Source: Eledone cirrhosa
Taxonomy: Eukaryota
Assembly (NCBI GenBank): GCA_964016885.1
Contig: OZ024741.1
Location: forward strand, 112,406,001-112,470,000
Reading direction: 5' to 3'
DNA length: 64,000 nt
The notes under the pieces are model-generated. The model made no database searches, had not been told where the DNA came from, and was given only the letters and a program-made list of their open reading frames with translations. Within the stretch, counting starts at the first letter, position 1. Each line of letters starts with the position of its first letter. Made by a program: the position numbers and the translations under genes. Positions 1 through 64,000 of the stretch are shown here, in pieces.

Positions 1-730
1 CTGATAAAATCAATAAGAGAAAATTATGTAAAGAAACATAAAACATTAAATGTACCTTCTCTCTGTCTTGTATCTCTCATACCATGTCAATTATTGCTAT
101 TTTCTCTAATTCCAATCTTCTATACTAACTACTGTCTTCACTTCTTTGATCTCTCATATTCCTTACAGACATAATTTGAATCACATTTTTTCCACTGGTT
201 TTCCTACAGCGTAAAATAAAATTCTAATCACTCTTATCAAGTTCTTCCATCATTTCATGTTTCTTAACTATCTCAATATCCTCATTCGTTTGGCCTAAAC
301 TTCAACTTCTCAAACCAATTTTCTTTCTGTAATGATTAGTAGTATTACTGTTATTGTTTAGTTATTTTTCATTTTACAGCAGTTTGATATTATTTATTAG
401 AGATTATTTTCTTTACAATATAATACTCATAAACTAGATTTTGACAGGTTTCAGCACATTGACCTTAAACAATTGCTATATTATCATGATCAGATATGAT
501 ACATTCGATATTAATTACATTTTTGGATTTAGGCACTCTATGGTATTTCAGTTCATATATATAATGATGTTTTCTTGAAAAATAGTTCTGAGAAAATTTA
601 ATTTTGAACTTTGTTCACGAGGAGCTTTTTATTTTGGCTAACTTTTTCTCCATTTTCCCCATTATTTTTCCTTTTTGTTTATTTTCAGGAGACATATGTT
701 TTTTTTACTAAATCAGACATTTTGTGAAAA

Positions 731-916
731 TAATTGTTTCTACTTTTGGCACAAGGCCAGCAATTACCCCAGTGCATTACTGGTACTCTATTTTATCAAC
801 CCCGTAAGGATGAAAGGCAAAGTTAACCTTGGCGGGATTTGAACTCAGAATAGCAAGGGCCGTAACTCTATGCGTCAAAGCATGGCGTCCGACCCTCTAC
901 CGATACTGTCAATCCA
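731..916 (-). mobile_element. tRNA-derived SINE family A
   Basis: Minus strand has A-box-like TGACAGTATCGGTA, B-box GAGTTCAAATCCC, body GCCTTTCATCCTTACGGGG..ATAAAATA..GTACCAG and tail GGCCTTGTGCCAAAAGTAGAAACAATTA; at least 8 similar copies in the window. Confidence 0.85.
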
Positions 917-1957
917 ATTTGTTGTACATTTGCTTTTCTCATCGAACCTTAGTGAAAGTTGTCTTTTTTACTTAGTTTGAGAATAGCTAAAATCTACAAT
1001 TGGATACCCTGTCTAATATTACTAACCCTTAACAATTACGAAATTAGTCAAAATGTCTAACACAGGTTGCTTGGCTATAGTTACAAAACAATGACCATTA
1101 AACGGTCTTTAGTTAACATTGTTGTCTCTGGGCACCACAAATTTGAAAACAAACTTTAATAATTATGCCTCAATCAATAGTGGAGCCTATACTTCTGGAT
1201 TTATTAATGAAATAAATTTCTAACTAGTAAACTGCTTGCATATTTTATTGCCTCATCATAAAATATGCCTGATTCCTTTCATTACAACATCTAAATTCCT
1301 ATTTCCTTATATTTCCAATGTATTCAATGTAACCCGAAGCACAGAACTTATTTAAGTATAAATCTAAGCTGGCTGCCAAAGTAGAGGCAATTGGTTTCAT
1401 TGGATTGCTCCTTGACTAGTACTAGCAGTGATTGATAGTTTGCTGCTTGCAATTAGACACTTTAACCCTTTCATTACCATACTTCTCAGGAAAAACATTA
1501 CATATATGTTTCACTTAATTTTAAACATAATTATAAATTAGGAGCAATTGAATAAAATAACTGGCTTTTTAATGGTGTTTGGAACATCACTTAACATTTC
1601 GTAAATAAGATTATAATGGAAGGGTTTACTATAAATGTGAATACTTTTAAATAGGCAGTTCTGTATCATAAAATCAGGACCAGTTTCTGATAAGTTGGTA
1701 TCAAAAGCATTAAGTTAACAAAACAGCACTATAAATAATACTAATACCTACAGCTGTTTTTTTGTTTAATAATTTTACTTTTATTAACTTCATTTTCTAT
1801 ACATACTAACCGGAAATTATTCGGCTATTCTAAAGAGAACATTAGTCTCCTGATTTTGTCATAGTAAAAATTGCTCTTCTCAATTCACATGATGACATAA
1901 TTATCCTTGCATATTTTTTGCCCGTTGCAAGAGAATGTTTTTACGTACCACCATTAT

Positions 1958-2090
1958 GTCTTCCTGATTTCTATTGGTTGTAACGTTTTTTGAAATATTT
2001 ACTTCTGCATCTATAGATTGATATTCTCAGTTTCAGAAGATTCCATATAGGGTGAAAGCAGAAATTCTTTGCTTAAACTTAATCTGTACT
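1958..2090 (+). mobile_element. Penelope-like terminal-repeat remnant
   Basis: Homologous to the reverse complement of ~15055-15190; contains a hammerhead motif. Confidence 0.55.
2029..2079 (+). ncRNA. Type I hammerhead ribozyme-like motif, CAGAAGA core variant
   Basis: AGTTT-CAGAAGA-TTCCatataGGGT-GAAA-GCA..TGC-TT-AAACT; stems I and III pair, stem II is short. Confidence 0.6.
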
Positions 2091-2137
2091 AATAATAGAT
2101 ATTTACTCTATGGGTTTATACCTGCTTTTATATGTAT

Positions 2138-2138
<1 letters not shown>

Positions 2139-2173
<35 letters not shown>

Positions 2174-2484
2174 CGTCCGCTTTTCCCTGCTTGCAAGGGT
2201 GGGACGGGAACTGATTCTAGCTTGATTTCTACAGCTGGATGCCCTTCCTAACACCAACCTCATTTACAGTGAATGCTGGGTGCTTTTTTCCGTGGCACCT
2301 CCACAACCACTTTGCAGTGGAATGATATGGACCCCAATCCAATCATCTCATTTCTACAGCTGAGTAAACAGGAGCAATGTGAAATAAAGTCTCTTGCTCA
2401 AGGAAACAACACATCACCCGGTCTGAGAATTGAGCTCACAACCTTTCGATTGCAAGCAATGCTCTAACCACTAAGTCATGTGCC

Positions 2485-2488
<4 letters not shown>
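2139..2488 (-). mobile_element. tRNA-derived SINE family B with RTE-derived body and 3' tail
   Basis: Pol III A/B-box head (TGACTTAGTGG..GAGCTCAATTC), GTTGTTTCCTTGAGCAAGA segment, 31-nt tail identical to the RTE LINE 3' end, (TGA)n tail; second copy at 32611-32943. Confidence 0.85.
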
Positions 2489-2521
<33 letters not shown>

Positions 2522-2526
<5 letters not shown>

Positions 2527-2747
2527 GTGAGGAAGAGGCTAGCCAAGAGAGGGTGACTAGCAGAGGGGGTGAGTGAAAGTAAGAGGGAGAAGGATATAAG
2601 TAGTAATAACCACAAAACCCAAAATTTGAAGAGGGCTCAATAAAGATTGTGTATATATATATATACTACTTATATCCTTCTCCCTCTTACTTTCACTCAC
2701 CCCCTCTGCTAGTCACCCTCTCTCGGCTAGCCTCTTTCTCACACTTT
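2522..2747. repeat. 84-bp inverted repeat next to (TA)n
   Basis: Arms 2522-2605 and 2664-2747, two mismatches by eye. Confidence 0.85.
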
Positions 2748-3230
2748 CACTCACTCACTCTCTGCTACTCACCCTCTCTCCAACTTCATCCATCGTCCCA
2801 CACCGTACAAGATTCTTTCCTCGCTCACATCCGCACGGCCAGGATGTGTCTTTGCCTTCTCGTCAATATTCGCAAGTTCTTATGTTCGAAATGAATTATT
2901 GACTTGATTTTCTCATTTTTTCCTCTCTTTACATTGCCTCACCATTCATGTTTGTTTACATGTCTCTCTTTCTCCTCCCAACTCTTTTTATCCCAATAAC
3001 TTAATTTAGTTATTGTATCGCCCTAGCTGGAGGTATATAGTCTGTAATGCGAAGAAATGCATATGATGCCTAGTAGATATTCCTAACTTCCATTTCTAAT
3101 TCTTCATTTATTATACATAAATGCAACAACATAGCTCGCCATTTTTCATTTATATATATATGTGTGTGTGTGCCTGTGTATATGTGTATGCGTGTGTATA
3201 CATGTGTGTATGTATGCATGTGTGTATACA

Positions 3231-6200
3231 TCATCATCATCATCATCATTTTACGTCCGCTTTTCCCTGCTTGCAAGGGTGGGGTGGGTCTTATTCAGCA
3301 CAGCATCTCTCCACTCGCCACGGTCCTTCGTCATCTCCGCCATGAGCTTCAATGATCTGAGGTCTGTTCTCACCACCTCCGCCCATGTTTTTCTTGGTCT
3401 ACCTCTACCACGTCTTCATTCAACTGGCATTTCCTGGCATTTCTTCATCTATCGGTCATCCTCCATGCGCATCACATGTCCATACCACCTCAGTTTCCTC
3501 TCTCGTACACTACACTCTATCCCTCTCAGACACAGTTTCTCTCTCAACACATTCATGCTGGGTCGTTCACGCACATTTACACTGCACATCCAACGGAGCA
3601 TGCTTGCCTCATTTCTCTCCAACCGTCGCATATCCTCTGCAGTTGCTGCCCATGTCTCACAACCATGCAGCATTGCGCTCCTCACACAGGCATCATACAA
3701 CCGGCCTTTCGTACGCAGGGAGAAACCCTTCTTCATCATCAGAGGAAGCAGCTCCCTAAACTTCTTCCAACCCTTCCTTATTCTAGATACTATGGCCTCG
3801 GAACACCCTCCTCCCATGCTAATCTGATCTCCTAGGTACCGGAGCTATCCACCACTTCTATAGCGCCCTCCTGCATCTGAAAAATGTGTCTATCAATGCG
3901 ACTTCTACTGTCTAATTTCCCTGTAAATCTACTGCATACATATTTCTCCCTACCTGTTAGTTTGCCTGCTATCCCACTACATCTCTTGTGTACCCAGGAT
4001 CTGCATTGTGTACATTTTATAGAATTTATGCCAGTTCATTTTCTGCATATCGAACATGGCTATTTCCCTGACGGAATCAGAGTTTTGTCCTCTTTTCTAC
4101 TCATCAACACTTTTGTCTTAGCTAGGTTCACTCTCAGTCCTCTTCCTTCCAACTGCTGTTTCCATAGCCAGAATTTATTCTCTAGCTCCTCTACTGATTC
4201 TGCTATAAGAACCAGATCGTCAGCATAGAGAAGTTCCCATGGACAGCCAGTCTTAAACACCTCTGTTATGGCTTGGAGGACTATAATGAACAAGAGCGGG
4301 CTTAGGACCAAACCTTGATGTACTCCTACTTGTATCTGGAATTCCTCACTAAACTCCATTCCTACCCTGACTTTACTGAGAGTACCTCTGTACAAAGTTT
4401 GCACTGTCTTCACAAGCCATTCCTCAACACCTAGCTTCCTTAGGGACCACCAGATGACAGATCGGGGTACCCTATCAAAGGCTATCTCTAGGTCAACAAA
4501 AGCTAAGTATAGTGGCTTATTATTCTCTAAGAACCTCTCTTGCAATTGTATCACCAAGAAGAGGGCATCTGTTGTACTCTTCCCAGGCACAAAACCAAAC
4601 TGCATCTCATCTAGTTTGACCCTTTCTCTAATTAGTTGTGCTAATATCCTTTCTGCCACTTTCATAACCTGATCCATCAGTTTTATACCCCTATAATTGC
4701 TCCTCTCCAGAGCATCCCCTTTACCTTTGTAGCAATTTATGAGAACACTGCTGCACCAGTCTTTGGGTATGACACTACCATATATAGCCTGATTGAGGAT
4801 GCGTGCAACCAGTTTAGTGCCTACGTCCCCTGATGCCTTCAGCATCTCAGCAACTATTCCCGATGATCCAGCAGCCTTACCATTTTTCATTTCCCTAATC
4901 GCCTCTTGGACCCTATATTCGTCAATCTCAATAGCTGGTCCCTCTGTCGGATCTACTAAGGGTAATTTCTCTCTCTCCCATGCGTTCTCCACATTCATCA
5001 GTCTCTCATAATGACATTTCCAGGCCTCCTTTTTCTGATCATTCGTGACACTAAGTACACCGACATCATCCCGGACACATTTATCTCCAACAACATCCTG
5101 ATTTGCATTGACACACTGCCTTGCAATGTGGAACACCGTACGCCTCTGATCTTCCCATCGCAGAACATTGGCAAATCTCCTACTCTCCAACTCCCTGCGT
5201 GCTAAGTACACGTGACGTCTAGCTTCTCTGTTAGTGGCTGTATATTCTTCCCTACTCCCACCCTTTTTCCAAGCCTTCCATGCTAGTCTTTTGTCTCTAA
5301 TGGCCTTATCTACTGTGCTGTTCCACCACCAGGTCACTCTCTGTTTGGTTGGAGCTCTGCTCCAGCCACAAGTTTCATCAGTAGCCTGCAGCAAGTTGTC
5401 ACGTAAGAAATTCCAGTTATTATCTATGTCATACGTCTCTAAATCGACTTCTTTTTCGTCATATACATCTTGAAGAGCTTTCCTAAATTTGTATTTTAGT
5501 GAAGGCCTTTTAGCTTCCAGACCTTTCTTCTCCACACCTTCCTATATGTCTCATTCCATCTCTTGCTTACTGAGATATCACTAACGATTAACCTATGCTG
5601 TGGGGTACATTCTTCTCCAGGGTATGCCTTGGTATTAGACACTATCTGCCTGTCCCACTGCCTAACTAGTAAGAAGTCAATCTGGTTTATGTGCTCACCA
5701 GATTTGTAGGTTATTAGGTGATTGGCAGGTTTCTGGAAGTTTGTGTTGCAAATAGTCAATGTACCTGCATCACAAAATTCAAGAAGTCTCACTCCTTCTT
5801 CATTTCTTGAGCCGTAACCGTGCCCACCATGTACCCCAGTGTAACCATCCTAGAGCTGTCCAACATGACCATTGAAGTCTCCTGCTAGCATAATGATGTC
5901 TCCGTCCTCTGTCATTGCGGTTGTTTGTAAAAGTTGCTCGTAAAAGCAGTCTTTCTCAACTTTGCCTAGGCCTGCTTGGGGAGCATAGGCCGAGATGATT
6001 GTCAGTAGTCTCCTGCCTACAACTAATCTAAGCTTAATTATTCGATTACTTACTCGAACTACCTCTATTGTCTTATTGATCCATTTCTCAGCCAGGAAAA
6101 TGCCTACTCCGCCTAACCCATCATCCTTACCTACCCAGAATAGCTTATAGCTAAGACGTTTGCCTACGACTAGTCTCGCAGAGGCACCTCTCCATCTCAC

Positions 6201-6450
6201 CTCTTGCACGCAGCACACATCCACATGCCTTCTCTCCAGCATCTCCGCTATTTCAGCAGATCTACCTCTGAGAGTGCCAACATTAAGTGTTGCAACTCTG
6301 AGATGCGACGTCTTCATATTTTGTTGTTGTTCCTATTTGTTGCTGTGCTGATAAACGTTTTGGCATTGTTACACTGATTGGATGCCCCTCCTAACACCAG
6401 CACCACTTTACAGCATGGGCTGGGTGCTTTTATTTGTGCCACCAGCACTA
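3231..6450 (-). mobile_element. Near full-length RTE-clade LINE, disrupted
   Basis: APE endonuclease (TLNVGTL, VQEVRW, AYAPQ, GDFNGHVG, IDFLL, QHRL), RT (NYRGIKL, QFGF, FVDLEIAFD, HQG..LSP, YADD), (TGA)n tail, 5' UTR motif. Confidence 0.95.
3290..6317 (-). pseudogene. RTE EN-RT ORF broken by stops and frameshifts
   Basis: Collinear ORF pieces 5850-6317, 5496-5792, 4060-5535, 3449-3817. Confidence 0.9.
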
Positions 6451-6754
6451 GAGAGGATGTCTTACTAGACTCAAGGGCCCTCTCTACCCCTCCATTTTAC
6501 AGCATGGTCATTAAAAAAACAACAAAAAAACTTATTGACACGACACCACACACACACTCACACACCAACACTCATGCATACAAACCACAAACACACACAC
6601 GCCACTCACATACCAACACTCATTCATGCATACAAACACACACACCACTCACAAACACACACATATATATTACCGACAGTACTGATACAAATACAAAATC
6701 GAAATCATGTCAACTGTTGACTTTTCCCAGTCCAGTTCAGTTTTTATATAATAA

Positions 6755-7105
6755 TAATAATAATTGTTTGCTTTACGCTGGTAATGGTGGTGGTGGTGGT
6801 GAATTGTGTCAGTATGGTGATGGTGGTGGTGGTGGATGGTCCGTGATGGTGGTGGCAGTTGTTGCTGTAGTTGTTATTGTTGTTGCTGTTGTTGTTGCTG
6901 TTGTTGTTGTTGTTGCTGCTGCTGCTGCTGCTGCCGTTGTTGTTCTTCATTTCACTGATGCTGCAGACAATGGTGTTGATGCTGTTATTGTAGTCGCATA
7001 TATATAAATACATACATACATACACATTCAACACAGACAATGGTGTTGTTGCTGTTGTTGTTGCTGTTATTGTTGTTGTTGTAGTTGTAGTTGTTGCTGT
7101 GTTGA
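6755..7105. repeat. Compound trinucleotide microsatellite (TAA/GGT/GTT/GCT)
   Basis: Directly visible. Confidence 0.9.
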
Positions 7106-7809
7106 AATCTGGTCGCATCCACTGAGATATACATATACATACGCATATACACACACATATATATATACATATACACATACATACATCAAAAGAGTTAGCA
7201 GTATGTCAACAGCCAACAGGTCAGCCACCTTAGATAGAGTAATGAGTTATGTGGTGATGGTGGGGAGCGAGTGTAGACGTTATTGTTATTGTGGTGGTGG
7301 GGGTCAGTGAGATGTACAAGTTCATAGTTCACTTATCTCTTTTCCTCTCTCTTCAAAATTTTGAATTTATGGCCTTTTGCAATGGTGGACAAGTATATAT
7401 ATATATATATAATATATAAGAAGCAAAGAAAATTTCAATGATAAGAAAGATTTCCTGGTGGAAGTTCAGGTGTACTCAGGGTTGGTATCCAGTTTCGGGG
7501 TGAAAATCCAATTAGAGAATCCAACGAATTTTGAGAGGTCCACGTAAGCATTGATATATATATATGTATGTAAAATGTAAACAGAAATAACAACACATAT
7601 ACTAATGAACATGTTTTTACATTAAACACAGAGGGACATCTGTAAATGATAATAACAATAATAGATATAAATGTACATATCTCTATTGGTCTCATAATTT
7701 TTATTATTTTTTTTATTTCCTTGTGTGTTGCTGCTGACTCTAGCAGAGCCCAAGAAAACACGTCTTGCCTTAACAGCTGCCGGGTTTCTATATATGTCCA
7801 TATATATAA

Positions 7810-10640
7810 AAAGAGTCAGGACCCCGACAGCTGAGCTACTCTAAGTATTGAGTACTCTGGTGCATTATGGTCCACCTGGTATTTTACCACACCCACTTTA
7901 TTATATATACACACATGCCTATGTTGCATGAGCAGCGACTCTGTCTGCTAATTCTACTAATGGGGCTTTGATAGAAGGTAAGTTCTTCCTTAAACCGACT
8001 ATTTTTAAGGGGCCTGGTTGAAGTGCAGTGCATTTTCCATGCATATCTTCTCATTAGCAGATAAGAGTGATATATTCTTTACCAAATTTTTAGTTATATT
8101 CCTTTGGTAGTTTGAGTATTGGTAGATGTAATGTAAGTTTTCATTGGGTTTCTGGAAGGGGTAGTGCAGTTGGTTCACCAAGTTTAGGGTTACGTCTAAG
8201 AAGTTGGTACAAGTGAGGGACGTCTGTAAGGTAACCTTAAATCCTAAATTCTGGAAGAACTTGATGAGATATGTTTGTGATCCTAGTCCATACTATTGGG
8301 GTTGTATCCAGTAAAAGTTACATTGTCAAACCTTATGCAGGAGAATGCTGCCCATGCAATTTATGTTCTGAGGAGACAATGTAAATGTTATACACCAATT
8401 AACTAAAAAAGATGAACTTGTGACCTTGTGCAAACAGTGGATTTACAAAACATACCTCAACTTCAGACCTCTCAATCCCAGGTGTAAGACACTTTTTCCA
8501 CACTGCAATAGACACCCGAGGTTATCATAGTACATTTGCATACACTATTATATATCCCCACTGGCAAACATATACTTAGGTCTACAGAGCAGAATTGCAC
8601 AAATGAGCACAATTCCACACAAACTTTATCAGCAGACTTCACTAGCACCTATAAATACATACAGAACTGGCTCTTATTAAAGCACTTGAGCCGACAGTGT
8701 CACACCAAAACATACATACCATCACTAAACAAAATTAATAGCACATGAAACCTGTACATAAGCAACTCATCTTGCACATTCAACCTTACCCAAGCTGCAC
8801 ACCCAACCCTTCAACCACATACAATTACTCCTAAAGAGGTACGTACCACAACATTTTTTATGATAGTGACATTAAAATGACAACACCCACACTAGCACCC
8901 CATCACAGAAATATAAGTACCTAATTGCATGTGGACAGACCCCCGTGACTCCCCTTCGAACACACATATGTACCAAAGAAAAACATAGGCCTCTTACATT
9001 GTACTAGCAGAATGGCCCGGCGTTGCTCGGGCTTCTAAACGTTAGATTGGCATGTTTATCCCTCCTTTCTGAAACAGAACAGAGAAGTACGGAATACCTC
9101 GGCCTGAGGATGGTGTCTACATTTTGTGCTTATAAAAAAAATTCGTCGTAGATTACCAGGGGTTTAACTTAATTGGGTGCCTGAGAGTAAAATGTTCAAC
9201 CCACGAAAGCCAAGACGATAGGGTTAAATAAAAAAGGCCTTCGACAAACGGAACATGAATTTGTTGTGCTATGGTACAATGAAAGTTACAGAGCAGTAAA
9301 CATGTGGGACTGCAGTGGTGGAGAGCATGAAGAAATTTAGTTGGATACTTTTAAGGTTACAAAAACCTACCCAATCTGATATAGACCGAACTGTTATATT
9401 GGATGCTGAACGTTTCATAATTACTATTGGGGTCACCATCAACAATTTCAAAGGATGTACGTTTAAGTAGGGATAATATAGTCTATAAAGAGAGGAAACT
9501 CTTTCAAAATACTAAAGAGTTGTCTTTCTTGAACATTGTAGACAAAATTGCCGAACTGAACTGACAAAAAGGGCTTAAAGTTTTAGTGAAAAAACAACGC
9601 CTTTAACGACAGAAAATTGAAAAATAAAAGCTGCAGTTAGTATCTTTAGACCGCAAGGAATATATAAATGCAAGTTTGAAGTCTATCGGAGTAGAAATGT
9701 GGATTTGTAAAGACTTTGCTAAAATTAGGACACACAGACGATCTCAGTTTTATATATATATGTATAGATAATACATAGTAATTACCCACTCCATCTATTC
9801 CACTGTAAATACATGAAATATAATCACCACAACAACTCCGTAGTACCACAAAATGTGATTTTCGTAAGAAAATCAAGTCTAATGTGACTTGTACTAGCGT
9901 AGTTATAGTGAATAAACTTGAGCCAAACTTCCACTAGATTTTACTTTAATAGCACTGGCTTGTAGGCTAAAAGTGTATACTCTGGACTTTTTCATCATAT
10001 TAAACACTTATTGGATTATTGATTTCATTGACGCAGTTGTCATCTATGTTTTCTTTTAAGATATATCTGTGTAAAGTTTCGTTTTTAAAATACAAATTAT
10101 TAAGAAAGTCCAGGATTAGCTTATTTAAATAATATCCAATATCTTCAACTTAGTCAACCGTTGTCATACCACGTAGGTGTGGGCATTGATGAACCGGCTG
10201 GCTGTTCCTTGTTTTGACAGATATATTTCCCATTTTGTCAACTTAGACTATTCTTTGATTGGGGCAATTTGCTGCCAGCTATGACGCCAATTCAATAGAC
10301 CTGTTGTCTGAAGATCACAATAACCATACCTAGACACACATACATCCTAATATATTTTCTGAATAAATATAATCCCACCCCCTTTGCATGATTATTCTAT
10401 TTCAAGTTGACCACGCAGATACACTCGGATGCACACATACATATAAACACTCACTAAGCCAGAGAAACCGCACCCTCTGATGATACACATAGTCAACCAT
10501 CAAAGTCTTCCATAATCAGTCTGGAACTGGCTGTTGAAATGGCAATAGCTCAGCCGTCGGGTTCCTGACTCTTTATAACATAACCATACTTATCTACCTA
10601 CAAGTATCGAGTACTCGGTTAGAGTAATGGTCCTGATTTA
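7810..10640. mobile_element. Degenerate Penelope-like element with an inverted RT segment, interrupted by a Helitron
   Basis: Minus ~7960-8280 translates LIKFFQNLGFKV..TNFLDVTLNL..PNENLHYI, aligning to the thumb of the 16284-18649 ORF; plus ~8330-8450 gives KPY..CNLCSEE..DELVTLC (EN C-terminus); ~29-nt motif at ~7810-7838 recurs inverted at ~10546-10574. Confidence 0.55.
9004..9768 (-). mobile_element. Non-autonomous Helitron
   Basis: Minus strand starts A|TCTATAC.. and ends with hairpin CCCGAGCAACGCCGGG then CTAG|T; its 5' ~170 bp match 20230-20397. Confidence 0.85.
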
Positions 10641-10744
10641 TATATGTGTGTGTGTATATATATATATGTATATACACACACACACACACACACATACAGA
10701 CATACATACATTATTACTACTACTACTATTATTATTATTGGTAG

Positions 10745-11020
10745 ATTGGCAGATGGTCGGACGCCATGCTTTGCAGCATAGAGTTACGCCCCTTTATGAT
10801 CTGAGTTCAGATCCCGCCGAGGTTCACTTTGCCTTTCAGCCTTATGTGGTCAATAAAATAAAGTACCAGTCACGCACTGGGGTCGATTTAATCGCCCCCC
10901 CCCCCCCCCAAAAAAAAAAAATTGCTGGCCTTGTGCCTATATCAGAAATCATTATTATTAATCCCGCCGAGATTAACTTTACCTTTCATCCTTACGGGGT
11001 CTTGTGCCAAAAGTAGAAAT
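10745..11020 (+). mobile_element. SINE family A plus an internally deleted partial duplicate
   Basis: B-box GAGTTCAGATCCC, body and tail; second partial copy ~10960-11020. Confidence 0.8.
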
Positions 11021-11029
11021 AATAATTAT

Positions 11030-11111
11030 TATATATATTATTATTATATATATATATAATTATTATTATAAATATATATATATATATATCTACACACACA
11101 TATATACACAT

Positions 11112-11159
<48 letters not shown>

Positions 11160-11360
11160 TCATATATACACACACATATACATATATATATAAATACATA
11201 CATATATGTATACATACACATATATATATATATACACACACATACATATATACATATATACACATACACACACATACATGTATATATATGTATACACACA
11301 CACACACATACATATATATATATACACACAAACACACATACATATATATATATATGCATA
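11030..11360. repeat. (TA)n/(CA)n compound microsatellite
   Basis: Directly visible; source of spurious YI/HT ORFs. Confidence 0.95.
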
Positions 11361-11739
11361 TGAAATGATATACAAGATGTTTACGTTTAATACTCATAAA
11401 CACACCAGTTTTGTTATGAATGTTTATTATACATAAACATATCACAGATGCCTTCATACACTCCCCTATAATTAACCAGGCTATGTTAAAGCTACTCCTA
11501 ACTAATCCTAGCTGGTCAAATAAGCACCCCAAGCTGGTGCTTTATATGCAAAATTTCATATAAGCTTTAGCTTATTCTTGGTTCAACATTGAGTTAGTAA
11601 ATAATATAATAATTAAATTATTGTGTACAATGCTCAGGTGCACTACAATATCACCAATGATGGATAAATATCCAGTGACAGCTCTGACATTCTCACTGGC
11701 TACTGAAATAGCTGTGGCATACTCACAGTTTAAAACATT

Positions 11740-12631
11740 CATTGCGAAACTGTTATATGTATATCATAATCTATAAAGCTCAGTGTATGGACATGCTCCT
11801 TTGTTATAGAAATCTACGATATAGAATTACTTCAATTGAAATTTACAATTCAGTATTCGGAATAGCTTCGATTGCGTCTTGGCACATATCATTTTTTCAA
11901 TTTCACCCACAATTACGCAAAAAATAGATAAAACTCAATATTTTACGATTTTTCTCTCTCATTTAAACTGCTAAACTCTTTCCATTGCCATTCAAAATCT
12001 ATACAACTTCATACTTTCTGCTACTTTCTCTTTCCAAGCTTGATGGTGATACTGTCCGTTTTATTCTCTGATATCATCTGCTACCTCTATCTACAACCCA
12101 CACATTTTGCTACTTTCTCTTTTATACTTCAAACTTACTGATTTATTTCCAAACGCATACAAACACACACTCACTTCAAATGATAAAAAAACATTTAAAG
12201 CAATTAAACAACGTGCGTGATTTATAACCACACTAACTTTTAGTTGCTTCAAACTTAATGATTTATTTAACACACACTCACACATTTAAAGCAATTAAAC
12301 AACGTGCGTGATTGCCGAAGAGAGAGAAGAGAGTGAGAGGGAGAGAGAGAGAGAGAACGTTTATTATTACATAAAGTACCAGTAATGTACTGGGTAATTG
12401 CTGGCCTTGTGCCAAAAAAGTAGAAACAATTATTACATTTCATACGAAACGACAATTATTCAAAAGCAACAGATACATTTATTCAACAACAAGCGATAAA
12501 TCTTTTTTAAAACCTCTCAACGAACGTGGATTCTTATAGACTTTGAGTCGAATCGGTTTGAAATTGTGCAAATGTATAAACATGGAATATGTGCACACAC
12601 ACAACAACAACAACAATCTGCCTTTTATAGA
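11740..12631 (-). mobile_element. Probable Helitron 5' fragment
   Basis: Right end CACACAC..CTGCCTTTTATAGA|T resembles the 5' termini of the other two Helitrons; left boundary approximate. Confidence 0.45.
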
Positions 12632-12646
12632 TAATGATAAACAATA

Positions 12647-13015
12647 ATATCCTCTATGAGGTCACTAAACCTGCTAGAAACAGCAACTAACTCTCCCCCA
12701 TACCACACCCCTCCCTACTGTCTTAAATTTAGAAAACATATCTTCTATGAGGTCACTAAACCTGCTAGAAACAGCAGCTAACTCTCCCCCATATCACACC
12801 ACTCCCTACTGTCTTAAATTTAGAAAACACATATCCTCTATGAGGTTACTAAACCTGCTAGAAACAGCAGCTAACTCTCCCCCATATCACACCACTCCCT
12901 ACTGTCTTAAATTTAGAAAACACATATCCTCTATGAGGTCACTAAACCTGCTAGAAACAACAGCTAACTCTCCCTCATATCACAACCCTCCCTACTGTCT
13001 TAAATTTAGAAAACA
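12647..13015 (+). repeat. 93-bp minisatellite, about 4 units
   Basis: Unit ATATCCTCTATGAGGTCACTAAACCTGCTAGAAACAGCAGCTAACTCTCCCCC..CTGTCTTAAATTTAGAAAACAC. Confidence 0.95.
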
Positions 13016-13303
13016 CACAGACAACCATGCAGAACAACTCCATCGCAGCTCTGTTGTTCGGCTGGCATCGTCTACGCGCGTGTTGCGCAAGTACTGTGAA
13101 ACAATAAATTTCAACACTTTTTTGCACAGAGATAATATCCATAGGCGAAACTACAATTGTCACTGCTGGCGCAGCTCCTGCTTCCAGGTCTGCAATTCAT
13201 TCACCCAGTGCCTGGCAGACAAAAAAGTGCTGCCATAAAATGGGTGGTGCAACCTAACTTTGGTAACTTAATGACCCCGAGCAACGCCGGGCTTTAATGC
13301 TAG
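13016..13303 (+). mobile_element. Helitron 3' fragment
   Basis: Hairpin CCCGAGCAACGCCGGG at 13276-13291 followed by CTAG|T. Confidence 0.7.
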
Positions 13304-13479
13304 TTATACATAAAAGTATTGTATATGCTTTCATATACACACCTGTTACATATATAAGCCTGATATCTCAATCTCTAATTATAGTTAAAATATTCTCAGC
13401 TTGCAGCTAGACATTAATTATAGTTAAAATAGCAATGTCATGTGAAAATGGTTGTGCCATTTCCCCATTATTCTCATAT

Positions 13480-14040
13480 GGAAGGGAGGAGACTGAGTTA
13501 AGTGTAAGAATTGCAGAAGCTATTGCAGTAATGCACCAGCTTTAGCATTTAGTTATCAGAAGAATGAAGGTATGTGTAAAAGCCAAACTTACTTTCTTCA
13601 ATTCAGTGTTTGTACCAATCCTTATCTACAGTTATGTATTTTGGGTAATGACTGGAAGAAGATGATTGTGAATATGAGCAACCAAAATGAGGTTCCTCTG
13701 AAGAGTCTTTAGAGTAATGTTACTCGATAGAGTTTGTAGCTTGGAAATCAAGGAATCACTCCAGGTAGAGCTGCTATATCTTTGAATGGGAATATCAGAG
13801 TTCTGATATTAAGAACATGTGGTCAGAATGTCTAAGCAAAGAACTGCTGGACTATTCCAGCTGGAATGAGACCCGAGGGTAGACCCTGAGCAAGATCTTT
13901 GGATAATATCCATGAGCCCAGCTGGTCTCACTTGAGGATTCAGCCAGATTATTTGGAGACAGTTGCTTCTGACAGGATCCATTGGAAGACATGCTTGATA
14001 ACTCTGCTCCCACGACCCTCCCAAGAATAAGTGGATGAAA
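13480..14040 (+). mobile_element. Old RTE LINE 3' fragment (second RTE family)
   Basis: Homologous to 23610-24240(-) and ~49620-49900(+); degenerate RTE C-terminal motifs. Confidence 0.7.
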
Positions 14041-15008
14041 AAGGGTTATTATAAGATGTCCACTTCCATAGTCATTGTGTGACTTCAGTCCTCTGCAACA
14101 GCCTCAAGAATAATTTTGTTCAGATAAATGTTTCCCTCTTTAGTCATGTCACATAGTATATAAATGTTTTTATGAAGATTGATTTACCAGAAAGCTTTGT
14201 AAACTAAGGGAATAGAGTTTTACCATGTATTTTGTTTTTTCCTTACCACAGTTTTAGACTAGAAATGGTGTATAGGCCACATAACTCTTAATTATTATAG
14301 TTAGAACTAGCAGTGTATCCCGGCGTTGCACGGGTAAGAACATTGGTAATAGCCACCGCCAATGAGAAACGTTTATTTATGAGTGCCTGTTAAAAACTCA
14401 CGAAAATATACCGACAGGAAACTTGTTTTATTTGGAGAAAATTAAGAAGTTGAAAGCTGTCTATGTGCATTGTTCATAGAAATATTCTTTTCATACTCCT
14501 CTGTTTTGGCCTTTTGAAGTAAATGTGAAAGAGAAAGTCACAGGTTAAGTTGGCAGAAGGTTTCAGTGTCATAGCAGTAAGGAGTAGGCTACTTACCTCA
14601 AAAGTTCATTCACACTCTTTCCACTAAGTTACTCTTTCTCCCTATCCTTCTCGGTGCAGTCCCATGCAAATTTCTCGCGTAGGCCTGGTGTAGATTTGCA
14701 CCCGATCCATCTACCCGATGCACATGTCCACTTTGTACGGCTTTTGAAGGAAGGAGTGAAAAGCAGTATGTTGTTCGGTATTATTACGAAAAGGTGTAGC
14801 AGAGAATCCCGCGTGAATTAACAGCTCGGGAGGAAACTGCTTACCTCGAAGATTCATTCGCCATCGTCCTTGTCAATGCTCCGTTTACTTTGTATTTGTT
14901 GGTCTACAGTTAGATGAATGGCACACAAAGGGTTAATGTTTATTGGCAAGAAGTTCTTTGAATAATAAAAGACGGGTTAAAGCGACCTACAATGTATTTG
15001 TATATATA

Positions 15009-15053
<45 letters not shown>

Positions 15054-15068
15054 AAAATAACAGATTAA

Positions 15069-15119
15069 AGTTTAAGCAAAGAATCGCTGCTTTCACCCTT
15101 AACGGGATCTTCTGAAACT
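15069..15119 (-). ncRNA. Type I hammerhead-like motif, CAGAAGA variant
   Basis: AGTTT-CAGAAGA-TCCCgttaaGGGT-GAAA-GCA..TGC-TT-AAACT; paralog of 2029-2079. Confidence 0.6.
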
Positions 15120-15226
15120 AACAAAGTCAATCTGTAAACGCAGAAGTGGATATTTCAAAAAACGTTGCAACCGGAGGAAGACAGGAAGACTATACTTTGG
15201 ATTTTAGTCTTCAAATTTATTATTAT

Positions 15227-15286
<60 letters not shown>

Positions 15287-15291
<5 letters not shown>

Positions 15292-15972
15292 AATGAATAT
15301 ATGAGGGATGAACATCTATACAATTATAGAAGTATTCGGATTGCAAATGACCAAGTTAGCTAGGTTGAAAGAATACTAATTTAACATAATATGGTTTGCA
15401 AGTCTCGATTTAAAATAATAAATCAATAAAAATAACAAACCTATATTGGCAATGGCCGTGATACCTGGACACATTTTAAATCTGTTTGACAAATTTCAAA
15501 TTTGTTTCGCAACGATTAAGTGAAAGTTACTGTGCTCTTCTGCAGGAATCCATGCGTTGAGCTAATTTTCTAGTCTCATAATACCGACTGCTATTTTTAG
15601 CGGCACGGATATGAGACGAGTTAGGCGCTGACACACGTGCGTTCAACAACACATGTTTCTCAGTCTTCTTAAGCATTTTGAAGTGGAAGGTACCAATTTC
15701 TGGATACCTGCAGAAGAGCACAGGAATAGTAACTTTCACTTAATCGTTGCGAAACAAATTTGAAATTTGTCAAACAGATTTAAAATCTGTCCAGGTATCA
15801 CGGCCATTGCCAATATAGGTTTGTTATTTTTATTGATTTATTATTTTAAATCGAGACTTGCAAACCATATTATGTTAAATTAGTATTCTTTCAACCTAGC
15901 TAACTTGGTCATTTGCAATCCGAACACTTCTATAATTGTATAGATGTTCATCCCTCATATATTCATTTGTAT
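15287..15972. repeat. ~265-bp inverted repeat with ~150-bp spacer (Penelope-type inverted terminal repeat)
   Basis: Arms 15287-15552 and 15701-15972, near-identical apart from a 6-nt indel; lies between (TA)n tracts. Confidence 0.9.
15703..15799 (+). ncRNA. Hammerhead-like motif, CAGAAGA variant, with long loops
   Basis: GATACCTG-CAGAAGA-GCA..TGC-GAAA-C..G-TC-CAGGTATC with a perfect 8-bp stem I; mirror copy on the minus strand at 15460-15550. Confidence 0.55.
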
Positions 15973-16040
15973 TACACGGCTCAGAAATATTCCCTTCTTT
16001 GAGCTATTTAATTGTAAAAGACTATTTCGAGTTTATAACT

Positions 16041-16112
<72 letters not shown>

Positions 16113-16283
16113 GAGGTGAGTTTTATTGTAGCACAATAAAGCAATGCAAATATCGGATAAGTAGCACTCTACAGTTTGTAGGACTGGAGTATAAATAATA
16201 TAAGATTAACTTGCTCCTTGACTGTTTGACCGCTAACTCTCATATCGGATACCCTTGATGGTCTCTAATTTTTCTTCTATAAC

Positions 16284-18649
16284 ATGGATTATTACAACAT
16301 AACAACTTCAATTAAAGACATTCCTATACCTGGTAAATCTGAATTCACTAAACTTCTGATTGAAAAAATTGACTCTCTTGTGAGAAGGCTTAGATGGATC
16401 GCTTTTTTCCATGACCAGCGCCAAAAAGGAAATTTCTATACTAAGGAACATAACAATTTTTATCATTTATTTAACTCTAGAAGAAATCCTCCTTCCAACA
16501 AAAATCTAGTTCAGTTTGAGGAAGAATTAACTAATATTATAAGAAGTCTTAAATTCAAGAGAAACCCTTATAGAGGACAGGAGCACCGTATAAATCTCAG
16601 GAATACGATTTTAAACCTTAATTCCTCTAAAAATGTCTTAGTCCACTCCGACAAAACTAATAATTTATATGGCGTATCTAAAGATAAGTATAATAACCTT
16701 ATCCTTAAGGAACTAAGGAAGAATTATCGTAAAACTAACCATGACAATTTGGAATCTATAAACTTGGAAGCTTCTGAGATTATGTCTAAACTTGGCATTG
16801 AGAAAAAGACCGAACCATTCTTCCCAAGAACTCCGAGAATAAATCTCAAGGATCATAAAAGTAACTTTCGAACGGAACTGCCTGTTAGACTAATCGCCCC
16901 CTCTAAATCAGATCTGGGGGTTGTTAGTAAAGCCATCTTGGATAGAATTATCCCACAGGTTCGTTCTAATTGCTCTATTTCTAACTTAAATTTATGGATT
17001 GGTACATCTGAAGTAATTGGCTGGTTCAATAACCTGAATAAGAAAAACAAACAAAAATTTATTCAGTTTGATATTGCCAGCTACTATTCTTCTATTTCAC
17101 CTTCACTACTCAACAACGCTCTATCTTTCGCATTTAAATATTCTGACATTACCACAGATGAACTTTACATCATTCTCACCGCAAGAAAAACTATCTTAGA
17201 ATTCAACAATGAATATTGGACTAGAGCTGATACTTCCAACAATTTTGATATCACAATGGGTGCTTCCGATTCATCGCAATTGACTGATTTGATTGGTATT
17301 TTTATTTTGAATTCTTTAAATCGGAAAATTCCTCAACTTCGCGGTGGAATTTATCGTGACGATGCCCTCTTTACTGTCTTAAACTGCAACTTAGTTAACC
17401 TTAAATATACGTGATCTATTTAAGCACCATAACCTTAAAATTGAATTTGATAACAACGTCAAACTAGCTAACTTCTTGGATATATCCCTTAATATTGACA
17501 CTGGCCTATATTACCCTTACCATAAAAACAATGAGAATCTAAATTATGTTAATTTTAAATCTAACCACCCCACTAACGTTAACAATGCTATAGTCAGTAA
17601 TATTGAAAAAAGAATCTCAAATCTATCCTCTAATAAAGATATCTTCAACACTAATGTCAATCACTATAATAATGCGCTTTCCAAAGCCGGTTATCCTGAT
17701 AAAATTAAATATAGTAAAGAAACCAATCATCGAAGGTCTTATAGTAAAATAGTTAATTATGAACATTCCAATAACTTAAATAAAAGACCTAGATACAAAA
17801 ATATAATTTGGTATAATGCTCCTTTTTCTCTATCTATTAATAATAATATTCCTAAACTATTCTTTAGGGCCTTAGATAAATGCTTCCCTCCCTCACATAT
17901 CTATAGTAAAATCTTTAACAAACATACAATCAAATTTTCTTATTCCACCACTTCCAACATCTCTAACATTATCTCTAAACACAACAATAAAATATTAAAT
18001 AATAAATTACATCCTTCCAACACTGAGCGTCATAATAATAGCAACAGTAATCCCGACGTCATTGTTAACTCTAGGCTAGATTCTGTAAATTTAAATACGA
18101 CGTCAAACGTAACTTTGTTGAATGTTCATAATACCAATCTAAATCAGGAAACTATAGTTCCTATCGTAAATAACTTCTCCAATCCAATTCCTTCTATAAA
18201 TAATACTAGGTCACTTGTTAATAACTGTTAATTTCTCTAATCGTAATTGTAATTGCCCTGTTAGAACTAAATGTCCTCTTAATAACCAATGTCTTGATAA
18301 AAACTTAGTGTATGAATGTAAGGTTATAACTGATACGAATTCTTTTACCTATTTCGGTTCCACTTCCACTTCCTTTAAAGCAAGATTTTATAATCACAAA
18401 TCGTCTTTTAAATACCAACTTAAAAGAACTAACACGGCACTCTCGGAACTCATATGGTCCTTGAAAGACAAAAATATTAACTATAACATCTCTTGGAGGA
18501 AGGTTTGCACCGCGTTTCCTTACCTGAATTCTTCCCTATCCAGAACATGTAATCTCTGCCTAGCCGAGAAATTTACCATTATATCTAATTTTAATTCTAT
18601 AATAAATAGACGCACGGATTTATTTTTGCTCTGCTTGCATAAATCATAG
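16284..18649 (+). pseudogene. Penelope-like RT and GIY-YIG endonuclease, two frameshifts (~17405, ~18225)
   Basis: SDKTNN, FDIASYYSSI, MGASDSSQLTDL, YRDD, FLDI; CxCx5Cx5C; LVY..YFGST..FKARFYNH; CNLCLAEK. Confidence 0.9.
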
Positions 18650-19653
18650 AACATTCCATAAAGTATGCAGCTAATATCTCAATACCTAATTAGTTTAAAA
18701 TCTTCTTTCCTCAAAGGCTTTTATATCTTTTACAAATATACCCATCTTTCTACCTTATTTCAGTATTATATATTATATAATACAATTTACTCATTCTATG
18801 TTGTTGTGATCCTCTATCTTTCTTCTTTTTATCATTTTTCCTTTCTTCCCTTTTTCTCTTTTAATTTCTAATCTCTAATGTGTAACTTTTACTTCCCAAT
18901 TACTTCTCAATTCATATTATTACTCACTACAGCATTATCCATTTTTCCATTTTTCCTCATATTATTGGCCATTAAAACTATACTTTTTTAAATATACTAT
19001 AATATTACCATTAGAAAATTTTCGTAAACATATATACTTTTTGACGTTAGATATTTTTTCTTCCTTAAATTTTCTTTCGTGCTCGTTTTAAACCTACTAT
19101 TTACTTTTACATATTACAATACATAAAAACAAACTTAAACCCTAACTAATTCCTCTAAGTTCATAATTCATTTATTCTTCTCCTTCTTTCATATTATATC
19201 CTTAATATCATTAATATTTTAATTTTAATAATACATATTAATAAATTCTTTTTTTCGCACATATGAAACCCTTCAATATACAAACCTTAATTTAATACTA
19301 TTCTTAATTCCTTTTTCTTCATGCTTAAACCTCATTAACTTTTAATTTCTAAATCTTTTAAATTATCTATTATCTTCCAATGGTTTTTTAATTTCTCTCT
19401 GTGAGACAATGTTTTCTCAGTTGTAAAGGCTATTTCTCTCTCTCTATCATTCATTTCTCCTCCTCTCTCCTCCTCCCTTCTTATACTCCTACCCCACCAT
19501 CCTTTATTTTTCTTTCTTCCTCTTCCTTACATTTTCCTATTCCCCACCTCATTTTTTTCCCAATCTCATATATCCATCTTAGTTTATTTTTCATATGTTG
19601 ATTTAAAATTTCACTGCTCACAAGTGTTTTTTAAGCTTCATATCATGTCTCCC

Positions 19654-19724
19654 TATTTTATCTGATGAGAACACAGATATCATCCCATGATGATATTTGT
19701 TTTTGAAATGCGCATAATAAAATA
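19654..19724 (+). ncRNA. Minimal type I hammerhead ribozyme
   Basis: TATTTTAT-CTGATGA-16-bp stem II-GAAA-TGCGCA-TA-ATAAAATA; perfect stem I and palindromic helix III. Confidence 0.85.
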
Positions 19725-19759
19725 CTTGGAACTCTTTTAACCATCTTTTGATCTTATAT

Positions 19760-19788
19760 TATATATATATATATATATACATGTGGAG

Positions 19789-19833
<45 letters not shown>

Positions 19834-19867
19834 CATATATATATATATGTGTGTGTGTGTAGGTATG

Positions 19868-19912
<45 letters not shown>

Positions 19913-20110
19913 ATATATACATATATTTTATGTGTATATTTATATATATGTATATGTGTATATATATATATATGTGTATATGTGTTTGTATATATATATA
20001 TGTATATATATGTATATGTGTATATATGTGTATGTATATGTATATATGTGTATATATATATACACATATATATATATGTATATATAAGTATATATGTGTG
20101 TGTGTGTGAA
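19760..20110. repeat. (TA)n/(TG)n compound microsatellite
   Basis: Directly visible. Confidence 0.95.
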
Positions 20111-20573
20111 TGTAGCGAAGATAATACGTCAGCAAGGACATGTTCGTCAGAATGTCGTAATGCAGACATTCAGACATACAGACAGATATTATAAGGGCTC
20201 GACGGAGACTGATAACCGGTGCCTAACACCCCTTTAACAACAGAAAATTGAAAATTAAAAGTTGCAGTTAATATCTTTAGACCGCAAGGAATATATAAAT
20301 GTAAGTTTGAAGTCAATCGGAGTAGAAATGTGGAATTGTATAGACTTTGCAAGAATGAGGACACACACACAGACAACAACAGTTTTATATATATAGATGG
20401 TTATAAATTTCCTTATTTTGGAGCTAGACATGTTTGATATTATTTTGTATTTTATTCTCCCTCCCATAGTTTTAAACATCACAAAAAAAGATGGATGACA
20501 TAAGACATAGGTATCTGGCATACAATAATTCAAGAGATCCCTCCACCAGTACAAGCACTACAGTGCTAAAAGT

Positions 20574-20855
20574 AAATGTTGGAAGAATTGTTACTCTCTG
20601 GGACTAGACAAGCCAGGGAACCCTCACTAGAGAGAGTTCTCAGATACTCCGTGTACAGAAGATCCCTTTAATCTGCCGTGAAAAAGACAACCTCTGGTGA
20701 CAAAATGGAATGCATTTATTTCCTCAGTCCCCAAAGAAATTCCAAGACAACATAGAATAAAGAGGATCTTCTGTACACAGAGTATCTGAGAACTGTCTCT
20801 AGTGAGGGTTCCCTGGCTTGTCTAGTCCAAGAGAGTAACAATTCTTCCAACATTT
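20574..20855. repeat. 92-bp inverted repeat with 98-bp spacer
   Basis: Arms 20574-20665 and 20764-20855, three mismatches by eye. Confidence 0.9.
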
Positions 20856-21874
20856 GCCAGTATGGAAAGTGAATGTAAACTGGAGATGATGTTATATGGG
20901 TATTTGTTGTTCTAGTCTTTTGTATAGGGTTCAAATGTTGTCTCTGCTTTCTTTTCACAGCCCATTCAAAATCAGATAATAAATTAATTACCACTCTCAA
21001 ACAATGAATTCATTTCGTGAATCATTGAATGTTGATCAGGTAATTCCATATAAATGAACTTATGTTACCTTCCTGCAGATACAAATTCGATATTTTTATC
21101 TATTTCTCTCCTCCTCCATCTCTCTCCTCCTCCATCTCTATGTCTCTCACTCACTCCATCTCTCTCTATATATATAATAAGTATGTGTGTATGTGTGTGT
21201 ATGCACACATACACTATGGTACTGATTTTCTCATCTATACACTTGTGTAACTCTACTCCAAATCCCCATCTGCTTGATAGATTTCTCTTTTACTCCACCT
21301 AGCGTATTTCTTTACTGTCAAGCTGATCTACTATTGGAAAGTATATTCAGACAAAGTATAAAACACAATTAGTTATTCATGTTTATATCATAGAGTACAC
21401 AAAACCTAAAATCAGAATGAACATCAAAGCCCGATATTTATTATTCCTGTAACTGTTCTTTCAATATAGTTATTTTCTTTTGCTTCTACACATTGTATTT
21501 CAGCTTGCTTTGATCTGATGTATTTAGCTGTTTGGATATTTTTATGACTTGTACATGTGAGGCACACTAATATGTCAGCAATCTTGTTATTTTAGCATTA
21601 TATAACTAAACGTAATTATATATATATGTATATATGAAGGTGTGTATAAATGTGTGTATTGTGACAATAGACTTGACATACCATCTGTTGTGTATAGATA
21701 TCTATTTGTCTACTTAAGTATATATCATTGTATGAGTATATATATGGTAGATATGGATGCAATTCATTTCAAGCACTCGACGTCATGTTACTTCTTCAAA
21801 ATAAGGATGACAGAGTATAATTAGAATGATGAAAATGCGAAGTTGTAGATGATAAAGAGTCCTTTATTAATAAG

Positions 21875-21947
21875 GCCGTGATACATATTTCAATGACGAT
21901 CTTGGTTACTTGATTATTTAACCAATATCGTGATTTCATCAGACAGC
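21875..21947 (-). ncRNA. Minimal type I hammerhead ribozyme
   Basis: GCTGT-CTGATGA-long stem II-GAAA-TATGTA-TC-ACGGC. Confidence 0.75.
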
Positions 21948-22201
21948 AAAATTGAGTAAAAGTGTCCACGGACTAAAAATATTATGTTTTAGCTGGGGTT
22001 GTCCACTTCCCAGCTAAAACATAATCACTCTTTTCAGCATAAGTAAAGGCAAGTACTCCGTTATATTCGTGGTTACACTTAGCCCCAACAATATCATCAT
22101 TTTCCCTGACACATTGCCTTGTAATTCTGAACACCTCGCACCTTTGATCCTCTTGTTGCAGAACATGCTTAAATTTTTTACCCTCCGCTTTCCTTCTTGC
22201 A

Positions 22202-22238
<37 letters not shown>

Positions 22239-22291
22239 GAAATGACAGGAGGCAAAATATGTTGAATTTCCTTCATTTTTTATTACTGTAA

Positions 22292-22349
22292 ACACTATGA
22301 ACATTTCATTGGCTAGGTTGCGTAAGAACCCGGTGACTTCAACAGGTGT
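22292..22349 (-). ncRNA. Degenerate hammerhead-like motif
   Basis: ACAC-CTGTTGA-..GGGTT/AACCT..-GAAA-TGTTCA-TA-GTGT; core mutated. Confidence 0.4.
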
Positions 22350-23609
22350 AAATTATGTAATAGATGTGACAGATACCAACCAAATTATGTAATAGATGTA
22401 ATAGATACCATCAGAATGAGGGTAAGCTTTAAGGAAACAAGCAAAGAAAAGGTGTGTGTTATATTTTTGACCCAGAGAAGAATGTAGTAGCATGCTGCCA
22501 CATTGCTCACCCACCTCTGAGTGAGGTTTGCTAAGTGGGTAGGGGATGTATAGTTTACTTGGCGAATCAACTCTAGCAGCCTTAGGACAGCAGGCAAGAG
22601 GATATCTTGTTACAGGGAATGGTAATTTGCCTGGGTCAAGCAAAGGTCTATGCACTCACAGGAAGCTTACAACATACAACATGTATATATATGAAAGGAA
22701 GTAGAAGAGGAAGACAAGAAAGACAGACCTAAAGATGGTGGAGGATGAAATGAAAGCTAGGATGTTGGTGAGGATGAAATGGAGAAGTTTGTCATGGGCC
22801 TGCAAGGCTATCACCCTTGCTTAGGAGAAAAATTGGCTTTAAAACACTTGTTGTTGTAGTTGTTGTGGCATGCATATAGATATGTATGACCATGAGAAGA
22901 AGATATCTAACATAAAGTAATAATAGGTAGAAATCTTATTCAATGTAGCTAGTCTTGATTTACATTGATTGACAGCAATATTCTAGTGTTATGGAGGGAA
23001 GGCGGATGAGAATTACAGCAGTGATATGTTGTAAATCGATATCAGCTGTCTTTAAATTTATTGTAGCTGGTCTACAGCAGAAAAAGGTGCCAATATTTAT
23101 TACCTGGAACATATCTCTAAAGGGCATCTTATCAATACTTTCTTGGCATTATATCTTCACCGGGAAGATGCATGTTATTACCCCCGTCATCATCGCTATC
23201 ATTATCATTTTAATGTTAATTATATTGTATGAACAAATCCAGCTAACGTCACCTTTGTGATCACACAACCTGCTAGAAATAGGAGCTAAATTACCCTTAA
23301 ATCCTTCTCTGCCCATGTTAAAAAACAACGATTGTGATGTAGTTCTAAATAATAGGTGGTGAAGGGGCAATGTTATTAGTGTTAAATAGAATGCTTTGCA
23401 ACCTATGTTCCAGCTCTCTGTCTTATGAAACAAATACACACATTTTAAAAGGTTCCTATTTAAATTTAAATTTTCCAAAATAATTTTATATAAGTGTCAT
23501 CTGTTAAGCTACTATTATTAGTAATGACATAATTATTAGTAATGACATAATTAATAATTTTATAATAATTAATAATTTTAGTATTCGCTTAAAATTCTTC
23601 TCTTTTTCT

Positions 23610-24240
23610 TGTTGTTCACCCACATATTCCTGAGAAGGTCATGAGGGCAGAGTCTTCAAACACTCCTTCCAGTGGATCCTTTCAGAAGCGACCATCTCCA
23701 ACTGATCTGGCTGGATCCCCAGGCGAGACCAGTCAAGCTCATGGATATTATCCAACCATCTTGCTTGGGATCTACCCTCGGGTTTCCAACTGGTTGGTTT
23801 TGCCCGAAAAATCTGTCCAGCAATTCTTTCCTGAGACATGCTAACCACTTGTCCATAGTATTGGAGCTGTGATCTCTCAATTTGGAGAAGTAGCAGCTCT
23901 ATCTGAAGTGACTCTCTGATCTCTGAGCTATGCACTCTATCAAGCAACATTACTCCAAAGACCCTTCAAAAGAACCCCATTTCAGCCGCTTGTAGTCATG
24001 ATCATATTCTTTTGGTCATTACTCAAGATTCATGACCATAGGTAAGGGTTGGCACGAATGCCGAATTGAAGATAGCGAGTTTAGCTTTTATGTCTAGCTC
24101 CCTTCTGATTACCGAATGCTAAGCTAGTGCATTACTGCTCCAGGACCTGCAATTATTGAACTTAATTCAGCCTCCTGCCTGCCATCACTCGTGAACCCAG
24201 CTCCGAGATAATTGAACTTCTCTTCCTGCTTCAGTGAAGC
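23610..24240 (-). mobile_element. Old RTE LINE 3' fragment
   Basis: ORF 23639-23950 (LLDRVHSSEIRESL..IERSQLQYYGQV..GRSQARWLDNI). Confidence 0.8.
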
Positions 24241-26838
24241 TCCATTCTTCATTAATTAATTTAGTGTTTTTCATTAAAAATAGGGCCATGAAAGGGTTAA
24301 AATCCACCAAGCTTAATTTTGCCTTTCATTCTTTTTGAAGTTGACAAATAAAGCACCAGCCTAGGGCATGCTTTGTGGTTTCTATTTTAGCCTTTTGCAT
24401 TCTGAGTTTGTCTTTGACATCACTGGTGCCAAGCAGTGATTACTTAGTAGTATAGAGGGGAAGATATGCATAGTTGACTGCTGGTCTTCCACAGAATGGG
24501 GTGACCATGGTTTCCTCTTAATGAGGAACTTTTCAGGTAAAAACCATACCCAGTCATGATTGTAGGGTACATCACGTCAGAAATTCTTTTGATCAGAAGA
24601 TTTCTCAATCTGAACTGACTTAGCATTAAAAAATAACATCATCAATCTGTATTTACCTTGCTCCTATAACCTCTTATCTGTGAAACATGCTGTCCTGAAA
24701 TCTGATCATATCACATTTTTCCACAGGATCTCAATTCTCTGCAGTGGGTACCCTCTAGAATAAGCACATGATAATGAATTATGCATTAGTTTCGATGATG
24801 AATATTCAGTTGTTTAATCAACTGTGCATCCAACCTCTGAGTTAATGTACAAGTGACTAAATATTCTACAGACAAATGTGCCCTTAATGCATTCCCAAGC
24901 CTAATTAGTGTGACAGAATGTATGACTGTTAGATCTTTGAATTAAAGTCCATCCAGTGAACTTCCACACAGTTTCCATCTATTCAATTTCACTCACAAAT
25001 CTTGAATCAAACTAAGCCCAAGATGCCTGACAGTGGGATCAAACTTCTTAAACACTCAGCCATGTTTGTGCCTAGTACATACCTCATTTTCAGAAAGTCA
25101 CTTATCTTTTATTTGTCCCAAATGTTCTTATAAAGATTGAGTTGGTCATAATTGTGCTTATTTCCATCATTTCTCCTTATATACTTTTATATAGAGTCTA
25201 TTATACATTTATATACACTTTATCCAGTTTAGAATAGTCACAGTATATACCTATGTGTTATGAGATATGGTTAATAGTTTTGTTGCCAGGAAGGGCATCT
25301 GGCTGTAAAACATTACCTCAAAGATAAAACCTATATCATGGAGTCCATAAGACTAACCACCATCTTTAGTGAGGGAAATGTGTTGTGACCTGATTTCAAC
25401 ACTAGTAGTAGTTACTTCATTTCATGTCTCACTAAAATCTCAGGGTAACTTGAGCCATGAAGGTTACAAGTTTTGAAAGGATTGCAAATGCTATGTTTTC
25501 AGAAGAAGCCTTTCAAAATCTTAGTAGGTCAGGCGGCTATGTTGTCTTTTTCACTGGTATATTGATCTTAGTAATTTTAATCGATATATATTGATCTGAT
25601 TATTTTTGTTAGTGGTAGCACCAATTACATTATTGATTGCTTCAGTTTGCCTATATCTTGAGAATGGTTTCCATTTCCAACATGCTATCTATGAAACTTG
25701 GTGCTAAGTGTAAGTTTTTACAATCCCCGTTAGGTTTAAGGAACCTTTTACATTATATTATATTACAAAGGTATCGATCTTACTTGTACACCAATGTGTT
25801 TTTATGCTTTTTAATACCGGCAGTGATTATGTTGTTCACAATGGTCATAATTCTGTCCATGTTATTGTTTTTGATGATAAAAATTATCAGAGTCAGTATC
25901 ATTGCACAATGTAATATTAAATGTGGCGATAAAGACCAGCCCCCTTCAATAAATAAATGCAATGAACCGATTAATCTCTCAAAATGTCCAATTATCATCA
26001 TACCAATTAAATTGTCACCTTCACAATCAGCATTACTACTTTTGTAATCTAAATATTTATTGCAGCAATTAAGATTGGGTACCTTAACAATCAGTTTTAT
26101 CTCATTAATAGCCAATGTTATTGATTGAAAACAATCATCATGTCTTCCTAACAATTGCCTTTATCCTTTCAACTAGACTATTATCATTTCAGAAATCAAT
26201 AGTATCACTTGAGCTATCAATTCAAACGTAAAAATTACCACTGTTATATGAACAAATTCTGTTACTGCCTTAGCAATCAATATGGTCAGCATTATAGATT
26301 TATCAATCAACATCATCAAATTAATAGTGTCTAATATTCCCTTAGTACACAGAATTATTTTATTACTATTAAATATTACCAGGTTACCAATGTAAATTCT
26401 CAGTTAGAAATCACTAGAAACATCACCCAAAAATCACCGTTATTGTGATCAAAAGCTAGAAAAGTTGTTAATATTAGTTGCTTTAACATTTACACCACCA
26501 TATTTCTAATGAAACATGTTGCCTATGATTTTCAAATAAATAAAAAAATAACCAAGAATCTGAAGGGATTTAGTAGTGTACATAACTTTCTCACTATGAA
26601 GCTGGTGTTTGAAACACATCTTAACAAATGTTCTAACATAAAATTATAATGGACCATTAAAGTAAATCACTTTAAACAAACAGTTTTGCAATGTAGAACC
26701 ATATGGGCTTTCAGGCATTTTGGTGTCAAGAGAGGTAATGTGGAAAAAATTCCATTAGAATTGGTAGTATCACTGTAATATAGTCAAAGTGAACAACTAA
26801 CCACTGTGCCAAAAGTAGAGACAATTATCAAATACTTT

Positions 26839-27025
26839 GGATTGACAAAATCGGTAGAGCGTCAGGCACCATGCTTTGCAGCATAGAGTTATGGACCCTT
26901 ATGTTCAGAGTTCAAATTCTGCTCAGGTTAGCTTTGCCTTTCATCCCTAAGGGGGTTGATAAAATAAAGCACCAGTAATGCACTGGGATAATTGCTGGCC
27001 TAGTGCCAAAAGTAGAAACAATTAT
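26839..27025 (+). mobile_element. SINE family A
   Basis: Matches the family; imperfect flanking duplication AATTATyArATACTTT. Confidence 0.8.
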
Positions 27026-27199
27026 TAGATACTTTGGTTTTCCAAGTATGATTATCATTTGAGAGGTGTAGCAATATAATTCTGCGCTAAAAAATGATCT
27101 AACTCTTCAAGGCATGGAGAAGTGAGCATGAAACTAATGATAATGTATCATCATCATTTAATGTTTGCCTTATCTGCTAGGTCATCACAGACTGGTGGG

Positions 27200-30100
27200 T
27201 CTTACTTACTTGTACTTGTGTCGACATTCACTCTGGACGGGTTGAGCCGGCTTTTTCCCTTATCCTGACGGCATCCCGAACCATGGCAGCCCACGCACGA
27301 CGGTCTCGGGCTAGGTCACTGGGGATAGCGAGCCAGTCATGGTTCCATCGGCGCAGGCCGACCACCTGCAGACCGTAGAGTTCGGAGAGGTCCTCCTTGA
27401 TCATTGTTGCCCAGGTCTTCAGCTGCCCGCCAACGCTCTTGCGCCAGTTAGGGAGTGGAGGTGGGAGGAGAATATCGCAGATCAGCTCACCCTCAGGGCA
27501 CCGGGATGCATGACCAAACCATCTCAAGCGCCATTGCAGAAGCACTGAAGGAAGGGGGTCGAAGATTCAGGCAAAGACAAAGACTGGTGGTAGGTACCCG
27601 ATCAACGCTTCGGCAGTGAAGAATGCGGCGGAGACAGTCATTGTCGAAGACCCCAGCCCTCGTTGATCGACTACCCTCATAGGCCATGTTTCACAGCCAT
27701 AGAGGAGGATAGGGCGAACGACGGCCTGGTAGATTCACCCTTTGGTCGTCGAGGTGATCTCTCTTCTGTCCCACAGACACCGCTGGAGGCGCCCAAAAGC
27801 AGATCTGGCAGCACCTATGCGACGCTTGACCTCAGCTGCACCCTGTGCCGTTGGAACCACTGTTGAGCCCAGGTAAACGAAGGACTCCACATCCTCCAGG
27901 TCTACGCCCTTGAGAGATATTGGCTGCCAGGCATCAGGCGAGACCAGTGACGTCATGACCTTCGACTTGGCGGAATTGATTCGTAGACCAACAGCGATAG
28001 CTGCAGTGTGCACCCTTTCGAGAGCACCTTGTAAATCAGTCCCGTTAGTGCCCATCAGTACGATGTCATCCGCGTAGGCCATGTCTGTCACCACGACCCC
28101 TCTCCTGACCTCTATGCCCGAGTAATCCCGGAGCGCTGTGTTGAGAGTGTAGTCAATGGTGTAGTTAAAGAGAGTTGGCGATAGCGCACACCCCTGCCGA
28201 ACACCGGTCCCAACATCGAACGACCCTGTCTCTCCACTATAGACCCCCACTCGGGCCCGAGTCGACCGGTAGTAGCCTTGTATGAGATGAAGCAGCTTCA
28301 CTGGGATGCCGTCCGCCTGCATTATACACCATAGGGCTTCCCGATCTACCAAGTCGAAGGCAGCCGCAAAGTCGATGAAGCAGAGGACGGTAGGCTGTTG
28401 ATGTGCCCACCATGGTTCCAGAAAACGCCGGAGAATGAAGATTTGATCAACGCACCCCCTCCCTGGACGGAAGCCGCCCTGAAAAAGACGGGTACGGACA
28501 TGACGGATGGCCTGGAACCTCTTCAGCAGAAGAATTGTGAAGGTTTTGGCAGCAACGTCAATTAAACTGATACCCCTGTAGTTGGAACACAGTTTCCTGT
28601 CGCCTTTTTTGAAGAAGGGTAGGAGAGTTGCCTCGCTCCAGTCACCAGGGAACTGCTCCGTCGCCCACACCGAGGAGAAGACTCAATGGAGCCAAGTTGC
28701 GAAGACATCATGCTTGGCCTTGTAGACCTCAGCTGGAACGCCATCGTCGCCCGGCGTCTTGTTGGTCCAGAGATGTGTCAGAAGACTACGTACCTCCTCG
28801 ACCGTTGGAGGGGCAGTGCTGCACCCATATTCTTCTCCGGAAATCGGCACGTAGGTTGGCGTGGGTAGTGGCGGGTGGTTGAGCAGCTCGGAGAAATGGT
28901 CCCACCATCTGACTAGCCGGTCATTAAGATTGGTAATGACTACCCTGTTCCGATCACGGATCATCTCGCTGATACCCGTACTGCTTCAGCTGGCTGACTT
29001 CACCAGTTAGTAGAGCTTGTGCGAGTCACCACAGGCTGCTGCCCTCTCCGTCTGCTCCGCAAAATTGTGCCAGTGTACATTCCGATCGGCCCGAATAGCC
29101 TGAGATGTGCGACGTCGGAGATCTCGAAGATTGGGTGCACCCTCGAGTCGAGCCTCTCTTGTCCTCTCCGCGAGTTCAAGAGTGCCGCCAGAGATCCAGT
29201 CCCGATGGCGTCTTCGGATCGACCCGAAATGCTCCCTGGCCACCTCAACTGTCATCGCCCTGAGCGCGTGCCACTCCTGCTCCAGTTGCTGTTCCACTTC
29301 GTTACTCAGCATTTGGAATCGGTTTCGCAGCTCTAGCCAGAAAGCATTTCCAGCATCAAGCTTGAGTCACGAGATGTCGATCCTTTTCTGGCGGTTGGGA
29401 GGAGGTTTCGCTTGCAGCCGCAGATGAAGGGTTATTCGAATAAGAGTATGGTCTGACCCATGCTCACTGCCCGTATCAGTCCCCCGATACGCACGCGAGC
29501 CTATCACTGAGCTGGCCCACTGAGATCTGACCAGGATGTAGTCAATCTGATTGGCCGTTCTTCCGTCATTGGATCGCCACATTATGAGGTGACGCCGAAG
29601 ATGTTGGAACCGGGTGTTGGTGATGATAAGACGATTGGCATCCATGAAGGATACGAGCCATTCACCATTGTCTCAGCGTACGCCTAGGGTGAAGCGTCCT
29701 AGAATATGCCGTGTTGTATCATCAGCCGGCTCCATCCGCGCATTCCAGTCCCCAGCGACAATGAGAACATCACTGGAGGAGACGCCATCCACGGTTGTTT
29801 GGAGATCGGCATAGAACTATAACTTGTCCGCCTCGTCCGCATTGAGTGTGAGAGTGTAGAGGGAAATTACGCTGATGTTGAAGATTTGACCCTTCAATCG
29901 AACCAGCACAAGTCGATGTGAGTTCGGCTGCCACGCCAGCAGAGCCGCTTGCGCATCGGGGCTGAGAGCTACAGCGACCCCATGAAAGCCACTGTTGTCA
30001 GTCACGCCACTGTGGTACAAGTGGTAGGAGATGTCCTCGCCAGGAACTTTGATCAGAAGATGACCAACATCGGGAAGTCGAACTTCTGAAAGGCAAGCGA

Positions 30101-30305
30101 CCCCAACGCAGTACCTGTGCAGAGCCTCCATTGTAAGTGCCTGGACACCGTCATCACGAAGTGTTCGGACGTTCCAGCATGCCACCTTCAATTCCTTCCT
30201 TCTGAAGAGCGGGACTACTGTGGGAGCAGTCTGTAGAGCCATAGCGGTAGGAGCACTGATGCTTTGCATTGCGTTCATAGCGGAAAGGCAATTCGTATTC
30301 ATAGT
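27200..30305 (-). mobile_element. GC-rich near full-length RTE LINE (SR2-like), disrupted
   Basis: EN (ACWNVRTL, LSEVRL, QIDYILV, SDH), RT (NYRGISL, FIDFAAAFD, RQGCALSP, YADD), C-terminus WRKSVGGQLKTW..GLRRW; tail CAAGTACAAGTAAGTAAG. Confidence 0.92.
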
Positions 30306-30634
30306 TCGTATTTGTAGGATTCATGGAAGATGAATCCTACAAGCTGAATCACAGGCTGAGTTAGTTATAAACATTCCCTTGCTCTACCAAATGTATTTTA
30401 TTGCCATATAATTGACATATCTATGGTTTCCCCTGAGCCTTTGTTTGGCATATTTAATACCAGTTTTTCCATGGTGGCATGGGATTGATGGGTTGTGTCA
30501 GACCAAGTTATTACTGACTCAAAACTATTGTCCTCCAAGACTGGTCAGATTTGCATGCATCATTCTTGGTTTTGCATGTGTTCTACAGCTTGATACCCTG
30601 CCTGATACCAAATACTTTGTTTTATATATATATA

Positions 30635-30723
30635 TAATTGTTTCTACTTTAGGCACAAGGCCAGCAATTACCCAGTGCATTACTGGTACTTTATTTTAGT
30701 AATGCACTGGGTAATTGCTGGCC
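30635..30723. repeat. Fold-back of a SINE-A 3' tail
   Basis: Perfect 26-bp arms 30659-30684 and 30698-30723. Confidence 0.85.
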
Positions 30724-32610
30724 GTGTGTGTGTGTGTATAACAATGAAGTAGAAGTCAGTAAGTTGGAATTTATCTCATTTATGTTACACATTGATTTGT
30801 AGCAAATAAATGAGGTGAATTGCAACCTACTGACGTCTACTTAATTGTTATACCAATACCCCAGTGTGCAAAGACCTACATGTATATTTTGTTGATAGCT
30901 CTATCCTATGTACACTAGTGTCAGTTGCTTAACTAACACAAAATATATCAAGCGCATACATATATATATATTACTGTCTTTGTCATATATCTGTTATTTA
31001 TAATATATATATATATATATATCTGTTTTATATATTAATGTTTTAATTATAGAAATGAAGAAAATCTATTCTCTTCAAAGTTGACTATTACAAACATAAA
31101 TATATTGAGATGTCAAAAACAGATTTGCTCCCTCACAAAGCCTTTTATACTCAGGCAATATTATAATACGAATTCCACACATATATATTTCTAAGTCTTT
31201 GACTGTTTAAGAAAGCAATTTTACATCAATTTGGTATACACAGTTAGAGGAGAAAACTTTTACTTAATTGCATGCATGTGCAAACGTGTGTGCATGCATA
31301 TACATAATTACAGGCTCAGATGAAAAAAATGTTTATATATCTTCCCCACTGACTTTTATATGCATTTAGTATTAAACAAGTAAACAATTCAGTTACAGAC
31401 TTATCCATTGTAAACTGGCATGTAAGAAAAAATTGATGTGGAACAACTGCTGTTATGAAAATATGACACACATCTAAATACAAACTTGTTGAGATATTGA
31501 CACAAACTTTTTTTTAGTTTTATTGCTTTGACAACAAGAACTATATTTTTAACAAAAATATTTAATGTTCTTACTGTGGTAAAATTCATAAAATTTTCTC
31601 TACTTTAGAGGCATCAGGTTGTTATCAGAACACTGTTCTAATAAAAAGTATTTGATATCGCTGTGTAAGTGGTTGTGCAAAAAACAATGCACCCATTAAA
31701 CATTTTAAAGTGGTTATGTTAAGAAAGGCATCCAGCCATAGAAACCATGCCAAATATGTAATGTATGAACAAGATGAGGTTGCTCCAATATGTCTGGTCT
31801 CAAACTGCAACAACCTGTCCAACACATGCCATTGTGGAAAGTGGAGGTAAAATGTCGGTTAGATTTTTTTAATTTAATACCTGTATGTAAAACTTTTCAA
31901 TTCCAATGACTTGTGCCAGCTGACTTTGATATGTAAAATTGGGGGCTTGGTGTGTATTCTAATTTTTTGTGTATGTGGGACCCCTCCAAACTTGAAGTAC
32001 CCAGACCCCCAAGCCTTGAATGCTGCCTCCTCGCTTTGCCTCTTCTACCAGTATTACAGTGATGAAGGAATGGCTGATTGATCAAGAAGTTTGTTTCTAA
32101 ATCATGAGGTTTGATGTCATTAGCTTTGATAGTACAGCATGATATCTAGAATATGTGCCTTTACCTCAGGTCAACCCAAAACTTGTAATTAAACTGGATA
32201 GACAGAAACTGTGTGGAAGCTCATCAGATGGATTGTATTTGTAATTCTTTTCATATATTCTTTACATTGATTTGACATGGGAATTGTGTTAAGGGTACAC
32301 ATATCTGTGGAGTACTCATATATTAATTCAGGAGACTTATATTCAGTTGATTGAACAATTTAATTTTCTTTATTGAAAATTACAGAGGATCAATTACAGT
32401 CACCTTTGCTTCTCAGAGATGGTTAGTTTCATGTTACTTCTACTCACGGACTTCCAACACATACATACACACACACGTGTGTGTATATCTGTGTATTATT
32501 GAAGGACGTGAGAGAAAGTACTCTATTGAAGTAGAGTTTTAATATATCTATGTGGTGAGCCTTGTTACTCTGGAGCTTCACCACCTTTCCATATAAAATG
32601 AATATGCATA

Positions 32611-32943
32611 TCATCATCATCATCATCATTTCATTTTACGTCCACTTTTTCCCTGCTTGCAAGGGTGGGACGGAAACTGATGCTGGCTTGATTTCCACAG
32701 CTGGATGCCCTTCCTAACACCAACCTCATTTACAGTGAGTGCTGGGTGCTTTTTTGCCGTGGCACCTCCACGACCACTTTGCAGTGGAATGATATGGACC
32801 CCTGTCCCTATCATCTCATTTCTACAGCTGAGTAAACTGGAGCAATGTGAAATAAAGTGTCTTGCTCAAGGAAACAACACATCACCCGATCTGAGAATTG
32901 AACTCACAACCTTTCGATTGCAAAGCCAGTGCTCTAACCACTA
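32611..32943 (-). mobile_element. SINE family B
   Basis: Highly similar to 2139-2488. Confidence 0.85.
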
Positions 32944-33486
32944 TTGAGTCTCCAAAATTTGACAAGTAGGCATGGTAACCATGAGGTTTTAGTAGAAAAC
33001 ACTTGCCCAAGGTGTCACACTCTGGAAGTGAACCGAAAACCACATGATTGTGAAGTGAATTTCTCAATCATACAACTATGCCTGCACCAATAGAACTAAT
33101 TTAAATTTTTTATCTAAGATTTCTAATTGATGTTTTCTGTAAACAATATTATTTATAAAGTGAACTGAATGTATAGGTGAAAAATTATCATTCAACATCA
33201 CTTCACACTGCAGCTGGTAAGTTAAAGAACACATCATTTTCTTTGAATCTCTTTGTAGTCTATCTTGAGGCTGTGTCAAGACTTTTGAGTGACCTGTTAT
33301 GTAAACATTTCATAATAATATGCTTCAGACAGAAACCATATATGCCAATGATGTACTTTTCATCTCAACAGTTGCAAAGCTTCTACACTTCATGAGATAT
33401 ATTTCCTTGTGATGTGTTCACACATTATTATATTATCATCATTATTATTATTATATTATCATCATTATTATTATTATTATTATTAT

Positions 33487-34410
33487 TGGAGTCTCAGTCA
33501 TTGATGTTATTTAACTGGAAAGTTTGTTCAAATGCATATCAAGCCACTACCTGCAGCCTCAGATATTCAGGACGAATTGGAGGGTTCTTGCTGTTCCCAG
33601 CAAGCATGCCTTTTGAAGTGTTCCAAGAAAGGGGGCTAGACTAATGTTCTTTAACCATCCTTGGAAACTCTTTGAGATAATACCTAGTGCTCCTATGACA
33701 ATTAGGATGAACTTGATCTCATGACAATCCCAAATCCTTTTTAACTCCCACTTTAAATCCTGGTATTGGTTAATTTTCTCCTCCTTTTCTTGCACTCTCG
33801 TGTCAAAGGGTCAGGCTACATCTACAATCAGGCACGATCTTTTTTTCCTTGTCAAAAACAACCAGGTCAGGCCTATTGTGTTCTAATTTCTTGTCTGTCT
33901 GTATCCTGAAATCTCATAGCACATTCACTTGATTGTTTTCTATCACTGACTCTGGCTTTTGCTTATACCACCTCTCAGAATGTGATAAATTATTTAGTTT
34001 GCATAAATGCCAGTGAATCATGTTTCCTATTATATCATGCCCCCCAGCCTTTATAGTGAGGCTGGGCTAGGTGTTTACATTTGAATACGATGTGAGCCAC
34101 AGTCTCCTCTCTCTCTCCACAGATCCTACACAGTGAGCTAGCCTCCTCCTTGTCAATATGGTGTTTCACCCACTTCGTTCTGAGGGCTTTCTCTTGTGCA
34201 GCCATTAGCATTCCTTCTGTAGCTTTTTAAAAGTCTCCTCTTTTTAACCAGCTCCAAGTCTGTGGATCCCCGAATTCCATTTTCTTAAAGAAGGTGCTAT
34301 GAAGGGATTTTTCATGAAGGTTGCTCTTTCTCTTTGTTGTTATTTCATCTTTGGACATCCCCTGCTCTATTGTCTTCTCCTTCAGTACAACTTTGATCAT
34401 TGGCTCCCTA
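33487..34410 (-). mobile_element. R4/Dong-like non-LTR retrotransposon 3' fragment (restriction-like endonuclease)
   Basis: CRICGEREETVAHIVFKC knuckle, RPDLVVFD..IVDVA..KINQYQDL..IVIGALG..LQKACLLGTARTL; ends in (TAA)n. Confidence 0.8.
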
Positions 34411-34449
34411 CTCTCATCATTATTATTATTATCATCCTATTATTACTCT

Positions 34450-34815
34450 TTGAGTCTCAGTCATTGATGTTTGTTGAAATGAATATCAAGCTGCTACCTG
34501 AAGCCTCAGACATTGAGGATGTATTAGAGGGTTCTTGCTGTTCCCAGCAAGCATGCCTTTTGAAGTATTCCAAAAAACAGGGCTCGACTAATCTTCTTTA
34601 ACCATCCTTGGAAACTCTTTGAGATAGTACCTAGTGCTTCTATGACAATCAGGACCGCCTTGATCTCATGGCAGTTCCAAATCCTTTTTAACTCCCTCTT
34701 TAAATTCTGGTATCGGTTAATTTTCTCCCTCTCCTTTTCTTGCACTCTCGTGTCAAATGGGCAGGCTACGTCTACAATCAAGCATGATCTTTTTTCCTTG
34801 TCCAAAACGATCAGG
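34450..34815 (-). mobile_element. Second tandem R4/Dong-like 3' fragment
   Basis: ORF 34524-34805 is paralogous to 33559-33795; (TAA)n on both sides. Confidence 0.8.
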
Positions 34816-35563
34816 TATTATTATTATTATTGCCATTTTTATTATGTACAGGTAAGGCCAGTGGACTGAATGTCACATGAAAGTGGGGGATTGGAGTGTA
34901 TTGCAGCATTTGCTTTAGCTCTTTATGTTCTAAGTTAAAATCCCAATTTTCCTCTTTCATCCTTACTAGTTTGATAAAATAATGTTCCTGTAAACTACTT
35001 GGGTCAAATTTCGTGTGAATATTAAATCTTGTCACTGTTTTATGTTGTTGTTTGTTATTTCTTAAATCAACTAAACAACAAGTCACACTCAATAATGAAC
35101 ATACATGAAGTTAACTCATGGATTGGACAGTTCCGCAGTCATAGAAAGAGGAGTTTATATTATGTCCCTATTTCTAATGAAAGACAAAGCCTATGATGTT
35201 CAGATACTTTTGAATATAATCATTATTTACCTTGTGTTTAGAAGATAATTTAGTGAATGTTTTTACATAATATTATGGTGAAAAGATTTTAAATAAATAT
35301 AAATATTTCAAAATAAGCTTTGTATCATAGACCTAAGATCAGTTTCAGATAGTTTTGTGTTAAAAGAGTTAATGAATATGGAAACAAATTTGACAAGACA
35401 CTCGTATGTGTTTTGTACCATTAGATGCCCTCATATTATTAATATTAAACAATTAAAAGCTCAATGATATACAAAAAGACATGTTGATCAAGACCTTGGT
35501 AGTTATGTTTGCTCAATCATAATTGACATGGAACAGCAACTAGACATTTAAATACACAATTAA

Positions 35564-35780
35564 CCCATTAGCATTTAAACTAGCTGTAGCCATCTAGAAT
35601 TCTCTCACTTCTTTCTGTTCAAACTTGCCATAACTGGCTGCTCATACTGATATTAAGGTATTGTTCTCAAAATAAATAATATCAAAATCTCATAGATATG
35701 ATATTATGTGAGATATGTGATGTAAAGCCTTTACCACGAAAATACAATAGTAAATATGGAGTAATGTAAATGCTAAAGGG
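35564..35780. mobile_element. piggyBac-type MITE
   Basis: TTAA|CCCATTAGCATTTA ... TAAATGCTAAAGGG|TTAA. Confidence 0.75.
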
Positions 35781-37379
35781 TTAAGTGGATCCATCAATAT
35801 CATCCTCAACATTGACAATTCTTATTTTACCTTTGAGTGAATCTTGGAGCTACCTGGTCTTGTAATACCTCCATTTAAGCTCTTTCAATTCACTTGTTTC
35901 TCATCCTCTCATCACTGGTATTTGGTCCACCTTCACTTCTAGGTCCAAATCAAAACTAATCATTTCCCCAACCATTCCTCTATAGCACTTCCATCTTCTG
36001 GGTTTCTCTGCTTACATATGCTTTTCCAACAGTCTTCAAATTACATGTGTTCTCTGTGTGCATCCAGCTTAGAATCAGTACACTGTGTCTCTCTGTGCCA
36101 TAAGGAGTATCAATAAGGATTGGAACCAGTAAAGGACATCCAGCTGTAAAAGAATTACCTTAAAAATCTCCACGATAAATATAAATCTATCTTGGGACTC
36201 AATTTTAATTCCTGCGTCAGCAGGGAAATGGTCTGAAAACATTTGTTCTTATTGTTGTTATATCAATCAATATTTAATCAAAAATAATACTAACCTCATC
36301 AAACTCACCAGTCCTAGAAGGACAGCAAATGCATTGAAACAAAGCATTAAAACAAAAATTTATAAAGGTCTAAAATATATTGGTTATTATATCAGGTACA
36401 AAGGACCTTCATTAAAAATATAGAGAAAAGCATATGTAATCAATGTTATTAATAGATATTGTGACAAGAGAAGCTATTCTTTAATAATAACATAAAGATT
36501 TTAGCAGATTAGGATCATATTACTATGAAAGATTTTACAGGAAAGACAAAACATTTAAGATAAAAATCCAGCATTTGATTAGCCAGATTCCTTAATATAA
36601 ATAAACTATTTGTCAGTCTTTTCATTTAATATTCATTGCTGACAAACAATTTAAATCATAAATAAATTTAAAGAATAACTAGATAAATGAATAAATAAGA
36701 TTTAATTGCTGAAATAAAATTCTCTAAACAGTTTTTAGACTTTAAAAAATTCATGTCAAATTTTTTATGATGTTATTAAAGCTGGTTTTTCAATATTGGA
36801 ATAACTTTTTTAACATTTGTTTTATTGGTAGGTTTTACTGTGCCAGAAGCAACCATCATGCATATGTATGTGTGTGTGTGTATGTATGTATGTATGTATG
36901 TATGTATGTATGTATGTATGTATAGAGAGTGTTAGTGGATGAAGAAAGAACACCATTGAGAAAAACTGATTTGTTTGCTTACTATGTGGTTTTGTTTTTT
37001 TTGCTATGATTTTGATTTTGTCTTTTACTTATTTCCATTCCTATATATAGTATGTACACATACAAATATGCATATATATATGCTCTCTATACATATACAA
37101 CTGACGGATGTTAAATGATGATGATGAAGCACAGTTCGACAGCCAGCAAAGCTATTTTTTCTTTCCTTTATTGTCCATTTTATTATCATTATAAAAGTGT
37201 TGTTTATTTAAAGTGCTGCTGTTAGCATAATACTTGTTCTTAAGTTTTATTACCACTGGTCATTTGATTTCATTTAATTGATGGTGCTGTTTAATAACAT
37301 GATAATCGCATTTTGAAAGATTTCTTAGCTCAAAGCATCCTTACTACCAACTTTCCTCTTCACTTACATATAGTCTCCA

Positions 37380-37760
37380 CCTCTACATACATATATACAT
37401 ACAAGCATGCATATATACATACAAACAAACATACATAAAAGCAGGTATTCATGCACACATGCACACATACATACAGTCTCCACTTCCATGTTTATATACC
37501 ATACATACATAGATCTACACATGCAATGACATCCATACCTGCACATATCCACACATGCATAGATATATACCCATGCATATTTCCACATACATACATATAT
37601 ACATACATGCACACAAACATACATCATCATCCATTTTTTCTGATAGCAAAGGTTGGACATACATACACTTATATATTCACATAGACATGTACATACATGC
37701 ATACATTCAAACATACATAGATATGTACATATATACATGTGTGTGTGTGTGTGTGTTACA
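37380..37760. repeat. Degenerate (CA/TA)n low-complexity tract
   Basis: Directly visible. Confidence 0.85.
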
Positions 37761-40700
37761 TATAAAATACATAAACAAATATGTTATTTGTGATCGATCT
37801 CACATTCAAGATGATTTAATTGGTGTGTGCGTAAAAGAAAATATATAATAATAATAATAAAACCAGGTTTCTCAAATGGTTGTGGGTTTTATTTTCTCAC
37901 ATTTAATGTGAACAATAGTTGAAATTTGTAAATAATTAGGGTTTTATTGTTTAACTAAAAATTATATTTCAAGTGACCTATTTCTGCTTTTATTTCTGTT
38001 TTAAATGATTCATTGATGTACTGAAAAAGTTTGGAAGTTTCACATTTTTTTTTTAAAGAATCATTAGAGCATCAAACAAGATGCTTTGCAGTATTTAGTT
38101 TTGGGCTCCTATATACTGAGTTCAAATCTGTCAAATGTTAGCTTTGCCTTTTATTTTTTAGTGTCAATGGAATAAAGTACCAGTCAAATTGTGGGGTTGA
38201 TTTAATTGACTAAGACTTCCCTTCAAATTAGAAACAATGCACATGGCATTTTACCAGGACACCAGTCTTGGATAGGTTGTCATGTTTTTGACATGACTGA
38301 AAAATCCTTTCAAACCTTTGTTTACAATATACACAGTGCATCTTATTATGGCGCCATTACTACACATGACTGATGAGTCCTGTCAACTATTTTTGACATG
38401 GTGACTACAGCTATATGCCAAGAAAAAAAAAAGAAAAGTTAAAAGCTTTTATGTTTATAGCTTTACCTCCAGTGTGCACTGGGTGCATATTTGGCACCAG
38501 TACTACACTAGAGCTGCTGTCAAGTCCTTTACATGACTAAAGAGACCTCTCAATCCTTTTTGGTATGTTTTTCTAAAACTGAGAGATAAAGTTTAAAAGC
38601 TCTATTTTTTTTTAAATTTTATTTGTCAGCATTCTTCCAGAATGAATTGGCGGGACATGGTGCAGTTTCATGGCAGGAGTGGTAATATATATCTTCTTTG
38701 ATTGTTCTGCCTGAAGATAGATTCTGTCTGATGTACTGTTTGAGTGCAATCAACTTCATATTTCCTTTTGAAGATAAAATATATTATAGAAAGTGAAGTA
38801 TTATCATCTTCATCATCATTACCATCATCATCACTGTCATTACCATCATCATTGTAATCTGCATTATCATTAACATTGCCATCATCATTATTGTCATCAT
38901 CATAATCATCATCATTTAACATCTATTTTCTGTGGTTGCATGGGTTAGATGAGCTGTCTAGTTATGAGGCCAAGCAGGTCAGGCGACCATCTCTTGCTCA
39001 TACACTCTTTTTTTGGTTAGATTTTCTATAGCTGCATGCTCTTCCTAATACCATTCACTTTAGAGTGTGTACTGGGTGCTTTTTTCCTGGCACCAAAACT
39101 TTATAGGGTAGATTGGGTGCTAATTTTCTTTAAGTATATTTCTTGTGATCAGGCTTAAAAACAGAATTTTGTAGGATAGTGGTCAACCTATTAAATGTTT
39201 ATCAATGTATAACAGCTACTAATTTTATTGAGATTTTAGGTGGAAAAAATGCTAACTCATAGGGTTTTAAACCCAGAATATTGATGCATCAATGCAGCAA
39301 CTAGATTATAGTATTCAGTGTGGCATTGTTTAGAATTACCACGAGTGTACTTGTAGCCAATCCAATAACTTGAGATAGATTGAGAAAGAGGAAGAGAGAA
39401 CTAGAAAAACGCATAGAGCGAAAGGAGAATGTGTAAAACATTACACAATGCTTCAATGATATCTTACTTAAAGACAGTAATTCTTCATAACTTACAGAAT
39501 ATTTAGGTCTGTGTGGTTTTATATTTATTAGTTTTGTTTTGGTGGTGAGGATTTTGAACATGATAGTGGTAATGGTAGTATTGGTGTTATCGGTGTTTGT
39601 AGTGAGATTGATGGGAGTGAGAGTGATGAAAAAAATAAATAAGTACAGATTTAAAAATCAGAATTGAATTTATCCAACTGTGTTATGAGATTGGTGTAAC
39701 TCAAGATTCATTTTCTTTGACAGAGATTTTTTTTGTGCAATATCTTTTTCAAAGAAGTTTTCATGCTTTTCTTATTTTTTACTTTCTTGGTAGTATCGGT
39801 TGGGTAGTTAGAATGAATTGTTAACATAACAGGTGATTTACAACTTGATGCAGTTACTAATTCCAACCAATCAACTGACAAGTGGTTGGCGTTAAATAGT
39901 AATATCTATTTTTCTGCAAGCTTGCCAGGGGCAAGTGGAGTAATGTGTTTATTTAAGCACAGTAGATCTGTGACAGGAGGTTGAAAATGACTTATAGTAT
40001 ATAGAAATATTCTCAAAATACATTTACAAAATCATAATGACAAAAAGAAAAAGTAAAAAGGGTTTAGAGAGAAATGGGGAGTGGAGACACTCTACACCCT
40101 TGGATGGACAGTATATCTCAGCTGCACTTTGCAAACAAGATGGCAAAAATCCTTGCAGTGAAGAACAATGTGCAATATTCACTGCATCAAACATTCCACC
40201 TTGTGAGTTTCCTTCCTTAGACATAATTCTCATGTCCTAATTTGGCAGAGGAAGAGAACACTGAAGGTCTCAATGATGATTATGTTCGGCATTTCAGTTA
40301 ATACCTTAGTTTCTGTCACTCACACTTTATAAAAGTGTACGCCTTATGATAAATGGTTGGTTACATGGTTAATATCTATCTATGAACTTGTAACTCCTGA
40401 TGAAGTTGTAGGGTCACCATATTGACATACAGCATTTCTTGGACATTTTTAACCCTAGTGGAGCCCATCTCTTCTCCAGGTCTGAACACAGCTTATTTCT
40501 TCCAGAGAAGGATAGTGAGTGAGAGAAAGGAAATGAGAAATAGATATAGAGGAAGAATCGACCCTAGTACTGAACTGGTTCTTTTTATCAACCTTGAATG
40601 GACAAAAGACAAAGTTGACCTTGGTAGGATTTGAACACAGAGTGCAGAAAACCAGAACGAATACAGCTAAGCATTCTATCTGACATTCTAACAACTCTGT

Positions 40701-41640
40701 CAATTTGCTGCCTTACATGGTTAATATATTAACTTTAATACAGAACTGGTTATAGCTGGTTAGAATATCTCTCTTAACTTTAATATAGAAGTGGTTACGA
40801 CTACTATATCTGTACTAATTTTAATAGAGAATTTTATAGATGTTTAAAAAGGATGTACTATAGAGAGGAATGACAAATTGGCAGAGTCACTAGGAAATCC
40901 TTTGCAGTATTTGTTCTGGTTTTCTTCCCTCCCTGAGTTCAACTTTACTTTTCATTCCTTTGAAGTCACTAAACAAATTACCAGTCCAGTTCTGGGATCA
41001 ATTCTCCCACTATCTCTCTCTCTCATGAATAAATTGGCTGTGTTCATACCTGGAGAAGGTATGGACTTCACTTGGTTTAAAATTATCTAATTATAGACAT
41101 GCTATTGATGTTTTTTTTTTTTCAAATAACTGGAAAAAGAAGCAGTGTCTACAGCCTATGCTGATGTTCCCAGACAGGTGATGTCCATGCATTTAATCTT
41201 TAATTCAAACCACTATAAGTTGGCACCTGAAGAGTAAATGTGGACAGGGAAGTGCTTCCTGACATTTACAGGTATTGGCTGTAAGGATTAGGCAAAGAGG
41301 AGAGGCAAGTTTAATCGTTAGTAAACTTAGATTATGTAAAGTGCGTGGATACACTTTCTTCTAGTTGTTGCTTAGCTCCAACCAATACCAGCATGGAAAG
41401 CAGACATAAAATGATAATGAGGATGATGATGAAACTAAAACATTGTTTAAGTATATGTACTGAAACATGCAAACAGCAATGAAAATATCTAGAGAGTACC
41501 TTACGTAATAACAGATGAATGATTATCTGACAGCCTGTTGGTTTATTTGCAGTTAATGATATCAGAATCTTCAATAGTCATTACCATTTCTCACCTTTTA
41601 AAAATTTTATAGAAAAAAATTGTTGTGTTTATATAATTAA

Positions 41641-41880
41641 CCCCTTTTATAGCAAACAGTCTGAAACCACCAATGGTTCCATGATCCATGATACATAGCT
41701 CTTTATTTTCAAGTGTTTATATTTATCTAAAACTTTCCATCATAATTTTATGTAAGAAACACAAAATTAGTAATGAGAAAATTAATTATACTAATAAAAC
41801 GCTCTAATTTTTTTATTATTTTCAAAATTATTCAAAAATCATAACGAGTGTTTTTCATCAGAAGTATGGTAAGGAAAGGG
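41641..41880. mobile_element. piggyBac-type MITE, second family
   Basis: TTAA|CCCCTTT ... AAAGGG|TTAA; related decayed copies near 1465-1710, 26480-26740, 43810-44040 and 45900-46100. Confidence 0.65.
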
Positions 41881-42554
41881 TTAACCCTTACTATGCTTTA
41901 CTGTAGCTTATATTTTAACCTTTGTCATTAGAAAATTGTTTCTTAGTTTATTCTATGTCAATAAGTTCCCATCATCTATCGTGATAAGTGTTTCTTTTGT
42001 TGATTTTTATATTGTCATATATCTTTTCTTAACAATTTTTCAAATTCTATATGCAAATTAAGTCGTATCTTACTGCCATGGTAATCCACAAAACAATATT
42101 TTAAACTGTGTTGTTGTGTGAGACACACTTATGTATATCAGAAGAAACTGATCTAATTGATTATGCCAATTAATACTACAAGCAACTGATTTCAAATACT
42201 TAAACATTTTGTTTCATTTTTCAACTTCACCATTTAATTGTGTGGCCAAAGGGATGTTGTTGAATGTTTTAAATTAGATTACTTTTAGCTTAGATATTGA
42301 ATAAATTTCTGTGATGCAAATTGTGTGCAATTATCAGTTTTAATGTTTTTCTGGAATGTTTAAAACAGACCATATATGTAAAAATAATGTTGCTACTTGT
42401 AGAAATTCGATGACAAATTCTAACAAAACCATTTACTGATGTAATAAGCTACTACATTTAACAGTTTTGATACTAAAACTACCTCAACCTACCCTTTGTT
42501 TTATGGTTCAATAACTGCTTATCACAAAATGTTTATATTTATCTAAAACCCTTT

Positions 42555-42736
42555 GGATTGGCAGTATCAGTAGAGAGTCGGACGCCATGCTTTCCAGCAT
42601 AGTTACGTCCCTTTACGGTCTGAGTTCAAATCCCGCCGAGGTTAACTTTGCCTTTCATCCTTACGGGGTCGATAAAATAAAGTACCAGTAATGTACTGGG
42701 TAATTGCTGGCCTTGTGCCAAAAGTAGAAACAATTA
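42555..42736 (+). mobile_element. SINE family A, young copy
   Basis: Nearly identical to 58744-58929. Confidence 0.9.
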
Positions 42737-44394
42737 TGATTTTATGTAAAAACCTTTGTTATATTCAAAACACCAAGTTAATAATGAGATAGTGTTTTTA
42801 TTAGAAATATGATAATTAATAAGTTAAGGTAATATCTAGAATTCCAGAAAATTTGTAATTGTCTGTATTTGCAATAATTAAATTAGAGGAGAGTTCCAAA
42901 GAAATAATGGGAATAGAGCCAGTGAAGAATTGAAAAGAAATGGAATGAGATGGTTGAGTCATGTGTTGAGAAAGGAACTGATTGAGAGAAAAGAGAGAAA
43001 GAAAATAATGTGGATGTAGAAAATAATGGGTAAGACCAAAATAGTCATGGCTAAAGATGAGGTTGGTAAGAGGGGATGTAGTGGATAGAGAAAAACTGAG
43101 AAGCCTGTTGTGGGGCCTACAAGGCTAACTTCTACTTTAGTAGGGAAAATGGCTTTAAAACTCTTATTGTTGAAAATTTCTAGAAGAGTTTGTTGAGTAT
43201 CATTTCCATGAAGAGTAAAGAATTGAACATTGCAGATTTTGGCTTTTCTTCTGAGAATGAAAAAAGAGAGAAAGTATCTTTCTTTGGTTACAACCAAAGT
43301 GATACACACCCTTGAACATTCTCACTTTCAGGAAAAGAGTAAGAACATGAAATTCTAGATATTTCATACTCCACGGTATTTGAAGTTACTGAACACTTCT
43401 GTAAACACTTTTACATTTCCCCAACGTTCTCTTGTTTACTCAGATCCCTTTTTAAGCTATGTATTATGGATGATTATGACTTCATGTGTTTATGATACAT
43501 TTTACACATTAGTTTTAGTTCTTGATCCTATGTTAGGTCACTAAACCTTGTTATTGTAACATTGTTTTTGTTCTTATGATTCCCTATTGACCTATGTGAC
43601 CAAGACTTAGTTATTTACTTCTAAACATCATAAGAATGACAAGTTTACTCCCATGCTATCTCAGAATTGATGATCAAATCACAATCCTTTTATAGAGTGT
43701 TAGACTTTCACATTTGCTCTAATCTTTTATAAATATTGCTTCATTAATCAATTTCTGTTCATTCTCATGAACAAAGAAATTTCTAACACTTGGATATCAA
43801 TTATGCTAAACCCTTTTGAGACCAAACTGCCTGAAACTGACCCTAGTTATATGGTAGAAAGATATTTATTTTTAAATGTTTGTATGTATCTAAAAAAAAA
43901 GAACTCCATTCTAATTCTATGTAAGAAACTTTAAGCTATACTCCAAATACCAGCTTGTTTATTAAAAAAATGTTATATTACTAAATCTCTGCAAGTTCTT
44001 AATTATTTACAAAATAATTGGAAAATGATAATCATTGTTGTTCTTTTTGATTGCTAATTTTGATTGCTCAGCAAAAAGGTCTGCTCTACACTCTTGTATC
44101 ATATGTGCTCTTTATCGTATGCAACAGTTATTGTTGTTTAGCTAGCCCTATTGAGCAGATTTATGATCAAAGACCATCTGGTATTTTTATATGTACTTTT
44201 GGACATTATCAAATGTGCCCTGTTATTTTTTTTCTTTTTATAAATGGAAGGATGTGATTTGAAGGAAGTTAGTTGTCATTTCCTGCAGCTCAAGTTGGAA
44301 AAATTCTTTGTTCTAGAAGTGTGTCTATTTCTAACATCAAATTGTGATTTAGTTTTATTTAATGTTAAGCCCTAATTTTATGAGTTATCAACAT

Positions 44395-45625
44395 CATTTC
44401 TACGTCCGTATTTCCATGGTTGCATGGTTTGAATGGGTCCTTCTCCACACAGCATCTCATCTCTTCACTCGTTGAGTTTCTTCATCATCTCTTCTATGAA
44501 TCTAAACAATCTGAGGTCATCGCTCACTACCTCTGCTCAGGTATTTCTTGGTCCACCGCTACTGCAGCTTCCTTCCACTGGTACTTTTTCACCCATCAAT
44601 CATCATCCATGCACATCACATGTCCGTACCAATGCAGTCTTATCTCCTGTATACCTCGGATTCCTCTTCAAACCAGTTTCTTCATCAGTTCATCCAAGCT
44701 CTGCCTTTCTCTCACATTGACATTGCACATCCAACAGAGCATGGCTGCTTCACTTCTCGTCAATCTACACGTCTTCTGCAGTCACTGCCCATGTTTCACT
44801 ACCATGCAACATTGCACTTCATACACAGATGTCATACAATCGTCCTCTTGTACATAAGAAGAAACCTTTTGTTGTCAACAGTAGGAGTAGCTCTCTAAAC
44901 GTCTTCCATCCTACCCTTATTCTAGCTATTATGCTCTCAGAGCACCCTCCTCCACTGCTAATTAAGTCACCTAGATAGCAGAAGCTATCAACCACTTCTA
45001 TGGACCCTTCCTGTGACTTGAAGAGGTTTATATCACTGCCGTTCTTTCCTTTGATTACTCCTGTGAATCTTCTACAAAGTTTTCCTTTTCTGTTAGTCTA
45101 TTTGTTATCCCACTATATCTCTTGTGTACCCAAGATTTACATTGTGTACACCATATGGAGTTTATACCTACTCCTTTTCTACATATTGAGCAGGGCCTCT
45201 TCTCTGAAGGTATCAAGGTCCTATCTTCTTTCCTACTCACTAACACTTTAGTTTTGACTAATTTTACACTCAGACTTTTTGATTCCAAATTCTGTTTCCA
45301 TAGTCAGAACTTATTTTCTAGTTCTTTTATGGATTTGGCTATAAGGACCAGATCCTCTGCATAGAGAAGTTCCCATGGACAGCCAGTTTTAAACTCTTCT
45401 GTTATGATCCTGGAGGATTATGATGAACAGCAGTGGGCTAAGAAATGAACGTTGATGGACTCCTACCTGTACCTTGAATTCTTTACCAAACTCACTTCCT
45501 ACTCTCACTTTACTGACAGCTCCTCTGTAGATGGTTTGCACTGCTCTCACAAGCCATTCTTCACCTAATTTCCTTAAGGACCACCAAATAATGGATTGAG
45601 GGGGGTCTGTCAAAGGCCGTTTCTA
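44395..45625 (-). mobile_element. RTE LINE 3' fragment (family of 3231-6450)
   Basis: VHQRSFLSPLLF, KTKVLV..PCSICRKGVGINSI; shared 3' tail. Confidence 0.9.
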
Positions 45626-46679
45626 GAATAATTAAGGAAAAAAAATTCAAGTTTGCATCATACTTTCATGAGTAAAAGCAAAAACAAGAATAGCTTTCAG
45701 ATATATGACTTATCTGATTATACATTTTCTGTGTGTATCTGGTTTAGAATAGGTACTCTGAATTCATGTGTGTTGTATGAGGCAGCTAAAAGAGTTGGTT
45801 CCAGAAAGGGCTTCTGACTGTACAACATCACTTCAATAAGGGCCCTATGATCAATATGAAGGCTTACCATTGCATCACTTCACTTATGTAATTTTAACCC
45901 TTTCATTTCAATTCTAATTTTCATGATACAAATTTTATCACTATTGAACTGGTGTTTGGAACATAACTTAACAAAGACAAAGATTCTTACATAAAATTTT
46001 GATGGAAGATATTTAGATAAGCATAAACACCTTAAAATTAACCACTTTATGCTGTGGAACCAAGAGCAATTTCAGGTAGTTTAGTTTTAAAAGGGTTTTA
46101 AGTTATTCCAAAGCAAACTATTTTTCTATGTAACTCAAATAGTGCTGAGTTAGACTCTTGGGAAACAGATGTAATTATTTTATCAATAAATAATTTTGGT
46201 TGGAAAATGCTTAATTTACCAAAGCCATTAAATATGACTTCAAAATTGCCTTGTGCAAGAAGGCAGTTTATATTCAAATGAACGACATTCAAATCCTTTG
46301 ACATTTATACTCCCAGTATTTGTTGTCCACATCCATTAATTACCAAATGTTCCAATGACATAAATTCATCATGATATTAAACATCAGTAATAAATTTTTC
46401 AATTACTTTTATTGGCTCAGAGCCATAATTGAAAATATAGTGACATCTCCATTGACTAGAGAGTTATTTTCCCTGTCTTTTAATGTATTCCATGCCTCGA
46501 TATTGATGGTTTGACTAGCAAGTTATTTTTCATTTTCTTTAACATATTCCATGTCACAGTAATGTCGCCAATTATTAAAGAACTTGAATTAATAAAATGT
46601 TGGAAGAGAATGTTATCAACAGAACAAGTGTCCTTTATTTTCTTTTATACTGTCATTATCATTTTAAGGCATAATGGGG

Positions 46680-46870
46680 CTGTGGATAGATAGTATCGGT
46701 AGAATGTCGGACAACCTGCTGTTTATTTTCTGATTTCAAATCTCGTCGAGGTTAGCTTTGGTTTTCATTTTTACAAGGTAAATAAAATAAAGCACCAGTA
46801 ATGAACCGGGGTCAATTTAATCGAATTTACCTTCCTCCAAATTGTTGGCCTTGTTCCTAAATCAGCAACC
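46680..46870 (+). mobile_element. Diverged SINE family A
   Basis: Recognisable head, body and tail. Confidence 0.6.
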
Positions 46871-47208
46871 ATTATTTTAAAGTATAATAGGCACAGCATA
46901 ATTGAGTGGTTAAATGTTTGCTTGGCAATCATAAGTTCTGAGTTCAATTCCACTGCCTGGTCTAACCTTGCTTTGACCCAAGTCTTTTGAGTGAAATTAG
47001 GTAGAAAGTGGATGAACTATGCCAGTACAAACCTTGTTACATCTTGTGTCATGCTGATTTGGCTTGGGGTTCATGTTAAGGGTACACATGCTTGTGGAGT
47101 ACTCGATATTCATGTCATGGATATTGAGATGATTGAACAGCTGAAAGGTGAAAAGGTGAGCATTGAAACCAACAAAGGGTCCATCATCATCATCGTCATA
47201 ATAATAAT

Positions 47209-47404
47209 TGTTTCTACTTTTGGCACAAGGCCAGCAATTATCCCAGTGTATTACTGGTACTTTATTTTATCAACCCCGTAAGGATGAAAGGCAAAGTTAA
47301 CCTCAGCGGGATTTGAACTCAGACCATAAAGGGCCGTAACTCTTTGCTACAAAGCATGGTGTCCGACCCTCTACCGATACTGCCAATCCACCCCCCCTAC
47401 CCAA
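47209..47404 (-). mobile_element. SINE family A with ~15-bp TSD
   Basis: CGTCATrATAATAAT at 47194-47208 and 47405-47419. Confidence 0.9.
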
Positions 47405-47699
47405 CGTCATGATAATAATGAAGTAAACTACTAAAAGTGAATGAACTTCAAGACAATTTCCATAATGTTCTGTAATATTCGTTTCATCATCATTAGCATA
47501 TATTTTTTTAGAAGTTGTAGCATTCCAATAAGTAAAGGAAAGAAGGAAAAGAACCCCTTTGGGTCAATATTGACCAAGTTATTCTGTAATCATAAATGAT
47601 TAATTTTGGATTAACCATTCTGAGGTACAAGCCTGGGCAGGGTGTTATGTGGAAAGCCACCAGCCGATACAGATTTGCCACCACAATGTCACAATTCAT

Positions 47700-47838
47700 T
47701 TTTTCCAGCTGCGTGGACTGGAGCAAAATGAAATAAAGTGTCTTGCTCAAGGACACAATTCACTGCCTAGTGCATGAATTGAACTCACCACCTCTCAATT
47801 ATGAGTCTAGTATCCTAACCACTAAGCCCCATGGCTTC
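47700..47838 (-). mobile_element. SINE-B-like tRNA head fragment
   Basis: TGGGGCTTAGTGGTTAG..GAGTTCAATTC..TGTGTCCTTGAGCAAGACAC on the minus strand. Confidence 0.65.
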
Positions 47839-48426
47839 ACAAATATTCAATACATTTACATTTAGTATGTTGAACATTCTTTATTGGACACTGTTTTCCT
47901 CGTATTGTTAGTTCAATTAGAATGAAAACATTTGAATTTGCAACACATGGTAAAATATTTGATGTGTTTATTCCTTCTGGTATCAAATTACTTTTAATGA
48001 AAGATTTGAAGTGATTCACTAAAATTATTATTTCATTATCAAGATGGTAGATGTAAAATATCAAAAGGTTATTTATACCTAAGTATGCTAGATTTTCATT
48101 TGAATAGGAACTTTTTAAAGTCTTGTTTTGTCTCATAAAATCAAAATGGTCTTGGGTGGGTTTGTATCAATAGGGTCAAATAACTTTTCTTCTCTAAAGA
48201 TGAGGTTAATAATGTAAAAAATTATACTCTTATTAACAGCAATTAATTGTAGACATTTAGGCATTACATATTCATGATTGTAAATAGATACAGCAGTTGA
48301 ACTTGATCTTTACACTTTACAACATGTTTACTTGTAAATTAATGGAATGTATGAAGTTTCCTTTATAAAATGATAGTAAAAAGTATAAATATTGAATGAA
48401 ACTTTATTATTAGTGAAACAAATAAT

Positions 48427-48606
48427 TGTTTCTACTTTAGGCACAAGGCCAGCAAATTACCCAGTGCATTACTGGTACTTTATTTTATCGACCCCGTAAG
48501 GATGAAAGGCAAAGTCAACCTCGGCGGGATTTGAACTCAGATCATAAAGGGACGTAACTATGCTGGAAAGCATGGCGTCCGACCCTCTACCGATACTGCC
48601 AATCCA
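48427..48606 (-). mobile_element. SINE family A with 15-bp TSD
   Basis: AGTGAAACAAATAAT at 48412-48426 and 48607-48621. Confidence 0.9.
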
Positions 48607-51600
48607 AGTGAAACAAATAATGATATTCAATATTACAATACCTGACACAACACATCTGTATTGAGAAGAAAAATTTAATGGGTATGCACATAAGCATGGC
48701 CAAGTTGTTAAGAAGTTTGTTTTGCAATCACGTTGTCCTAAGTTCGATCTGAGTGACATATTGGATAAGTGTGTTTACTATAGTCTCAGGTCAACTGAAG
48801 CCTTGTAAGTGAAACTGGATAAATGGAAACAGTCTGGAAGCCTGTTGAATGGGTTGTACCTGGCTTGGGAGTCACATTAGGATACACGTCTGTGAAATTC
48901 TCAGCTACTTACATGTAAATACACAAGTTGGAGGACATCAAGTTTATAAAAAACTAAATACTCAATTTCCAAACCAAGAGGAGACTCCATTTTACAGGTA
49001 TATATATCCAAATATTTGAAGCCAGTTATAAAGTTATATTCTCTGAGATTTAAAAAAAACATAAAAAATATCCTAATCTTTTTGTATACAGTTACAAACA
49101 ATAATTATACACATATATCAGATTTCTATTTTGACATATATCAGTGTAGCAGTAATTATTTAGGGCCTTTGTAGATCTTGTGAGACAGAAAATCTACACC
49201 TGGGGAGTTCCTCTCCAAAGCACAGACCTGGGAATGGAGACTGTTTTATGGAAGACCAGCAGTCACCTACATATAGAATTTTCCCCTTTCCATGTCTCCA
49301 ATTTTGTCTAAGAAAAAGAGAAAGGCTGGTACAGCTTGACACCAGTGACATTGCAGATGACCTCAGAATGCAAATGACCAAATGCGATATCAAAAGGCAT
49401 CACTTTTTACACTCTAACAATCCACCAATCTATCATCTTAGACAAGTACTTAATTTATGGACCCTGAATGATGAAAGGCAAAGTTGACCTTCACATGATT
49501 TGAACTAAGAGCATAAAGAGCTGGATAAATGCAGTAAAGTATCCAATCTGATGTTCTAACATGTCTGATGATGATGATAGCATTTGTATTAGACATCTTA
49601 TATCTACCTAGCTTGACAATCAAGTAGTTGCTCCATATAGAATTGCTACTTCGCTGAATTGAGAGATCACAGCTCTGATACTGCAGACATGTGGTCAGAA
49701 TGTCTAAGGAAAGAATCACTTGACAGATTTTATAGGTGAGACCTAAGGGTAGACCCTTAGCAAGATGGTTGGATAACATCCATGAGCTCAGTTGGCTTCA
49801 TTGGGGATTCAGCCAGATCAATTGAAGACAGTTGTATCTAACAGGACCTGCAAGAAGGCGTGCTTGAAGCTCTGCCCTTATGACCCACCCACAAATAAGT
49901 AGGCAAAGAAGAAGGCACCTTGTGAAATATTATATCACCCAAGATCATCTGAGGCATTAGATGTGCATTATAAAAAGGAAAAAAGCTGATTCTCAGATCA
50001 GACTTAGGAAACTGTTTCTATTGGTCTTTCTTTTGATGATATCTGCCATTGACAACTCCTGACAGAAGTCCCATCACTTTTCTGGTGTCAGAAGGAAGGA
50101 TTTGAATGCAGAATGCATAAAACCAGAACAGATACCACAAAGTATTCCATCCAACTTTTTAACAATTTCATCAATTCGCTATCCATGGACTGGTGATTTA
50201 TTTATCGACATAAATTGAATGAAAGGAAATTTTGGCATTGGCATGATGTGAACCCAGAATGTAGAGAATCAAAACAAGAACATTAAATGTAAAACATTTT
50301 ATCTAACATTCTAGTCATTCACAAGTAACCATTCCTAGATCTCATAAGTAACTCTTTTCTCTGCAGAGAATACTGCTATGATCCATTGTTAGGAAATCCC
50401 ACTATAGCGTGATGGTTTCAATTGTTAACCCAGTAGAAATGTGATGCAGCTATATTGATTGGTAATCTAATAGTGACTTGGGTTTGCCAATTGGATTCAG
50501 TTTGAGGGTTTCTCTTCAAATACTGTCTATTTACATTCTATTTTCTCATAATTCATATCAAGAAAGAGAATAGCAATCCAATGCCTTATGTGAATGCTGT
50601 GCACTGTATTGATGTAAAGAAATTCTAAGTTTTTGGTATATAGTTCTAGATTCTATATATTTTTATGTATATATTTATTACTGTTTTATTGATCATATAT
50701 AGATTATTCATTGAAATTTCTATTACTAAAAGCAATTCATACACACACTACAGATGCCCTATATAAGCCTTATGAGTAAAATTTGATAGACAGAAACTAT
50801 GTAGAACTCATCACACACACACACACTCACACTCATCATCATCATCATCATCACCACCACATTATGTCTGCTGTTCCATGTTTGCATGGTTTGGTTGGGG
50901 CTTTCTCAGTTCAGCATCTCTCCACTTGCGTTCCTCTGTCTTCCTTGGTCTACATCTACTGAAGATTCCCTCCATCCATGTGCATCACCTGTCCATACCA
51001 TGACAGTCTCTTGCACACTATATTTGATTCCTCTTATTTCTAGTTTCTCTCTCAGTTCATCCATTCTTTGTTGTTCTCATACATTAACATTGCTCATCCA
51101 CTGAAGCATGCTTAACTGATTTCTGTTAAGCCTTCATATATCCTCTGCCCATGTTTCACTACCATGCAGCATAGCACTTCACACACAGATGTCATACAGC
51201 TCACCTTTGGTTTGTTGGGAGAAACCTTTTGTTGTTAGCAGAAGTAGTAGTTCCTTTAACCTCTTCCATCATGTCCTTATTATAGCTGCTATTCGCCCAC
51301 TGCTAATTAGATCACCTAGGTAGCAGAAGTTATCAATCATTTCTATGGATCCTTCCTGGGATTGGAAAAGGTTTATATTATTAGTACTCTTACTATCAAA
51401 TGACCCTGAACATCTACTACTTACAAAGTCTTCCTTTCCTATTAGTCTGCCTGATATCCCACTACACCTCTTGTGTATTCAAGATTTGCATTGTGTACAT
51501 CATATAGAGTTTAAGCTTATTCATTTTCTACATATCCATCAAGGGTACGTACCTGATGATATCAGAGCTCTATCTTCTTTCCTACTTCTTAACACTTTTT

Positions 51601-53060
51601 CTGCTAAGTTTATTCTCAGACATTTTGATTCTAAATTCTATTTCCACGGCCAGAATTTATTATCTAGCTCTTCCACAGATTAAGCTATGAGGACTAAATC
51701 ATTGGCATACAGAATTTCCCATGGATATCTAATCTTAAACTATTCTGTTGTGATCTGGAGGACTATGATAAACAGAAGTGGGTAAATAACTGAACCCTGA
51801 TGTATTCCTACATATACATTCAATTTCTCACTTTACTGACATCTCTGTTTATGGCTTGTAATGCTCTTATAGCGGGATACTGGGTTGTATGAATGTAACA
51901 AGGAGACATGGTTTGTGTGTATAATATTTAATCAACAATTTAACAGTATAGTTGACATGTCAATGAATAAACGAAAGAATGAAGCAAAGTTAGTAGTTAC
52001 CGTTTTGATTGCCAGGCAAACGCGGCTGGCAGAAGACGCCTGGCGAAAGCCAGGCGCCGGAAGGGCAAATGAGAGGGTGAGAACTTAAAGTTGTTAGTTT
52101 TATAGGGTTCTGACCGGAAGTTACAGAAAGGGTTCTACTTCCTGTCTAGATGGTGTTAATCTATTGGGGTTGTGTGTGTCACAACCAGGGAGACAACTCC
52201 TGCTACATAACCTCCCGCCAGAATTTTAGAATATAAAAATCGAATGAAATATGTATGCAGCAGGTTGGCGAGAATGTTGTAACAGGCATGAAAATTACGA
52301 CAAAAAAAATAATGTTTGCAAAAATCAATGATAGATATCAAGGTAGCCAACCGCTTTTGGCCAGAGAACGACTGGACATCTATCTATTCATCACCCAAAG
52401 ATACAATGTAATAAAGTAAGAGAAGAGCTCAAAGTTCAAATGTACAAAATATAGTTCACAGGTGTGCAATCACATGACAGCAGGAAAGAAAGTGTGTTCC
52501 AGAGAATGAATGCAGGTGGTTTCTGTTCTGTGGTATATCGTGAAATTTCCAACCTCCGAATGGATTTTCTCACAGGAAGAGTGCTGCAAAAATAAATTCT
52601 CTGGCTTGTTCTGCTGGTTTTGGTTGTTGGTGAAGCTGTGTTGCTGTTGATGTTGTCTCGCGGAGTGAGCGTATTCGGTGTTTAAATTCACAGTAAAAAA
52701 AAAAAAAATTTTTTCAGAAAAAATGAGTTGCGCAAAGTGTTAGAAATAACAGCCGAAGTTGATGGTCGATATTGAGAATGCGTTGACCTGGAAGGGTCAA
52801 GAGGCCAGCGGTCATGTGATTGCACACCTGTGAACTATATTTTGTACATTTGAACTTTGAGCTCTTCTCTTACTTTATTACATTGTATCTTTGGGTGATG
52901 GATAGATAGATGTCCAGTCGTTCTCTGGCCAAGAGCGGTTGGCTACCTTGATATCTATCATTGATTTTTGCAAACATTCTTTTGTCGTAATTTTCATGCC
53001 TGTTACAACATTCTCGCCAAATTGCTACATATTTCATTCGATTTTTATATTCTAAAATTC

Positions 53061-53073
53061 TGGCGGGAGGTTA
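53061..53073 (+). other. Polypurine tract upstream of LTR
   Basis: TGGCGGGAGGTTA|TGTAGC; mirror copy at 52208-52220. Confidence 0.7.
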
Positions 53074-53154
53074 TGTAGCAGTTGCCTCCCTTGTTGTGAC
53101 TCACAACCCCAATAGATTAACAACATCTAGACGGGAAGTAGAACCCTTTCTGTA

Positions 53155-53266
53155 ACTTCCGGTCAGAACCCTATAAAACTAACAACTTTAAGTTCTCACT
53201 CTCTCATTTGCCCTTCCGGCGCCTGGCCTTCGCCAGGCGTCTTCTGCCAGCCGCGCTTGCCTGGCA
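53155..53266 (+). promoter_or_regulatory. LTR promoter: ETS-like site, TATA box, Inr-like site, R-region hairpins
   Basis: ACTTCCGG 53155-53162, TATAAAA 53172-53178, TCATTT 53204-53209, hairpin 53218-53241; conserved in all three LTRs. Confidence 0.5.
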
Positions 53267-53411
53267 ATCAAAACGGTAACTACTAACTTTGCTTCATTCT
53301 TTCGTTTATTCATTGACATGTCAACTATACTGTTAAATTGTTGATTAAACATTATACACACAAACCATGTCTCCTTGTTACATTCATACACCGCTAGTAA
53401 GCTCGCTATAT

Positions 53412-53443
53412 TGCTGACCCTGACGTGATACGAACACGCAGCC
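53412..53443 (+). other. tRNA-Trp-like primer binding site, extended
   Basis: TGCTGACCCTGACGTGATACGAACACGCAGCC versus the recalled tRNA-Trp complement TGGTGACCCCGACGTGATTTGAACACGCAACC; mirror at 54183-54214. Confidence 0.7.
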
Positions 53444-55727
53444 GTTCATTGTTATAAGTGGTCACCCCGAAAAAAGAAAAAATAGCAGAATCTGGTGTTG
53501 TGTGAGTAACATTACGAATACACAGCAAATTTATTGACAAACTATGAAAATACTCAGTCAAAGAAACGTACACAAGCACATGTGAAACTTTCGTGCAGAC
53601 ACTCTTTTTCCCTCACGCATCCACTAACTGTCGCAGTTTGCTGTATATATATATATGTTTCTCCAAGAAACGAACACACCACGCACATGTGAAATTCGCG
53701 TTCAGACAGACTTTTTCTCTCACGCATCAACTAACTGTCGCATTTCACGATATATATATATGTTTCTCGTTTCTTACAACGAACACTTTCAAAACAAACA
53801 AAAAAAGAAATTTGATATTTTTTTTGTTTTGTTTTGAAAGTGTTCGTTGTAAGAAACGAGAAACATATATATATATCGTGAAATGCGACAGTTAGTTGAT
53901 GCGTGAGAGAAAAAGTCTGTCTGAACGCGAATTTCACATGTGCGTGGTGTGTTCGTTTCTTGGAGAAACATATATATATATACAGCAAACTGCGACAGTT
54001 AGTGGTTGCGTGAGGGAAAAAGAGTGTCTGCACGAAAGTTTCACATGTGCGTGTGTACGTTTCTTTGACTGAGTATTTTCATAGTTTGTCAATAAATTTG
54101 CTGTGTATTCGTAATGTTACTCACACAACACCAGATTCTGCTATTTTTTCTTTTTTCGGGGTGACCACTTATAACAATGAACGGCTGCGTGTTCGTATCA
54201 CGTCAGGGTCAGCAATATAGCGAGCTTACTAGCGGTGTATGAATGTAACAAGGAGACATGGTTTGTGTGTATAATGTTTAATCAACAATTTAACAGTATA
54301 GTTGACATGTCAATGAATAAACGAAAGAATGAAGCAAAGTTAGTAGTTACCGTTTTGATTGCCAGGCAAACGCGGCTGGCAGAAGACGCCTGGCGAAGGC
54401 CAGGCGCCGGAAGGGCAAATGAGAGGGTGAGAACTTAAAGTTGTTAGTTTTATAGGGTTCTGACCGGAAGTTACAGAAAGGGTTCTACTTCCTGTCTAGA
54501 TGGTGTTAATCTATTGGGGTTGTGTGTGTGACAACCAGGGAGACAACTCCTGCTACACTCTCTTTCCTTAAAGGACACCAAATAACAAATCAAGGTATTC
54601 TGTCAAAGGCTTTCCTTAGATCAACAAAAGCTAGACACAGAGGCTTAATCATAGCTAAGAACTTCTCTTGTAGTTATCTTACTAAAAAGAATGTATATAT
54701 ATATGCCTTTATGACTATATTTATGCTTACTAATGTCCTATAATTTAACAGTTCTACAAAAGGGGATCAATAAATAGATATCAAACTTGAAACAAATACG
54801 AACTGGATTCAATAGGATGAACAAAGTCCCTTCAGAGTGGTGCCTCAGCATGGCTCCAGTCATAAAATGCAACACATGTTCATAATAATGATGAATGTTA
54901 CTATAAGATGTACAGTCTCAAAAAGCCATAACTGAGCTGAGCTTTGGCTATTGTGGTGCAGAAAGGATGATTGATATATAACTAATTGGATAGGATATTA
55001 ATCATTCACAAGCATGTGAAGGCATGTGGCTAAGTGGTTAGAGTGTTGGACATAAAATGTAGGCTTCAATCCTTGACTAGATGGTGTTTTGTCCTGGAGC
55101 AAGATGCTTCACTTCCTATTCTTCTAGTCCACTCAGCTGAACAAAATATTAGCACCAGCTGTAGCTTGAGGGTAGTCCCTATAATAGATCACCATCCAGT
55201 CCAGAGGGAATTTTTTTCATGATATTACTAAAAGACCCAAGAAACTTTTTATAAGATGTAACCTCATCGAACGCCAGCTAAATCTTGAATGCCAGGTATG
55301 AGCCATGCTCCCCTAAGTTGCATGGTTGTGCAGTTACTATATCGGTGCCAGGCATGTTAAAATATTCCATGTTTGTAGCTCTGAATCTAAAATATTTTTG
55401 CTCAAAGCATCAAACATGATGCTCAGTGTTTGGAAAAAATTGAGAACATCGCGTGTGAGCTGTAACAACAATAATATTCATTAGTAACATTTCTAGGTGT
55501 AGTAGGTACCTCTTTTCTCTGCAGCAAAACAACAACAACAACAACAAAAATCAAAAACAAATATTGTATTGTGTCCCACATAGGGGTTGTAATGAAAAAA
55601 ACTTGCAGAGGAAATGAATCATAATATGAATCATGAGAAGACAGCGCAATAATTTATGTAGTCAGCCATTTTGCCTCTACTTGTATACATACATGCATAC
55701 ATACTAAAACCACACATCACACTTTCG

Positions 55728-55759
<32 letters not shown>

Positions 55760-56495
55760 CTAAGATATTATATATATACGTTTGGGTACGTTGTGTATGC
55801 ATGTATGTATTTGCATTTATTTGTGTGTGGTGTATGCACACAGACATACACACATATAAATACATAAAAGACACCCACATCACTAACCCAACCAATCTAC
55901 CAACCAACCACCAAAAAGCCACCAACCAACCAAAGCAAACCAAACCAATATATTACTATTGTCACTCCACTCTCCATCCATCTAATTGATATTTAGCTGT
56001 CTTCCAGAGGCTTCTGCATCATTTATGATTACCATTTGCTTTGCATTCATTTTTATTCATTGATTTAGTTATATTTTAATGTCTACAGCCCATGGCACTT
56101 AATATATTTGACCGAATACCAAACACGATTCTATTACCGATCAATGATCTATATTGGTCTAAATTCACAATCATTTCCATCATTTTGACTTATTATTGTT
56201 ATTATTTTATTATTTATTTTACCATTTTTATATATTTTTATTTTATTTACCTCTTTTTATCTTCATTATATATTTTTACAGTTCTATAAAAAGATGTTAA
56301 ATTCATTTACTTACTATTTCTGTTGCTGTTGCTGGAGTGTTGTGGAGACCTTGCTATATGTTATACGCTTCCGCATCTGGTTACAAAAATAATATTGATG
56401 ATAATGATTATGATATTGATTTCATTTATTTGCCACAAGGGCATCAGATGAAGGGGAATAATGATAATAATGATGATGATGATGATGATGATGAT

Positions 56496-56706
56496 AATTT
56501 GTTTCTACTTTAGGCACAAGGCCAGCAATTTGAAGGGGAGAGTAAAGTCGATTAAATCGATCCCAGTGCATTACTGGTGCTTAATTTTATCGACCCCGTA
56601 AGGATGAAAGGCAAAGCAGACCTTTGTGGGATTATCTCAGAACGTAAAGTGCCATAACTCTATGCCGTGGAACATGTTGTCCAATGCTCTAGCGATACTG
56701 CCAATT
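56496..56706 (-). mobile_element. SINE family A, longer variant
   Basis: Family match with an extra ~30-bp internal segment. Confidence 0.8.
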
Positions 56707-56729
56707 CACTGACCTAATAATAATAATAA

Positions 56730-57056
56730 TGATATTTCATTTATTGGCCACAAGAGCCGACATATAGGGGACAATACAAAAGACAGGGACAGTAGGGGTT
56801 TACATATACAATGTGTAAACAATATATATAACAATAACAAAATAACAATAAAATATACAACAAGGAAAGTTCGCCAATAGGGGAGATAACCACCCAGGGT
56901 TGACTCAGGTATCCCACCAATCCTGAACCACCTGACGCTTCGAGAGCACCCGAGAAGGGTACCCTTCTCCTCCTCAAATTCACTCACCTACAGGGCATGA
57001 TCACACGGGCCATTCTCGCCACATTCACCCACTTTTCAGCAAAAGTACAAAGACCT
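56730..57056 (-). mobile_element. Probable Tx1/L1-like LINE 3' end
   Basis: Minus strand ..FAEKWVNVARMARV, then a T-rich UTR and AATAAA; inserted in (TAA)n. Confidence 0.45.
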
Positions 57057-57330
57057 AGAAATGGAGATCAACCGCATGTAGAGGATGACCACAAACACTA
57101 TCACTGTGGTAATAGGAACACTAGGATTAATGCGTAAATCATCAGACCTGCACCTTGGTATCTATCCTGCCAGGATCAGAAAATATGTGTCACAGAAGAT
57201 TGGGCTTCTAGAAAGAGGATACATATTCCTAGACCAGCTCTCTCTCTATAATGAAAACTTCTATTGCCCTAGGTTCAAAGCCTGAACCTGGCAACAGAAA
57301 AATAGAACAGAACCAAGTGAAATAACCCAA
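57057..57330 (+). mobile_element. Degenerate R4/Dong-like 3' fragment
   Basis: EINRM..ITVVIGTLG..QKIGLL; ends in (TAA)n. Confidence 0.55.
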
Positions 57331-57737
57331 TAATAATAATAATGACAATGAAATTACAGAGCATTATAGATATTTTCATGGATTTATTTTTATATATATC
57401 AAGACATAGCAACTGTTTTGCTAGATCAGTTTAAAAAAAATTATAATTTATTCATTTATATTATTTTTGGTCATGTAAGTGTTTTGGTTAATTGGATGGA
57501 TTCTAGTTTTAGAGGCTGAGTTTAGAAATTATGTATATTGTTCTGAATTCATTTCATTTTTTAATGTCTTCATGTTTGTGTTGCAAGCTACTTCTATACA
57601 TCTATTTACAGATGTTGAGACACTCTGGCTATTGCTGTATCCAATTTGATTTTTTACTTTGTCTTGTTTGTTTCATTTCTTATTGTCAAAATAGTATGGA
57701 AATTTTATTGGCTAGGCATATGAGTCATCATCATCAT

Positions 57738-57925
57738 CAGCACTAACACTTTAGAGACTGTACTGGATGTATTTTGTTGGGACATCAGCTGTAACGCTTA
57801 AGAGTGTCCTGGATGCATTTTAAAGTGACATCAGCGCTAAAACGTTCCAGGGGGTACTGTGTGTTTTTTATTGTCATGAGTGCTAACACTTAAGAGAGCA
57901 TACTGAGTGTATTTTATTGTGACTC
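57738..57925 (+). repeat. Degenerate ~47-bp tandem repeat, about 4 units
   Basis: CAGCrCTAACACTT.AGAG.GTACTGG.TGTATTTT..GTGACAT. Confidence 0.7.
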
Positions 57926-58743
57926 CATCAGTAGAGAGGTTGTTGTGTTCTGAATAGAGCAATGAGAGGCAGTGTCTGGAGAAAAGGGAAGAATATAGGA
58001 AACAAGGCATCTTTGTTGCACTAAAGACATTCCTTCCAAGAGGAATAAAGTATCCACTTTACTCTAAGCTGCCTCCGTTACATTCATTCATTTATAAAGT
58101 GTCAGATTAAAGATCTTAACAGTTTTCAAAACCTCTGTGCCCATGCAGTTATTAAAATCAGTGCAAGCTCTTCACTAATTTAATCAACTATGTCTACTAC
58201 ACACATATATGTTTGGACACATACATTCTGATGGAGTTGTAGGGGTGCTGTAGTGATATATAGAATGCATTAAGCTCTTTTTAAACCTGGTGGAGTTTAT
58301 TCCCTTTCCATGTCTGAATATAGCCAATTTTTTCAAAAGAATGAGAGGATGTTAAAAGAAATATAGAGGATGATTTGATCTCAGTATTGGACTGATACTT
58401 TTCTTTATCAACTCCAACAGAATGAAAGGCAAAGTTGACCTCAGCAAGTTTTGAACTAAGAGCACAGAATAGACTGAACAAATAATGAAAAACATTCTAT
58501 GCAATGTTCTAATGATTCTGCAAATTCATCTCTTTACTGTACATATATCCTATTGTGTTATTGTTAGAAACCAGTACCATAGAGCTCAAAAGAATTATGT
58601 AGCTTAAAACTTCTGATACCAATTTGCTTGAAGCTTCATCTGGTTTTATGATACAAATCTTCTCATGTTCATATCAAAACTAAAACCTTCCATCATAAAT
58701 GTATTTTTCATGCTATGTTACAGGAACCATTATTAGTTGCTAC

Positions 58744-58929
58744 AAGGTGGAGGATTGGCAGTATCGGGAGAGAGTCGGACGCCATGCTTTCCAGCATAGT
58801 TACGGCCCTTTACGGTCTGAGTTCAAATCCCGCCGAGGTTAACTTTGCCTTTCAGCCTTACGGGGTCGATAAAATAAAGTACCAGTAATGTACTGGGTAA
58901 TTGCTGGCCTTGTGCCAAAAGTAGAAAAA
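58744..58929 (+). mobile_element. SINE family A with 15-bp TSD
   Basis: ATTATTAGTTGCTAC at 58729-58743 and 58930-58944. Confidence 0.92.
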
Positions 58930-58999
58930 ATTATTAGTTGCTACTAATCCCTATGGAGAATTAAGTGATAAGAGATCTCCATTCAGCATGGTTACACAC

Positions 59000-59620
59000 C
59001 CTTTCACATATCTGCTCCCAGACCAGGCCCATATCCTTCACACACCTCATCCATGTCCTGACACATTTGTTTCACTGCTGTTTCTCCCTAGCTTCTACTC
59101 AAGAGATGCTCTCATTGATCTGTTTATGAGCATGTGTAACATATAGCCAAACATCTACTGCCTTATGATTTTGGTATCCCATGAGTTACTCAGCCAGGCC
59201 TTTCAAGAACCTCTTCATTTTTGGTATGGTCCTACTAAGAAATACCTAGTGTGGTTCTAAGGAAACATCTTTGTAAGACATCTACATTTTTGTAGATTCC
59301 GCTGGTCTTGTTCCACATGTTGCAAGAACAAGTTGTCATTTGCACTATGATTAATGTATAGTGGTGGAGTTTGGTGCCTTGGTTGATGGAGGAAATGAAC
59401 CATACAGTCTTCAGATTCTCAAAGACAGATGCAGCTTTGCCATGTCTCTTCTTCACATTAGTTGCTGAGTTGCAATTGTTAGTAATGTTATGGATCAGGT
59501 ACATGAAGGTGTGAAGAATCTGAAGCTATACTGGCCGTTGCTGTGCCTTCTCAATAAACATCACTTTTGTCTTTTCATTGTTGATTCTAAGACCAATGTT
59601 TGAAATGCTGTTTCATTAGC
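59000..59620 (-). mobile_element. Highly decayed RTE-like LINE fragment
   Basis: ORF 59235-59504 (VKKRHGKAASVF..LQRCFLRTTLGIS). Confidence 0.55.
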
Positions 59621-62380
59621 ATAAAAGTGGTGCATAAAGTATATGTACCTTCTCCTTTCTTGTTTCTGCTAGTGGTGGATTTCATCATGAAGAAGTCCAT
59701 ATGACCTCAAATTGGAACATGGAAGACTCACAGACCTTGATCTCACTGACAGACACTATTATAATAATGAAAAGGGTTATTTTTGAATCCTTCTTAGTTC
59801 TTGATTTTTTCAAAACTAACTGAAACCTATACACATCTTATGAAATTAAAAATATAGCTCAGAAATAGTTAATGTAGCAGCCCAAAATTCTTTTCATTTC
59901 CATGAAAATAAGAATAAAAGGAGATACTACAAATATCTAAAAATGTATCAAGTGTCTTGCAACAAAGAAACCTAATTGAAAAATGTAGCTATAATGTACT
60001 ATTCTAATATGATAATGGTAATTTTATTTCTCTATTCTCTTTTATATCCATGTTTTCTATACTTAATTGGGTGTGGTGGTGGTGGTGATGTTTAGCCTCA
60101 GGATAGCTCTGATTGAATAAACCACTGATCACAGCCATTCCAGCTGTGAATTTTCTTATTTCTTCAGACAGTGTATGTAAAATTTCATTGTTGAGTGTGT
60201 CCTTCTTTTTTAAGACAGCAGGGTATGATTTGAGGAAAAATTGACTGCTATTTCTAGCAGATTAAAGAGCCATTTAGCGGCTTCTTATTGGTTCGATTTG
60301 GAAGGAACTGTTTTTCTTAGAGCAATTGTATTGCAGCAACACATCCTTTCTAGCTCAAACTCTTTTGATTTGAAATAGTTGTGTAACACTTATTTTATGT
60401 AAGTCATGCAAATTGGAACAAACATAATTATGTTCCATTATCGAGGGCATACTACTGTGTAACTGTAAAGTTTACATCCACAATAATGTTTCCAATAATC
60501 CAACATTTTAACCTTACAGACAAGCATCACACATCATTCACAAGCCTGAATTCTGAGAGTAAAATCCTTTGTTGTTTGCAGAGGTAGTATCCCCCTAAAC
60601 TATTTTCAAGCAGTTCTTAATCTAGCTGCTATATATTTTGAGTCCCCGGTTAGGTTACATAAATAGTGGAATGTTGTCAATTACTAAGAGATACCACTGT
60701 TTGAATAATTGACACAGCCTACTTTATATGTGTTCTTACTGCTTACTGCTGCTCCTGCACATCTACATACAAAGTATATATTTGAAAGTATAATGTATCA
60801 GTTTTAAAGTAGCATGAATTGATAAAGCATAGACATACTTGATTTTGTATCAATTTACAACAATAACAAGAAGCATTTTAAGGCGATTTTCTCTTTTAAA
60901 GCAGGGGTTAGACTAGCAGGCTTCATTGTTAACTTCATACTTAGCATGAAGTCTATTGAAGGTTTCACAGCAAGCTTCATATTATCGTGGAGTCCTTTCT
61001 GTTTTACAACTGGCTGCTTATCCTGGTGCCTATTTCCAAGAATCCAAAATATTAATCTTTATCTCTACTGAGTTCATTTTGTCTTGACACCAGCACAGAC
61101 AGGCTGTTACTTCTATGACACAGCTGAAAGGTCCTCCCAACCCTTTCTTTGTTTGACAGGTTTTCTACAGCTAAATGCCTTCCTTTACACCAACCACTTA
61201 AGCATGCAGATCACCAACACTTGGGAAGTTAGTGTATTTAAAAACAAAACAAAACAACTTATAAAAATAAACAAAAATATAGCAGTCTTTTATTTAAAAA
61301 TTTAGACATTTTTCTAAGAAATTTCAGGTGATAATTAGCAGGCTATGAACATCAGCTGCATTCATAGAATGCTGGCATTTTCACACAGAAATGCTTAAGG
61401 ATATAAAAGCAACACAATGTTTTTATAATCCTTAACAACGAAGCATAATGGATAATATTCAACATAAGAACAATATGATTTTTATTTAAAAAAATTAAAA
61501 TCTATAATATTGAAAGAAGAAATAAAATAAATAAATGACATTTGAAACATTCTTAATATTTTCAATTTGCCTTATGTTACAAATAATGCTAGAAATAACC
61601 AATAAATTGTAGAGCGGATTTAATATTTTGTTTTGTTTTAGATATAACATTTTAAATGAAAAATAAATTGCCATTAGTGAATCTAAATGTTGTCTGTATG
61701 CATTTATGTGGTGTGCATACACACACAGAGACAAACAAACACACACACGCACACACACACACGCATACACACACAGACACACACACACAAATGTATGTGT
61801 ATATACATTGCTAACATAGTACAGGTTCAATCTTACTGGAAGCTTGGGCAATTTTCTTTCCCATTGCCTCAAGTTGACATAAGCCTTCTAAGTGAAAATT
61901 GAGAAACTAAAACAGTGCATTTTATAGGTTGCTTGTTTCAAGGCGAATGTGTTTGAGAGGGAGAATAGAAGGTGAAGGGATGTGGTTAAGCTGGAACAGA
62001 GATGTATGATGGATGTGGTGAGGTGAAACATCTTTTAAACATTTAAGAACTAGCTGTGAAAATACTGATGAAAGTAATAAAATGTTGTTTGGTGCAAATA
62101 TTTTAAAAAATTTTCATCATACTCTCACATTCAGCTTAATAAAATTATTTATCCATGAACTTTGAAGAAAGTGAATTCAACCGAAATATATATGTAGTTG
62201 AAAATATTTCTTTATCTGATTGTAGGTACATACACTCATTAAAAAAATAATTTGCACTAAACAACTTTTATTTAATATTTATTTTTGGCAGTATTTTTTC
62301 ATAATGCTTTTACTTAGTACTTTAATGATTCAAAATATATACACGATTTCACATCAAGAATCTATAACCCATATATATAC

Positions 62381-64000
62381 CCCAGTCTCCCCCACATCGA
62401 CCTAATAGAGGGACCGGCAGTGTTAGTCGAAGGTAGTATAATAAGTAAGGCAATCAAAGATATGAAGATGGGTAAGGCAGCTGGGCCTTCGGAAATAGTT
62501 GCTGAGATACTGAAAGCCTCTGGAATGGTGGGACACACCATGGTCACCCGGATAGTAAACCAAGTCATACAGAATGGGGTTGTTCCGAAGGACTGGCGTA
62601 GCAGCATCATCATTAACTGTTACAAGGGTAAAGGAGATGCCCTAGATAGGAGTAACTATAGAGGCATTAAATTAATCGACCAGGTCATGAAGGTCACGGA
62701 AAAAGTAATAGCGCAACTAATCAGAGAGAGAATTGACCTAGATGAAATGCAGTTCGGTTTTGTATCAGGCAAAAGTACCACAGACGCTCTTTTCATTGTA
62801 CGACAACGACAGGAGAAGTACCTAGCTAAAAGTAAACCCCTATACTTAGCTTTTGTTGACTTGGAGAAACCCTTCGACAGAGTCCCCCGTTCCTTTATCT
62901 GGTGGGCTCTTAGAAAACTAGGTGTTGACGAATGGCTTGTGAGAGCTATAAAAGCCATGTATAAAGAAACAGTCAGCAAGGTTAGAATTAACAACGAATA
63001 TAGTGAAGAGTTTAGTGTAAAAGTTGGTGTTCATCAGGGCTCTGTTCTTAGCCCCCTACTATTTATTATTGCCCTTCAGGCTATAACAGTGGAGTTCAAG
63101 ACCGGCTGCCCATGGGAACTCCTATACACAGATGATCTAACGCTCATAGCTGAATCAATGGCCGAGCTAGAGAAGAAATTCCAAACATGGAAGCACGGCC
63201 TAGAATCAAAAGGCCTTAAAATTAACCTGGCTAAGACTAAAGTTCTAGTTTGTAGGAAAGAAAATAAGGCGCCGGTCCCTTCCAGGAAATGGCCATGCTC
63301 AGTGTGTAGGAAAGGCGTAGGTAGAAACTCCATTTTATGTCCCAAATGCAAAGTATGGGTGCATAAAAGATGTAGTGGGATCACAGGTAAGCTAACTAAG
63401 AACATAGATTTTACATGTGGCCGGTGCTCTGGTGCAATAAGTAGCAGCAAGTGCCCACAAAATACTAGCTCTTTCAATTGCGCAGAGGGTTCTATAGAAA
63501 TAGTGGACAGCTTCCGTTACCTGGGTGACAAAATCAGCAGTGGGGGAGGATGCTCTGAAAGTACAGTAGCTAGAGTCAGAACTGGATGGAAAAAGTTCAG
63601 AGAGCGTATACCACTATTAGCCGCTAAAGGGTTCTCCCTAAAAATGAAAGGCAGGTTGTATGATGCCTGCATACGAACAGCAATGTTGCATGGCAGTGAG
63701 ACCTGGGCATTGTGTGCAGAGGATATACGCAGACTAGAGAGGAACGAAGCTTGCATGCTCCGCTGGATGTGTAATAGTAATATACGTGAACGGCAAAGCA
63801 TAAACGAACTAAGGAAAAAATTAGAAATAAGAGGGATCAGATGTTGTTTACTCGAGAGAAGGCTACGTTGGTATGGTCACGTGATGCGCATGAAAGACGA
63901 CAGCTGTATAACAAAGTGCAGGGCAATAAAGATAGACGGTAGCCACGGAGTAGGCAGACCCAGAAAAACCTGGGACGAGCTGATAAATTCCGACCTCACA
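62381..64000 (+). mobile_element. 5'-truncated RTE LINE; RT frame appears open to the window end
   Basis: KAAGPSEI..NYRGIKL..QFGF..FVDLEKPFD..HQGSVLSP..YTDD..PHD finger..FRYLG..HGSETW..LRWYGHV. Confidence 0.95.

Follow-up and report, generated by a model that had tools for sequence, protein, structure and literature searches.

A stretch of 64,000 nucleotides of the Eledone cirrhosa genome (contig OZ024741.1, positions 112,406,001 to 112,470,000; hereafter the window) contains motifs that resemble hammerhead ribozymes with an A at position 4 of the core, and the question is what such motifs are. Hammerhead descriptors take U4 to be invariant, and mutants at this position are slow in vitro. In the families described here the position is held by a purine, fixed in one family across tens of thousands of copies of an autonomous element that was active recently, and fixed independently in the other. 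Either the core tolerates more than the descriptors allow, in which case hammerheads of Penelope-like elements (PLEs) have been undercounted, or the fold is conserved without cutting. Both outcomes bear on the role of hammerheads in PLEs.

A first-pass annotation of the window had reported four motifs with the core CAGAAGA instead of CUGANGA in two unrelated repeat families, and had proposed a search with a relaxed core. All four motifs were present, with the minus-strand motif of family 2 lying at 15546-15464 and not at 15460-15550, and A4 proved to be fixed in both families. The relaxed type I scan of the window returned these four CAGANGA motifs, against none in each of 15 block-shuffled windows (Table 1). 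They represent three independent insertions, since both family-2 motifs are arms of one inverted insertion. In each motif three helices are arranged in type I order around a core with C3, G5, A6, G8, A9, G12, A13, A14, A15.1-U16.1 and H17; the U4 of the CUGA uridine turn is replaced by A in both families. By these features the four motifs are classed as hammerhead-derived, of type I.

Table 1. Repeat copies, hammerhead motifs and the neighbouring element in the window.
Feature	Position	Strand	Remarks
Family-1 fragment, 5'-truncated, terminal repeat only	1728..2135	+	BLAST matches to 30 genomic copies
Family-1 type I hammerhead motif, older subfamily a	2029..2079	+	C3 at 2034; scan
Core C3-A4-G5-A6-A7-G8-A9 of the 2029..2079 motif	2034-2040	+	
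Family-1 inverted insertion	15049..15230	.	between two (TA)n tracts
Family-1 hammerhead motif, young subfamily b	15069..15119	-	C3 at 15114
Inverted 5'-truncated family-2 copy	15287..15552	-	96.6% identical to plus arm
Family-2 motif in inverted, 5'-truncated arm	15464..15546	-	C3 at 15542
About one family-2 unit (~500 nt), ends in (TA)n	15549..16043	+	non-coding
Family-2 hammerhead motif	15703..15799	+	C3 at 15711
Separate Hydra-clade PLE	16110..19745	+	RT + GIY-YIG ORF in three frames, 16269-18649
Canonical CUGAUGA hammerhead, 3' repeat of neighbouring PLE	19654..19724	+	

The older family-1 motif has U.U at 10.1/11.1, a helix II of 3 bp and a long helix III, with the predicted cut after UU at 2074. 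The young one has the same core and stems as the terminal repeat of the full-length elements L122 and L130. As annotated before, the core and helices I and III are the same in the two family-1 copies, whose differences lie in loops II and III and at one base of helix II. In family 2, the plus-strand motif has an 8-bp helix I, G10.1-C11.1, a long loop II and a helix III lengthened by a 20-nt duplication, the predicted cut being after UC at 15791; in the inverted arm, helix I is cut down to 4 bp and loop II carries a 6-nt deletion. The UU cleavage site, earlier described as atypical, is ordinary among PLE hammerheads, and it occurs in family 1 only, family 2 having UC. The expectation that standard descriptors are blind to these motifs was correct: CUGANGA misses A4, and Craig et al. 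(2021) searched with 'cuganga'. None of 98 Rfam matches at E<=5 was a hammerhead, the canonical motif at 19654 being missed as well. This canonical motif, which serves as an internal control, was not in the first-pass list; it has a UA site and a palindromic mini helix III, which escaped the relaxed type I scan.

Family 1 corresponds to the terminal repeat of a 3.26-kb PLE of the Hydra clade, which is autonomous. A single ORF, with RT followed by a C-terminal GIY-YIG, and direct terminal repeats were found in L122, L128 and L130, with one copy of the hammerhead motif some 200 nt before the ATG and another at the 3' end of the element. A Pfam scan gave no family for four proteins, and PLE domains were therefore assigned from motifs, the Hydra clade being recognized by an RWK-type motif, DKT, a CxCX5C linker, and CxxC and CxH around a conserved E/N. 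L122 has RWR, DKT and CxCX5C; L128 has CxCX5C, CxxC and CxH. The insertions in (TA)n with inverted 5'-truncated copies are likewise of the Hydra kind; the terminal repeat carries the A4 core in place of a canonical hammerhead. The nearest outside protein, P0001, is 56% identical. Naiad was ruled out by the C-terminal position of the endonuclease, and Neptune was dropped for Hydra on protein motifs. In the window, the 1728..2135 fragment ends at an AT-rich/ATC microsatellite, and the 15049..15230 insertion joins a minus-strand piece of the terminal repeat to a short plus-strand piece.

The unit of family 2 is about 500 nt long and non-coding; it is arranged in tandem, head to tail, and shows Penelope-style insertions. 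Its hammerheads are spaced by 502 nt, and the unit joint was seen in contigs. No linked upstream PLE ORF was found in 60 family-2 loci, and no start hotspot near the motif, the 73 starts being scattered. The PLE at 16110..19745, whose protein shares 42% identity with that of family 1 over 368 aa, is not the source of family 2; it has its own canonical hammerhead, and family 2 was rejected as its terminal repeat. The earlier link of these motifs to Penelope terminal repeats stands for family 1. Family 2 has the non-coding nature and the single type I hammerhead per head-to-tail unit of retrozymes, and departs from them in unit length (about 500 nt against 170-400 nt) and in A4 against a canonical core.

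Relatives of family 2 with U4 or C4 have the same fold, with compensatory pairs. In an alignment of 12 sequences comprising family 2 and these relatives, in which the row from the window is misaligned at its duplicated helix III, 85.5% of the cells were paired and 17 cells were changed on both sides; no shuffle out of 500 was paired as highly, and slid controls reached 25-38%. Helix III of family 2 varies in length with the closing pairs retained. The stem covariation proposed earlier as a check was present among the U4 and C4 relatives, and no compensatory changes were found within the helices of either A4 family.

A4 is the family state in both families. Pattern searches for family 1 in the genome gave 27,321 matches with A4 and 352 with another base, and in a set retrieved by the upstream flank only, A4 was found in 29 of 30 copies (C3 in 28, G5 in 27, A6 in 29, G8 in 26 and A9 in 29). 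These two counts rule out copy-level decay. No U4 subfamily was found within family 1, the T4 copies being scattered among A4 copies, and contigs of four sequencing runs of unknown kind contained no letter but A at position 4. Organisms B and C yielded 5 and 3 near-identical contigs, which were left out of the evidence. The suggestion of selection rather than decay in family 1 was supported by the majority sequences of subfamilies c, a and b, where changes affected 0/35 core and stem sites and 20/99 loop, N7 and flank sites (one-sided Fisher p=0.0013), in a comparison confined to the only three comparable subfamilies, of which b and c were first picked by core-fixing patterns. The constrained sites also differ from the flank alone (14/84 changed, p=0.005) and from loops and N7 inside the same motif (6/15, p=0.0003). 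The sole core change was at N7, which is a free position.

Among Hydra-type elements from marine metagenomes, taken as an outgroup (46 sense-strand matches in 38 of 77 Hydra-type loci), there were 44 U4, one C4, one G4 and no A4, and helix III was short or palindromic in 45 of 46. Helix III is long in both A4 families, whereas in most U4 families of this genome and of the Hydra-type relatives it is short or palindromic. A4 occurred here in two of five families with long helix III and in none of 12 with short or palindromic helix III; this association is only suggestive (p about 0.07, calculated by hand), and three U4 families also have a long helix III. In both A4 families, older CAGAUGA members are accompanied by a larger CAGAAGA majority, i.e., a parallel shift from U7 to A7, and A7 is found in U4 families too.

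Copy starts form a hotspot at the beginning of the family-1 motif. Exact matches with G directly 5' of the motif numbered 1,226, and all 30 inspected had no upstream repeat; with A or C at this place there were 984 matches, and 16 of 29 were truncated. The hotspot likely marks a capped transcription start at the first base of the motif. A spliced exon upstream of the G-start copies is disfavoured, since no shared sequence was found ahead of 30 of them, although splicing may still occur. The motif is preceded by a pyrimidine tract and AG that resemble a splice acceptor, as in Drosophila Penelope. The 5' strand of helix I overlaps the likely initiator and could be conserved for that instead.

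The hammerhead was the minimum-energy fold in one of 17 constructs, the family-2 copy L144 with a short helix III, and in none of the family-1 copies or the family-2 copies of the window, under a nearest-neighbour model that leaves out the hammerhead core contacts. In family 1 it lay 2.1-5.6 kcal/mol above the minimum in young copies and up to 11 in an old one; a U4 relative also missed it, by 5.5 kcal/mol. Genomic copies read through the predicted cut site. There was no excess of copy starts at this site in family 1 (104, vs 95 and 161 at control positions), and 4 of 470 starts fell there in family 2. The canonical control family likewise had no excess (8 vs 12), and such starts therefore cannot tell cutters from non-cutters. 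Copies of the A4 families come, like those of the canonical control family, from uncut RNA.

The explanation we prefer, with about even credence, is that the A4 motif of both families is an attenuated, possibly protein-assisted, putative self-cleaving ribozyme. If the first base of the family-1 motif is the transcription start, the 5' strand of helix I would be the capped end of the RNA. Since uncut RNA would serve as the template for reverse transcription and the cap would be required for translation, a hammerhead able to fold as a monomer would have to be throttled. The U-turn mutation could do the same throttling job as dimer-dependence in ordinary PLE hammerheads, and residual slow cutting would be the reason why selection still acts on G5, G8, G12 and the helices. 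Family 2 may be copied in trans by a PLE enzyme from multimeric or circular RNA. In published work, a U4C hammerhead still supports viroid infectivity although its activity in vitro is reduced (Perreault et al., 2011, PMC3088659), and one PLE hammerhead is protein-assisted, with uncut RNA as the insertion substrate (PMC11167929). We propose tentatively, and would not be surprised to see it fail as a whole, that position 4 of the U-turn serves Penelope-type elements as a natural tuning knob. Where a stable helix III was gained, U would have changed to C or A, with at least two independent gains of A here, each leaving an active, throttled purine-4 ribozyme, and the throttle might be part of why family 1 is the commonest autonomous carrier of an A4 or U4 hammerhead seen here. 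In the capped 5' copy, A4 would also allow pairing between the core and the strand that follows the cut site; the read-through 3' copy would occupy that strand and would therefore be the only one able to fold.

It is possible, although we lean against it, that the motif does not cut and that its fold or sequence is kept for another job, such as binding of the element's own protein, or as part of an internal promoter where transcription starts, or as a translation or packaging element. A deep mutational scan found low activity for every single mutant of the CUGA turn (PMC9901934), catalysis was dispensable for PLE insertion in vitro (PMC11167929), the hammerhead fold itself was proposed to aid translation initiation (PMC13725137), and both the descent of copies from uncut RNA and the copy-start hotspot at the family-1 motif fit such a role. 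However, all unpaired catalytic positions are kept and changes are confined to N7 and loops, which is the pattern to be expected under catalytic constraint, and a promoter role leaves family 2, with its scattered starts, unexplained. We consider it improbable that, for example, A7, loop-loop contacts or the A-to-I editing of A4 itself make up for the change and leave a ribozyme of nearly canonical speed, as the parallel shift to A7 might suggest. A contact between positions 4 and 7 is present in the full-length hammerhead structure. PMC3088659 describes an interaction of U4 with the phosphate that joins A6 and N7; against this, A7 also occurs in U4 families, pairwise mutagenesis gave no rescue within the turn except by a C3-G8 swap (PMC9901934), and a fast monomeric ribozyme at the 5' end of the RNA is hard to reconcile with the more than 1,200 copies that extend to the first base and carry an intact motif. 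That A4 killed the ribozyme and left a neutral relic, too recent for decay in the master elements, is quite unlikely too: the lack of compensatory changes within the A4 families, the restriction to three family-1 subfamilies and the good amplification of elements without canonical hammerheads (PMC8557442) would allow it, but the excess of changes at free over constrained sites and the closing pairs kept as family-2 helix III changes length do not agree with it. The role of hammerheads in PLEs is open to direct test with short RNAs, as family 2 and its relatives form a natural U/C/A series on one scaffold.

Among known systems, the motifs are close to the hammerheads of PLEs (Cervera and de la Pena, 2014, PMC4209133) and to the Hydra clade (Craig et al., 2021, PMC8557442). 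Common to all are the type I order, a location on the sense strand of the terminal repeat, a weak base of helix II, the UU, UA and UC sites, the inverted 5'-truncated copies and the (TA)n targets, and the family-1 protein has RWR, DKT, CxCX5C, CxxC and CxH. The A4 motifs differ in lacking U4 and in having a long non-palindromic helix III, not the minimal dimer type; Craig et al. call canonical hammerheads universal in Hydra elements. Natural core variants (U4C, U3-A8, A6C and insertions) are described as rare in the text of PMC3088659. They share with ours an altered core with kept helices, and one of them, U4C, affects position 4 as well and is found among the family-2 relatives. That text names no purine at position 4, here fixed as A across at least 27,000 family-1 matches, and the PLE core variant in the published text is U3-A8, different from A4. 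Family 2 resembles metazoan non-LTR retrozymes (Cervera and de la Pena, 2020, PMC7229834) in being non-coding, low in GC and head-to-tail, with one type I hammerhead per unit (see also Li et al., 2026, 10.64898/2026.07.22.740005), copies that begin anywhere in the unit and may exceed one unit, and proposed mobilisation by PLEs. It differs from them by its length, a mostly dispersed occurrence with inverted arms and a variant core. A further parallel is the Poseidon element PAc of Anolis (Frangieh et al., 2024, PMC11167929), which belongs to another PLE clade and whose hammerhead was shown to cleave with protein; as here, its copies end at a few internal sites downstream of the hammerhead and are made from uncut RNA.

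All four CAGAAGA hammerhead motifs claimed in the first-pass annotation were present in the window at the places described. When position 4 of the core (U in the canonical CUGANGA) was left free in a type I scan, the window gave four motifs, all of them CAGAAGA, whereas none of the 15 block-shuffled windows contained any. They belong to two repeats, family 1 and the approximately 500-nt family 2. Both family-2 motifs sit on the arms of one inverted insertion, 96.6% identical to each other, so the independent insertions number three. No hammerhead was among 98 Rfam matches at E<=5, which missed the canonical CUGAUGA motif of the window too, so this blank carries no information on A at position 4. 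The latter is carried by another Hydra-type Penelope-like element (PLE), 42% identical to the family-1 protein over 368 aa. One (TA)n tract is common to this element and the insertions of both families.

Features of the window
Feature	Position	Strand	Remark
Family-1 motif	2029-2079	plus	UU site
Family-1 motif	15069-15119	minus	UU site
Family-2 motif	15464-15546	minus	UC site
Family-2 motif	15703-15799	plus	UC site
Family-2 arm	15287-15552	minus	part of one inverted insertion
Family-2 arm	15549-16043	plus	part of one inverted insertion
Hydra-clade PLE	16110-19745		ORF split over three frames; canonical palindromic-helix hammerhead
Canonical CUGAUGA hammerhead	19654-19724		within the PLE
Broken LINE-like ORF	3449-6332	minus	endonuclease/reverse transcriptase, presumably RTE
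Broken LINE-like ORF	27735-30320	minus	endonuclease/reverse transcriptase, presumably RTE
Tandem repeat	12647-13017		93-bp unit, four times, 95% matched
Long inverted repeat	2548-2720		weak microRNA-hairpin score, below gathering threshold; probably repeat end
Long inverted repeat	53762-53864		weak microRNA-hairpin score, below gathering threshold; probably repeat end

A at position 4 (A4) is the family state in both repeats. The family-1 pattern was matched in the 3.0-Gb genome 27,321 times with A and 352 times with C, G or T, while reversed-pattern controls gave 1 and 2 matches. For family 2, A was found in 95 of the 100 matches listed, out of 330, and a looser pattern gave 27 matches without A, of which only one (L337) was a copy of family 2 and 26 came from related families. 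Sixty evenly placed 10-kb genome stretches contained 44 type I motifs (35 U4, 7 A4, 2 C4), compared with 1 and 0 in two shuffles, and the A4 motifs were six of family 1 and one of family 2. A tree built from 35 sequences placed the A4 copies, together with the non-A copy L337, in one clade with a mostly U4 sister group, thus A4 is derived in family 2 and its relatives. Several low-copy relatives (L317-L343) had CCGA cores, and the mixture of C and T at position 4 inside one such family is consistent with decay of the CpG in a C4 master.

An autonomous element carries family 1 as its terminal repeat. Pieces of reverse transcriptase or C-terminal GIY-YIG ORFs were found in most of 16 stretches around paired motifs; at one locus (L122) the ORF was flanked by two motifs 3,259 nt apart, with an ATG about 200 nt downstream of the motif start, and another (L130) was a tandem. 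The protein carries RWR, DKT, CxCX5C, CxxC and CxH motifs, of the type given as diagnostic of the Hydra clade (Craig et al., 2021, PMC8557442), and was therefore assigned to it from these motifs; a Pfam scan returned no family. Recurrent junctions from other repeats into the family-1 tail were seen 27 nt past the predicted cut site at six loci (L079, L099, L102, L047, L285, L307) and 24 nt past it at three (L070, L114, L268), representing either chimeric families or a preferred target. At about 4890 of L212, a motif resembling a hammerhead, whose core is U3-A8 and whose helices II and III are both long, lies 3' of a PLE endonuclease 51% identical to that of family 1.

Family 2 is non-coding. 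A linked upstream PLE ORF was found at none of 60 loci, and ORF hits at six of them were the window's neighbouring PLE or fragments unrelated in position or orientation. Units were arranged head to tail at 502-nt spacing, and the unit joint was present in contigs of sequencing run X1. The 5' ends of 73 distinct copies were spread across the unit, their 3' ends clustered about 240, 330 and 390 nt past C3, and six of them exceeded the reference span, a shape suggesting that a PLE made the insertions from RNA in multimeric or circular form. Elsewhere, at L188:8749-9682, four canonical hammerheads at 311-nt spacing, accompanied by an inverted copy, make up an ordinary tandem of retrozyme-like type.

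The proposal that core and stems of family 1 are kept while loops diverge, a pattern that looks like selection, was supported. At least three layers were distinguished: c, which has CAGAUGA, a, with the window copy at 2029, and b, with that at 15119 (25, 27 and 34 aligned copies, respectively). With 13 gapped and 7 low-majority columns left out, layer majorities differed at 0/35 core and helix sites and 20/99 loop, N7 (core position 7) and flank sites (one-sided Fisher p=0.0013); against the same 0/35, flank alone gave 14/84 (p=0.005) and loops with N7 6/15 (p=0.0003). Since layers b and c had been picked by patterns fixing the core, retrieval was repeated with the upstream flank alone, giving A4 in 29/30 and T, A and G at N7 in 18, 11 and 1, two of the 30 rows being deleted or truncated at the motif. 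No compensatory base pairs were seen within copies of family 1 or family 2. When family 2 was compared with its U4/C4 relatives, two-sided changes appeared in the outer pairs of every helix. In an alignment of 12 such sequences, 85.5% of 179 cells were paired and 17 changed on both sides; 0/500 shuffles scored as high and slid controls gave 25-38%, with inner pairs fixed by the search pattern and related sequences able to beat shuffles.

As outgroup served 77 Hydra-type loci from marine metagenomes, taken from the best 80 of 207 confirmed. Their 46 sense-strand motifs (in 38/77 loci) were 44 U4, one C4 and one weak G4, none A4, and helix III was short or palindromic in 45. UU sites recurred in this set, as did U.U at the helix II base, and UU is also present in alignments published for PLEs (PMC4209133, supplement file 2), so the UU cleavage site, first annotated as atypical, is not unusual for PLE hammerheads. 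A C4 hammerhead lies 3' of a Hydra-type ORF at about 1725 of a marine metagenome locus (L550, Ga0163179_10120825). In this genome, a census of 17 families with at least two off-centre hits (2.0 Mb of loci) showed long helix III in both A4 families, while U4 families were palindromic (9), short (3) or long (3); p was about 0.07, and the loci sampled over-represented both A4 families.

Exact family-1 matches with G before the motif, where the genomic base is T, numbered 1,226; the upstream repeat was absent in 30/30 inspected, with nothing common further upstream. A or C preceded 984 matches, 16/29 inspected being truncated, so that G was about twofold over A and C together in an AT-rich genome. 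Given the initiator consensus and the copying of caps as an extra G, we interpret this hotspot as the point where transcription begins, at a site resembling an initiator. Copies beginning at the predicted cut site were not in excess (104, against 95 and 161 at controls 4 and 20 bases upstream; core absent in 29/30, 6/12 and 19/20 inspected, respectively), and family 2 gave 4/470. A canonical hammerhead family was likewise without excess (8 vs 12 at control), hence the pattern shows uncut templates in general and does not bear on cutting by the A4 motif.

The hammerhead was the minimum-energy fold in one of 17 constructs (L144, 61% of ensemble); in family-1 constructs alternatives were more stable than it by 2.1 to 11 kcal/mol, and in one U4 relative by 5.5. 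In the capped form of a young family-1 copy the core CAGA is predicted to pair with the strand that follows the cut site; in the read-through form that strand would pair upstream, forming a distal helix I of 9 bp. The best fold of a natural U4 copy was 1.2 kcal/mol less stable; this effect is small and model-dependent.

The A4 hammerhead variant is real, and any ribozyme activity of it is putative. The A4 families combine intact catalytic positions, long helix III, uncut templates and, in family 1, a start hotspot. Chemistry is done by G12 and G8, with the CUGA turn shaping the pocket (PMC6155905); U4C is reported to slow cleavage in vitro, while a viroid carrying it remains viable (PMC3088659), and ordinary PLE hammerheads as weak and dimer-type (PMC4209133). 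A hammerhead able to act as a monomer would have to be slowed when it sits at the capped end of an RNA serving as both mRNA and template, and A4 may supply the slowing, a reading to which we give about an even chance. A conserved fold that does not cut is a less probable but serious alternative, with low activity reported for CUGA-turn mutants (PMC9901934) on one side and the intact catalytic positions on the other. Full activity with A4 compensated is unlikely; among those mutants a C3-G8 swap was the sole rescue described. Equally unlikely is a neutral relic, whose lack of compensatory pairs within families stands beside the unchanged core and helix sites of family 1.

No natural U4A hammerhead was found in the article text that was searched. 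Canonical hammerheads are stated to be universal in the Hydra clade by Craig et al. (2021, PMC8557442), whose core search used 'cuganga', whereas family 1 has the A4 core. Family 2 resembles the non-LTR retrozymes described in PMC7229834 and 10.64898/2026.07.22.740005, but its unit is longer than those published there. The Poseidon PLE of Anolis, PAc, used uncut templates in vitro (PMC11167929), and the copies described here likewise derive from uncut templates.

Follow-up and report, generated by a model that had tools for sequence, protein, structure and literature searches.

A three-LTR retrotransposon insertion with an inverted middle LTR in Eledone cirrhosa: a likely product of reversal during reverse transcription

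How does an LTR retrotransposon come to have three LTRs, the middle one inverted, within a single TSD? The window (the whole stretch of Eledone cirrhosa DNA that we analysed, 64,000 nucleotides) contains such an insertion. Self-BLAST and repeat search show that it is 2.7 kb long, with the blocks in the order and at the coordinates given by the original prediction (A-B-C-B'-A'-D-D'-A), and CTCT is present on each side, as that prediction stated (Table 1). The prediction read the element on the plus strand. Its block positions stand, but the element itself lies on the minus strand, with the 5' LTR (TGTAGC..GCTATA, followed by the PBS) at 54216-54557, and it reads 5'LTR-PBS-D / D'-PBS'-LTR'-PPT'-B' / C-B-PPT-3'LTR inside the CTCT duplication. 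Gag and pol had been reported as absent, and we found no Pfam family in any of the element's six frames.

Table 1. Features of the insertion and its surroundings (positions within the window).
Feature	Position	Strand	Remarks
Interrupted old, broken LINE	50971..51863	-	resumes at 54562
TSD, left copy (CTCT, 4 bp)	51864..51867	.	family TSD is 4 bp in 28/35 parsed copies, of 60 sampled
3' LTR (A1)	51868..52207	-	subfamily-a U3; U5 tip type x
B, 3' internal part, subfamily a	52208..52478	-	PPT adjoins 3' LTR; 99.3% to L031, 95.6% to subfamily-b copies
C, ordinary internal segment	52479..52810	-	spacer of 610-bp inverted repeat
B', inverted copy of B from subfamily b	52811..53073	+	PPT at about 53062-53073; 99.6% to subfamily-b copies, 95.2% to B
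Inverted middle LTR (A')	53074..53410	+	subfamily-b U3; U5 tip type y
PBS and D, inner arm	53411..53806	+	D holds two 107-bp repeats
Hairpin loop	53807..53817	+	between A-run and T-run; same sense as middle block
D and PBS, outer arm	53818..54215	-	rare variants in common with inner arm
5' LTR (A3)	54216..54557	-	U3 like A1, 3' part like A'
TSD, right copy (CTCT, 4 bp)	54558..54561	.	spanned by X1 contig with 0 differences

The element matches its own reverse complement between 53080 and 54551 (97.7% over 1476), with arms of 713 nt and 3 nt between them, which bears out the claim of a hairpin with arms of about 740 bp and nearly no loop. An inverted repeat of about 610 bp had also been described, and it is there (51868-52478 versus 52811-53410, 94.8% over 613), but its 332-bp spacer and the origin of its arms from two different subfamilies had been missed. 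The outer LTRs form a direct pair (97.4% over 342 by self-BLAST and repeat search) with 3 substitutions outside the variable U5 tip. Each arm of D has one private substitution. X, which is about 430-470 bp of the ordinary element, is absent, and the loop between the A-run and the T-run is also found in ordinary copies, at the D/X border. At the joint between B' and C (52810/52811) there is no exact microhomology; 4 of 6 bases are alike beyond the joint. A simple inversion within a tandem dimer predicts two equal loops; the observed ones are 11 and 332 bp, and we rejected this possibility.

The inner-arm PBS (53412-53429) is of the tRNA-Trp type with two mismatches, and complementarity continues to about 53445. 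In both arms, the PBS is a variant of the family type, without the tRNA-exact signature of 18 nt that is discussed below.

The interrupted LINE, which we follow the original prediction in taking to be an RTE, is 72-76% identical to two other copies in the window and has no Pfam match in frames read with X at stops. It had been said to resume collinearly after the insertion. The order is indeed maintained, but continuity is not exact: compared to the second copy in the window, about 21 bp are missing at the site. These missing bases leave some room, in theory, for part of the CTCT match to be due to chance.

The parent family is a high-copy non-autonomous LTR retrotransposon. Ordinary copies have two direct LTRs, with a PBS after the 5' LTR and a PPT before the 3' LTR; they are 1.7-2.1 kb long, non-coding, and primed by tRNA-Trp, with 4-bp TSDs. 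The longest stop-free frame in one of them (L038) is 94 aa, and no curated-level Pfam match was found in 12 frames from L038 and the window element (one weak match to DUF6663 was below the cut-off). The PBS of the family matches genomic tRNA-Trp, genes for which are found in the same genome, and the 18 bases of its tRNA-exact form match tRNA-Trp plus CCA. (A first tRNA motif search gave the PBSs of other families in four loci that we read.) The two LTRs of one element often have discordant U5 tips (23 of 35 parsed copies), and these tips differ about three times more often than the divergence of the LTR body predicts. We also considered and rejected two other classes. Retrozymes have a hammerhead ribozyme in the LTR; Rfam gave no matches. 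Helenus, Ajax, and Cassandra (TRIMs derived from small RNAs) carry tRNA- or 5S-derived sequence within their LTRs; ARAGORN found no genes in the window and Rfam had no matches at E <= 1 on L038.

The original prediction left a choice between a one-off rearrangement and a non-autonomous family that transposes in this form. Searched by exact patterns, which diverged or unassembled copies would escape, the whole genome has the B'/C junction only once, in the window, and the D/D' fold-back at two loci, against 169 ordinary junctions. So the same junctions do not recur together at other TSDs: the remaining structure around the two fold-backs differs. Furthermore, of 60 sampled loci with the ordinary junction, none contains an internal block in inverted orientation. 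According to the relevant part of PMC4079214, Cassandra elements with several direct LTRs are believed to be copied in that form, and the outer ends of the window element are correct. But its pair of junctions is unique, the second junctions of those related insertions that were resolved (see below) differ, the PBS is mismatched at the end that pairs with CCA, and the transcript is predicted to contain a 600-bp hairpin, with a fold of -1137 kcal/mol over 1231 nt. Within the assembly, the exact-pattern searches largely refute a mobile form, and we give this idea next to no chance of being correct. The rearrangement by fold-back or template switching is the part of the prediction that gained support.

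The window copy is a mosaic of two subfamilies, a and b, with crossovers in the R part of the LTR. A1 combines U3a with U5x, A' combines U3b with U5y, and A3 combines U3a with U5y. A1 and A3 have in common a rare allele at LTR position 33; A' and A3 have in common a rare allele at position 282, a genome-unique U5 tip, a PBS variant, and D159. Both switches between a and b lie between positions 132 and 282, downstream of a TATA-like box. Tip y has two matches in the genome, both in the window (the middle LTR and the 5' LTR), and tip x has five; we found no parent locus with U5y in the genome.

The inverted PPT-LTR-PBS block had suggested the capture of an LTR circle. More specifically, the source might have been a one-LTR circle or a tandem array, from which a B-LTR-D piece was captured, inverted, in place of X, with the arms homogenised later by gene conversion. 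The closest matches to the 690-bp B'-LTR'-PBS block are in fact units of a tandem array (G000:C2:47.39 Mb, 96-97%). However, D in this array lacks one of the 107-bp repeats, and its U5 tip differs from that of the window. Also, the inner D of the window element has the a-like type of the outer arm, which makes the block a recombinant in its own right, and conversion must be added to account for the shared rare alleles. Capture is not needed: the block is a two-subfamily chimera with its switch in R, which one more jump of the strong-stop type would be expected to produce. We consider it extremely unlikely.

Might the inversion instead be a fold-back artefact of the library or the assembly? Near-perfect palindromes in high-copy repeats are the kind of sequence that assemblers mishandle, and this is a near-perfect palindrome of 740 bp in a repeat with hundreds of copies. 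But a derived substitution of its own sets each arm apart; the other subfamily supplied B' and the U3 of A', which is impossible from the fold-back of one molecule; and the palindrome ends at the end of an LTR, with a single LINE running on through both flanks. An X1 contig spans the right junction without differences (from one sample, possibly the assembly's own source). At the left junction, contigs from X1 and X2 of the same sample reach across by 29 letters, against a threshold of 31. No contig from the three runs bridges B'/C, and the depth bins allow for no further one, but rare joins of low depth among thousand-fold repeats are lost from contigs, which makes this uninformative either way. 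We find an artefact very unlikely. The anatomy of the insertion is real in the assembly, with the internal junctions resting on assembled sequence.

This type of accident recurs, which the original prediction missed. Nine other TSD-bounded insertions with inverted pieces are present in the same genome, or ten with the window, each with other junctions. Five of the nine have three LTRs with the middle one inverted (L253, L246, L247, L250, and L255). L253 has the architecture of the window element (LTR-PBS18 / D'-LTR'-B' / C-B-LTR), with TGTC as its TSD and outer LTRs that are 99.8% identical. L248 and L256 are more complex. L254, with a head-to-head LTR, and L051, with LTR-D-D' ending in ACA inside a GAGT duplication, have aberrant ends within clean TSDs; L051 is an independent event at the same A/T hairpin as in the window element. 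The computed TSD was 4 bp at all nine loci tested, including the window, and the TSD of L248 was read by eye. (L251 and L252, with a hotspot junction and a third LTR type, are outside the ten, as their ends are not resolved; L257 has an inverted piece of just 10 bases.)

In eight of the nine sister insertions, a junction falls exactly at base 18 of the tRNA-copied PBS, and in seven, this end joins its best predicted partner site. In a scan of 1.9 kb of one copy, with RNA parameters as a proxy, the 18-nt end is predicted to pair best with the landing site, at -16.3 kcal/mol versus -13.6 for the next. More broadly, 12 of 61 junctions behind a tRNA-exact PBS leave family sequence right after base 18. 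Such junctions are a signature of reverse transcription. Together with the aberrant ends within clean TSDs in L051 and L254, they show that reversal preceded integration at the sister loci. The window copy lacks the 18-nt signature, so the timing of its own event is judged from the mosaic and from the sister insertions. The window element is likely a unique product of a recurrent reversal during reverse transcription.

We propose that the copy was rearranged during reverse transcription with two RNAs of the family and was then inserted by integrase in one piece, with a 4-bp duplication. We consider this quite probable. Two RNAs would have been together in a particle. RNA1, of subfamily a, would have supplied U3 for the two outer LTRs as well as U5y, the PBS, D, and B; RNA2, of subfamily b, would have supplied U3 for the middle LTR as well as U5x and B'. 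Minus-strand DNA begun from a primer on RNA2 would have moved to R at the 3' end of RNA1, been extended along RNA1 as far as the 5' end, and then made a second jump, to R at the 3' end of RNA2, giving a B-PPT-LTR-PBS-D block. Two strand reversals would have followed, at the B/C border and at the family's A-run/T-run hairpin, with the loss of X; the data do not fix their order or direction. Finally, a transfer within R to plus-strand strong-stop DNA would have provided a proper LTR end, and integrase could then have inserted the product as a single piece. The path has about six steps, and other orders fit equally. First jumps between two RNAs that mix R/U5 with U3 have been described, in the part of PMC6894440 that concerns us, as have three-LTR complexes within TSDs that arise by template switching (PMC1950507, in part). 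The rearranged product is likely a dead end because its PBS is damaged and its transcript would be a predicted 600-bp hairpin.

The alternative that we take most seriously starts from an ordinary copy. A later chromosomal replication fork would have turned round at the A/T hairpin, copied its way back over D and the 5' LTR, changed templates in R to an ectopic copy of subfamily b, and returned at C. This is template switching of the inverted-triplication type. Discordant U5 tips are so common in the family that A3 need not stem from the event, an inter-strand switch would likewise invert the loop, and b-type donors exist, including the tandem array with its contiguous B-LTR-D block. Yet this account needs both an ectopic switch and an exact return, and the sister loci show reversal before integration. 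Furthermore, the arms and the LTRs look to be of one age: their divergences are indistinguishable (2-3 versus 1-2 substitutions, p 0.28-0.64), in a test with little power given only 4 substitutions. We judge it unlikely.

More speculatively, the family might use a non-canonical route: priming would take place on one RNA, copying would extend through the PBS and U5 of the other, and the second transfer would go by way of R. Combined with the A/T hairpin and with a partner site for the strong-stop end that is built into the sense strand, this route would turn about 1 in 100 insertions into long-hairpin loci that act as self-seeded silencers, similar to Mu killer. We hold this full scenario to be doubtful. 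If true, the non-canonical route would explain why most copies have a PBS with mismatches to tRNA-Trp and why 5' and 3' U5 tips often differ.

The likely helper of this non-coding family is a CsRn1-like Gypsy element, judging from sequence features. In L247 and L248, the C-B-LTR part of the family comes after a Gypsy pol, and the genome has copies of this pol with open frames of 1051 aa, which are putative sources of trans-mobilisation. Upstream of the pol match, 16 of 19 loci have the Gag motif CX2HX9CX3C, and none has CCHC. As characterised in the part of PMC2582038 that we used, the CsRn1 clade of Ty3/Gypsy has this Gag motif and the RT-RH-IN order, which the likely helper matches, along with a tRNA-Trp PBS and a 4-bp TSD, which we see in the non-coding family and the chimeric loci. 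The window element differs from this clade in encoding nothing, and the helper is placed there tentatively, by its features. (A 5.7-kb array at G000:C14, which we considered as a helper, is a tandem of host DNA and an ordinary copy.)

The single locus in the window is a dead-end accident, and it is the series that is of more use. Together, the ten integrated inversion products, in most of which one junction falls on a defined base, form a fossil record of failed plus-strand transfer in a natural animal retrotransposon, and the series also records switches between different LTR types. The discordance of U5 tips between paired LTRs causes LTR-pair dating and LTR finders to misread this family. 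And any transcription of the hairpin loci would make them natural triggers by which small RNAs silence the family.

In the open-access literature, we found no description of an inverted internal LTR or of inverted three-LTR strand-transfer products, which is not proof of their absence. Cassandra TRIMs, as far as the relevant parts of PMC4079214 and PMC7215508 describe them, are similar in being non-coding, in having solo LTRs, tandem arrays, and copies with 3-5 LTRs inside TSDs, and in having a PBS and a PPT at each internal LTR. But those parts describe tandem units, with no inverted internal LTR, and Cassandra is 565-860 bp long with 5S-derived LTRs, while our family is 1.7-2.1 kb long without such sequence. 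Mu killer of maize is also a transposon copy whose rearrangement includes an inverted duplication, with a long hairpin RNA predicted (PMC3440606, in part); its origin is a DNA transposon, and it acts in trans as a silencer, whereas the hairpin in the window is a predicted fold only. The template-switch complexes of grasses (Sabot and Schulman 2007, PMC1950507, in part) also have three LTRs in one TSD, very similar outer LTRs, and a PPT and a PBS beside the internal LTR, and the explanation given for them was a jump from one co-packaged RNA to another. Those complexes have a direct internal LTR and keep two full cores, whereas the window element has an inverted middle block, a palindrome of D, the loss of X, and sites of reversal that recur in its family. 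The window element works like a Sabot and Schulman complex without being one as defined, since it lacks two direct complete cores; its three-LTR form is an inverted variant of these known template-switch complexes.

The three-LTR structure at positions 51868-54557 of the window is real; it is unique as a locus and recurrent as a class. The original prediction drew it as a double palindrome, and the LTR pair, the inverted repeat and the palindrome were all recovered where it had placed them, as was CTCT at both ends. Its block order on the + strand holds, but the element itself reads on the minus strand (LTR TGTAGC..GCTATA, with the PBS 3' of the 5' LTR, the 3' LTR being preceded by a purine tract). 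The order is then 5'LTR-PBS-D / D'-PBS'-LTR'-PPT'-B' / C-B-PPT-3'LTR, where D, X, C and B are internal segments of the ordinary element and primes mark inverted copies. This copy is 2,690 bp long, lies within a CTCT duplication, and is missing X (430-470 bp in ordinary copies). The palindrome is centred on an A-run/GAAATTTGATA/T-run hairpin that is native to the LTR family (-5 to -6 kcal/mol as DNA), and the loop reads in the same sense as the middle block. Six frames of the element, translated through stop codons, matched no Pfam family, in agreement with the predicted absence of gag and pol. The host LINE, which had been called an RTE, does continue collinearly past the insertion, but with a gap: it resumes about 21 bp short relative to a second copy in the window.

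Repeats in the window, by window position
Feature	Position	Identity	Remark
Direct LTR pair	51868-52207 / 54216-54557	97.4%	
Inverted repeat	51868-52478 / 52811-53410	94.8%	
Palindrome	53080-54551	97.7%	
Inverted repeat, 272-bp arms	15287-15972	97%	likely MITE-like
Two shorter, more diverged palindromes	2522-2747, 20574-20855		likely MITE-like
Dispersed repeat, ~190 bp	729-917, 26837-27027, 42553-42737, 47202-47390, 48421-48607, 58752-58936		SINE-like, at least 6 copies

In contigs from one sample (possibly the assembly's own), the right insertion junction is bridged and the left is crossed by 29 letters, without differences. These contigs neither confirm nor refute the internal junctions (B'/C and D/D'). 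We consider it very unlikely that the structure is an artefact.

Exact patterns were searched across the whole assembly. The B'/C junction matched once, the D/D' fold-back matched at 2 loci versus 169 for the ordinary D/X junction (a fold-back frequency of about 2 in 171), and the U5 tip that the middle LTR shares with the 5' LTR matched twice, both times within the window. An LTR search of the 3.0-Gb genome gave 2,138 first-look candidates (40 of them scored), a lower-bound style figure and not a copy number. In a separate search with the junction region, no locus among the 40 best-scored hits except the window spans it. The original prediction had offered either a non-autonomous family that transposes in the three-LTR form or a one-off rearrangement. 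The counts speak against the mobile form, which we regard as extremely improbable, and as the junctions do not recur as a pair they favor the one-off side. That reading fits the junctions of this locus but not the class, which recurs in sister loci with target-site duplications (TSDs).

Ordinary copies are LTR-D-X-C-B-LTR (1.7-2.1 kb), and solo LTRs are also present. Sixty loci were drawn from those matching the ordinary D/X junction: 59 read on a single strand, one has a separate LTR fragment close by, and an inverted internal block is absent from all of them. Of the 35 parsable loci, 28 have a 4-bp TSD. The same genome has a tandem array in which units of the element share LTRs (G000:C2:47389412-47401420; period ~1,670 bp, at least 8 LTRs). 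Capture of a circle or array piece is very unlikely as the origin of the window copy. Another array (G000:C14:21370177-21464594, ~5.7-kb period) repeats an ordinary copy plus host DNA.

At two loci, the family's C-B-LTR comes after a Gypsy pol (RT, RNase H, integrase). Some Gypsy pol copies have 1051-aa open frames, and a CX2HX9CX3C motif lies upstream at 16 of 19 loci. The family's PBS is of the tRNA-Trp type, and tRNA-Trp(CCA) genes with a complementary 3' end are present, with clusters at G000:C4:353.39-353.49 Mb (>30 motif matches) and 277.4 Mb. Judging from sequence, a CsRn1-like Gypsy is the likely helper of this non-coding family: the pol and motif, with the family's PBS and TSD, agree with the hallmarks of the CsRn1 clade (tRNA-Trp PBS, 4-bp TSD and CX2HX9CX3C motif) listed in the available text of PMC2582038. 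We also noticed a second LTR type (~428 bp) that recombines with the family and has the C-B region in common (L246, L247, L248, L253, L211, L084); L247 and L248 are inverted chimeras containing pol sequence. At L031 (4208-6281), an a-type copy has an entire copy of another subfamily inserted at its LTR/PBS end, in the opposite orientation, and an older copy (L065, 437-1331) has an internal inversion of C-B plus the first 22 LTR bases.

Plus-strand strong-stop DNA ends at PBS base 18. A search for the tRNA-exact PBS gave 76 matches, and 61 junctions were read (excluding one duplicate locus, the 13-match C14 array and L048). Of these, 49 continue ordinarily and 12 depart from the family sequence directly after base 18, a set enriched by its own search and hence no unbiased rate. 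The most frequent landing (14 matches, 10 places) is just behind the tRNA-complementary stretch; when one copy was scanned over 1.9 kb, this landing site was predicted to pair best with the 18-base end. L253, mapped to its ends, is 5'LTR-PBS18 / D'-LTR'-B' / C-B-3'LTR, with architecture identical to the window copy but different breakpoints and outer LTR type. L246, L247, L250 and L255 also have three LTRs with the middle one inverted (partially in L255), L248 and L256 are more complex, and L254 is head-to-head. The hairpin at which the window copy folds back is also the turning point in L051 (G000:C1:243.8 Mb), which stops ~200 bp on at ACA and lies inside a GAGT duplication. A 4-bp TSD was computed in all nine loci tested, including the window, and read by eye in L248. 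The class thus recurs with TSDs and the 18-base signature. L251 and L252 (ends not mapped) and L257 (only a 10-base inverted piece) were left out of the count; in L251 (3817-4400) and L252 (3735-3758), the hotspot junction is attached to a third LTR type. Direct jumps after base 18 into X, B, LTR or unrelated DNA (L171, L180, L187, L190/L228, L199, L220, L217) give miniature and direct three-LTR copies.

The window copy is a mosaic of two subfamilies, a and b. B matches an a-type copy at 99.3% identity and B' matches b-type copies at 99.6%; the identity of B to B' is 95.2%. With x and y denoting U5 tip types, the 3' LTR is U3a+U5x, the middle LTR U3b+U5y and the 5' LTR U3a+U5y. At LTR position 33 the two outer LTRs carry the same rare allele; the palindrome arms agree in rare alleles at LTR 282, within the PBS and at D159. 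In D, the two arms also carry one substitution each of their own. Both subfamily switches fall between LTR positions 132 and 282. This interval is probably R, judging from a TATA-like box near 102 and ATTAAA near 277.

We propose that the window copy originated in reverse transcription, which we consider probable. A particle would have held an a-type RNA1 (U5y, PBS, D, B, U3a) and a b-type RNA2 (U5x, B', U3b). After a first jump from RNA2 to RNA1, RNA1 would be copied through its own PBS and U5. Synthesis would then return to RNA2 in a second jump, giving the B-PPT-LTR-PBS-D block. Strand reversals at B/C and at the hairpin, with loss of X, and a final transfer in R would then leave an end fit for integration. 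This path of about six steps uses each RNA once and explains every allele and the loop orientation. A plus-strand-first path like that of L253 fits if the arms were homogenised afterwards. Against reverse transcription, the window PBS is not tRNA-exact, the B'/C joint lacks exact microhomology, and no parent locus with U5y was found in the assembly. A later chromosomal switch, after insertion, is unlikely. Arm and outer-LTR divergence are indistinguishable (p 0.28-0.64, with only 4 substitutions).

Across the family (L101-L160 and L031-L092), U5 is hypervariable in its final ~19 nt, with 25 forms among 35 copies, and the tips of paired LTRs differ in 23 of these copies versus ~7 expected from 1.2% body divergence. 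In 25 of 35 copies the PBS has two mismatches to tRNA-Trp, and resetting to the primer sequence is therefore not the rule; PBS-tRNA complementarity extends ~35 bases. These features may be a more rewarding lead than the window locus.

Our searches of open-access papers turned up no description of inverted internal LTRs within one TSD. The available accounts of Cassandra elements with several LTRs describe tandem units (PMC4079214, PMC7215508), and the Helenus and Ajax readings do not apply to our family (PMC10886601). A hairpin transcript is proposed for Mu killer in the accessible part of PMC3440606; the window copy is predicted to give a 600-bp hairpin transcript. The part available of a review (PMC6894440) covers intermolecular first jumps by which LTR parts are mixed. 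As far as the accessible text of Sabot and Schulman goes (PMC1950507), the grass template-switch complexes are explained by jumps between RNAs, which would give a block of the B-PPT-LTR-PBS-D type. The window copy departs from their definition, which has direct order and two full cores, but would work in the same way.
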